Shown one piece after another: positions 1-64,000 of a stretch of 64,000 nucleotides of DNA. Below the pieces are notes generated by a model. The model did not search any database and was not told the origin of the DNA. It saw only the letters and a program-made list of their open reading frames with translations. A program made the position numbers and the translations under genes. Location: positions 16,214,485 to 16,278,484 of the forward strand of contig NC_134027.1 in the NCBI RefSeq assembly GCF_964204645.1. Direction: 5' to 3'. This DNA comes from Tubulanus polymorphus (lineage: Eukaryota > Animalia > Nemertea). Each line of letters begins with the position of its first letter. The stretch's first letter is position 1.

Positions 1-420
1 ATACCCTCTCGGATATAAAAGATCCCTTTCCAAAGAATACCCATTACAAATTGCAATGAAACATGGCACACCATTAGAAAGCTACAGTACTCAGAATTCA
101 GGCCAAAATTGACATTTTTGGGAACAAAAAAGGTTACAGTACGGACATCTTGAGTCCGATCGACCCAATTTTTCTCACGCCGATGGGCCCTTGGGGATAC
201 AAATATATACGAATGATCAAGGTTATTGATAAAAGTGTCTTCAAAATTTCCCTCGAAAACTTCAAAAATGTGTAAAAAGTGCTGATTTTGGCGAACAACA
301 ATGGCTGCCAGCCGGCCATCTTGAATCTGACAGGGCCAGTTTTTGGCCTGAAGATGTGTCTAGGGTAGATACACGTATAAACCAAATATCAAGACATTAC
401 CTTGAAGCGTCTTCAAAACT
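1..420 (+). mobile_element. Partial HINE/DINE-1-like non-autonomous repeat (3' part of the ctaggggtccagggacacc family)
   Basis: Highly similar to 51775-52195 and 54770-55080 of the full-length copies in this window. Confidence 0.7.
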
Positions 421-1862
421 TTGGAACTCTCACGAACTATCTAGATGGTTATCTCTCGACCTAAATAGCTTCAAGAGCCATCTCAAAACAACTTTGTTCC
501 ATGCACCATACCATTAACTCTCGGAAAGCGAATTGTATTTAACATTTTTTTGGCAGAATAAAATTTGATTGAATTTGCAATTCGGGCACATGGCTAATTA
601 GCATATCAAGGTCATACACCGATTTGGTAAAACCTTTTTTGTCGCGAACCTTGCGCAATTGTCAAGGATGAATTTTCTGTAGAGCAAATAAAAATTCCTC
701 CCAAACACCAAATCAACTAAAGATTTCATAGAAATCGATCTTGAAATACAATTTTAAATCTTAAAATAAAACCCGGAAGTAAAACAGTAGACGATACCGC
801 GGGTTCGCGTGAACACCTGATTTCTGTAAACGAAATGTTGGTTGTGACAAAATTGTTCAGACGGTTTTAGGTGGTAATACGTAGGCTACGGAAACGTAAC
901 GACCATGGTCGACCTTTTCGATGAAATCAGGCCTATGTGATATCCAAATTTTGACTTTTTTATTCTCCAGACCTCCCTGATATAGAAATAAAAAATTGTG
1001 GTGGTACGAAAGTGCAATCACAGCGCCGACGGGGACAGCGCCGTGTCAGAGATCGGCGGAGTGAAAATTGAGGTGGACGAACACGAAGAAGTAGGCTATT
1101 GCGCTACTTGAATCACGAAAATTCCTGGCGCGGCCCCCGACGCTTTTCGTTGATTAAGTAATAAAAATATCATGCAATGGGTTTTCACAATCTACCGCTG
1201 GTATTTACCGGATTTCAATAAGAAGCCTCATCAAGCAGTTTGTGTTACAAAACTCCTTATAGATAATCTTAAAGTTATTGAAAATAAAGAAATGTATCAG
1301 ACATTTTCGATTTTCTTCACACCTGATTATGATCTTTAGGGAGAGAGTGAAGAAGCCTACAATTATATAAAATAAGCATTTAAAAGTGAAACCATCAGAC
1401 TGTGAGTAGGTGATCATTATTTTCAGATGCAGGACCTAATAGTGTGACCTAGACTAGCATGTGAAGGTTTACCCATTTATATTTTTGGGAGAAGATATAG
1501 CAAGAACGAATAACATTCTGAAATAAAAATTCACATTTATCCCATTACCCGTTTTTGATTTAATCCATATGAGTAACTACTCCAAAATATAAAAATTTGA
1601 ATCGTTAAAAACTTAGATTAGCACAACAATAATTTGCAAAAGGCAAAGCGGTTTACCTTTGCGATATCTAGAAGAACGTACAATTACAGCTGTGGGAAGC
1701 ATGACACCAAATTTGATATTGGCCTTTTTGCATTTTTTTTGTATTCAGCAAAAACAAAACTAGGAAGAAAAATAAACAGTCCCAAAATTCATATTTAAGG
1801 ACTACCGGCTCATTTTCTTCCTGATCACCCAAAGCTAGCATTTGTGGCAATATTTTCATTTA

Positions 1863-2600
1863 AATCGCGTTCACACGACGACTAGTTAGACTGGTCTAAA
1901 ATGGGTCTGTACCTGTTCCCATCTGGTGAGCGTTCACACAGCGTTTTGACATGCCGTGATAAAATCACCTGTCACCGGGCCCACAAGATGTCACCATCTG
2001 CTAAATAATTAATTGAAGGCTCCTGGATGAAGTCTCGATTCCACCAGATCCACCAGAGAGAAGTAGAGCAAGACATTCTTCATTTGCCCAATTCGATCCT
2101 CTGTCAGCTTTAGACATTTTTGCGAATTAGATTTTATTCTATCACGCTGAAACTCTATGTGTCGTTTAAACACAGTTCAAAGCACGGCAGTAAAACGGAT
2201 AGGCCTAATGATCGCGATATACGAATTATAATCGCGATATACGAAACATTTCCATAGAATAGGGAGGAAAAACAGTAGTACAGTACTACAGGACAAATAA
2301 TTACATTAACGGTAATAAAAGCATTTAAAACTTAATAAACTGGACTCACACCCTACCACAGAGATTCAGAATTACAATTTAGACCGGACCTGGTACCTGT
2401 TTCTGTCCACACGCACATATATAGACCGGTCCAAATTTGGTCTGGACCTGTTTCGCTCTTTTAGACAGTGCCAAATTAGACCGGTCTAGTAGCCTGGTCT
2501 AATTTGGAACACTATTTTTGCCCGTGTGAACACTTGGTACGGTCTAAATTGGACCGCACCAAATTTAGACCGGTCTTAATTTCGTCGTGTGAACGCGCCT
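1863..2600. mobile_element. Non-autonomous PIF/Harbinger-like element
   Basis: TIRs cgcgttcacacgacga / tcgtcgtgtgaacgcg; TTA at 1860-1862 and 2601-2603; subterminal tagaccggtc repeats; minus-strand remnant MSKADRGSNWANEECLALL resembling a Myb/SANT start. Confidence 0.75.
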
Positions 2601-2719
2601 TTAGGTTTTAAATTATGTTTAATGCTCTATCCAATCATTACAGTTTCGAACAGCCTCTTGAAAGCAGATATATGATGAGACAGCAAATACTCATCAGAAC
2701 TTGACAAAACATAATTTTA

Positions 2720-3050
2720 ATGTCATTTGATATGTGTAGAGCGCTAACAAGTAATTAAATATATCTGCCACCTGCAGCTATGTTGGAAGAGTGAGTAAGC
2801 AAATACTCGACAGGTTTCATCCATGGGCTGGCTTACCCCATTACACAAACCAAGTTTAGAAGAAATGGCATGTTATTTGATGTATGTAGAGAACTAACAA
2901 GCAATTCAAGTTATCAGCTGGGGCAACCATATAGAAGCGAGTTAAGCGTAAAAACAAATTTTCGGTAGGTTTCATCCAAGGGCTTAACCCATTACACATT
3001 CCAAGTTTAAAAGAAATCCATGTTATTTGATGTGTGTAGCGTGCTAAGGA
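2720..3050. repeat. Degenerate tandem repeat, ~150-bp unit, 2-3 copies
   Basis: Recurring tatttgatgtrtgtag...ctaa and ggtttcatcca...cccattacaca..ccaagttta blocks. Confidence 0.6.
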
Positions 3051-3107
3051 GGCAAAAGCACATGGCTCACAATCGCACAGTGCATGCTGGGTAAAATAGA
3101 ATGTTAA

Positions 3108-4546
3108 AGGGTAACTGATACTTTTTTTTAAATTTCAAAATATGATGTATTCTATTGATCTATACACTCATCTTCAACCGTTCTGTTCCAAAATGTTTAG
3201 TTTATGCGCAATTTGTGATTTTGTTACAAGATTTTTGACCTCATTTGTTGTTTACATCGCTTCCTGTTCAGCGTCGGCTAAATTAGCAGGTGCGCGCTGC
3301 AACGTCATTAAAGGTAGCGCTGAGAAATATTGTCTATAGAAATGCATTGAATTTTGAGGAAACTGTGTGTATTTTCTGTTATATCTCAATGCCAGATTGT
3401 TTTACAGCTTTGAAACTGGCCTGGGAGGTAAAAGGATCTATTGTCTATTGCATAAAACTATTTCAAAGAATCAATGAGTAATTTGAATAGGCTAAATCGA
3501 TCAAATTGAAGATGCAGATTTCAATCCGATGCTATGAAGCTATTTAAGTACCCTATGCTAAGCTCTGAGCACTGTTACTGCTGCTCCATAGTTCATCTAT
3601 TAGTTCAGCACCACAAGCATACTATACAGTGTCTTATAAGCGATCACAGATTTCGATCTCGCTAAAGAATAAATAGATTCATATTCGTTTACTATTTACT
3701 ATTTTTCATAGTCATTTAAGACTAAGTAGTTTGAAAACTAACACTTCAAAACTCTACAAAAACTTTCAATAAATTTCTACAGCCTTTACAACAAATATTC
3801 AAAGGAATAATGTTTTTCAATTAAAGTTTCACGCTGCAATAGAGTTTTGATAGTTTACATCACAAATCTTTCTCGAACATTATTTCTAAGTTTTAAAATA
3901 GGATGGATGAGGAAATATTCTAATTTTGTGACCAAAGCCGCTACCAATACGAGGTACATTTCAAGAAAAGAATTGAAATTGTTCTTGCAGCTAATTCTGT
4001 CTAAGTTTCATCAGTTCTTAGATCTAACCATGATCTTACTTACTATCACTAAATGATAATACAAAACGATGATTTAAACATCCGTGTTCTTTGCTGTCTA
4101 CTAGAAAATGCCATGGATTGCTATTCAAATCCTATTTTTGCGCTTAGTTTGAACAGTTATGGTCCGCTCAACAGCTAATTATAATCATTGATATGTAGAC
4201 TTTCAAAATCATGAGGCATTTTGTCTCAATTCGAATGCCAAATAGGTATAAGTTGAATTGAATTGATAAGTTGAATAAGTTGAATTGCTCTAGCTTATTT
4301 CCTATTCATTTCTATAGATATCATTTCCGGGCCGTCACTTTAGTGACGTAGTTCTATTAATAGACACAGTACCACACGTTCAGCAGAAGCAATGTATACA
4401 CTGAACAGGTGCTCGAACATCAGTCATCAATTCTGACTAGATTGAAAAGATTTTTCCAATAATGAAATCACCTAGCCTTATTGTATACTATACTATATTG
4501 TTTAGTGTAAAAAGTTGAAAATCTTTAAAAAAGTGTCAGTTACCTT
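3108..4546. mobile_element. Non-autonomous TTAA-targeting DNA transposon (Kolobok-like)
   Basis: TTAA at 3104-3107 and 4547-4550 flanking TIRs agggtaactgatactttttt / aaaaaagtgtcagttacctt; purine-purine termini. Confidence 0.75.
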
Positions 4547-5636
4547 TTAACTTGCCCTACTAGGGTGACATAATTTGTGAAATTTTCAATACTGTATACA
4601 GCTATTTTATGAGTTTTATAGATATTTTCCTGTTTCAACAACACACAATGAATATGAATATGTATTTACAACTAACATATATTCAAATATTTGAACAAAA
4701 TATTTCATTTCTTTAATCGAATTATAACAGTAATACATTATTAACTCAGTCACTTTGTTCAGAAACCAGATCGAATAATTGATAGAACAGATTGAGTTCT
4801 TTAATAGCGGTGTTATAATAGCATAATGTTGGATGAATGACAATAGATCTATTGTGTGATCATGGGGAGAACAGATGGAGTGCGAGATATGGCTAATCTA
4901 ATCAAAATAGATCTTACCCCCGGTCTAGCCCTTACAAAAAATTCACATATGTTATGTGCGTGAATAACACACATTACATGTCTGAAAGGCGTGAAAGACA
5001 CCAAAAACTCATGCGATTCCAGCCATCACACGTGTGATCTGTGATGTGGTTGCCCATGACACGTGTGAATTACACATGATCACACGTGTCATTGTGAAAT
5101 ACATGTGTGATTCACACATGTGATTGGTTTAACAACACAGATCACATGTGTAACCGCTGGGATCACACATGTCATAGAATAACACATGTGATTAACATCA
5201 GTTATTCCAATCTGCAACACGTGTGATTGTACATGTGATCACTTCGGATATGAACCATTCAAATGTTGCTTCCAAATTCTGAACATCTGCATTTTTGTCA
5301 TCGATTCCATTTTGGAATAAAAATATTTCCATAACTGTACTCATTATTTCAACATTTTCAACACATACGTGGTTAGATTTTAGGCCACGCCAACAGTGCA
5401 AAAACCTAGTATGTCCATTCCTAGTTTGTATTTCCATTCGGCTAAATTAATAAAAATTAGGTCATTATATATTTTTGCATTCGCTGTTGAGTTAAAAAAA
5501 ACATAAACATTCAAAAAAGACTTCGAAAAATTATCAGGTATTTACGGGATTCGAGCCGTTCATGACAGCTAGCAAAGGAATGGGAATGAGCATGCAGGTA
5601 TGCATGGCGCCATTTGCAATTATTTCGAGGATGTTT

Positions 5637-6832
5637 TTAGCCCACTTGGGGCTTACGTCCCAGCTGGCTATTGCGTCGTCCGTCCGTTCGTCCGTAGACG
5701 GAATCCAGTTATTTTGTGAAGTTTTGAAGACGTTTTAAGGTAATGTCTTGATATTTGGTTTATACATGTATCTACCCTACACAGATCTTAAGCCCAAAAA
5801 CGGGCCCTGTCTGATTCAGGGTGGACTGGAAGCCATTGTTGTTTGCCAAAATCAGCACTTTTTACACATTTTCCAAGTTTTCGAGGGAAAATTTGAAGAC
5901 GCTTTGATCAATTACCTTGATCTTTCGTTTATATTTGAATCTACCAAGGGCCCATCAGCATAAGAAAAATTGGGTCGATCTGACTCAAGATGGCCGTCCT
6001 ATGACTTTTTTAGTGCCCTAAAATGTCAATTTTGGTCCGAATTCTAGGTCCTGTAGCTTCCTACTGGTTTGCCATTTCTCATTACAATTTGTGATGGGTA
6101 TTCTTTGGAAAGGGATGTTTTATACCTGAGACAGGTATTTTTGGTCAGCCAATTATGACGCAATTGGCGGCCATCTTGGTGTCATCAAGACTCATTCGTA
6201 GGTGGGAAAAAGTTTTTCCACGTTTAATTGATACCTAAGCATATTGTGTTACTATATTCAATTGGAAAGTTGTACCCCATAACGTGTTCTATGATTTTGG
6301 TGAGTTTCAAGGTCATTGGTTTTTGTATGTGGCCACCAGGATATTTTGTTACCACAATCAATTGCAAAGTTGAAGCTCATGACATCTTCCATGATTTTGG
6401 TGAGTTTTAAGGACATTAGTTATTGTATATGGTCACCAGGGGGCGTTGAATAGTAGAATAACTTAGTATTTCCTTATTAGATTGGTACCTAGGCATATTT
6501 TGTTACCACGATCAATAGCAAAGTTGTATTTCATGACATGTACTACGATTGTGGTGAGTTTTAAGGTCATTGGGTTTTGCATGGTCACCAGGGGGCGTTG
6601 AATAGTAGAATAACTTAGTATTTCCATATTAAATTGGTAACGAGGCATATTTTGTTATCACAATCAATTAAAAAATCATAGCTGCTGACATGTTCTATGA
6701 TTTTAGTGGGTTTCAAGGTCATTGGTTTTTGTATATGGTCACTAGGGGGTGTTATGTATTGAAATTGTTAAATTGTTGAGCATTTGAAACCACTTCCAAA
6801 GTGGGCATGGTGTCCGCCCTGGACCCCTAGTT
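5637..6832 (-). mobile_element. Full-length HINE/DINE-1-like element (Helentron-associated, inferred)
   Basis: Reverse complement of 51019-52293: 5' ctaggggtccaggg, sub-terminal gcccactt inverted repeat, internal ~155-165 bp tandem units, GTCC microsatellite, 3' hairpin. Confidence 0.75.
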
Positions 6833-7221
6833 GCTGTTTTTAGTCAATTTTCATGGTTAATTCCATAGTTCGAACAGTCTGGTGTTTGAATTCAAGCTCC
6901 AAGGCAAGTATTATTGTGTTTCATCAAATATTTATAGTCGACGATGATGATTGAATTTACTGTAATCGGTAAAATCTGTGGCGTGTGCTGAATCAATTAA
7001 ATCAAATTCATCCAAACTTTATTTGATGCATGGCAAAGTACAACATGTCCATGTCTAGCTTTTTCAAGTAGGCCTAGCTTACACCATGAACTCTTTTTAA
7101 ATCACAATCTGTCCAGTCATGAAAAGACCATTTATGAATGGAAAGGCTCAGTGAAAGTCAGATTGTGAAACTTAACCTAAACCTCAGTCAGATCCTATCT
7201 AATCTTTCCATTTATGTACAG

Positions 7222-9910
7222 GTGTAAACGTAAAACCAAGCACGAGGCATGTCGCCTCTCAGTTCCCCACGAAATCCAAGAGATGTGGAATAGGCTTATA
7301 TAGTTTTAATGCGGTAGCTGTCCAAAGTGATAGTGACATTGACGATGAAGACGTAGAATACGATTATGACGACCCAGATTATGTACCGGCGGAAGATGAG
7401 GATGAACAGTGTCAAGAAGATGAAAGGTATGTCGTATAGATATTAATTTGAGAAGTTCCTAGGCCTAACTTATTCATACTAAATATGAAATATTCTTATG
7501 TAGGTATACATGTACCCCTGGTGTCTAATTTCAGGGATGAATCGTAGCAACCTGGTGAGAAATTCTATATGATCTCCGAGAGTCAACTGATGTCGCTGTT
7601 CAAAATGTGCCCGCAATGTGTCACTGAAACAGAGCCCAAAATTAAAACATCAAATGGAACTGACATCTCTGTGCATCAGGAATGCCAATCTGGGTTTTTT
7701 GGTTTTAAGCGTGTCTGGCACAGCCAACCGAAAATAGCCAATGTGCCTGTGGGAAATATATCTCTCAGTGCTGCAATACTTTTTGCTGGATTGGCTCCAA
7801 TAAAGCCTTGCGTTTGTTTCAACATATGAATGTGCAGAGCATTTCATATGATACGTTGATGAAACATCAATCAAAGTACTTAATTCCAGCCGTGAATGAG
7901 GTGTTTACCAGAGAAAGTGAGGCTCTGTTGTCATCTTTGAAAGAAAAAGATTCCGATGGTATTGTTGCCCTTGGTGATGGTAGAGCTGACAGTCCTGGTA
8001 GGCCCATGCACTTTTTACGTTTGAAATTATCATAATTCAAATTAGCAATTTTCCATGCCAATTTACCTGATTTTCATCTAGGTCACACTGCCAAATATGG
8101 AACCTATACCATAATGGAAAAGAACTCGAACAAAATCATATCGGCAAAGCTTGTACAGGTGTGTAAAATATTGTAAATTAGTTCTTATAAAAATTACACA
8201 TTTCTCTTTTAATTTAACTTATAACATCGACTTCATTCTTTAGTCAAACGAAGTAACATCTAGTTCGGCCATGGAGAAGGAAGGGTTGATACGAGCTCTT
8301 GATGAACTGTCATCATTTGGTATCGTTGTCAAAGAACTGGTGACTGACAGACACGTTTCTATCCTGAAAATGATGAGAACTGATTATTCCAACATTAAAC
8401 ACAGTTTTGATGTTTGGCATCTTGAAAAAAGTAGGGTATCTGACTTTTGTTACAAATTTGTTTTCAAAATGATTGTTCAAACAATATTTCCTCACCTTTT
8501 TAGGTCTTGGAAAAAAGCTATTGGCTGTTGGTAATGAAAGAGGGTGTCAGCTCGTCTATGATTGGAAGCCTGCAATATCTAAACATCTGTATTGGTGTGC
8601 CACTAATGGTGGTGATGGAGAAAAATGAGGCTATCTGGGTGGCTCTTTCTAATCATATACAAGATATACACGTCCATGATAACCCCTATTGTCCTGCATG
8701 TCAACACGGAGAAATAGCAGAAAGAGAACATTTCACTAGCCGTAAGTTTAAGCTGTAACTGTTGTCATAACATGGCTATGTTGTTTTCTATTGTTGATCA
8801 TATTTTGACTCCTTTAACAGTTAATTGATGGACACTATATGTAATGGTAAATCTCATTGATGGACACTATGTTGTTGCTTTTGGCTTTACTTGTTACATG
8901 TATTTACACACTTCTAATCTATTTTCTCTCACTATAAGCTTATGTGTAATTCTGTGCAGGCACATTGATGCCATGAATCCTACAAAAAGCCTTTATTTAG
9001 GGGCTGGACTAGAGACTATATGGGTTGAAGGGGCTATATCTAAAATATCTATCACCAAAGTATCTTTTGCTCACATTCTCCTGGTTTATCCTACAGCACT
9101 TTTTTTTACATTTCGGTAAATTGCACTGTGGTTACACTGGTACATATATATACTATAATATTTATAAAAAGATATATATCATGAAGTATTAATCTTCATA
9201 TTCCATGTATAGATTCGAAGGCATATACCAGGCTGACTGATGTAGCATTCAAAACACATTTCAAGAATGATGTAAAATGTCTATCGCCGAACAGTGTAAC
9301 GTCTGGAGTTGAGTCTTTCCATTCACTCCTCAATCATCTAGCGCAAAAATGCTACCAATACATTTTAGTTATCATGGAATAACAGCTAGGTAGGAATTTG
9401 TTAGCATATCAGTTCGATTCCTAATAACAAGAATTGAGGATCTCTGCTGAAAAACAATGCGATTGTTATATTCAATTCTGTACATTTGCTTGATCTACAG
9501 GTATCTTATTGCTGTATTACATCACAATGAAAACGTCAACAGAAGACAGGCTGAGACCAAAGACGGGGAAGATAGATATAACGTTGTGTATCCCAAGTTC
9601 AAGAAAGGAAGTCATGCACTATGCAAAGTGTTTGAGCAAGCAACCTTTAGTAAGTTTCAAACATGGACTTTTAGAGTATACACGTACATGTACATGTATT
9701 TGTATCTTAAAATTGAATTTTTCTTTTTTCCAGACTACATTAAACCACTTATGGCCTGTGTCTTCGGGCGCCTTGCATCTGGGAGGAAATACTTGAGTGA
9801 TAGAACTAAACCACCACCTCTCTCAAGTTCAGCAAAAAAAAATCACAAAAGGTGAAGCTTTTAGATTGCATAAGACCAGAATGACCAGGTTCACGGAAGA
9901 CAAAGAGTAG
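7222..9910 (+). pseudogene. Spliced Kolobok-type DDE transposase, disrupted
   Basis: About 8 GT-AG exons reconstruct motifs LFKMCPQC, GDGRADSPGHTAKYGTYTIME, VQSNEV..S.AMEKEGL, VTDRH, HSFDVWH, NHIQDIH..CQH, TSGVESFHS, LHHNEN; frameshifts and stops present. Confidence 0.8.
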
Positions 9911-10061
9911 ATGACGGTTGAGTTCTCGGATGCTAGAACATAATTAATAATTTAAGAATATAACTTTCTTTCAACCGAATTGTTTTATTAGAAAATTTAA
10001 GTTACAAAATTTAATACTTGTATATACAAGTTTTAACAGTAATTAATTCAATGTTGGTAAT

Positions 10062-11250
10062 TAAAATCCACGGTTTCATCAGGATAGGTTTCTCGAATTA
10101 TTTTGACCACACACGAAGGAAGAGGAACTCTTTTCTTTTTGCCAAGGATTCCATTAGCACTATTGTATAAAGCGACGATAACCTGTGTATCTGTACTTCC
10201 TGTAAATATTTCCAAAAATGGCGAAAATTAATTCATAGTTCCATGTTGTTTAACTAACGAAACTGAACATTTGAGCGAAAAATTGTTACAAAATATATGT
10301 GATCACATTAATTGAATAATAATATATGAAGCCTATATCTATTGAGACATAATCTATGGCTTTTTACTTACGCTATATTTGGCATGTCTGGTTCAATGTA
10401 GCCATCTGCCTTTAGGTACTGATACCCCATTTCAAGTGACCAAGGATCCAAGCATACAGAGTGGAACCCAGGATGCGCAAATATGCATCTTATATCGCTC
10501 CCACCCTCTTCTGCGACAAACTGTTCCATTTTTCCAAGCACTGGGTTTTTTTCTTGGCAGCAGTAACTCTCCTCAATCATTTCCATAGGAATGCAGTTCT
10601 GACACTGACACCTAGAGATAGAGAACTAATACATGTACAGAGCCATTAAATTTGAATTAGGCCTACTGGTAACTGAGAGCAGAAATATATCAATCTGATG
10701 TAGCCCTTACCAATCATTATTCCCTATCCTCTGAATTTCCTCCACACACTCCATAGCACCAATGTTATCTTCTCTCTGTTCTTTGCGAAGTGGTTCAAGG
10801 GCATATGGATCGAGAATTAGGCCTACTGGCCCATTATCACTTCCAAGGTCATCATCACTCCCTGAATCTGGTGATTTTTAAATAAATAAATCAGATATAG
10901 TCATATAGCTCCGTTTCGGTTTGAACTACATGATTGCTCGTATGTTTGAGTGAGTAAAGTTTGTTTACTTCAGTGGTAGCCTCAAAAGCAAGCAGTTAAA
11001 CTGTTCGCTATATCTACCGTACTGAACCCGGAAGTAAAATCAGCAAGTGAGCTTGCCGACAGAGGGAAGATAAATTAAAATCTTAGCATTAGTACAACTC
11101 AGATTGACTCTTGAGTGAGAGGGAACATGCTTCACAATAAAGGATATTAGAATACGTAAAAATACCTGCACCAGATGATGTATCGGCAGCAGAATCAGAC
11201 TCTAAATCCGAGTAGTCACTGTCGCTTAACGCATTGCTGGGTACTGCCAT
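10062..11250 (-). pseudogene. KolX / P2X7 cytoplasmic-ballast-like Cys-rich protein, spliced, disrupted
   Basis: Exons ~11166-11250, ~10711-10862, ~10371-10612, ~10062-10199 give WCQCQNCIPM..ESYCCQE..CIFAHPGFHSVCLD..YRYTGYRRF..LGKKKRVPLPSCVVKIIRETYP; convergent with the transposase. Confidence 0.75.
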
Positions 11251-12747
11251 TTTGTTTATATAAACCTCTGACGTCATCAGGTCACGTGATACATTCGCGC
11301 ATTTTCAGTACTGTACATTGATTTTAGGCAATTTTATACGCGATAATTATTACTTTATAGATTTCTAAAAATAAAAACACGGACACATTCAACTACCAAA
11401 ATGTATTTATTTTCAATCTCCAAGACCTGTTAACTCAAATTCTAGAACTACTTTAATCACTTACAAATGAAAATGGAATTTTCCATTATTAATTTAGGGA
11501 GTAAGTACATACATTTCCTTGAGTAGTGATTTATGTATATAAAAAATGAAACGTATACTTTCAGCCGGAACAAATTACTGAAAAAGAGTCTGTTATGGTA
11601 GGTGTGACCAGATGATTGATATTAGGGATATTGATTTATTGGTTTATTGTTTGGAATTGTGTGCAATATTAAAAGGTTTTATAAATTTGTCTCATTCCAG
11701 ATCAATGTTTTGAAGTACAGATCAGGGGTTACCATGGTCGAAATTAGAAAGAAGATTGGACAAAACCTGAAACAGTATAAATCGATGAAGTAAATCTGTA
11801 AATATTTGAAAATAAAATTCCCATTAACATGTACACAAGTGAGTTATTACATTTGCTTGGTAATTTTGAAACTACATTTCGTTTTGCCATTATGTGGATC
11901 TCCTTTCAGGCAATGAGTTTTTAGGAAATTGTGAAGTTTGGATAAAACATCATGTCCAGAGAAAGAAGTGGTCAAATTTTGACCATTATGAATGTGTATT
12001 TATACCACTTCGTGAATAGTCGTGTGGAGCCTGAACAATGAGGATGACTGCAGATCACATGCGTTTTAAATCACACATGAATGTGTTATATGACATGTGT
12101 GATTCACATTCAGGGCTGTATCACACGTGTGATCTTTTAAATCACACGTGTGATAATGTCCCATTTTTACACATTTGAATCACACATGTTTTTTGTAAGG
12201 GAGAGCAGGGATGAGATGCTATTGCCATAAAATCTGTGGTATTCGATGACTTAAGTACCAGAATGTCAGCATTTGCGTGGCCCGAAGCATTTATAGGGGG
12301 ATTATGGGGTCTGGCCCAGAGAAAATATTAGAAATTAGAAGTGTTTTCCTTGCGTATAACGAATCCATAACAACCACCATATCTTTTCCATATTTCTAAT
12401 GTGGCACCTCCACATTCCATTGACAATCAGCATCTCAAGCAGTACATGTCAAGCCCCTGGATTGTTGTTTTTTAAATGTGCCGAAGACATGACTACTGTT
12501 GTCACATGCCTGCAATCAATTATATATATACTTGTATATTTTCGTATACAGAAATCTGCGGAATTCTCATCCCATCTACAGAGGGTGATATCACAAAATT
12601 TCTGCAGGGAATTCTCTTCCCATCTGGTGGGTGATATCAAAAGTTGATGTGTGCGATCCAACCAGTTAAGGATAATGGCTATGTTTTTCCAAGAAAATTC
12701 ATATGTAAGAAAAACGCTTATGGGTGACACAGCTGGAGAACTGTTAC

Positions 12748-12879
12748 CTTTTCTTGCAGATCTTCTAATTGATTTTGATGTTCAGCCACTGCTAATTCAC
12801 GTTCAGCTGTTATCTGTACACTTTCTCTTAAAGCTTCTTCCAATTCTTCGATACGCTCTTCATTCTGCTTAATTATATT
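12748..12879 (-). CDS. ERC1: ERC1/2 (ELKS/CAST) coding exon
   Basis: AG..GT bounded 132-nt exon encoding NIIKQNEERIEELEEALRESVQITAERELAVAEHQNQLEDLQEK; RIEELEEALRESVQITAERE is the conserved ELKS motif; phase matches exon 56530-56665. Confidence 0.93.
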
Positions 12880-15461
12880 CTATAAACCAAACAAATACAC
12901 AAAAAGCCGTAATAAACAAATGCTAAACAATTAAGGCATATAATAAACAATAATGGTGCTGTCAAAAAGAAAATTATGAATAATTATGAATAATAATTAT
13001 GAATAATCTAAAAAATTTTATTGTAAGGAAAATTCAAAGATTGTGGGCAAAATATGAAATGAATGCGAAAAAGAAAAAAGACAAAAATTATTTTCTTCTA
13101 ACCATGTTCTATAGCCTGAGGTCTCTTAACAATGCAATAATTACATGCATCTGAATATAGATCAAATAGTGCTTTCTTTCTCAGAATGCTTTGTATGGTC
13201 TCATTAAGTAGTCACCATAGTTTTTGATACCAGAAATCATATCCTATAAAACTAAGGGACCAGGGACAAATGCCCAATTGGGGGGTGGTTTGAAATGCAA
13301 AAGAAACCTCAAAATTTCAATATTCAATCCCCCCGGTGAACATGAAAGAGGCATAGGATAACTATTGGGCGCTTACTTCCTGATACGATACGATGAGCTA
13401 TATCAAAATCAGCTTTCTGAAGCGAGAGGAACTTTCATTTTTCTCAGTTAAAAAGATTTTTCACATCACCACTGAATCAACACAATCCTTGAATATTCAT
13501 GTAACTAGATGCTCATTTCTAACAATCCACAGCTAACATAATCAGAAATATATAGCTCTTAACTAGGAGCTAAATATTCCATGACTTGTATGATCAGAGC
13601 CCTCTGAGCGTACATGTCGCCCAACCTAGTGTTTCACAATATGCATCAGAACCAATATAATAAACACATAAATTGTACATAATTCAATATTCCACCATAC
13701 CAAGACAACAGGGGGCCTGGGGATCTCCCCAAGAAGATTTTCAAAAATGAAGCCCACTAAATGCATCTTAAAGTCATGACACAACCATCCACTTTCAGGC
13801 ATAACCAGCAGAGATCAATTAGAGAGTTGTTATACAATCAAAGTTTTTAAAACAACATATTAACTTTTTGTGTGGACACAAAATGAGACAAAATTAAACA
13901 GCTGGCCTGAATGATCTTTAATACAACGATCCACTTTCAAGCACAAACAACACCAGATTTTGAAAATTAGAAATAGTAATAAACAACCAGTTTTTTAAAC
14001 ACTATATTAATATTTAAACCCATAGAGAAAAAAGCTAGCCCAAATCACACCCACATTGATATCCATACCTCTCTCTTCAGTCAAAATAGTATTTGAGAGC
14101 GCTGAATCTTACGTGGGAAATCCTGTTTTTCGAATGAGAACAAAAAATATTTTAAGACATAACGCACTAAAAATGTCGATCCAGAATTTATCCTGACACT
14201 TTTAGGAGGAAACACATGCACCGCACTCCCCTAAATCTGTCCCTGAAAACCTGTTGATTTTTTTAGACAAAACCTTTATCCATCCACGAATGCAGACTGG
14301 TGACACTAAGATAGACAGAGATTGCATGACAATTGATTGATCAAATAATTTGCCACAGGTAAAGCGGTTTACCTTTCTAGTATCTAGAAGAACGTACAAT
14401 TATACATGTATTCATTTTAAAAGTTTTCACTTGCGTGTTGTTAGTTTTGGTTTAAATATGTCCAAAAAACTATAAGGGCTCTGGAAAGCATGACACAAAA
14501 TTTGACATTGGCAATTCTTTGTATTTAGCATAAAAATCCAGGAAGCCAATTAAACAGTTCCGAAATTCTCATTTTAGGCCTACCAGCTCATTTTCTTCCT
14601 GATCAATGTGGCAATATTTTCCAATAGGTTTAGATTTTGTTCAATGCTCTATCCTCATTCCAGCAGTTTCAAACGGCATCTTGAATTGCAGACAGATGAT
14701 GAGACTGCACAAATACTCATCAGAGAGTGACAAACCATAGTTTATAGACTTTTTGAAACTGCCATATAATATATTTTTAGAACAAATAAACGTTGAATAT
14801 TGTATCATACGGGGATCCCCTACAATGTTGAGGTGTCCGAACTGGATATTTTCTGAAAATTGATCAAAATGTAGGTGAAGAAAATAAAAATATCAAAACT
14901 TTATTGGCAATGAGACCTGACTTTGTAATCCAAAATCAGAATTTTTGCTAGTATGGCCATTCCTCCAGCTTTAAGGGGCAATCATTGCGATACGCCCAAG
15001 AAACAAACAGTTTCGAGGAGACGAATGTTCAAAGATTCCCGTCTCCCTGTACTCCTGTCAAGCGGGCCTCTCATTTAATGAGTACACCAATTGATTTGTA
15101 CGGAGACAAAACACAAATGTGAGTACCGCGTGTTTGGCTGCTAAGAAGCTAGTAAAAGGCTCAAAAATAGCCCATTGACGACATTGGTGAGTATCAATTT
15201 TCAAAATTTCAATGCACAAGGAATCTTAATTTCATTTCACTACTTGAAATATTTATAATTCATTATGTGGAATAATAACAAGATAACGCTCCCTTTTAGA
15301 AAAAAGTTTGTTCAACAATAAATGAAATGAACCTTACAAGAATAGGAATGAAGAAAGGCAGCACAAGTGAGAAAACGAAAGAGTTTGTGAATAGTGTATA
15401 TTGTTATATATCTGTTTATTTCTTAGAGGTTAAATTTAGGTAAAAGTCTTTGGCGTGAGGT

Positions 15462-15897
15462 TCAACCCAGTTTTTCTGCTATTTTTTTCAAAAAGTCAAC
15501 TTTTGCCTTATTAAGAGGTAGAGGGTATTCACTGTACAAAGGCTTTGTTTGAAGGGGTAGATCGTCCAAATCCAATCCCTCTTTATGATAATCAACCTTC
15601 ATGGGTGTATTAGTTAAATCGTATGAAGCTGACGACACGCCGTACTGCTGTGATTCACGGTCTGTAAAAGAGAAGCAACTTTGGATTAGAAGCATGTGGA
15701 ATTTTTTTTCTAGAAAAAAAAACCTCAGTTAATTAACTAATTTACCTGGATCTGACCATTCAAAGCCTCTTTCCTGGTTCCAAAATTAATCCATTTTGTG
15801 TCTGCCAATACTGTTGGTATTGCTGAATTTTCAGCTTTTCCATTGGAAAAGACTTAGCCATGAACGAAAGTCGTGAAATTCATCTTGTTGTACCCGG

Positions 15898-15928
<31 letters not shown>

Positions 15929-16760
15929 TGAATACGACCTTTTACTTTTACTTAACCATAAAATACTTTGCCCGCTGCAGTTTCAGCCCAAATGATTAGG
16001 TTGTCAGCACCTAAAGGAAAAGATATGAATGTACTTTATATCGGGTTACTATCAATTGAAACAGTACTCTATAGAGAATATGACATTTGAAAAATCAACT
16101 TACCAGTGTTCCCGTAACTAGTTTTATTCAACATAACATCAATCATGCTGATTACTTCATCATCCCCTTTACCAGCGGAATACATGAAACACTTGATGTT
16201 TTGGTGGAATCCAGAATAAATTCCAAAATAAAAAGTATATAATTGTCTCATGTAGTAGATTGATTGGGTTGGCATTTTTGGGCATGGTAAATTTTTCTGG
16301 ATATCAATTTGGAATGATGTGACTGCCTTTTTAAAAGCACGGTGCAAAATAACGTTTCACAAAGATAATCTGTCATACAAACAAATGCATACCCAAGGTC
16401 AGAGACCCAAACAATAGACACAAGTGCATTAACACCTGTGGCCATGTCTGAGGTAGTCCTGCGGTTTGACATTTCACATATTAATGGAATCATTCGAAGT
16501 TCCCCATGTGATAGAAAATTTTTAGCCGGTGTACCTATGCAATCCATAATATGATTTGAAGAAATACAACAAATTTAAAAGTTAAAAACTGGATTTGTTT
16601 CAGATCGGAATTTTCAAGGGGACATAACATTCGGAGATACCAACATATGAGCGAATATGAGGGAATTCTTATAACAAACACTTTGACAATGGTCATATAT
16701 GTAGAAAAGTCTGAAATGTCACATCTCTTTAGTTTTTTGAGTTGAAAATTTTTTTTTTTC
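15462..16760 (-). pseudogene. Heavily decayed DDE transposase, probably Sola-like
   Basis: Fragments IDIQKNLPCPKMPTQSIYYMRQLYTFYFGIY, GKGDDEVISMI, DNLIIWAE..AG, and C-terminal LY..PLPLNKAKVDFL; multiple frameshifts and introns; termini not identified. Confidence 0.55.
15897..15923. repeat. (AT)n microsatellite
   Basis: Perfect TA run. Confidence 0.9.
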
Positions 16761-18024
16761 AAAATAATATTTGGAGTGTTTTTTACATTTAATCTATGTG
16801 CATGTATTCTACAGGTTCTCGAGAGTGTAGGATTACAAAAATCAGATGGTCACATTGACACCATTATTAAAGCAGGTCAGCAGTACCTGAAACAAAAACG
16901 CTGCAAAAAAAGGTACAGGTAATTTAAAAAACAATGTATTTATTATCTCTATCGCCAATTAAATCATAAAAGAATAGATTGAAAATTTCAACACTATAAT
17001 ACAATACAATATCTATTTGTTGGCACGTACAATAATGTGTTTTACATTCAAATTATTGCAGCAGAAAGGTTGAGTCTCGATTCGTGGACCAGGCAACCCA
17101 GACTAATATCGATGGCCCCAAAAGGTATTGATTACATGCATGATTAAAAGAGCAATTATTTTCTACACATCATTTCCATGTGCGAGTTAAAATAAAATGC
17201 GATTTCATGTTCCACCATTATCTAAACATTGCAAATCTGAAAATCATGTTTGGAATTTTGCAGACAGACAATTGAGACTCAGACTGAGATGTCTGCAGAT
17301 GTAAGGTATTTACTCTTATCATTCAAGTGATTAGTAAAAGTGATTTATGCTAATTTTCCCTGTATATAATATAATAAAGGCTTTTAAAATTTCGTTCAGA
17401 TTTTTTACTGTGTGTAACGCTGCTGTTGAGTGAAAGTGAAAATAAACAAGAGGCCCATGGGCCTTGAAGCATTGGTAGATTATACTGTGGTATTAAGTGG
17501 TTATAATGTTTTACATCTGCCGGCAAATCTTCTATGACGATGTTGATTAGGAGGACCACAGACTTAAAGGTCTATTTGTCTTGTACGATTTTATTCCTGA
17601 AACGAGGCTATTTGTCAAGTTAAACCTCATTAATGCGATTCTGTTAAAAAGACGAAACTAGTTTATTCTGATGTTTTCCATCATGTCCCAGCCAAGATAT
17701 TTATATCAATCAAGATTTGGATACAAAAACCCATTTTTACGCATGAACTGTTAGGCCCCACTGAATAATGAAAACAAAAACAGAACAACTTTTCTGAATG
17801 CAATTGCAAGACCCTCTGATCTTAGCTCTGATGCATGTACGCATGCAAAACGTCGCAGAGAGCGATGCCGGCGTTGGTGTCACTGAGGCCGGCTGATGAT
17901 TGTTTGTGTTTTTGTTTGTTTTTCTTTATGTACGTTTGGATCTTGGTTTCCCAAGACTATTCCTATTGGATTGTTCATTTAACCTCACGACGGTACGGCC
18001 TTTGAAGTGTTGCCCGCACACTGT

Positions 18025-18117
18025 TTGCAGCCAGGAGGACTCGAACCCACTTGTCACTCAGCATTGATAGTGGATTCAACAGCATCACGCCTTATCTCAC
18101 TGAGCTACCGAGGCCGC
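18025..18117 (-). mobile_element. tRNA-derived SINE head / tRNA-like pseudogene
   Basis: Minus strand ggcctcggtagctcagtgag (A box) ... gggttcgagtcc (B box); acceptor and anticodon stems do not pair well. Confidence 0.55.
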
Positions 18118-18568
18118 TCGATTCAATTCCAAAAAACTAACTACAGCAGCGGCAAATAACCATCGCAATATTGCAATTTACGACAAACAATGCGTAAATT
18201 CAATTACTGTTGTTTAACGCATGGAAAAGATAATAAAAAGTATTTTTTCCCGGCGCGCATTGCAAAGCGAATCTCTGCCGAGTGCGTAAGAGGGTGCTAC
18301 CGCCTAATGAGTGCGCAGCAGGCGGGTAGGGCGTCCTTAAGTGAAAACTTATATTAGAATATAGCCGAATCGAATTTTACAATGTCAGTCAACTGATTGA
18401 TGATACAACATGGTTGTTCTCGGCGTACCTAACAATGATATTTTCCTCCAATAAACAACTCTGGTAAAATTGAATAAAATGATAGTAATAGGGAAAGTGG
18501 GCTTTCAGATCAGAGTACGAGAGTACCAGACACCACTCATCACCACAAGTAATTTTTTTTCCTTATAA

Positions 18569-21500
18569 ATGGGGGAGAATGAACACCAGCCAGAAAACAA
18601 TAATGTTAATAAAAATCAATATCATTGCCCATATTGTAAAAAATACATCGATAAATCTAATAAATCTAAACATGAAAAATCTTCAAATCATATAAAAAAT
18701 GTTATAGATTTTGAAACTCCAGAAAATTCCAATGAAAGAAAAGAACGATTAGAAAATATGAATGTGGATGAAATAAAATGTGAAGTTTGTGATGAATCTA
18801 TAACAAAAAGGAATTATAATAGACATCTCGAAACAGAAAAACACCGTCAAAATTTGAGAAATAATGTTTTAGGAATAGATTATTTTGATGATAAACCTCA
18901 ACAAGTAAAAAAACCAACTTCAAAAACTAAATCCATTTCAAATAAACCTTACATGGAAAATGTTAGAAATTATATTGATTCACTAGAAATAAAAGATACA
19001 ATTGAAATATTAGAAACATTACGCAGTAAAATTGGTCCTGCAGCTATTATATTTAGATTTTTTAAAGGTACACCAATAGAAGATAATAGTAAATTTAATG
19101 AAATAATAGAAAAAATACTAGATTTGATAACAGATGTTGAATATCCAAAAATTAGTATCTCTGGGAAAGTAAGTTTTTTAAAGTCAGAAGATAAAATGGA
19201 TTATAATATTCAAACACTCTCTGAAGAAATAATTTCAAAAACACAAATAAAAGAGTTAGAAAAACAAAAGTTAGAAAAAATATTAAATGAATTTAAACGT
19301 CATATTGAAGAAAGATATTTTGAGGGTTCTGGCTTAACATTGAATGAAATTATATTTTTAGATTTAAATGTTTATAATACAAAAAGAAATAAAACATCAA
19401 AAAGTAATAAAATGTTTAAAAAATGATTCAAACTTTACAACAGAAAAGGAGGATATTAAAGCATCATCTTATACTAAATTACCATTTACAACAAAAGCAG
19501 TAATAAATATTCAAAATGAAGATAATAAATGTTTTTTATGGTCAATTATTAGTTGCTTACATCCAACACAGGAAAATGTTTGTAGAATAACAGATTACCG
19601 GAAATATGAAACATTATATAAAATTGATCAATATCCAGTAACTATAAAAATGATTCCTAAAATAGAAAAAGTTAATAATTTAAAAATAAATGTATTCGAA
19701 TTAAATCAATTACCAAAGACAAAAGGTGAAAATATTAAAGATTACACATTGGAAGCTTTATATTTAACAGAATATTATGATGATGAAAATGCTATAGATT
19801 TGTTATATCACAAAAAAGATGAAAATGAACATTATATGTGGTTAAAACAAATTGATTTATTCTTCAGAACAGAAAGTGATCATCATCATAAAATTTATCT
19901 ATGTAGAAAATGTTTATCTAAATTTATGACTGAGAATACATTATTAAAACATAAAGAATTATGTGATAATAAAGATTTTTGTGAATTAATAATGCCAACA
20001 GAAAAAGATTATAAATTGAAATTTACTAATCATAAATTTAAGAATATTGTTCCATTTGTAATTTTATGGGGATTTTGAATCGTTGAATAAAGAATTAACC
20101 GATCAAGATAGAAAAGAAATATATAAAAAAAAGCAATTATTAAAATCAATGGATAAAGGAAATGAATTAAATGAAGAAACAACACAAGACCCGCCAATTA
20201 TAAATACAATTAGAAAAGTTCATCAAAGAGCTGCTGCTTATGGAATTTACATCAAATCAAATTATCCCGAATTATATGAAAGTCAATATATTTCTTTTAG
20301 AGGTGAAGATGTAGTTAATGGTTTTTGTGACAAAATGATTGAATTAGAAAGTGATTTTGCAAAATTATTAAACAAAAATAAAAGAATAGTTATGACAAAA
20401 GAAGATGAAATTGATCTTAATTATGCAACTCATTGTTGTTATTGTGAAAAACGTTTTTATTCATTTCATAAAAAAGTTAGAGATCATAATCATTTAAATT
20501 CAAAATATCGTGGAGCTGCTCATGAAGATTGTAATTTAAGAGCTAAGAAAGTTAATTTCGTACCAATATTATTTCATAATTTATCAGGCTATGATACCCA
20601 TCAATTTATAAAACAATTATCAGGGAAATTGGGTACAATTAATCAAGAAATTGAAGAATATAATGCTATGAATGGCGTAAATGTAAGAAAATATGATTTT
20701 AAACTATTAGCTAAAACATCTGAAAATTATATTTCATTTCAATTTGGTTGCATTAGATTTTTAGATTCCTATAGATTTCTAGCAAGTTCATTAGATAATT
20801 TATCGAAAAGTTTAGTTGATAATGATTTTGTTATAACTCGATATTATTATCCAAATGAACAAGATTTTAAATTATTGAGATATAAAGGTGCAATTCCTTA
20901 TTCATTTTATAAAACACACAATGATTTTAATGTAACAGAATTATTAAAAGATCAATTTTATGATCAATTAAAAGAGGAGTATGTGAAAGACGAAGTGTTT
21001 AATAGAACATTAAATATTTGGAACCATTTTAAGATGAAAAATCATGGTGAATTAGTTGATTTATATTTAAAATCAGATGTCATGATATTGGCTGACATAT
21101 TTGAAAAATTTAGAGAAGTTAATTTGAATCATTTTAATGTTGATCCTTGTTATTGCTACTCTAGTCCTGGTTTAACCTGGCAATGTGGTTTAAAATACAC
21201 AAATGTAGAATTAGATTTATTAAAAGAACCAGACATGGTTCTATTATTTGAAAAATCAATTAGAGGTGGAATTAGTGGTGTTATGGGAGATAGATATTTT
21301 AAAGCAAATGATGAATATAAATTATTATATATTGATGCCAATAATTTATATGGTTGGGCAATGATGCAACCTCAACCATATAAAATTTTTATATTAACAG
21401 AAGTTGAAAATAAAACTGATTGGGAAAGCGCAATTGCGAGTTTAAAAGATGAAGCACCAATTGGTTATTTCTTTGTAGTTGATTTAGAATATCCTGAAAA

Positions 21501-23613
21501 TATAAAGTTTAAAACAAGAAACCTACCTTATTGCCCAGAACATTTAACCGTAGATGATAGTTATTTAAGTGAATATCAGTAGAAAATAAAACCGAAAGAT
21601 CATGTTTTTACAGAAAATTAATACTTACTCAAAATAATAAATACAATTATATTGTTCATTATAGAATGTTAAAATTTTATCTAAAACAAGGAATGAAATT
21701 AAAGAAAGTACATAGATATATTGAATTTAATCAATCGAAGTGGTTAGAAAAATATATAGATTTCAATACTCAACAGAGAACAATATCTAAAACAGATTTT
21801 GAAAAAGATATTTTTAAATTAATGAACAATAGTTTTTATGGAAAAACATGTGAAAATATTAGAAATAGAAATGATATAGAATTAGTAAATAATTCTGAAC
21901 GATTGAGGCATTTACAATCAAGCCCTAGACATTTAGGAAATAAAAGATTTGAAGATTATCTAACCGCAGTAAAATTAAAAAGAACGTCAATGAAATTTAA
22001 TAAACCTATATTCATTGGTTCAACTGTTTTAGAAGTATCAAAATTATTAATGTATGATTTTTATTATTATGTTTTACAACCACTTTTTGGGGAAAAACAT
22101 ATAGAAATCTTATATTTTGATTATGTTACAGCTGACACCCCAATATTATTAAAATACAATAACCAAATATTAATTAGAAGAATTTCAGAAATAATTCCAA
22201 AGCAAAATGAACGTTATATTTCATATGGTGAAAAAGAATTAATACAAATAAATGGTTTAATGGATGTTTGGACAAGAAATGGATGGAAAAAATTAAAGAA
22301 TATTATTAGGCATAAAACAAATAAGAAAATCTATACAGTTAGAACTAAATTAGGGTTTTTTAGATGTTACAGAAGATCATAGTTTAATTAAACGAAATGG
22401 CGATGAAATAAAACCAACTGATATAAAAATTGGAGATGAATTATTACATAAAAGATTTTACCCAAGAATGAATCATATGCCATTCGACGAAATTATTGAT
22501 AATATTTATAATATAGAACCTGAAACATTAGAAGAAAAAGAATATTTTATCAAAGGATTTTTCATGGGTGATGGTTCGGCAGGTGTGTATAATTATGTTT
22601 GGAGTAATAAGTATTGTTGGTATTTATGCAATCAAGACTTGAAATTATTAGAAAGAATTAAGAAATTCTATGAAGAAGTTTATTCACATAAAACATTTAG
22701 AATCATGGATGTTATGAAATCATCAGCAGTTTATAGAATACTTGTAAATAATCCTAAAGATTTTGCTATAAAATATAATGATGAATTCTATATTCATGCA
22801 ATAGTGAACAGTAATACTTCAACAAAAGAAAAGATAGTTCCAGATTATGTATTAAATGCTAAAGATACTTTAAGAAAATGGTTCTTCATTGGATTCTATC
22901 CTGCAGATGGTTCAAAAAGTTTCAAAACCGCAAAATAATATCTTTAGCTCAAAAAGGAAAAGTTGCTATATCAGGATTGAATATATTATGCAATTCATTA
23001 GGTTTTAATATGAATATTGGATTGATTAAATGTAGAAAATGAGTTAACAGAAGAAGTTAAAGATTTATATGAAATATATAACCCAACAGATTATGTTTAT
23101 GATTTATCAACTGAAGATGGTACATTTAACTGTGGATTTCCATTAAAAACGGTCAATACGGATGCATACATACTAAAAATCAAGACAAATGACATAACAA
23201 AAGACTTAAAAACATTAAAACATTATTTTGATTTTAGCAATTATCCCAAAGATCATGAACTATTTAGCAATGATAATAAAAAGATTCCTGGTAAATGTAA
23301 AGATGAATTAGGGGGTGATGAAATGATTGAATTTGTTGGGATAAGAAGTAAAATGTATAGTTACAGAACAAAAGATCATGAAGCTAAAAAGTTAAAAGGA
23401 ATAACAAAACATGTGGTTAATAAACATATAGAATTTCAAGATTATATAAAGTGTTTATATAACTCAATTGTAATGAAACACAAAATGAATTGTTTAAGAT
23501 CAGAAGATCACGAGATGTAAATTAATGAAGTTGAAAAAACTAGTTTGAATCCATTTGATGATAAAAGGCATATTTTAGATGATGGTATAAAAACATTACC
23601 TTATGGTTATTAA
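18569..23613 (+). pseudogene. Protein-primed family B DNA polymerase (pPolB), intein-containing
   Basis: ExoI VIYGDFES (frameshifted ~20063), ExoII FHNLSGYD, ExoIII YLKSDV, motif A YIDANNLYGWAM, motif B KLMNNSFYGK, motif C YFD^TDA, KLKGI, C-terminal DDKR..TLPYGY*; frameshifts at ~19420, ~20063, ~21615 and stops at 21580, 23518. Confidence 0.93.
22122..23157 (+). mobile_element. Intein with LAGLIDADG homing endonuclease (decayed) inside pPolB motif C
   Basis: Block A YVTADTPILL, block B VTEDHSL (TxxH), LAGLIDADG-like GFFMGDG and GFYPADG, block H-like KGKVAISGLNILCNSLG, block F/G YVYDLSTEDGTFNCGFPLKTVN then +1 Thr; removing it restores ILYFD-TDA. Confidence 0.9.
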
Positions 23614-24658
23614 AATGGATCAATATCATCAAACTCGAAATCACTATTGGTTTCTTCTTTTTCATTTAATTGTTCTTGTATAATTTGTTTAGGTTCTTCC
23701 ATTTCATTTTTCTCATTTAAATAAAGTTCTATCTTGTACCACATTTCATCTAGCTCTCTTTGTTTCTTTTTGTTCGTTAATTCATCAAATGGAATTATAA
23801 TATCGATGTTTAAATAATTTACAATCTTATTTAAAAAGAATTCATAATTAATTGAATCTGTTATTCTATTATCCACATAATATCTTAATATTTGTTTGAA
23901 TGTTTCTTTTATATTTTCCATATCTTTTTCTGTTAATTTAGGTTTTTTATAATAATCGTTAAATAATAAATATAAATACATTTTCTTTTCTTGTGTGTTA
24001 AATGTTGATGGAATAATTGTTTTTATTATATCTTTTTTAGTTATTTCACCATTTTTATTTTCTATTATTTTCATTTTTTCAAGCCATTGCTTATATTCTG
24101 GTGTATGATCTTCCATAGAAAATATCTTAAATATTTCATCTAGATAATTTAATTTTGGTTCTATAAGAATATTTCTAGTTTTTTCATCACCCCATAAATT
24201 CTTTTGCCATCCACATTCATTACAAAATATCACCTTCTTGTCTTAAGTACTCATAAATACATTTTGGGCATTTTTGTCTATCATTTCTTAGTAATAGATC
24301 ATCGTTAAGCTCTTGGTATTTTCTTACGTTTTCTTTATGTTTTATTGTTCTATTATGTAGATTTGAATTACTTGTTGTAATAATCAATTTACAATATTTA
24401 CAATAATATGTTTTTCTTGTTAATTAATTATATTGTTTTTCTAACTTTTCAACTGTTTCTTTATTATCTGGTAACGTTTTCTCATATTTTATTTTTTCTA
24501 ATAAACTATTTTTTCTTTCATTGAATTCTGCTTCAAATTTATTAGAAATTTTATCTATATGTATTTTACGAAATTGATGATTCTCCCAAGCTTCTATATT
24601 TTCAGGACTAAATTTCATTCGACAAAGCTCGCAGAAATGATCTTTCGTATTAACACAT
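23610..24658 (-). pseudogene. Polinton hypothetical protein with N-terminal Cys/His zinc-finger-like motifs
   Basis: ORF pieces 24424-24618 and 23610-24233 plus FCELC..H, YCKYC..H..H, CPKC/CNEC motifs; acidic C-terminus; disrupted. Confidence 0.6.
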
Positions 24659-24877
24659 TATTAATTATATTTTCACATTAAACTCAAATTAATTTGAGTT
24701 TATATTACGCGGTAACCAATAAAGAAAAATTACATCTATACAAACCTAAATTATCAGATTATTATACCCCAAGTAAAGAACAACAGAAATATGAAATAAT
24801 ATGGATTTTAGGTGGAACAGTTATTGTTATATTTGTAGCATATAAATTTACTAATTAGTAATTTTTTTTCTAAATAA

Positions 24878-25305
24878 ATGGATGATAAAGTTGATAATAT
24901 TGATATTATTCCTCATGATAAATAAATAAAACAAAATTAAAAATATATTTAGAAAAACAAATATTAGAATTTGAAAATGAATTAAAAATTAAAAAGAAAA
25001 AATATTTAAAAAGTAAAATTATATATTATTTGATTAAAGTGGTTCGGTTACAATTAGTTCTGTAATAACATTTCTAGCAATATTCAGCCCACCTTTAGCT
25101 ATATCAATTGGCGTATTAGGATTAAGTTCAAGTGTATTAACCGGTATAAGTTCAAAATTAGATATAAAAAGTAATAAAGAAAAAATTAAAACTAATATAA
25201 AAGAAATTAATAAATTAAAAAATACACTAGATTATATAATAAGTTTAAATGGTCATATAACAGTTGAAGAACAAGATAAATTATAAAAAGAATTAATAAA
25301 TTATT
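24878..25305 (+). pseudogene. Small Polinton coiled-coil + two-transmembrane protein, disrupted
   Basis: TAAATG start; hydrophobic stretches VTISSVITFLAIFSPTLAISIGVLGLSSSVLTGIS flanked by K/E-rich helices; frameshifts. Confidence 0.5.
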
Positions 25306-25323
25306 AATTTTTTAATTATATAA

Positions 25324-26288
25324 ATGGTAGATAGTTTTCCAAAAGCTTTCCAATATTATAAATCAATTAAATATAATATTCCAGCAATAGATATTAATAA
25401 AGATATTTCATATAGAAATGAAGTTTTAAATTCATTAATTGATTTATATATTTATGTTACTGAAACTAATTATTTTAATGTTAAGATGGAAAATATATTT
25501 CATGTGCATACAATTAATTTCAAAAATTTAAATGAGGCAAAACAATGGTTATTAAAAGAACACTAAATTGGAATGAATTACCAAAATATTATAATAATAT
25601 ACAACAACAAAACAATAATGGTTGTATTAATTTCATTTTAGAAAAAAGTGAAGGTTTTACTAAAGCTGGAATACAAAGAATAAATCAATCTATTAGAACT
25701 TATTTAATTTGTATTTTAGGCGCGCAAGTTGAAACAAGATCCCCAATAATTGGAAATTTTAATACATCATTTGATATACAGAAACAATTTAAAGTATTAT
25801 TTGAAGATTCAATTCATAATGATAAAAATAGATCGATTCCAGAAAACATTGTAAGATATCAAAATTATTTAGATAAATCTCATGTAAGACTAAATTATTG
25901 CATAGGCCCTAATCTATTAATTATTTCTAATGATTTAGTATTAAAGATGGGAAATATAATTGGTTATAATAATCTAATTAAAACTGCAACAATAAATAAT
26001 TCATTTGGATTGAATGATATAAATAAAAAGATTATTACTGCTCCAAAATTAATGGAAGGTGAAAAAAATAAAAAACATATTCAATCAACAGAAACTAAAA
26101 CTAAGAATATTAAATTGAATAATGATTCTAAAATAAAAGATTACAATACATCAGAAGATATAAAAACTGATAATATTCAACATGAAATAATTAAACTAAA
26201 TGATGATAATAAATCCCATGAAAATGCTAAATTAGCTTTAACTTGTATAGGAATTGTAATCGGAGGAATATTATATTTTAAATTTTAA
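25324..26288 (+). pseudogene. Polinton hypothetical protein with C-terminal membrane anchor (one frameshift)
   Basis: Overlapping ORFs 25324-25566 and 25545-26288; GFTKAGIQRINQSIRTYLICILGAQ core; ends ALTCIGIVIGGILYFKF. Confidence 0.6.
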
Positions 26289-26298
26289 TTTTTTTATT

Positions 26299-27740
26299 AT
26301 GTTAATGGCAGAAGGTGGAGGAGATTTCGAAATACAAGGCACGGGAAATAATAATGAAGGATATATTGATGATGATTATAATGATGATGAAACAAGTTTT
26401 AGTAATGATAATAAAACAGAATATAATTCTAATTTAACTACACCTGAATATATTGATAAAACACGTTCAAAGATAAATATTGAAAATGAAGTACCAGAAT
26501 TTGCAAAAAAAAGATTACAAATATAATGAAATTATTCGTAAATTTAAACCAATATTAGAAAGATCTGGATTCAATATAACAAATAAAGGTGTGAATTATT
26601 TAGTAAAAGATTTGAAATATTTAAATGGTGATTATTATTGGAATTTTAAAGATGACTATTATTTTACGATTTCTTCTAATAAAAGTCTCAATAAAATAAT
26701 AACAAAATCAACTTTTATTAAATTAGAACAATCTACAATTACGAAATTCAATAATGATGTTATAACTGATGTTACAAAAGAACTAGAGATAACTCTAAAT
26801 AGAAAAGAATTTAATCGAAGAAATGATGATTTTTTGAAGATAATTAATGAAAATTTAGAACCAGAAACAATTCCTAAAGGAGATATTAATTCCAAAACTA
26901 GTAAACATAAATCAACCGAAGTTCAAACTGAAAAACTTTTACAAAATGGGTTACTTGATGCAACAGATCAAGAATTAGAAGATTTAAATATATTTTCTGA
27001 TGAAGCAATTAGAGAAATTATTAGTATAAGAAATAAAGCTGATAAATTGCGCATAATAAAAGTATAAGAGATATTAAAATTAGAACTTAAGAAAAAGAAT
27101 TAATGATAAAAATAAAGAAATAAAACAATTAAAGTCTGATCTTGATCGTCAAGTAATTAATGAAATGGTATATAGGCAAAAAGAATTACGTTTAGAAAAA
27201 GAAATTGATATTTTAGAATATAACATAGAATTACAAAAAGAAGAAATTAAATTATTATTAAAATCATATGATTATAATATAAATAGATTAAAAGTTATTT
27301 TTAAAGATTTATTGATAAAACCAAATTCTGAAATATCACTGAAAGATAGAATAAATTTGTTATTTAAATTAGAAGGAATCACAATTCTTTCAATTCTAAC
27401 AGCTGTAACTATGTTATTTACAACAATAGGTTTAGCTATATCAAATTCACTGAAATCTACTCCTACTCCCAATAAACCGGATAAACCCCCGAATGATAAT
27501 AATTCTATACAAGATAAAGTTAAAGATGGTTTAAAGAAATTAGCAAAATATTTATGGGAACTATCTAAAAAATCTGCTGCAGCTTTACCAGGAATTATTG
27601 CATCAATTGTTGGTTTTATATTAAAATCTGCAGGAAACATTATTAACTTTGCTGCTGAACATATTATTTTATTTTTAATTACAGTTGTAAGTGCTATTAT
27701 TTTTGGGTTAGTGAATATGATACCAAAAAATATCAAGTAA
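26299..27740 (+). pseudogene. Polinton coiled-coil membrane protein (function unknown), frameshifted
   Basis: Three successive ORF pieces: acidic MAEGG start, long coiled coil, then hydrophobic/amphipathic helices ITILSILTAVTMLFTTIGLAI, LPGIIASIVGFIL, IILFLITVVSAIIFGLV. Confidence 0.65.
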
Positions 27741-27780
27741 ACATGATAAAAAATAAATAATTAATTTTTTTGTTAAATAA

Positions 27781-27975
27781 ATGAGTGGGCGTTATATCAA
27801 TCCTTCTAAGACTCATAGAATATCTAATGCTATTAAAGCAGAAAGATCACATCATATAATTACTCATAACCCTTCTAATATTAATCCCGATGAAACTTTA
27901 TATGTTAGAATCCCTAGATTAACACAAAATACTTTTTATGTTCCAAATAGTATTTATTTATCAGCAAAATTTAGT
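27781..27975 (+). pseudogene. Major capsid protein N-terminus (truncated)
   Basis: INP..R...IKAERSHHIITHNPSNINPDETLYVRIPRL....YVPNSIYLS resembles the N-terminus of invertebrate Polinton double-jelly-roll capsid proteins (recognition from memory). Confidence 0.65.
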
Positions 27976-28713
27976 TAAATATAAAGATATAAATGAATTT
28001 ATGTTAGAACAACCAACATACACAACACATAAAAAAATTGTTAGAAAATATAAAACTCGTAAAACTATGGTAAGTTATGTAGATCAACAGTGGCAAGGAG
28101 ATTTAATTGATATGAAAAATGTTAAGAAAGATAATGATGATTATTGGTGGATATTGAATATAATTGATATTTTTAGTCGTTATGTATGGAGTTTCCCACT
28201 TTATAGAAAAGATGCTGTACAAACATCAAATGTTTTAAGAAAATTTCTTTCGGATGATAAACTAAAACCAGAAAAAAATACAATTTGATGATGGAAAAGA
28301 ATTTGATAATTCACTTGTTGATGAACTCTTAGACAATCATAATATTAAATATTTTTCAACAAAATCGGATAAAAAAGCAGCAGTTGTTAAACGATTTAAT
28401 AGAACATTAAGAACAAGAATGTGGAAATATTTTACAGCAAATAATACTTTTAAATGGATTGATGTTTTACCAAAATTGATAGAAGGATATAATAATTCTT
28501 ATCATTCTTCTATTGGAATGAAACCTATTGATGCTAGAAAACCTGAAAATGCTGAAATTGTTTGGAATAATTATATGGAGCATTTCTTGTAGATGATTTT
28601 GGTGAACCTAAATTTAAAGTTGGTCAAAATGTTAGAATTTCTAAGTATAAAAAGATATTTGACAAAGGATACGATCGAAATTTTACTAGGGAAATATATA
28701 AAATAAAAAAAGG
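27976..28713 (+). pseudogene. Polinton retroviral-like (rve) integrase, catalytic core
   Basis: YTTHKK..RK, WQGDLIDM, IDIFSRY, IQFDDGKEF, KAAVV(K)RFNRT, YNNSYHSSIGMKP, PKFKVGQNVRISK..FDKGY..NFT.EIY; one frameshift at ~28280. Confidence 0.9.
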
Positions 28714-29059
28714 TAAATATAGCTGCAAAGCAGCGATAACGGGCTTTCTGCACAGTCTTAGAATCCTGTTCAACGGTGGATTTTGACGAAGCATTTGATA
28801 AGGCACAACATCAGCCATTACTAAACAGGCTATTAGGAAACAGTATCAATGATAGGTCGCCCAAATGGCTCAGCAGTTATCTCTGAACGAAAAATTGTAG
28901 CTGAAATCAACGGAACGCCTCATCTTGGAATAATTCGGTCAAACTAGTGGAGTCACGCAAGGTAGTATCCTTCTGTTGTCTTCTGTTTATTGTCCTGACA
29001 AATGGCATACACAGTAATCCAACATATACCAGACCTTGTAAATTTCCAAATCGACCTTA

Positions 29060-29590
29060 ACACGCTGTTCGACCAAAAAACTTAATGTTCCAACAAGAAA
29101 ATCTTGTTCGAATGAAAATAATTCTGTTTGATCGAACAATACGCTTTTTGCTTGAACCAAAAATTTTCTTCATTCTGACAAAAAATGTGTTCGAATAAAA
29201 AGCTATGTTATTGTTGAAATGAAAAAAAATTTGGTTGAGCGAAAACAATTTTTTTCGAACGAATGTTTGAATGAAAACAATTCTGTTCGATTGAACGAAA
29301 TACTTAATACTTTCGGTTCGGAGAAAAAACTTTTTTCAATATACTTGTTCGAACGAAAAACTTAATGTTCTGACAAGAAAATTCTGTTCAAATTAAAACG
29401 ATTCTGTTCAATTGAATGATTGTTCGAACGAAAAACCTTTCGTTTGGACAAAAAAAGTTTGTTCAACTTTGTTCTAACGATTTTTTCAAATTGGTTCAAT
29501 TGTATAGAATATTGTTGGTTCGAACGAAATAAATTTTGTTCCGACGAAAGAATTTTCAAGCGAAAGGTCTTTTGAATGAAAAAAAAAGAT
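29060..29590. repeat. Array of short gttcgaacgaaa-type motifs (transposon subterminal repeats)
   Basis: More than ten gttcga/tcgaac motifs after ttaacacgctg. Confidence 0.55.
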
Positions 29591-30447
29591 ATTTCTGGTG
29601 CTCCGCAGTAACTTAAAGCCAGACGTTGGTTGTTCTTGTGACACAATGCGATCCTCGCGTTGCATCGCAAGTTTCGATGCAAGTCGCTTGCAATACGATT
29701 GTGTGCGACTAGTTTCTGCCAGTCGCAAGAGCGCGTCGGTTGGTTGTGACAGTCGTGTCACGTCGCAGAAAGTAGAACACGTACGACTCCATGTGACTGG
29801 CGTTGCTGAAAGATGAGGACGCCAGTGATATGACGACTGAGTCAAAACGTCACGATATGTCGACATATTCATGTCGAATTGATGCGATATATCGACATAA
29901 ATATGGCGACTTGTCGAGTTGGAACGCAACAACTCGAGGCCCTTTATCGCTTCCGTAGATCTTTCATTAAGTAGGATCACTTGAATGATCGCTTTAATAT
30001 CGCTTTAAAAAAAACATACCGCGATATATCGCGTCAAGTCGACATGAATATGTCGATATATCGTGACGTTTTGACGACATATTTCGTTTTCTCAACCATC
30101 AACCATTTTCCACGCAACAAGTCGACATATTCATGACGAGTTGAAACTCAGTCGTCATATTACTGGCGTCCTCATCTTACATTTAGACATGTCTTCAAAT
30201 GACGGCTTGTCCCGTGGAAAATGAGCAAATAAGCGAAATTTGTCGTGAAAACGTTACGATATGTAGACATATTCATGTGGACTTGACACGATATATCGAC
30301 ATAAATATGGCGACTTGTCGAGTTTGAACGTGACAACTCGAGGCCCTTTATCGCTTCCGTACTATATCAGATTAATCGACTTCAAAATAGGCGAAAGCAT
30401 AAGTCTTTATTACGTTATAAATTGGCCTAATTATTCAAAAGCTAATA

Positions 30448-31337
30448 ATGTGGGCGACAAAACCAAAAAAATTAATTGTCGCGGGCGATAAAACCAAAAT
30501 AATCCATTGTCGCGGGCGATAAATCCAAAATATTGAATTGTCGCGGGCGACAAAACCAAAAAAATGAATTGTCGCGGGCGATAAAACCAAAAATAATGAA
30601 TTGTCGCGGGCGACAAAACCAAAATATTCAATTGTCGTGGGGGAACAAAACCAAACTAATGAATTGTCGCGGGCGATAAAACCAAAATAATAAATTGTCG
30701 CAGGCAATAAAAACAAAAAATGAATTGTCGCGGGCGATAAAACCAAAATATTGAATTGTCGCGGGCGACAAAACCAAAATATTGAATTGTCGCGGGCGAC
30801 AAAACCAAACTAATGAATTGTCGCGGGCGATAAAACCAAACTAATGAATTGTCGCGGGCGATAAAACCAAAATAATGAATTGTCGCGGGCGATAAAACCA
30901 AAATATTGAAGTGTCGCAGGCGATAAAACCGCGACAAAAAGAAAAAAAAATTGTCACGGGCGTTAAAACCAAAATAATGAATTGTCGCGGGCGATAAAAC
31001 CAAAATATTGAATTGTCGTGGGAGACAAATCCAAAAAAATGAATTGTCGCGGGCGATGAAACCAAAATCTTGAATTGTCGCTATTGTCGCGTGCGACAAA
31101 ACCAAAATAATGAATTGTCGCGGGCGATAAAACCAAAATATTGAATTGTCGCGGGCGACAAAACCAAAAAAGAAAATTGTCGTGGGCGACAAAAACAAAA
31201 TATAAAACCAAAATAATGAATTGTCGCGGGCGACAAAACCAAAAAGATGAATTGTCGCGGGCGACAAAACCAAAATAATGCATTGTCGCTGGTGATAAAA
31301 CCAAAGTAATGAATTGTCGCGGGCGACAAAATCAAAA
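30448..31337. repeat. Minisatellite, ~31-bp unit, roughly 28 copies
   Basis: Unit gaattgtcgcgggcgayaaaaccaaaataat with internal inverted repeat tgtcgc-gg-gcgaca. Confidence 0.95.
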
Positions 31338-32424
31338 TCATTGTTTTCTCGAGTTATTTTAGTTTTGTCGTTTTGTCGTAATGTCGCCCTCATTTGCATA
31401 TTCGTGTTTTTGTATCTTATCAGCCACCATACTAAAGCTTTAAGGTCGCGTAAAACTCGATAAACACTTCAAGCGACACAGCGAACGATCTCCTTTCCCC
31501 CACCGCGAACCCTTACTCCGAATGTCAAGTGTGAGTCCAGCATACGGATAGGAGTGTGTTATATATTTGTATTTAGTAAATACCTTGTGGATTTGACAAT
31601 GATCGGTATGTACTGTAGGAAATATAGAGTATTGATGGTATTGATACAGAGGCCCGCGGCCGAATAAAGTAATATATTCTTTTATTTTGATACCTCGTCG
31701 ACATAACAGCTTTTCTCCGCTATATCTCTTCGGCGTGTTTAGTTTAGGCCTACGACTCCCCGGTACACTTATGATCTATCTTAGTAAAAACACGGTAAAT
31801 TTGGTAAAGAAAAATAGGTATTGCTAAATGAACTGCTTGACGCCCGCAGCTAAATGACTGGTAGTAATAAATTAATTTGTACTCGATTTGATTCTCAGAA
31901 TGAGGAGAAACTCGCAGCTGATTCCCGGAACGACGATGTAGTGACACACGTCGATTTGTCGATGTTTACGGCTCGACAGTGCTTTTAAAATCTAAAGTAG
32001 TAAATTTCCTGTGTATTGGTATTATAATTTGATGAGGAAAATGGGTTATTGTTAAAATTAGTTTTTAAAAACCGCGACAGAATGTGCAATCTTTGGGTAA
32101 TAAATTTGTTAATTTATGCTTGAATTGATAATCGATGTGACAAGAAACGTGCGGTAGATTTCGGAAAGACGACTTAGAAAAACATGTCGGCTCTTTGAAT
32201 GGGGCTCAATTTTCGATGTTTACGGCCCGACAGTGCTTTTGTAACGTTGATTCTTAAAAATTTGCACGGAGTATTTGTAGATTGAAGTGAGCTGAATGAT
32301 ATCAGACGGATTGTATCGGCAACAGCGGTAATGTAAAAAAGCCTATGTACTTTTGACAAAAAATGTGTGGAAAATAATAATAATAATAATAATAATAAGA
32401 AACACGCGAATCTCAATAACAACA

Positions 32425-32650
32425 AAACCATATGTCTATAAATTAGAAGATTTAAATGGTGAAGAAGTTGATGGGTATTTTTATGAAGAAGAATTTGAGT
32501 TTAACTACTGAAAATCTAGAACAAGAATATAAAATTGAAAAAGTATTAAAAACAAAAACTGTTAAAAGAAAAAAAATATTCTTTAGTAAAATGGGTTGGA
32601 TGGCCAGATAAATTCAATGAATGGATATTATCAAGTAAAATTACAAAAAA
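32425..32650 (+). pseudogene. Polinton integrase C-terminus with chromodomain
   Basis: KPYVYKLEDLNGEEVDGYFYEEE then YKIEKVLK...LVKWVGWPDKFNEWI (frameshifted). Confidence 0.85.
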
Positions 32651-32655
32651 TATAA

Positions 32656-32785
32656 ATGAATAAGGAATTATTTATATTTGAGCCTCATAATATGTTAATT
32701 TCTGGTGTAACAAATTGTGGAAAAACTTATTTTATATTAAATTTATTAGAAACTATTTATAAAAACTATTTTGATAATATAACCA
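32656..32785 (+). pseudogene. Packaging ATPase (A32/FtsK-like) N-terminus, truncated
   Basis: MLISGVTNCGKTYFILNLL Walker A directly after the integrase; composition changes abruptly at ~32785. Confidence 0.75.
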
Positions 32786-34541
32786 ACTTACAATGCACAG
32801 GGTATAAACCTATTTTAGCCATTTTAGATGGCATGATAATTCACATGGCGTCTTAAACGGTTTAAGCGTCCATGATTCAGCGAAGTTCAAACCGGTCAGA
32901 AGGCTATGCTATTCCATATTTGCAACAAGCAGTCCCGATTGCTTGTAGATATTTGAAACGGAGTAGCATCGGATCATCAAGCTCAGATTGATCGAGTTTA
33001 TTAGATTTTTTTGCATTTACCTAACACATATTGATGTACGAATGGACTTAGGCTGAAATTGCCTTGGTTAATTTTTTGCTAAAGGTCACTGTGGAATTTC
33101 AATTTCAATCCAAAACGAAAATAACGGATGAATTAATGGGATTAATTTTTCAATTTTCAAGTCTTTCAATTCCTGTAATGGTTGGTTAAGCACTACATTG
33201 ACACATACAAAAATATCTAAGTAGTGCAAAAACACGCTTCAACACGAAATATCTGGGTGCAATGACTCTTTCATGTCTTTGTCTCTAAAGTTTCTGTTTA
33301 TATGTCCGGTTAAATCACTCTGCAATTTATTGAATTGGAAACATAAACATTTGAAAACGACCCTCTTAGAAATTGGTTACTATTTACGAGTAGACACTAG
33401 AAATAGTCACTCTTATAAGTAGCCATTTTGATAAAGGTTACTAATAGTTACTATCCATTTGTAAATGTATGGTTCCCGTAGTCTACCTTTTCTAGAATGT
33501 ACACTCTCAAAACTTCACTGTTCAGAAAGTATACTATTTCAGAGTATACGGTACCAATCGTAGACTCAGAATACAACATGTTTTACAACCAGAGAATTTT
33601 GAAAACCAACCGTTTCAGAAAGTATACTATTTAAAAGTGTACAATACGAATTGTAGACTCTGAATACCAATGTTTTACAACCAGAGACTTTCGAAAACCA
33701 ACCGTTTCAGAAAGTATACTATCTAAAAGTGTACAATACTAATCGTAGACTCTGAATACCACATGTTTTACAACCAGAGACTTTCGAAAACCAACCGTTT
33801 CAGAAAGTATACTATTTAAGAGTGTACAATACGAATCGTAGACTCTGAATACCACATGTTTTACAACCAGAGACTTTCGAAAACCAACCGTATACTACCT
33901 TTTATCTAATCAACAGTGATATATTCTTATCCGTGTTATTTTGTTCAGCACGTCAACTCAGATTAAGATTGAGTTCTTAATAGCACAAATCAAGATCTTT
34001 AGTGATGTGATCTATCAAAATGCTTCACGAATGCATGTTGAAATCAACTAACATTTTTTGAGTACATGTGGTTTAGTTCAGATTCAGCTGGATCACATCA
34101 AAAACTTGGTATAAGTACATATACACATATGTGCCATGCCAACGGGTACGATTATAGAACGATAACCACAATCAAACGTGGTGAACGGATTATAAGATAA
34201 AAACCAACTATCTACAAATTAAAAGAATTTTAACATCAAGAAATTTATTTATTCGAACAATCTGAAATATATAAAATATACGACGTTTCGATCTCACCCT
34301 AGAGATCTGACACATGACGATGTTCTCTAGGGTGAGATTGAAACGTCGGGTACGATTAGTTCATGCACCTACCAACGGAACTATGAAAGCACCAAACAAG
34401 GTATATCAGCACTTTTTACGTGGTAGCCCTTGTGGAACCTGGTAACTGATAAGAATTATTTGGTGAAATCTTTGTGCCCTTCCCAGTGCTACATTTAAAC
34501 CAGCAAGGCAGAACCTGTTGTCGTTGCTTTGCAGCTATATT
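32786..34541 (-). mobile_element. atatagctgcaaagc-family repeat (HINE-like) with internal tandem array
   Basis: Minus-strand start atatagctgcaaagcaacgacaac at 34540; left boundary inferred from the ATPase truncation. Confidence 0.45.
33521..33891. repeat. Tandem repeat, 92-93 bp unit, 4 copies
   Basis: ttcagaaagtatact recurs at 33521, 33614, 33706, 33799. Confidence 0.9.
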
Positions 34542-34544
34542 TTA

Positions 34545-34834
34545 TATTATACCCAGATTTTTCAAATATAGGTTTAAAATGATGAATTAATTCATTATAT
34601 TCTAAATCTTGTTTTGTTAATTCTGGAATATCATTTTCAGGATTGATTCTCGATTTATTTATTCTATTCAAACCCCTCTGGATTATTAGAACCTGTACCT
34701 GCTAAATGAGAATCAAATGCTGTTTCATTACCATTATCAAAACTTGTGTCAGTAAAATCAGGTGGTTGTTAATCAGTTATACCAGGTTCAATGAAAGTAT
34801 CCATTCCAATATCTTCACCACCTTCTACATCCAT
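34545..34834 (-). pseudogene. Fragment of a second Polinton: paralog of the 26299 gene
   Basis: MDVEGGED...NETAF...INPENDIPELTKQDLEYNELIHHFKPIFEKSGYN aligns with INIENEVPEFAK/DYKYNEIIRKFKPILERSGFN. Confidence 0.75.
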
Positions 34835-34860
34835 TTATATAATAAAGAAATTGAGATTTA

Positions 34861-35780
34861 AAATATAGCTGCAAAGCACCGATAACGGGTTTCTGCCTTG
34901 TTGGATAAAATGTCGTACAAGGAAGCTTGCAGAAGGTTTCACTGAAATCAGTTCATAGCGTACCGATATTTTGAAGGAGTGCCACCAGAGGTCAGCACAT
35001 ATCATGGAAACGTTGACCCACTTGGCTACTAAGTGTGTGATGGAATATGTCCATCAGTCGTTTTCTATGTTGTAACTGGAGGGTGCTGCCCTCTCTCTCT
35101 CTCTCGAAAATACAGAACAATAGGTGATTGTGTTAATATCTTTTGTCCGCCTTTTTACTGGTTTTTGGGCTCTCACAGTCGATATTTGGACGAAACTTCT
35201 ACTGTTGAACAGGCAGAATAGGACCTCGTTACAAGCGCAAAGCAAAGTACGAATGTACCAAGTTTAGGGAAAATAACTTTGAGAATAACAAGGATACGGT
35301 GTTTTTACCCTTCCCTAGTGGCGCTACTGGAGAATCATATGAGTTACCTACTTAAAACATACATCAATACAAGCATCTTGTTAGAGGCTACTGACCACAC
35401 TCATTGCAACCACGATTCTATCTCCAACAGTTAAGGAGCTAGGGCAAAAAATCTCATTAAAAGATTTATGGGGTCCCATTTTCGAGCCCGTAGAGCCCAA
35501 ACGGTTAATCGCAGATATGGCGTGCCATTGACTTTTTTAACCTCCGGGTTGTCATGAACAACTTTTGTACTCCCCCAAAGCTGAAAACTAAAAGAAAAAA
35601 ATTTTTCTCACAAGATGTCAGAATTTTAAAAAGTAAAACACCCCCTGGTGGGTGAACGGGGTCCCCAATCAAAGATCCCGTCGACTTACCTCAAGGTACC
35701 AGTGTTCCGTACATCTCACGCAACTTTCAAGTAAATCCATTAAGTAATATTCTTGTTACTAGCCGAATTCGAAGTATTGA
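34861..35780 (+). mobile_element. atatagctgcaaagc-family repeat (HINE-like)
   Basis: Same 5' end as 28714; right boundary approximate. Confidence 0.45.
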
Positions 35781-35849
35781 AGCCTATATTTGATGTTCTC
35801 TATTAACTGTGAACTATTAAAGCCTGATGCTCTCTAACTTGTGTATAAA

Positions 35850-36246
35850 CAAGGTTTACTTGAAATAGATTTAGTCTTTGAAGCTGGTTTTTTAATAGAT
35901 TTTTTTACTTGAGATTTATCATCAAAATATGTCTATCATAATTCCTTTAACTTATAAATTCATTACAAACATTACATTTAATTTCATCTTCATGTTTTTT
36001 CCTTTCATTTGAATTTTCTGGTGTTTCAAAATTGATAACATTTTTTTTAATGATTTGCAGTTTTTTCAAGATGAGATTTATTAGATTTATATATACATTT
36101 TTTTACAATATGTACAATAATATTGATTTCATTACCGTCAATTTTTTCTGTTTGGTGTTCACTCTCTTCATTCAAAAGAAAAAAAATTAAAAGTGGTGGC
36201 GAGTCGTACTCTCGTCCTCTGGCCTGAAACCCACATTTTCTCATTA
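35850..36246 (-). mobile_element. Second Polinton remnant: left end and pPolB 5' region, inverted
   Basis: Reverse complement aligns with 18484-18950 (e.g. aaatctaataaatct, ttttgaaac.ccagaaaattc.aatgaaag, aaaccarcttcaaa.actaaatc.atttcaa) with many substitutions and indels. Confidence 0.8.
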
Positions 36247-36871
36247 CTGTATTTTCCGGCCAATAAGCCGATTTTCTAGCCTCAGATTTTTACCCAAAAT
36301 ATCGTGATCAGCTTATTGGGCGGATACGATCTAACATAAAAAATCACTTCCTGATCTATGCCACTCTAATGCTCTCAATGATCGTCAAAATCAAGAAAAG
36401 TGGTCGATATTTATTTGAGGTCATTATTTACTACCAATTATAATCTATTTTGAACTATTTTATTTTTACTTTGATTGTTCTATCACCGCACAGCGGCAAT
36501 GGTATACATTTATATAACGCGCGAGTTCATCGTACTACCACGTGTCAGTTCATACATTAGTATATATGCAAATCAGCAGTGAGCCGCGTACTGCGTGTAT
36601 GGCTGTGTGTATAGTAATCAGCTGAGTGAGTCTATATATAGCACAGTCACTCGGCGATGATAGTATACACAGCACTCTCACACATCGGCGGGCGCTACTG
36701 TCAGCCTCTTAAATCGTCAATTAAGACGAACTAATTGACAAATCAGTGAATTAAAATCTCTGATGAAGGGCCTCGGCTTATTGGGCGAAGCTTTATGAAA
36801 TCCATGTATTTTAGGCTAAAAAACTGCCCTCGGCTTAATGGCCGAGTCGGCTTATTGGCCGGAAAATACGG
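36247..36871. mobile_element. Tc1/mariner-pogo-type MITE
   Basis: 25-bp TIR c(t/c)gtattttccggccaataagccga, TA duplication at 36245-46 and 36872-73. Confidence 0.85.
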
Positions 36872-37365
36872 TACTTATTTACTATCGAGTTATAAATGTA
36901 CTTACCATGACCACCGGATACAGTCTGCTCTCGGCACAATTAATTGCCAAGAATCCATGACATAGGCCAATGACCATGCAGTCCATGGGGTACGAGCTTC
37001 ACATCCATGTGTTAACACGATTGTTTTGAAGCTGTTCACAGACTGAATCAAATGCCAGGTTTAAGCAAAGGTTTAACGTATATTCATGAAAACTGACTAA
37101 ATAAACGTATAGGACGTTGGGAATTGGCTCTTCAAGTGTATAATTTTTCTGTTGAACACCCACCGGGTAAGAAAAATGGTAATTGCGACAGTTTAAGTAC
37201 ACGAGATTATGATAAACCTCCTCCTCCTAGACCCGATGATCCATCACAAGAAACTGTTTTCACAGCAATGACAAATGGATCTCAGTCTTATGAAGTGTTT
37301 GATTATACTAGCGTCGTGGTGGCTGAGTTAACTCCTGATACTTATAAAGAGATTGAACTGATTAA

Positions 37366-39945
37366 CTCTTTCGATTCCATTGTCACATTATTGCGAAATG
37401 AGCGGTTGGTCGTAGCGGAGCCATTCTCGCGTTACTGTGAGTTGAGCTTTCAGTTTGAATTTCGCGCTCTTACTATACTTTCGCGATAAATGGCAGCACG
37501 TTATGGCATTAGAAGCCTCCGAGATATATTGTGGAGCCATTTCCGTAAAATTTTCGCTAGAAATTATACGTTTGATGTGAATTTGATGTGAATTTATCAA
37601 CTTTTGATATCCTAACAAACATGAACGCCGAACAGGTAATTGACGAATTATTTGCTGACAGAGAATCAGATAATAATGATTTTTCTACGGACTCTGAACG
37701 TGATATTAGTGATTTTAACGATGGTGAAACTGAAATGGACATAACCGATCAAGGCCCCGACCCTATGATAAAGAGGGGTGCCCATATAGATCAACGCCCC
37801 AGGGCACATACGATTTCAGAATCTGAAAGTGAAAGTGATTATGATTTTCCCTTACCTGCCATCCGTGGACGTGGTCGAGTCCGAGCTAGGGCTGCAGGTA
37901 GAGCTCGAAGAGGTGTTCAATGTATTCGAGGGGTTGTTGGTCGTGGCAGAGCCAGAGGTCGTGGGCAAGGGCCTGGTCGCAATGACTCAGATGTTGAATG
38001 GCGGGACCACTATGGCATAGCTCCTAATTAGTTACCTCAATTCGCGGATGTCAATGGTGGATTGCCTAGTGTAGACTGTAATAACTTTAGGCCAGTCGAT
38101 TTTTTCTACATAACATTTCCGCTGGAATTGATCGATATGTTGACATCTGAAACTAATCGTTACTATAACCAATATGCCGCTTCGCCGGAAGCAACCTCTA
38201 TGAAAAATCGTTGGATACCGGTTACGTCAGATGAAATGCAAGCGTTTCTCAGCCTACTGATTCTAACTTCACTGTGTAGGAGAGGTTCATACCAGAATTT
38301 CTGTACAACAGACACTCATTGAATTACCAGGAATTCCCAGTATTATGAGTAGAAATCGATTTCTTGACATTTTACGCTTTTTCCACACTGTTGACAACAC
38401 CACTGCAGTTCCGTGTGGGTGAGTTGGATATTACCGATGCTTCAAAATCCGAAACGTGGTTAGGCATTTATCACAGGCTTGGCAAGATGGCTATAATTTG
38501 GAGCGTGAAATTTCAGTAGACGAAGCTATTGTGGCATTCAAGGGACGTGTCGGCATGAAACAGTATCTCCCCAAAAAACCCAAAAAGTGGGGTATGAAAG
38601 CCTGGGTTTTGGCAGGCAGTCGAACAGGTTATGCATATAGGTGGCAGCTTTATGCAGGAAAAGAAGGCAATAATATTGAATGCGACTTAGGATCACGTGT
38701 AGTGCACGATCTAACAGCCGGTCTCGCTCCCGGTCATGTGTTATATGTTGACAATTTTTATACAAATGTGACTTTGTTTGAAGATCTCAAAACCAGAAAT
38801 ATTGGCGTGAGTGGAACTGTAAAGGCAATTCGTGTCCGTAATCCTGCCATAATAAAACGTTCTGTAAAGAACACCAGGGAAGCTGAACTTAGACAATTGT
38901 CTCCTGTGTTCAAATATAACGGCAATGTGTTGGCAATTGGATGGATGGATAAACGTCCTGTCACCATGTTATCTACTGTTCATTCATCCAATGTAGTGGA
39001 AAAACACATTCGTGATCGCCTTGCAGATACAGGATTCCGGACTGTTGAAAAACCTGTAGCAATTGCAGATTACAACATTTTCATGAGTGGTGTCGATCGT
39101 AATGACCAACTGAACTCGTACTTCTGTAATGAACATAAATCATTCAAATGGTGGATAAAATCATTCCTTCATCTGTTCACAACTAGTGTCACGAATTCAT
39201 TTATCTTAGACAAGGCAGTAACGCCAGCAGCTGAACAGAAATCAGACAGGGATTTTCGTCTAACTGTAGCCCATCAGTTACTAGAGGGCTACGCAAGAAA
39301 AGTGTCAAAAGTCGGTTGGCGTCCGAGTCGTGGTGCTGAAAATGAACTTCGGTTGACCGAACGGCATTTTATTACCCGAGGTAATGGATGACAAGACTGC
39401 ATAGTATGCACAAAGAGAGAAAACAAACGATATTTGTGTTGCAGACAATCATCATTTGTGTGTAAAAACTGTGTTCCCAATGTACCGTTGTGTGTTCATC
39501 CATGTTTCGAGATATACCACACCATGAGAGACTATAAGCGCCATTTTGAAACTAATTATGCAGAATAGAATTGTATAAAAACATTGGTTTTATTCATTAA
39601 AAAAAAATGCAGGTAAGCTGTGCATTTTATTACAGTATTCTTAGAATTTATTGTGGTGTTTGGGTGTAATTTTTTTAGCAATTTTTTAAAAATTCGTCAA
39701 AAGTCACATTTTTCAGCAATTTTAGTAGATTTTCACCCAAAATATGGAACACACTAATAAAAATATTGGCATCATCTAAAACTTTGGAATGACCTCTAAA
39801 AAGTTTTCTTAGACCACAAATGTGTCACTCTGATAATTTAGCCTGTATTTGAGGTTGAAAAATTGCATTCATTAGTCTAAAAATGGGCCCTGGAAACTTG
39901 GTTTGGCAGGGACCATTGTTGCTTGGAAACTGGGTATCGAAAGAG
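37366..39945 (+). mobile_element. piggyBac transposon, full length (2580 bp)
   Basis: TTAA at 37362-65 and 39946-49; TIR ctctttcgat / atcgaaagag. Confidence 0.92.
37621..39569 (+). pseudogene. piggyBac (PGBD4-like) transposase with premature stops
   Basis: SVDEAIVAFKGR, YLPKKPKKWG, YVDNFYT, GVDRNDQ (DDD triad), C-terminal CIVC..CKNC..LCVHPCFEIYH; stops at ~38029, 38320, 38420, 39389. Confidence 0.9.
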
Positions 39946-42410
39946 TTAAACCTGCCAATATAACTCACTTACAGAGGAATTGCCCTGAAGTTTGTCACAT
40001 GTTGGAACATAAGTTAGATCCATCATATGCTGTCAACGATGAAAAACTGTTTCGAAAGCTCAGTTGGAGGGCCGACCAATATGGTATTATCGATGGCACG
40101 TTATATTATTTGTATACGCCTAGAGTTACTGGTATTCCTAAAGCTGAAAAGGTCATCAGTTTTTGAAGTTCCTAGGTCATTACGGTCGGAAATATTGAAA
40201 TCTTACCAAGATTCATTAGTGGGAGGTTGCCACCAGGGTCGAGATCGTCTTTATGGTGTTTTACGTAATAAATATCATTGGGATTCCATGTATGAAGATT
40301 GCGGGAAATATGGTTCCACTTGTGAGAATTGCCAACAGGTCAAACGGAATTATCATAGTCATCCAACACCCTTACAACCATTACCAATTGAAGGCTTAGT
40401 CTCCAGATGGCACATTGACTTCCTTTGCAATCTTCCGGAGACACCTGATGGTAATAAGCATATCCTACTCGTAGTAGATAGCTGGAGTAAATGGCCCGAG
40501 GCTTTTCCTCTCAAAACTCAAGAAACAACAGAGGTAGCAAAGGTTCTCTTTAAAGAGATATTTTCGGGGTATGGTGCGCCTCATTCTTGAGTCTCTGATT
40601 GCAGTAAAACATTTATGTCTAAGTTAGTTGGAGCTCTCTGTGAATTGTTTCACGTGAAACAACATTTCACCGCTCCGTACCATCCTCAATCAAACTCAGT
40701 TTGCGAGAGAACTAACCAGTACATTTTGCAGTCGCTTAGGTCGTACTATAACCAGGACCAGACTAATTGAGATACACTAATGCCAAGTGTAATGATGAGT
40801 TATAGGCATGTTCCCTCAACTGAAGGTTCAGGTTTTAGCCCTTACCACATGTTATTTGGTCAAGAAATGCGTCTACCAATAGACACGGCTTTAATTCCAC
40901 GGCATTCGTTAGCTACTGATCATAAGGCATACTTATCACATATATTAAGGCAGCTGGTCATATCACGAAATATTGCTAACGAGAATATTAAGAGCTCAAA
41001 ATAAGTATAAAACTCAGTTCGATAAAAAGGCATCAAAACCTCAGTTTCAGATTACTGATCGCGTTTGGCTAAAAGTCATGAAAGTTAAGAAAGGAAAATC
41101 ACCAAAACTGTGTAAAAAATACGTAGGTCCCTATTTCATTCAGTCAATAGCTAACAAAGGGGCTTATCAACTACGAAGAATATCTGATAACGTTTTACTC
41201 CCATCGCATGTCAATGGGAATCGTCTGAAGTTATACAAAGATCTTTCATCACGTCCGAATTATGAAGAGGTCGCATGGGATGGTTCAACAGCTGAGGAAA
41301 ACCCTGAATTATTCGACAAGATTCATGGGCACTTAAAATATAAACCTAGCAATCTAGCTGACACTCCAACTGACACTCAAATTTCGGCAGACGATAACAA
41401 AGATAGACCGGTTGTTACTGAGACTTTCAATGAATCAGATATTCAGAAAATTCTACAGTACAAACTAGAAAATGGTTTATGTAAATATCGCGTAAAATGG
41501 AAGTCAGATTTAAATCGTGAAAATTCTTGGGAATTAGGAAAATGGATCCCAAATAAACTCATTCAACACTTTCACGAAAACTATACGGCATCAGGCAAAA
41601 AACGTAAGAAACCGTGCAGAAGTAAGTTTTTTGATCGCATAAAAGACGTTGCTGATAATAATCAGGGAAATCAAAAAGATCGAAATGATAAGGAGAATGA
41701 CGCAGCAAATATTATAATCACAAATAGAGATAGATGTCAGGATAGTGAAGTAGAGATACGTGAAAAACCTAGAAGAAAATTAAATGGAACCGTAATACAG
41801 GGTGTATATGTTACTAATGATCGACTCCAGGAATTTGATAATCAGATATCTAATGAAGACTCATCAAATAATGAGAATGTAAATAGTGTATATTGTTCAG
41901 CTCGATCGAAAACTCACCAAGATCATGCAATTGAGGAAAGTGTTAAGACTAGTTCAGATTCAAGTAATGTCGCTATCGAAGAGGCTATACGGACGGGTAA
42001 TCGTCGAGCATTATGTCCATGCCCTACGGGAAAAACGGTTGTTGCTATAAAATTTCAAAATAATGTGCTATTCGTCAAATATTACCATGACAGTCCATGG
42101 TACCGGGCATCAAAACGAGATTGGTTTGAAGTAAGTGATTATGGAGAAAGTCTTGAACATGTATGGGGTATATATCATGTCATCTTGGAAAATGAAAGGC
42201 CTCCCACCGAAACCGAGCTCAAAAACATTATACCTACTGCCGCTCGAGCCGTATCAACACGTTTCAACGACCAGGGAGTCTAAGAATACTATGTTTCATT
42301 TGAGCGGTTTGCACCCCCTGCATGGCTGCCTTGGTATGAAACACCTCCTGGCACACAAAGTCACTACGCTTCTCGTTTAAAATCAATTTCTTCGAAACTT
42401 AGTAGTAGTT

Positions 42411-42927
42411 CAGAGTTGCCACTTATGTGAAGCTAAAAATCCGGAAAATAAGTCGGGGGTCTGGGGACCCTCCCCCAAAAATTTTTTTGAAATTAGAACG
42501 CCAGGAGATGCGTTCTGGCGCAATACGCGTTATAGGCCTCACTTTCATTACCGCCTATAGATCTTTTTTTCAAATAGCGATTGGTTCCGTCAAATACACC
42601 GCATATATAAACCAGAGAGCCAAAAAACAAACGAAGCGTCAGTCGATTTCGATCATCGCGTCATCTTGGTTTAATCATAGAACCATGTTCTATGGTTTAA
42701 TCGTGTACTGCAGGGTTGTTGCCACTACGTGGCAGCACAATACGGCTTTTTCGAACCCTCTACGGAGCCGTCACGTTTTGATGTTTAGGGTCGAATCCCG
42801 AATTGATTTTATTTTTTTCGCGATGTTTTCTTTTGTGGTTATTTGACTTCTCCCGAAAATCCGGAAATGAAATTGGATTTTTTAAAAATCCCGAATTCCG
42901 GAGAAATCCAGAGAAGTGGCAACACTG
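42411..42927. mobile_element. hAT-like MITE with 6-bp TSD
   Basis: TIR cagagttgccactt / aagtggcaacactg; gtagtt on both sides. Confidence 0.75.
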
Positions 42928-44261
42928 GTAGTTACAGTAGGTTTTCTTAAGCTTTCCGGATATCATATGGATATCAGCGATGAATTGATAAGCTTATTAC
43001 TTGTACGTATATTTTCAGTTTATTTACGCCCTGAACAGTTCGAAGATAGTTCATACATTCAATTAATATATACTAGTCATTTAAAGTAGAGTACATGAAA
43101 TCTTTCGTAAAAAACATGCAAATAACCTAATTTTATATCTAATCCGAGACATATTTGAGAGGAGTGTACAGTACGGTATGAATTTATCTATGGTATAATA
43201 TAACGTGGATTAATTGAGACTGCGATGATATGTGTTAATACAGTTAAATTATGCTGATGGTGTTATCTTTTCTCAATTACTATGGTTATTCTTTTTTTAC
43301 TTCTGACCACTTTTTTGGATGATGATCAGTTTTTTTTCTTTTGGTTGACAAGGGTAACTGTATTTGTGTTGTGTCATTGCCTGAACACTGCTCTGATGTC
43401 AGAAGTTGCACGTTACTATCATTGTGTCATGAAGTTATTTCCAGTTAGTAATCGAAAGATCTTCAAAACAGAGAAATGCGTACCGGTCCTACTTGCAATC
43501 ACCAACTGGACTTCAAGACGCTATAACTACACAACACGTCGCTAGTTCTGTTCCTTCGTTGCAGAATCAGCCAGAATTCGGGAATCCTTTTGCAGATCAT
43601 TCAAATACTGTTAACGTATCATCGCACCGTCCGTATATAACGACAACATGTGACTCTTTCGTGAATGACTGAGAATCTGGCCATTACTGTCCAGCGTTTG
43701 CACATTTTCGCGCAGTGAAACTCAATCTATCATGTTTTTGCGATGAAAGGAGTTTTGATGAGCTTTCAGCATCTACGTTTTCCGCAAATTTGGCGGACCA
43801 ATAAAGTTATAATAATCAATCTCATTCCGGGATGCAATAAAGATTGTACATATAAGGTTTAACTGCCTTGTTGTTCCTGATGGATGGAATCCTGTACCGC
43901 TGGTGTAAATGCTAGTTCCCCAGCCAGCCTGCCTACAACAACCAGCCGGTACAGGGTGAAAATATCCGAACTTGAAACTAAACCTACAGTTGAATTTAAA
44001 ACTGATGAAATTAAGTTTACTGACTTAGAAATCCATAGCAGCAAAAACAGTACAAATCTCATTTCTAATGAGTAACATATATTTATTATAGCGAACGTTT
44101 TCGGGAGTTACATTATCCCCTCTTCAGATTGGGATGCATAGTATTTAATGCATCAAAAAATGAATTGTAGTTAGAGTTGATTCGAAAAATACAGAAAATG
44201 TCATCAACATATCTAAGGTACAATGTGGGTCTGAATTGCACCGACTGACACTGGTAGTACT

Positions 44262-45020
44262 AATTTCGTCTCACGCGTATATAGAAAAGCTTCTAATACT
44301 GGATTACTTTTGAACTTTAATGCAATGTGTCCTTACAAATGGAAAACTGGTCTTATCAACACGATGCTTTTTCGTGCATACAATATATGCAGCAATTGGA
44401 ACATTCTTTCGGAAGAATTTGATTTTCTTAAGAAATTATTCAAACTTAATGGTTATCCTAGCCATGTTTTTGATCACTGTGTTAAAAAATTTCTCGACTC
44501 TAAATTCGTTACCCAGCCTAAAACCGTTGATGAGAGTAAAGTTTGTCTTTTCATTTCCATACCGTTTGTGGGTTTCCCGTCTATTCTATATGCTCAAAAA
44601 TTAAAGAAACTGTTTAAATCGAATTTCGAAATAGACCTTCAATGCTCATTCGTAACCACTAAGATTAAGAATTTCTTTTCACTTAAGTGTCCGACTCCTA
44701 AATCCTTGAAAGCTATGGTTGTCTACAAATACACTTGTTTATGTGATATAAACACTGCCTATATAGGTAAAACAAAAAGACACCTAGTAACAAGAGTTAA
44801 GGAGCACAAACTTAAGACTTCAGCAATTGGCCAACATCTATCAAACTGCCGTGACTGTCAGGTCTCGTTTAGCGAAAAGAATTTCAAAATTTTAGATAAT
44901 GGTTCCTCCGATTTAGATTGTAAAATTAGAGAAGCACTTTTTATCAAAACTCAACAGCCCTCCCTTAATCGACAACTATTCGAACACGGTTCAGGATTCA
45001 TTCTCAATGTTTTTAGATAA
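44262..45020 (+). pseudogene. Penelope RT thumb + GIY-YIG endonuclease fragment (copy 1)
   Basis: Open frame but lacks the RT core and a true start. Confidence 0.85.
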
Positions 45021-45186
45021 TTAACCACTACTCAAATATCTTCACTCAGTAATTTAGATTGTGTGTAATTAGTTATCTTTATATTATGATTATCTTGTCA
45101 CTCAGTAATTTGAAATTGTTTGTAATTAGCTTCGTCTTATTCTATATAAATACCAGTATGATATGTAAATTCAATCACTTGCGCTA

Positions 45187-45227
45187 TGCCTGAAGAGGGG
45201 ATAATGTAACTCCCGAAAACGTTCGCA
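45187..45227 (+). ncRNA. Minimal type I hammerhead ribozyme (copy 1)
   Basis: tgc-CTGAAGA-gggga..tccc-GAAA-acgttC-gca: conserved core, stem II, palindromic AACGTT stem III. Confidence 0.7.
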
Positions 45228-47590
45228 ATAATAAATATATGTTACTCATTAGAAATGAGATTTGTACTGTTTTTGCTGCTATGGATTTTTAATTATCTAG
45301 ACTCTCTACCCAAGATTTACTGACTTAAAGGTTATTAATAGTTTCACAATTGGATAATTTTCTATAGTAAAAGTTGTGAATAATATTTTTTCTGCTAATT
45401 GAAGACCTTTTTGACAAAACGAGTGTGTGGATTGTAGCCCACGCGTGACCCGCTCAGTAACACGCAAAATCTATTACTGATACATACACGGTGAATGACG
45501 CGTGTATATGGCGTTATTGCCGACGAGACTGTAACTTATGTTATCGACGCTCTTCACTGTGCCCCAAACTAAATACACATAATCAGGCTCTAAAAACGGA
45601 TCGCTAATGCGAAAGTCCAAAAGAATTAATGACGATTAATCATTTTACTTAGTAATAGCTGGGATGTGTAATGAGATGGAATACAGACGCTTTTAATTGC
45701 AGGAATTAGGCTATTCAATTCAGCCCGTACATCAAAGGTTACTGCAACAACAGTAAGCTGAACACCAGTCAACATCAACTTTGATTCGGTCGCAGAACAA
45801 CCCGCAATAGTTTAAGCCTGATAAAGGTTCTGCGATCGATATTACGCATGCCCACTGGCATTCATCGAACAATGAGGAAGAAGCTGTACTTTCACATATA
45901 TTTCTATAGAAAATCGGTTCAAATTCAACAATTTCTTGCGAAATTTGTCCAACTAGGTATGTATTTTTATTCTTCTATTTCTCCGAAACCTGGTATCGGA
46001 ACATAAAGTATTTATACTGTGAATAAAGTCTGTTTTTTTGTGTTAAGCATATGTTTTTGACAGTTCGCTCTGATTCAGGGTTTAGCGTTTTTTGGGCCTC
46101 GAAGATGTTAAATATTTCGGCTCAGACTCGTGCAGCTTTCATTTCTGGCGTCATGTTGTTATGTTACGACACAACTCATACACTACACAAAAAATGATCT
46201 TTAAAATGTGCATTTACTACATAATAATGTAATTTAAAAACGCTTAAAAATTAGGCCTACACTTGAGTACAGTAATACTAGCCATTTTTATAGCCTAGTT
46301 TACGGTCACCGTGTCGCGAAGTGCGAATATATTTTTTATTATTGATCAGTATTATTAACTACGTCATTGATTGATTGCAGTGGCATCGATATGTTTGTTT
46401 AATTTGTGTTCAATTTTTGGTGTGACATTTGTTATGGAACACTCTGTATTGTAACCTTGGCTACTGCTGCCATCTATAGGGAAAAATGTGTGAATGCTCA
46501 CTTGCCAGAACCGGAAGTGAAAAGAACAAATAAAAAGTCATGAAAACTAGAAAAACTGGTCGTTAAAAGTTACTTCTCGGCTCAACCGAAGGGACAAGGA
46601 TGGAATTCAAGACACACCGTCGCTGAAATTTTGAAAAAATGCTAATAAAATAAGTACATGAAATCTTTCGTAAAAAACATGCAAATAACCTAATTTTATA
46701 TCTAATCCGAGACATATTTGAGAGGAGTGTACAGTACGGTATGAATTTATCTATGGTATAATATAACGTGGATTAATTGAGACTGCGATGATATGTGTTA
46801 ATACAGTTAAATTATGCTGATGGTGTTATCTTTTCTCAATTACTATGGTTATTCTTTTTTTACTTCTGACCACTTTTTTGGATGATGATCAGTTTTTTTT
46901 CTTTTGGTTGACAAGGGTAACTGTATTTGTGTTGTGTCATTGCCTGAACACTGCTCTGATGTCAGAAGTTGCACGTTACTATCATTGTGTCATGAAGTTA
47001 TTTCCAGTTAGTAATCGAAAGATCTTCAAAACAGAGAAATGCGTACCGGTCCTACTTGCAATCACCAACTGGACTTCAAGACGCTATAACTACACAACAC
47101 GTCGCTAGTTCTGTTCCTTCGTTGCAGAATCAGCCAGAATTCGGGAATCCTTTTGCAGATCATTCAAATACTGTTAACGTATCATCGCACCGTCCGTATA
47201 TAACGACAACATGTGACTCTTTCGTGAATGACTGAGAATCTGGCCATTACTGTCCAGCGTTTGCACATTTTCGCGCAGTGAAACTCAATCTATCATGTTT
47301 TTGCGATGAAAGGAGTTTTGATGAGCTTTCAGCATCTACGTTTTCCGCAAATTTGGCGGACCAATAAAGTTATAATAATCAATCTCATTCCGGGATGCAA
47401 TAAAGATTGTACATATAAGGTTTAACTGCCTTGTTGTTCCTGATGGATGGAATCCTGTACCGCTGGTGTAAATGCTAGTTCCCCAGCCAGCCTGCCTACA
47501 ACAACCAGCCGGTACAGGGTGAAAATATCCGAACTTGAAACTAAACCTACAGTTGAATTTAAAACTGATGAAATTAAGTTTACTGACTTA

Positions 47591-48855
47591 GAAATCCATA
47601 GCAGCAAAAACAGTACAAATCTCATTTCTAATGAGTAACATATATTTATTATAGCGAACGTTTTCGGGAGTTACATTATCCCCTCTTCAGATTGGGATGC
47701 ATAGTATTTAATGCATCAAAAAATGAATTGTAGTTAGAGTTGATTCGAAAAATACAGAAAATGTCATCAACATATCTAAGGTACAATGTGGGTCTGAATT
47801 GCACCGACTGACACTGGTAGTACTAATTTCGTCTCACGCGTATATAGAAAAGCTTCTAATACTGGATTACTTTTGAACTTTAATGCAATGTGTCCTTACA
47901 AATGGAAAACTGGTCTTATCAACACGATGCTTTTTCGTGCATACAATATATGCAGCAATTGGAACATTCTTTCGGAAGAATTTGATTTTCTTAAGAAATT
48001 ATTCAAACTTAATGGTTATCCTAGCCATGTTTTTGATCACTGTGTTAAAAAATTTCTCGACTCTAAATTCGTTACCCAGCCTAAAACCGTTGATGAGAGT
48101 AAAGTTTGTCTTTTCATTTCCATACCGTTTGTGGGTTTCCCGTCTATTCTATATGCTCAAAAATTAAAGAAACTGTTTAAATCGAATTTCGAAATAGACC
48201 TTCAATGCTCATTCGTAACCACTAAGATTAAGAATTTCTTTTCACTTAAGTGTCCGACTCCTAAATCCTTGAAAGCTATGGTTGTCTACAAATACACTTG
48301 TTTATGTGATATAAACACTGCCTATATAGGTAAAACAAAAAGACACCTAGTAACAAGAGTTAAGGAGCACAAACTTAAGACTTCAGCAATTGGCCAACAT
48401 CTATCAAACTGCCGTGACTGTCAGGTCTCGTTTAGCGAAAAGAATTTCAAAATTTTAGATAATGGTTCCTCCGATTTAGATTGTAAAATTAGAGAAGCAC
48501 TTTTTATCAAAACTCAACAGCCCTCCCTTAATCGACAACTATTCGAACACGGTTCAGGATTCATTCTCAATGTTTTTAGATAATTAACCACTACTCAAAT
48601 ATCTTCACTCAGTAATTTAGATTGTGTGTAATTAGTTATCTTTATATTATGATTATCTTGTCACTCAGTAATTTGAAATTGTTTGTAATTAGCTTCGTCT
48701 TATTCTATATAAATACCAGTATGATATGTAAATTCAATCACTTGCGCTATGCCTGAAGAGGGGATAATGTAACTCCCGAAAACGTTCGCAATAATAAATA
48801 TATGTTACTCATTAGAAATGAGATTTGTACTGTTTTTGCTGCTATGGATTTTTAA
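47591..48855 (+). mobile_element. Penelope-like retroelement fragment (copy 2)
   Basis: Same as copy 1 at +3563. Confidence 0.88.
48750..48790 (+). ncRNA. Minimal type I hammerhead ribozyme (copy 2)
   Basis: Same sequence as 45187-45227. Confidence 0.7.
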
Positions 48856-50256
48856 TTATCTAGACTCTCTACCCAAGATTTACTGACTTAAAGGTTATTA
48901 ATAGTTTCACAATTGGATAATTTTCTATAGTAAAAGTTGTGAATAATATTTTTTCTGCTAATTGAAGACCTTTTTGACAAAACGAGTGTGTGGATTGTAG
49001 CCCACGCGTGACCCGCTCAGTAACACGCAAAATCTATTACTGATACATACACGGTGAATGACGCGTGTATATGGCGTTATTGCCGACGAGACTGTAACTT
49101 ATGTTATCGACGCTCTTCACTGTGCCCCAAACTAAATACACATAATCAGGCTCTAAAAACGGATCGCCAATGCGAAAGTCCAAAAGAATTAATGACGATT
49201 AATCATTTTACTTAGTAATAGCTGGGATGTGTAATGAGATGGAATACAGACGCTTTTAATTGCAGGAATTAGGCTATTCAATTCAGCCCGTACATCAAAG
49301 GTTACTGCAACAACAGTAAGCTGAACACCAGTCAACATCAACTTTGATTCGGTCGCAGAACAACCCGCAATAGTTTAAGCCTGATAAAGGTTCTGCGATC
49401 GATATTACGCATGCCCACTGGCATTCATCGAACAATGAGGAAGAAGCTGTACTTTCACATATATTTCTATAGAAAATCGGTTCAAATTCAACAATTTCTT
49501 GCGAAATTTGTCCAACTAGGTATGTATTTTTATTCTTCTATTTCTCCGAAACCTGGTATCGGAACATAAAGTATTTATACTGTGAATAAAGTCTGTTTTT
49601 TTGTGTTAAGCATATGTTTTTGACAGTTCGCTCTGATTCAGGGTTTAGCGTTTTTTGGGCCTCGAAGATGTTAAATATTTCGGCTCAGACTCGTGCAGCT
49701 TTCATTTCTGGCGTCATGTTGTTATGTTACGACACAACTCATACACTACACAAAAAATGATCTTTAAAATGTGCATTTACTACATAATAATGTAATTTAA
49801 AAACGCTTAAAAATTAGGCCTACACTTGAGTACAGTAATACTAGCCATTTTTATAGCCTAGTTTACGGTCACCGTGTCGCGAAGTGCGAATATATTTTTT
49901 ATTATTGATCAGTATTATTAACTACGTCATTGATTGATTGCAGTGGCATCGATATGTTTGTTTAATTTGTGTTCAATTTTTGGTGTGACATTTGTTATGG
50001 AACACTCTGTATTGTAACCTTGGCTACTGCTGCCATCTATAGGGAAAAATGTGTGAATGCTCACTTGCCAGAACCGGAAGTGAAAAGAACAAATAAAAAG
50101 TCATGAAAACTAGAAAAACTGGTCGTTAAAAGTTACTTCTCGGCTCAACCGAAGGGACAAGGATGGAATTCAAGACACACCGTCGCTGAAATTTTGAAAA
50201 AATGCTAATAAAATAAGTTTTATTTTTATGCTTATCGCCCGTCCCCGCTCCATGAG

Positions 50257-50568
50257 CAGAGATGCTAGGGCCAAAGTACCAAAATTCCGGAATTTAGAAC
50301 GGGGGTCTGAAAAATTCTCCCCCAGAAAAAATTGTGCGTTTTTGCATCGCCGGAGATGCAGTATCGAGATCGGCATCTTTCATCTGAAAATACTACGGCA
50401 GGCACTCGTTGTGCTTCACATCCCTCGCTGCCTTCTTATGCCGCGTGCTATCCGGGTGACGAAGAATATCTTTTTTTCCCGCCACTACCGTATTTGACCT
50501 GGTCTTATTGACATCGGCAATCCTAAATTTCCGGGATTCCGGATATTTCCGGAAAACTAGCATCTCTG
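50257..50568. mobile_element. hAT-like MITE with 6-bp TSD
   Basis: Perfect 12-bp TIR cagagatgctag; catgag on both sides. Confidence 0.8.
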
Positions 50569-51018
50569 CATGAGAAAATGTAATCTTTAAATGCAGAGAG
50601 ATATCAACTAAGATCTTTTTTGAGCCGAGGAGAATCGTACAGATGTTGATTTTTATCTAAATAGCGAGCAATTATGCTGATCTATACCAGCATCAGCAAT
50701 CTTATTCAATTAGCATTTTCTTGTTTTTTTAGTTATGGATCTTTGTTGTTTGTGTGGAGAAAATGCAAAATCTCCGGATTGCTGTCCTATCAATAAAAAC
50801 CATTTATTCAACATTGATTTTGTGCAGTCAAAAGTTTATTAATCAATGTTTTATAGTGTACTGCTGTCATTGCAAACTGAATTTAAACACTCGATGGTTG
50901 ATTGATCACTTCTGTCAGAGCCTTTTGCAAATTGTTTCTGCAATAATAATCATTATTATCTTAATATGTCCAGTTTTATCTGGATTTACTAATATATTAT
51001 TTCTAAATAAATATAAAA

Positions 51019-52293
51019 AACTAGGGGTCCAGGGACACCATGCCCACTTGGGAAGTGGTTCCAAATGCTCAACAATCTAACAATTTCAATATTTAACGCC
51101 CCCTGGTGACCATATAGAAAAACCAATGACCTTGAAACTCACCACAATCATAGAACTTGTCAGCAGCTACGATTGTGTAATTGATTGTGATAACAAAATA
51201 TGCCTCGTTACCAATTTAATATGGAAATACTTTGTTATTCTACTATTTAACACCCCCTGGTGACCATATTCAAAACCCAATGACCTCGAAACTCCACACT
51301 CGAACCACAATCATAGAACATGTCATGAACTACAACTTTGCAATTGATCATGGTAACAAAATATGCCTACGTACCAATATAATAAGGAAATACTAAGTTA
51401 TTCTACTATTCAACGCCCCCTGGTGACCATATAGAAAAACTAATGTCCTTAAAACTCGCAACAATCATAGATGATGTCATGAGCTACAACGTTCCAATTG
51501 ATTGTGGTTACAAAATATGCATAGGTACGAATATAATAAAGAAATGCTAAGATATTGCATTATTCAACGCCCCCTGGTGGCCATATACAAAATCCAATGA
51601 CCTTGAAACTCACCACAATCATAGAACACGTTATGAGCAACATTTTTCTAGATGATTGTGGTAACAAAATACGCTTAGGTATCAATATAATGTGGAAAAA
51701 CTTTTTCCCACTTACGAATGAGGATGGTGACACCAAGATGGCCGCCAATTGCGTCATAATTGGCTGATGAAAAATACCTGTCTTAGGTTTAAAACATCCC
51801 TTTCCAAATACCCAACACAAATTGCAATAAGAAATGGTAAACCAGTAGGAAGCTACAGGACTCAGGATTCGGGCCAAAAATTAACATTTTTGGGCACTGA
51901 AAAGGTCACAGGACGGCCATCTTGAGTCTGATCGACCTAATTTTTGTTATGCTGATGGGCCCTGGGGGGATACACATATATCCCAAAGATCAAGCTAATT
52001 GATCAAAGCGTCTTCCAAATTTCCCTCAAGAAGTTCAAAAATGTGTAAAAAGTGCTGATTTTGGCGAACAACAATGGCTGCCAGTCGGCCATCTTGATTC
52101 TGACAGGGCCAGTTTTTGGGCTGAAGATGGGTTTTGGGGTAGATACATGTGTAACCCAAATATCAAGACGTTACCTTGAAGCGTCTTCAAAACTTCCCAA
52201 AATAACTGGATTCCGTCTACGGACGGATAGACGGACGGACGGACGAAAAGTGAACGCAATAGCCCGCTGGGACTAAAGTCCCAAGTGGGCTAA
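51019..52293 (+). mobile_element. Full-length HINE/DINE-1-like element
   Basis: 5' aactaggggtccagggacaccatgcccacttggga; four ~154-162 bp units (ccccctggtg at 51099, 51253, 51415, 51569); (GACG)n; 3' hairpin gcccgctgggac-taaa-gtcccaagtgggc. Confidence 0.8.
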
Positions 52294-52619
52294 CAAGAGC
52301 CCCAAGGGGCACTATGGCCAGCCTGTCGGCTTTTCATAAAATGGCAAATGACGCATTCTGTGGCTTAACCAGCTCATAGACTAGTCAATTCCAATAATAA
52401 TAACCATTTACACAATTCAATTGTGTTTTCATAGGTAGCACAGACAGCAACTGGAGCTGGCAGGAACAAATACCTCAGATAAATCCTTTCCCCTGGTCTT
52501 ATTGATTTGAATGCGAAATAGAATTGAATTTTCTCAAATTTGCTCAATAAAACAAAATTGAATTGGATTTGCTATTTTACCTTGTTCAATAAAGTGAAAT
52601 TGAATTGGATTTGATATTT

Positions 52620-52815
52620 TTGGCAGAATAAAATTTGATTGAATTTGCATATTGAGCACATGGCTAATTAGCATATCAAGGTCAATCTGATTTAAGAAAA
52701 GGCTATTTTTTCCGGACGTTGCACAATTGTCAATGATATTTTCTATACTGCAAATAAAAATATTCCTCCCAAAAACCAAATCAACTAAAGATTTCACAGA
52801 AATCGATATTGAAAT
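52620..52815 (+). repeat. Interspersed repeat shared with 551-750
   Basis: tggcagaataaaatttgattgaatttgca...ccaaatcaactaaagatttca present at both places. Confidence 0.7.
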
Positions 52816-54020
52816 CATAGAGGAGTCATTGCTTTCTGATTGGCTTTTTAAAACAGATATTTTTGCAGTCAGTTTTTCGTGAAAAAGCTCATATAAATTT
52901 TAACGAGGCTCTTTTTCAAAATTAAGCTTCATAGGGGTTGGAAATGGATAATGCTTTAATGAATGATTGTATGGATATATGCTCAGTTGCACAGTCAAAG
53001 AGCCTTTATACTGGAAACCATGTCATTTAAATTCCCTCCATTTGTATAGAAATAGGCTCAGCCCACGGCTGGCCTAATCATTATAAAAAACCTGTATGTG
53101 TGTTTTCTCGTGGTCTCTGGTCAGCTGAGTCTGAGTAGTATCTAGGCCTATACGAAAAATAAAGTGCCTGAATTAGATGGAAACTATTCTGAAATTTCAT
53201 TGATTCAAAAGGAACTGTTCTTGGATAATGGAGGATTTTGCACAGACTACAACCAAATGTATAAAATAACGAATTATATCCTTGAATAAAGTATCAGACT
53301 CACTAGAATAGGCCGAATTAATTGATCCAGAGAATTCCCATAATATATTTCCGTATCGATCTGAACCAATTCGTCACTATCAAAGAGTAGATCATCAAAA
53401 TCGTCATCATTTATACTTACGTATTTATTCTATAGATATTTCAATTTTCAATTTATTTTCTTTGAAAATTGAAATATCAATAGAATAAATACGAAACAAT
53501 TCCCTGATTACAATAACACCGTTGCCATTTTTAACAGAGCGGAAACAACCGAATTATGACTGAGCTTCCCGATCTCGCTGGCTATCGCTTATCCGGGCGT
53601 GACGTAACAAAATAATCGCCGACGAACCGCTATCGGCATAAGGGCAATAACAACGCACATTCAACAAGAGCAGTATGATAGTGTCAGTATTCCATACCAT
53701 TACACTTCCATGGTAATAGTTAGAAAGTTTTTAGTGTTGCTCAATGTACTCTAATCTGTAAAAACTATACTATGCACGTACTAGACTTTTAGAGCGCACA
53801 TAAACACTGAGTATATCGATTCAACACAGCAGCTTATGTTGAATCAGTGTAGCACGTGTACTCGTCGAATTCAAATCACCTATATGCAAACATAGAATTA
53901 ATCCGTGATCACACCAAGAAAATATATACCGAACTTTCGGCCAATAAACGACAAAATCTATTTCCCGATATCTATATACGGATCTAAATCAGAGAATAGG
54001 CCTATGTAAAGTGCTATTTC

Positions 54021-55176
54021 AACTAGGGGTCCAGGGACCAATGCCCACTTAGGAAGTGGTTTCAGATGCTCAACAATCTTGCAATTTCAATATATAACCC
54101 TCCCTGGTGACCAAAGACAAAAACCAAATACCTTGAAATACACCACAATCATAGAACATGTGAGCAGCTACGATTTTGCAATTGATTGTGATAACAAAAT
54201 ATGCTTCGTTACCAATTTAATATGGAAATACTAAGTCATTCTACTATTCAACGCCCCTGGTGACCATATGCAAAACCCAATTACCTTGAAATTCACCACA
54301 ATCGTAGTACATGCCATGAACTACAACTTTGCAATTGATCATGGTAACAAGATATGCCTATGTACCAATCTAATAAGGAAATACCTAGTTATTCTACTAT
54401 TCAACGCCCCCTGGTGACCATATAGAATAACTAATGTCCTTAAAACTCACCAAAATCATGGAAGATGTCATGAGCTACAACTTTGCAATTGATTATGATA
54501 ACAAAATATATAGCATAGGTACAAATATAACATAGTAATACTAAGTCAATGTATTATTCAACACCCCCTGGTGGCCATATACAAAAACCAATGACCTTGA
54601 AACTCACCAAAATCATAGAACACGTTATGGGCTACAACTTTCCAATGGATTATAGTAACACAATATGCTTAGGTATCAATTTAATGTGGAAAAACATTTT
54701 CCACCCTATGAATGAGTACTGATGACACCAAGATGGCTGCCAATTGCATCATACTGGCTGATCAAAAATACCTGTCTCAGGTATAAAACATCCCTTTCCA
54801 AAGAATACCCATCACAAATTGCAATGAGAAATGGCAAACCAGTAGGAAGCTACAGGACCAAGAATTCCGGCCAAAATTGACAATTTTGGGCACTAAAAAG
54901 GTCATAGGACGGCCATCTTGAGTCCGATCGACCCAATTTTTCTTATGCTGATGGGCCAACAATGGCTGCCAGTCGGTCATTTTGATTCTGACAGGGCCAG
55001 TTTTTGGGATGAAGATGTGTCTAGGGTAGATACATGTATAAACCAAATGTCAAGACATTACATTGAAGCGTCTTCAAAACTGCCCAAAATAACTGGATTC
55101 TGTCTATGGTTGGACGAACAGACGGACCAAAAGCGAACGCAATAGCCCACTGGGACTAAAGTCCCAAGTGGGCTAA
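54021..55176 (+). mobile_element. HINE/DINE-1-like element with ~110-bp internal deletion
   Basis: Same ends and tandem units as 51019-52293; lacks the segment equivalent to ~51960-52068. Confidence 0.8.
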
Positions 55177-56162
55177 AAATGTATACATGGAACTATTTTA
55201 AGGGCGGACTAATACAGTTTTACTTCTAGACAGGGGCGGCGCTACTTAAGTTTCAATTTTTCTATTTCGGCAATATTTGATTAACCAAGCAGCAAAAATT
55301 CACCATATACGAACTCATCCTTCTGTGTTTCATATTCAAGCACCTGTGAAAGTTTCAGAAGCGTGCGATGCATTAAACGGACGTCATCGTTTGACGTGAC
55401 GGATTTCACGATAACAATAGTACTACGTCCCCTTATCCTTAAAATGAGGTTAAAATGATGTCTCTAATTGGGATAGGTCAGTCAGCGTGTTGGGCACTGT
55501 GCCACCAAGCCTATACTAATGCAAAGTTGAGCATCTCTGTACATGCATATGAAATATCCTGGAGTTATTTGAACAACACTTCTGCACAATGAACATCAGC
55601 ATACCATCAATACATACACGTCATCATATACACAATTCAATTTGATTTCACTAACATATGCCATTTCCTGAGATTTCAGTCACTAGACCCAGGCAACTTT
55701 TATCATGACGAAATTGTTTCAAAATAAGCGGCCTGGCTTTCCTAATTGAATGTTCATAATTTGAGCCCTTTAGGAATGAGCTATCAATTTTGGCCTAAGT
55801 TGTCAGGTTTCAAACATAAATGTGGACTGGGATTTTGCACAGCCTTGAATGAAACTTAACCTAATTAACATGTACTAATTTAGTAAGTATCACATATACT
55901 AATTATATATTACATGTACTAATCATATACCCACTATTGTGGCAGCACATCATCCCAAAAAGAGGAGCTGATTCAGTAAGGTATCATAATAAAAGACCAA
56001 TGGTTGACTTTCAAGTTTGCGCACCATAAAGAAAAAAAAATTATGAAATAAAGTTTTGGTTAATCCGCTCAATTGACCCATTAGTGGTGAAAATACAAGC
56101 TACTGAAATTGCGTTTGAGTGAGCTAAAAATATAGCTAATAGTGTTGAGCATACTGTATTAA

Positions 56163-56455
56163 CTCAATGACTACGTTAAGCCGCTGTCAGCGGCTAGCCG
56201 GTATTTACCGTTGCATACAGAAAACCGCTGGACGTCACAAATGTAAACACTGCCTACGTTCAAACTACACGTGATTTTAACCAATCAGAATGCAAGTAAA
56301 CATTATTATCATAAATTATGTGAGGGAATTCCATGGAATCCCCTATGCAACGGGTCATAGACACTATTGATCATGGGAATCCCCTGTTAACCAAAATGGC
56401 GGAAATTCCATCTGCTGCGAGCGATTTTGAATTTGGGTATTCCGGAGTGAATGAG
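56163..56455. mobile_element. TTAA-flanked MITE (piggyBac-like)
   Basis: ttaa-ctcaatgact ... agtgaatgag-ttaa, imperfect TIR. Confidence 0.5.
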
Positions 56456-56529
56456 TTAAGCATGATAGCAATGATGATCAATAGGCCAGAATGTTGACAT
56501 TGGCTCCCTTAGAGAGTTAAGAGAGGTAC

Positions 56530-56665
56530 CTTCAATTGTGTACTATCATCAGATATGCCATCTTCTCTCTTTCTTGCTTCCTCTAAAAGTTGGGCATTTT
56601 TCTTTTTTTCAGTTTGTTGATTTCGTTTTAAGCTTGTGAATTTTGATCGAATTTCTTTCAGTTGA
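56530..56665 (-). CDS. ERC1: ERC1/2 coding exon
   Basis: AG..GT bounded, 136 nt, QLKEIRSKFTSLKRNQQTEKKKNAQLLEEARKREDGISDDSTQLK, matching ELKS EKKKSAQMLEEARRRED; phase matches both neighbours. Confidence 0.92.
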
Positions 56666-57202
56666 CTGTAAAGACATAAAGCCATGTCAAACACTCTTTA
56701 AGGGCAAATTGTACTGTCCGTGATTACTTAACTAGTAGAAACTTCAGTATAAAATATAGTTATTTAGTATACAATGGTTGGACTGGTTCCAGTTGCGAAA
56801 AATTACGAATCCTTTTTTGCGAGGAGTTAAGTCAATACCATGCAAACTGATTTTCATCGGAAATGGTCTCTCAACGCAAATCATCCACGCAAACATACAT
56901 GACGTTAGTGAATAAGGCAACAGCCCATTGACCCGGGTAGAGACCTTGAATCACGGACCTGGATTTGGTCATTCCATAGCATGGAATGTCCAGGTGCCGA
57001 TTGAGGGATGAAAAAAAGAACTAGGGGTCCAGGGACACCATGGCCACTTGGGAGTGTTTTCAAATGCTGAACATTCTAACTGCTTCAATATTCAAAGCCC
57101 AAATAGGCCAAAACGTAGTCTTTTCAAATGAAAGATCACCACCAGTCAGCCATTTTAGATGTCATAATGATAGATTCAGATAGATTAGATACTGGGAGAT
57201 AA

Positions 57203-57596
57203 AGTCCAGGAGCTTATTAAGCCGAGTGTGCATAAAAGGTTAAAGCTTGGCAACATTTGGGAACCTATGAAGGAGATGAAAATATTAAGGGTAACTGTTG
57301 CTGGTTGAATTTTTAACCTTGATAATTAAAATCAGCATGAAAATACCAGTCGAGTGCAAAAACAGAGTTAAATTATCTTTTCATTCCCCAGAGTAGCATC
57401 CTAATTGGAAAATTTCACAATTATACATTTTTGACACCATAGAAGGGTAAGAAGTATGTTGCCATGGCAAGTAAATAACAATGAAAAAAAATTGCACCGC
57501 CAATTTTCTGAAACTGCAAGGTTCCTACTTTCTAAAAATCATGGGTGCCAAGCTTTTCAGCTTTTATGTTCACTCGGTTCAATAAGCTCCTGGACC
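57203..57596. mobile_element. Harbinger-like MITE
   Basis: TIR gtccaggagcttatt.a.ccgagtg; TAA on both sides. Confidence 0.75.
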
Positions 57597-57825
57597 TAAT
57601 ATTAATGCTCTACATAAAATACATTCAATGTAATAGACCAAAATGTAACTAGCTTTAATCACAGGCACCAGTCAGCCATCTCCAATGCTACTATAAACTA
57701 GAATCATATACATTAATAATACCATCATAAATTCTCATGTGAAATGTAAATCCTCTTTATGAATTACATTCACAGTAATAGGCCAAAATGCAGATTTTTG
57801 GAACCAAAGATCATCATTGGTTTGC

Positions 57826-59733
57826 ATAAAGTTGTGCATGCACTCTTTTACATTTTTGCAAGCTGCTCATGCACACATTTCTGCTCTTGGTTAAAAGTAT
57901 GAGCTGATATTTTTGTTCATGCATGTCAAAACACATGTGAGCAGAAATCCAAGGTATAAATTCTTGCTCATGTCCTCAATATATAAAGAGTTTTTTAACT
58001 TCATATTGGATAAAATATAATTAATTGCATATACTAGACTTACAATTACTATAGCTAACCGGCTTACAAATACTCTATACGATATTTATGCATAATAACA
58101 GAAAGTGGATGTATTTTATATCTCATAATTACTACGGTCTTAGGCCGTTTTTCTAATAGCTTGGTTTATTGGGTAGACAGTGAAATATCATTGCGGAGGG
58201 AGAAATAAAAATAAGGAAAAATTTACAATAACTTTTTGATGGAAGAGTGAACTGTCGATAGGGCAATATACATATGTCCAAACAAATTATTCTTGGGAAG
58301 TTCGAATTCTGCACGCTGTGATCAAGAAAGAACCTAGCGTTTTTCAATTTTTTCATCATTAAGGCAGGATTCTCATTCGGCAGAGGTTAAAAATCTTTTT
58401 TTGTTCATTTTTTCAGTGAGTTTGTTCCACAGACAGAAATAAAAATAACACTTTTTAAAATTTCAGGAGGCGGTTCCAATAAACCAAGCTATTAAAAAAG
58501 CCTTAGCAAATGGCACTGGACAGTCAGGTAAATGTTAACCAAAGACTTAATGAATTAATGCCACTAATTTGAACTGATATTTTTGCAACACAAAATAACT
58601 GGGGAAATACTAATTGTGGCGGTTTAGTAGTTGCATTAGAATATGAAAATCTGCATATATACAAATGCATCTTCTGATAAATTGCAGTCTATATTTAGCA
58701 ACTGATCTCGAGATAATTGGCCAGCTCTACATCTGAGCACCCAAATAGAGCAGTTTCTATTAGTACTGCTAAAAATGGACAAATTTTTCAAACAACGACA
58801 GCTTTTTTCTCCCAGGGAAAAAATGTCCCCGGAAAAAATGTCCCAGTCTATCATTACTAACTGTGTAATGTAGTTAATTTAACATCATAATAAAACCAGA
58901 GAACACCAGAGAACAAACTTGGTAATACATTTCAATAACAATTCAAACATTTTTACAACAAATAATGGCTCTACATGTATTTTGATTATTTGTAAACTAA
59001 ATTTGAAATCTCCTTAATTTGACGTAATTATTGAAGCAACTGTGCATTTACTTTATAACTTTATATGATTTTCTACATTAATGATATTCTTGCCGAGGAT
59101 TTTAAACTGTTATACATTTGCAGATCTATATGCGTAACTAAAATTGATAGACTCAAGCCAATTTGTGGGTAGCTTACAATTAAATCCAGGTTAGGCCTAT
59201 ACTGGTTTTGAAACAATAGCTCGAGCAACTTTACGAGCAAGTCTCAAGAAATTCCAGCTCAAACCAGTTCTGACCAGTGGGAAAAAGGCTATATAAACTC
59301 CAGAATCTAGATTAGAACTTCAATCAGATGATAATCACAATTGAGTGGGGAGCAAGGATAGAATATGAACACGAGAAAGAAACTGCCAGGTTGTTGTTGT
59401 TTTTGTTGTTGTCAAAGGTGTACTGTTATTACTACTAGTGTTATTGGTGATAGGCAAACATTTCTGATTATTTTCTTCTTCCGTTAAAAAAGCAGTGCTT
59501 AAACAACGCTTTTTTCGGCCTTTCGACAGTACCACTGGTCATATGTGCATGTTTCTATTGAACCTTCTCGACATGTACTTTAACATGCATGAGCAAGAAT
59601 TTCCGCTCATGCCTACTTTGTAATATGATTTAAAGATATTCCCATGAGCAGTAACATCTGATCGCATGATGAAGAATAATGGGTGCATGAGCAGTTTGCA
59701 AAAACGCAAAAGAGTGCATGAACAACTTTATGA
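57826..59733. mobile_element. Non-autonomous TIR element with gctcatgc subterminal repeats
   Basis: ~50-bp imperfect inverted repeats cataaagttgt.catgcactctttt..ttttgcaa.ctgctcatgcac at both ends; exact termini unclear. Confidence 0.55.
58143..58502. mobile_element. Harbinger-like MITE
   Basis: TIR core taatagcttggtttattgg; TTA on both sides. Confidence 0.7.
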
Positions 59734-59790
59734 GCAACTTACAGAAAGTGGGTGTATTTTATAGCTTGTATGTGATACGGTATCGCTTAA

Positions 59791-60718
59791 CCCTCCTTCT
59801 AGAAGGGCATATCTAACAGTATCAGCCGGTGCTGCCATCTGCATAAAATCCAAGATGGCAGCAGCTAGGAAAAAACAATTTGGCTGGGTGAAACGGTTCA
59901 GCAGGTCATATATGATGCTAACAGTGATGTGACTTGGAATTTGGTAGTGAACAAATTGAGAGTGAGAACGAATATGACATTGCAGTTCAGATGATGAGAC
60001 TTAGTCAGACAATAGGTGAGACTTAGTCAGAAAATAGGTTTAGTGCCGGCAATGATTTTGATGATGAAAATGAAATCAGAGACAATTTTTCTAGACCCTG
60101 TTGATACGGTTGTCAGGGCAACGGACACCAATAACAAAAATGAAGAACCAGAAACTGTCCATCCTCAAGGTCACATATATCCAAATTATTTGTCTTATTT
60201 ATAAGCCCAAAGGTTATCAACACCATGGTTTATAATATGTCCGTGTCAAATACATAGGTAACAATTTTCTGAGTCCTGAAATTATACCCCAATGAAACCC
60301 CTTACATCCGGCCTTCCGACATATCGGTGGAAAAGTGGGTAAATGAGTGGGAAAATAAATTTTTTAGTTGTTCTATTGCTTTGAAATTCTTACTTCATAA
60401 AGTAAGGATATATGGCTTAAAATTTCAGTTGAAATTGATTAGATCAGTGCATTTTGCTGGGAGACAGCAGTTTATCTGCAACTTTTTCGTGAATTTTTTT
60501 CATGGCGGCCATCTTGGAGTATGTGCCCTTGACCTCAAGTTCACTTATATCCAAATTATTCATGTCTACTTTGTTGGCCCAAAAGTTATCAACAACATGC
60601 TATATAATTTTTGTGTCAGATACCTTGGTAACTATTCCATGAAGCCTCAAACATACCCCTATAAACCCCTAAATTCCCGCCGGTACAGCAGCAGAGACAC
60701 TAAGTGGTATTGAAAGGG
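59791..60718. mobile_element. Possible non-autonomous piggyBac-like element
   Basis: ttaa-ccct... and ...aaggg-tttaa ends; internal direct repeat 60170-60300 vs 60540-60670. Confidence 0.4.
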
Positions 60719-60865
60719 TTTAAAGTCAATATGATCATAAAATTTGAGTACTGTAAGGAGAAGTTGTCAATTCTAACCAATTTCTCAGTTTTGTGATTAG
60801 AAATAATGCAGTCAATTTCTAATCTTCTGCCAGGTAAGGGTGGAAGAAATAAATTTGAGTCTTAC

Positions 60866-61068
60866 TCTTGCATTTCCTTGATTTGCTTATCTTTATAAAA
60901 TTTCTCATTTTCCATTTCTTTCATTATTTCCAGTAATCTATCAACTTCTTGATGAGATTTACTGACAGCGTCAGTATAGTGTGCCACTTGTTGTTCTAAA
61001 TCTAAAATGCGTTGTTCCGTTTCTCCTTGTGGATTCATTTGAAAATCTGTAATTTGTTTCTCTTTTAT
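60866..61068 (-). CDS. ERC1: ERC1/2 coding exon
   Basis: AG..GT bounded, 203 nt, ...SKSHQEVDRLLEIMKEMENEKFYKDKQIKEMQ, matching ELKS KAQAEVDRLLEILKEVENEKNDKDKKI. Confidence 0.93.
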
Positions 61069-61591
61069 CTGTAACATAATTGTATTCAAGATTAAGGTCA
61101 GGACAGCATCAAAGACAACTCCTTGGTATACAGGATTTGCAATGCTATAAATATGAAGATGGGTACTCAGCATTCATTCATCACGCTTATTCATAAATAT
61201 CAGTTCCTGCAATGACTAGTAATGTGACCCCTCATCTAACTCAGATATGGCCTTCGCAAGATTTGGACTGAATGGAATGAAATGGTATGATTTTATGATT
61301 ACCTTACACATTTGATTTCCATACATACAGCTTTAACCAACCAATCTTGGCAATCCAAGTTTGTATCAGTAAGGGGAGGTTTACTTCATTCTCAATCAAA
61401 GCAATAACTCATTCTGTAGACTGATGCATATAAACCACACTCAAACGTGGCAAATGGATAATAATAGTCATATTATCCATTCACCACGTTTGAGTGTGGT
61501 TATTGTACTATGCTGCTTGTATAATTTATATCTATCTTATTATACAAGCAACATGTTGGCTGATACAGTTACGCTGTTTTATGATAAGATT

Positions 61592-62207
61592 TACAAGGAC
61601 CACCTGCACAGTGCGCCCTAGTGTTTGAATCCAGAAAATGACTCTTATAATTTTTAGCCCTTGACCCTTAGTATCTACATACCAAGCATTGTCAAGATCG
61701 GATAATCATTGTAGGACTTGCAATTTAAAGATTCAACAAGCGCCACATCTACAGCGCTCCCCAGAGGTCAATTTGGGAAAAGGGCTCTCTAACCTTTTGG
61801 AACTGGCCTGTAGTATCTATATACTAAGTTTCGTCAAGATCTGATTATACATGTACAGCGCCCCCCTGAAGATTAAATTGGGAAAACAGCTCTATAACTT
61901 TTAACCCTTGGTCCATAGTATCTATATATCAAGTTTCGTCACGATCGAATAATGATTGTAGAACTTGAAGCAAACACCACCTGTACAGCGCCCCCTAAAG
62001 GTTTAATTGGGTGAACGGCTCTGTAACTTTTTAGGGCTTGGCCCTTATTAGCTTCATACAATGTTTGGTCAAGATAAGAAATGTAACACTAGTAGCAAAT
62101 TGAAGCAAAAGTTGATGGACGGATAGATGCTATGGCGTACGCTATGACAGATGAAGAGATGATGACGGATAATCCCCTTACCCTTCGGTCACCGCGGAGC
62201 TTATAAA
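61592..62207 (+). repeat. HINE-like repeat with ~110-130 bp internal tandem units
   Basis: acagcgccccc / tagtatcta.ata..aagtt blocks recur 3-4 times; gacgga-rich 3' part. Confidence 0.5.
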
Positions 62208-62735
62208 TAGAAAGACAAGGAAACAGAACAAGGGATCCAGGTACACCATGCCCACTTGAGAAGTGGTTTGAAATACAACCGATTATCCGAGGCGGTCAGC
62301 TCCGAGGCAACCGGAGTTTACTGAATATATGAAAGATCAAGGTAATTGATCTAGTTGTTCAATAATTAGCTGTAAATTATGAATATGAGTTCACCAATTA
62401 TTATGTATTGTTTGCATGGACCACGATCGCATGCATACACTGACACAACTGTGCCATGCTTATTGAAAATGAAGGGAATTTCGAATCACGTTCAACGGTT
62501 TCATAGGAATGTCTACAGTCAATTAGGCCTACTTGGATCATTTCTAGGTTGCCTGAAGTGTACACTGACGTGGCGAGATGCTGACTATTGCTACGCAATA
62601 AGCTTACGTCTGCAGTGAATGAATACACACCGCCATACTGCCATTGAATGGCTTACAACTCAGCGTTAATTTTGGTCTAACTATAAAAAATAAAGACTTT
62701 CAAGGACATAAGTCTTTTCCAGCAAAACAAGAGTG

Positions 62736-63029
62736 CTAGCTCAGGTCGACCTACGACCCGATCATCTCATCGTAAGAATCTGCGATGTTTTCATCGGGAG
62801 CCATTTCGACCCAAGGTTACTTACAATCGCGACGAAATGTTCGCAGATCCATCGTAAGCTGAATCGCTAGGATAGAACAAGTTCTATCTCTACGACCCAA
62901 TCAACTCGTCGTAGCCAATCAGTGACAGAGCAAGACTGCGACTGAATCGATCAGCAACCAGCGGTTACATGTTAGAAACCGCTGTTCTTACGACGAGATG
63001 ATCAGGTCGTAAGTCGACCTGAGCTTAGC
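62736..63029. mobile_element. MITE with ~40-bp TIRs
   Basis: gctcaggtcgac.tacgacc.gatcatctc.tcgtaagaa inverted at the other end. Confidence 0.75.
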
Positions 63030-63109
63030 TTAAGGTCATGGTTATAAGCTTTGAGTAGAAATATTCATAGCAAGGCAAAACCAAATCTTATAAGCTATAA
63101 TCATTTTAC

Positions 63110-63250
63110 CTTCTGAAGTTCAGTTTTGACTGTAATCAAATCATTCATTTTTTCATGTAACCTCATCTCCATTTTGTTATATTCTGAGTCCCTTTTATAT
63201 TTTTCAGATTTTAGCTCTGAAATTTCATCTCTTAATTCTAATAACTCTGC
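63110..63250 (-). CDS. ERC1: ERC1/2 coding exon
   Basis: AG..GT bounded, 141 nt, AELLELRDEISELKSEKYKRDSEYNKMEMRLHEKMNDLITVKTELQK coiled coil, phase 0 into exon 60866-61068. Confidence 0.85.
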
Positions 63251-63426
63251 CTGAAATATAAAACATAGCCAAAATTCAGCTTACAGTCACACCACATTTT
63301 AAGGTCATTGGGACAAAAAAATAAAGGACCAATGGTCCAGAGCCTCGCCAAACTGGTGTGAAGTAAAAAATCCGTCATGAAGGCCATCGGTATACAAAAA
63401 TTCATTTCATTGAAAATAAAAAAAGG

Positions 63427-64000
63427 AACTAGGGGTCCGGGGACACCATGCCCACTTGGAAAGTGGTTTCAAATGTAACAATTTCAATATTCGACGCCCC
63501 CTGGTGACGATATACAAAAACCAATGACCTTGAAACTCACCACAATCATAAAACATGTCTGCAGCTACGATTTTTTAATCAATTGTGATAACAAAATATT
63601 CCCCGTTACCAGTTTAATGTGGAAATACTAAGTTATTCTACTATTCAACGCCCCCTGGTGACCATATGCAAAACCCAATGAACTTGAAACTCACCACAAT
63701 CATAGAACATGTCATGAACTACATCTTTGCAATTGATCATGGTAAAATTGATGATGCAATTGATCTTAGGCAAAATATGCCTAAGTACCAATCTAATAAG
63801 GAAATACCTAGTTATTCTACTATTCAACGGTGACCTTATAGAATAACGAATGTCCTTAAAAATCACCACAATCATAGACAATGTAATGAGCTACAAGTGT
63901 GCAATTGATTGTGGTTACAAAATAGGTACATAAATAATATAGAAATTGTATTAATCAACACCCCCTGGTGGCCACATACAAAAACCAATGACCTTGAAAC
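63427..64000 (+). mobile_element. HINE/DINE-1-like element, runs off window
   Basis: Same 5' end and tandem units as 51019. Confidence 0.78.

Follow-up and report, generated by a model that had tools for sequence, protein, structure and literature searches.

The window analysed here, a stretch of 64,000 nucleotides from the ribbon worm Tubulanus polymorphus, very probably contains a Hint-plus-LAGLIDADG intein, lodged in motif C of the protein-primed DNA polymerase B (pPolB) of a multi-copy Polinton-like element that itself lies in an intron of the ERC gene; intact copies of the intein would splice and home, and a single entry from giant viruses is likely. Judged by its sequence, the insert is a canonical intein of the pol-c class, and its position is an insertion site with contiguous empty alleles. 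An intein is excised from its precursor protein with rejoining of the flanking exteins; its LAGLIDADG domain cleaves alleles that lack it, into which it is then copied by repair. The intein class is known. Its host is new: the polymerase is protein-primed and belongs to an integrating element that an animal genome passes on. The sequence-only reading of this stretch had predicted a selfish splicing element in a virus-like transposon in an animal intron, and our analysis supports it with one qualification, namely that the interrupted gene belongs to the element and not to the animal host.

The insert and the polymerase that carries it

The pPolB identity of the gene is given by PF03175, and its motif C is split by an insert of 1,036 bp (345 codons plus 1 base). 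Three-frame translation and the motif map place HIEILYFD at 22098-22121, the insert directly after it, and the resumption of the polymerase, with TDAYILK, at 23158. The features of the gene are listed below; P0001 and P0021 are relatives described in the next section.

18569..22121, + strand: pPolB N-extein with zinc fingers, motifs A and B and the first half of motif C (PF03175, E 2.5e-16; tblastn with P0001 and P0021)
near 20434-20493, + strand: HNH/endonuclease-VII-like insert within the N-extein (weak endonuclease-VII-like match)
22122..23157, + strand: decayed intein with LAGLIDADG homing-endonuclease domain at a pol-c-type site (translation, TIGR01445, alignment to P0001)
22122..22383, + strand: N-terminal splicing (Hint) region, blocks A and B (TEDH) (TIGR01445, 30.5 bits; motif map)
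22122-22151, + strand: block A, first residue Tyr (translation)
22366-22383, + strand: block B, VTEDHS (motif map)
22546..23003, + strand: LAGLIDADG endonuclease region (PF14528, with E 0.002 for the window piece and scores above cut-off for intact relatives)
22546-22575 and 22882-22911, + strand: two LAGLIDADG-like helices with acidic residues (motif map)
23092..23157, + strand: C-terminal splicing region, block F YVYDLST (23092-23112) and terminal Val-Asn (translation, motif map)
23158..23613, + strand: pPolB C-extein, starting with Thr, the second half of motif C (translation, alignment to empty relatives)

Block F retains its Asp, and the terminal Asn of the insert is followed by a +1 Thr. 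Within the endonuclease region, KEKIVP at 22825-22842 is presumably block D-like and 22971-23003 presumably block H-like. Blocks A, B and F, the terminal Asn, the +1 Thr and the coordinates of the insert had all been read from the letters beforehand and were reproduced by translation and motif map, and it was likewise borne out that the insert interrupts motif C of a pPolB of Polinton type.

The piece 22122-22358 matches the NCBIfam profile TIGR01445 (intein_Nterm) at E 5.5e-7, above its cut-off of 24.5 bits, and a translation of the whole insert, its breaks bridged by X, shares 59% identity over 351 columns with the intact P0001 intein (E 4e-136); both results uphold its identity as an intein. 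Among Pfam profiles, LAGLIDADG_3 (PF14528) stays below cut-off on the broken window pieces, which give no match to Intein_splicing. That profile (PF14890) is above cut-off in P0003 and P0034 and below it in P0001, P0002, P0099 and P0131. An AlphaFold model of P0002 (pLDDT 70, from a 7-sequence alignment) was matched by Foldseek to the inteins TliVMA, PhoVMA, PI-PfuI and PI-SceI and to I-DmoI, with a best E of 4.9e-14, and a PDB sequence search returned two intein-related entries (E 0.003-0.007). A Hint domain, as proposed earlier, is thus found by profile in the window and in its relatives, and the proposed homing-endonuclease domain is recovered through its two helices and through PF14528 in the relatives.

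The copy in the window is dead and is decaying within the genome of its host. Its first residue is Tyr, so that no N-terminal nucleophile is present there, and its frame changes three times, near 22360, near 22935 and at 23022-23040, the last with ~30 bases fewer than P0001. At the position before the final Asn the window has Val and P0001 has Ser, and five further relatives have His; related giant-virus-type inteins may have Lys, Ser or Val there too. With Tyr at its start, Val before Asn and a shifted frame, this copy does not itself qualify as active. The polymerase is broken outside the intein as well (near 19420, 20062, 21580 and 21613, with an internal stop at 23515), and the GC content of the insert (25.7%) resembles that of its flanks (24.7% and 25.6%). 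The three frameshifts and the dead state of the copy had both been noted by the sequence-only reading, and both hold.

Relatives, origin and spread of the intein

A search with the middle piece of the insert found 15 proteins among 581 candidates. The best, P0001 (1,693 aa), is an unbroken pPolB whose intein occupies the identical site and which aligns collinearly with the window gene along its entire length; Pfam tags precomputed for it already read pPolB plus intein. The other matches are the pPolB-type P0002, P0003, P0005 and P0007, nine PF00136 polymerases and one topoisomerase. Intact polymerase-plus-intein proteins, which had been predicted to exist, are P0001, P0003, P0034, P0099 and P0131. 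Their inteins measure 337-354 aa and keep Ser1 (kept in P0002 too), TEDH, the block-F Asp, the last Asn and the +1 Thr, and both acidic residues of the endonuclease are conserved in 5/5 intact inteins aligned.

When only the exteins were searched, 3,262 pPolB relatives matched. Among the best 120 listed, four hold a full intein (P0001, P0034, P0099, P0131), one has a truncated start (P0081), 112 are empty and three end before the site and are uninformative, P0081 and P0022 having been classed by hand; the named members of the pPolB family among the matches listed come from Mytilus, Pecten and Ladona. The closest empty relatives listed, P0021, P0023 and P0024, have exteins 73-75% identical to those of the window and align up to 22121 and again from 23155-23158, so that the flanks are contiguous in intein-less pPolBs and abut the insert, as the earlier reading had implied. 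Twenty empty alleles among the best 120 listed have Cys instead of Thr at the +1 position; this Cys and the variability of the site in empty alleles of the P0034 family possibly reflect escape from the endonuclease.

Several further observations concern the relatives. The P0002 cluster (P0299-P0312), with 55 members, includes several ORFs of ~365 aa that consist of the intein with ~11 and 4-7 flanking residues, and several members in which TNS replaces the catalytic TDS; these may be intein-only derivatives or broken polymerases. None of 22 IMG/VR contigs with related pPolB and none of 90 further cluster members carries the intein. One locus (L179:4439-10000) has an unusually long pPolB-type ORF of 1,854 aa with neither an intein nor an extra Pfam domain. 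Scans of viral contigs with a single query sequence (the window piece, P0001 or the ORF at 27781-27975) yielded no relative, a degenerate pattern of the pPolB-type intein end hit 0 viral contigs, and the leads from an Atlas search were all below 0.9.

Regarding origin, a P0002 query matched 2,118 representatives. In the best 150 of these, short pPolB-type fragments apart, nearly all are long proteins with the intein at YGD/S...N/TDS; some also carry an intein at a second polymerase site or in topoisomerase II, and 11/11 of the long intein proteins scanned are PF00136 polymerases. Giant-virus MAG contigs account for 24 of the best 80 viral loci. No pPolB was found among the at least 160 intein-bearing metagenome or viral loci listed, and 154/168 intein domain matches in the 160 loci listed lie at YxD/S. 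An intein tree was built under LG+G4 from 51 rows (7 pPolB, 36 pol-c, 8 other-site; chosen from 150 that were dereplicated from 266) and 358 columns. In it, the seven pPolB inteins form one clade (100/100), with the window adjoining P0001. This clade is nested in a larger one that joins pol-c with topoisomerase-site inteins, and two pol-c rows branch off beneath it, a placement to be read with the choice of pol-c rows in mind, which was made with a profile built from pPolB inteins and is biased toward similar inteins. The simplest reading of these sequences is one capture from the giant-virus pol-c intein pool. The intein likely came from giant viruses, with the label of most tree rows as giant-virus itself an inferred one and the exact sister group left unplaced by the tree. 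A distant phage match was considered as donor and rejected as too remote (27% identity). Many giant-virus-type polymerases hold two or three related inteins at the motif B and C sites (P0136-P0164, P0144), and related alleles occur in topoisomerase II in the same set.

In intact copies, an acyl shift at Ser1, attack by the +1 Thr and cyclisation of the Asn would rejoin YxD to TD, a canonical chemistry that is consistent with published work (PMC549080). Since rejoining YxD to TD would restore the catalytic motif, the polymerase would be dead unless splicing occurs. The freed LAGLIDADG enzyme would cleave other copies at their uninterrupted motif-C codons, and the intein, together with short flanks, would be copied in when a full allele served as repair template; a multi-copy element would offer many empty targets in one nucleus. 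After a single capture, cycles of invasion, loss and re-invasion may have followed among related Polinton lineages, as the trees suggest.

The extein tree, computed with the intein masked, comprises 53 rows (8 intein-bearing, 45 empty) dereplicated from 111. Its starred branches force at least five changes of intein state, and a single clade of the eight intein-bearing polymerases is rejected (AU p 1.3e-70); they are scattered among empty ones, and the sister polymerases of the window are empty. Within one family, that of P0034, the sequences show signs of homing. Its cluster has 136 members at 90% identity, and the 15 listed comprise seven full alleles, four full-length empty ones, one shorter empty one and three fragments. 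Full and full-length empty alleles share 97-98% extein identity, and 10/10 fixed differences between the seven full and five empty alleles fall between 7 residues before and 44 after the site, where the flanks of the full alleles match a neighbouring lineage. When full alleles are compared with eight empty ones, the difference reaches 39% and 34% in the 11-13 residues that flank the site on either side; it is 1.7% farther upstream and 0.5-0.9% in the surroundings of motifs A and B. Such a peak of flank divergence is the trace expected from homing with co-conversion, and it may record one event, because the copies of this family share ancestry. At the site, empty alleles differ from one another as well (22% and 13% vs 2.6%), so that the peak need not be due to co-conversion alone; this variability would fit target escape or earlier cycles.

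One alternative is that the intein splices and is no longer mobile, having been gained once in an early ancestor of the pPolB group and passed on by vertical descent with many losses. Three subgroups (window and P0001; P0002, P0003 and P0034; P0099 and P0131) appear on both the intein and the polymerase trees, and in pairwise comparisons the intein identity departs from the extein identity by ~7 points at most. This congruence argues against frequent long-range transfer, and the rough mirroring of the trees also fits an old acquisition followed by many losses. However, an immobile intein would require precise loss in most lineages, given that 112/117 informative relatives among the best 120 listed are empty, and it leaves unexplained why full alleles of the P0034 family have the flanks of a neighbouring lineage when the rest is nearly identical to the empty ones. 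The retention of both endonuclease acidic residues likewise speaks against it, and we consider it unlikely. Spread by homing remains the preferred reading, and a more far-reaching form of it is put forward tentatively: a living intein lineage that homes among germline Polintons, with a splicing-dependent polymerase, gene drive in animal nuclei, target escape and capture from giant viruses.

The element in the ERC intron

The sequence-only reading had placed the element in an intron of the animal's ERC gene, and consecutive, in-phase exons with AG/GT ends do flank it.

12733..12879, - strand: next ERC exon, in phase with the preceding one, closing the 43.6-kb intron
18484..28714, + strand: Polinton-like element, AT-rich (~24% GC) and internally deleted (composition; loose read ends at 18483/18484; right end approximate)
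27923..28783, + strand: the element's integrase, of retroviral type and broken (PF00665 under its cut-off, E 2.8e-5; blastp)
56530..56673, - strand: ERC/ELKS/CAST exon upstream of the element-bearing intron (Pfam Cast, tblastn with T. polymorphus ERC, AG/GT ends)
near 60865-61095 and 63104-63253, - strand: further upstream ERC exons (tblastn)

The exons match Tubulanus polymorphus ERC/ELKS/CAST at 88-98%, flanking residues included. In P0318, residue 603 falls at 56530 and the adjacent residue 604 at 12879, which puts the element within one intron. A PDB sequence search with the ERC exon gave chance matches only.

The element begins sharply at 18484 with AGTAAT, and its integrase matches those of IMG/VR pPolB contigs by blastp (E 6e-29). 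Profile and similarity searches confirmed no capsid, protease or packaging ATPase within the window copy, and no right terminal repeat or long inverted repeat of the element was found in the window; the copy is therefore filed as a deleted Polinton-like element. The ORF at 27781-27975 may resemble the start of a capsid gene. An A32-like fragment at 32656-32853 lies outside the element copy.

Other repeats share the intron. The element is inserted into a host repeat of very high copy number (17445-18483, ~1,000x depth in the read run X5 described below). A second related remnant, older and more decayed, occupies 34500-36255 (-) and 32332-32853 (+); it shares 76-78% nucleotide identity with 18476-18950 and 26272-26585, with an A32-like ATPase fragment and integrase scraps nearby. 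A tandem array of a 31-bp unit (>25 copies) spans 30390-31370. Mobile DNA is further present at 38423-39388, 40018-42280, 44235-45017 and 47798-48580, the intron's mobile DNA including a DDE_Tnp_1_7 transposase and a chromodomain-bearing LTR integrase region. An exactly duplicated intron ORF, which has no profile match, may resemble a Penelope GIY-YIG end.

Sequencing reads provide a separate view of the locus. Four read runs contain ~40% of the sampled words and come from one study, possibly the source of the assembly itself; no RNA run was among those listed, which says nothing on expression. Run X5, which bears the same species label and belongs to a separate study, was mapped on 12000-24900 at 88% likeness; run X6 gave no mapped reads, which may be a false negative. 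Mean depth in X5 was 6.3 over unique host DNA (5 bins), 317 over the exteins (7 bins) and 228 over the intein (1 bin). The ratios correspond to roughly 50 copies of the exteins and 36 of the intein, rough estimates in that the five host bins were hand-picked from 30 and the filters can lower host depth. The element is present in tens of copies, most apparently intein-bearing, and the lower depth of the intein relative to the exteins hints at empty copies; among the 15 of 177 joints listed from X5, none skips the intein. At the left end, 410 reads enter out of mixed flanks (agreement 0.36), and a further 552 run on along the repeat that the element interrupts, which together fix this end at 18484; the element family is integrated at many host sites. 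Reads differ from the window in 228/229 cases at the first intein codon and in 148/222 at the first frameshift, so that the damage is largely private to the window copy.

A further possibility is that the element derives from a symbiont, a food item or a free virus and was misassembled into an animal intron. Its GC content is far below that of the host, similar polymerases exist on free viral contigs, and among the 15 of 177 joints listed from X5 none bridges the exact element junction. This origin is nonetheless very improbable, as X5 has reads over the element as well as over the ERC exon, those at the left end enter many different flanks or continue the interrupted host repeat, and the genes are decayed by scattered stops and frameshifts, with the second, older remnant in the same intron.

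Known systems and meaning

The closest known systems are the Mimivirus PolB intein and further pol-c alleles from archaea and giant viruses (Ogata et al., 2005; PMC549080), which occupy the same site in motif C, YGD/TDS. At 351 aa, the Mimivirus intein falls within the size range of the intact pPolB inteins, and it shares with them Ser as first and Asn as last residue, the +1 Thr and the LAGLIDADG domain (PMC549080). The difference lies in the host: pol-c inteins reside in PF00136 polymerases of giant viruses and archaea, whereas the present one resides in a PF03175 protein-primed PolB of an integrating element in an animal genome. Inteins in integrated viral polymerases have been described in Klebsormidium, Tetrabaena and a labyrinthulid, with viruses as intein vectors (Gallot-Lavallee et al., 2023; PMC10710043). 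That situation resembles the window, but those hosts are algae and protists, unlike the animal host here. The terms animal, metazoa, polinton and Maverick appear 0 times in that paper's main text, and two of its supplements are likewise free of them.

Adintoviruses, Polintons and Mavericks combine pPolB with a retroviral-type integrase and occupy many sites in animal genomes (Starrett et al., 2021; PMC8502044), features shared by the element described here, whereas the internally deleted window copy differs from a full adintovirus or Polinton in its unconfirmed capsid, protease and ATPase. The word intein has 0 occurrences in the searched portions of PMC8502044 and PMC11131425. In Polinton pPolB2, inserts with HNH and VSR nucleases have been reported (Jeong et al., 2023; PMC10748475), which, like the window, place homing-endonuclease-type domains inside Polinton polymerases. 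Unlike the window intein, they are described as nuclease domains only, with neither Hint nor LAGLIDADG and with no split of the active site. The word intein is missing from the main text of that paper, whose supplement could bear on the point, and it has been speculated that Polinton nuclease inserts result from intein invasions (Krupovic et al., 2024; PMC11161782, and preprint). That our insert is a non-splicing accessory domain, as in the documented Hint-less inserts of nematode and mollusc pPolB2 (PMC10748475), is scarcely credible: the penultimate His is indeed missing in the window and in P0001, but non-His residues there are common in related giant-virus-type inteins, and the insert interrupts the catalytic YxD/TD, contains the complete series of Hint blocks and shows a Hint fold.

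A 2021 review describes inteins as absent from metazoan genomes (PMC8529194), and a eukaryote-wide survey reports them from fungi, algae, protists and large DNA viruses, including four families of the latter, Iridoviridae among them (PMC5784728). Other sources contain general mentions only in the portions searched (PMC12220804, PMC3671162, PMC13768754, PMC5718144, 10.1101/299784). In the full texts covered, which are largely non-subscription papers, no account of a Hint intein turned up for either a Polinton polymerase or an animal genome; an earlier passing mention is possible.

These findings bear on the biology of both inteins and Polintons. Borne by a Polinton, an intein of canonical type is passed on in tens of copies by an animal genome, where reviews call inteins absent; it resides in a gene of the element rather than of the host, and may nevertheless mark a possible route for inteins into animal host genes. 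At the sequence level it is evidence that inteins invaded Polinton polymerases, as had been speculated, and it provides a marker for gene flow linking Polintons with giant viruses; the near-identical full and empty alleles offer a natural system for studying homing and target-site escape. If the intein is indeed a living lineage captured from giant viruses, these animal-type Polintons or their ancestors would have replicated in cells shared with giant viruses.
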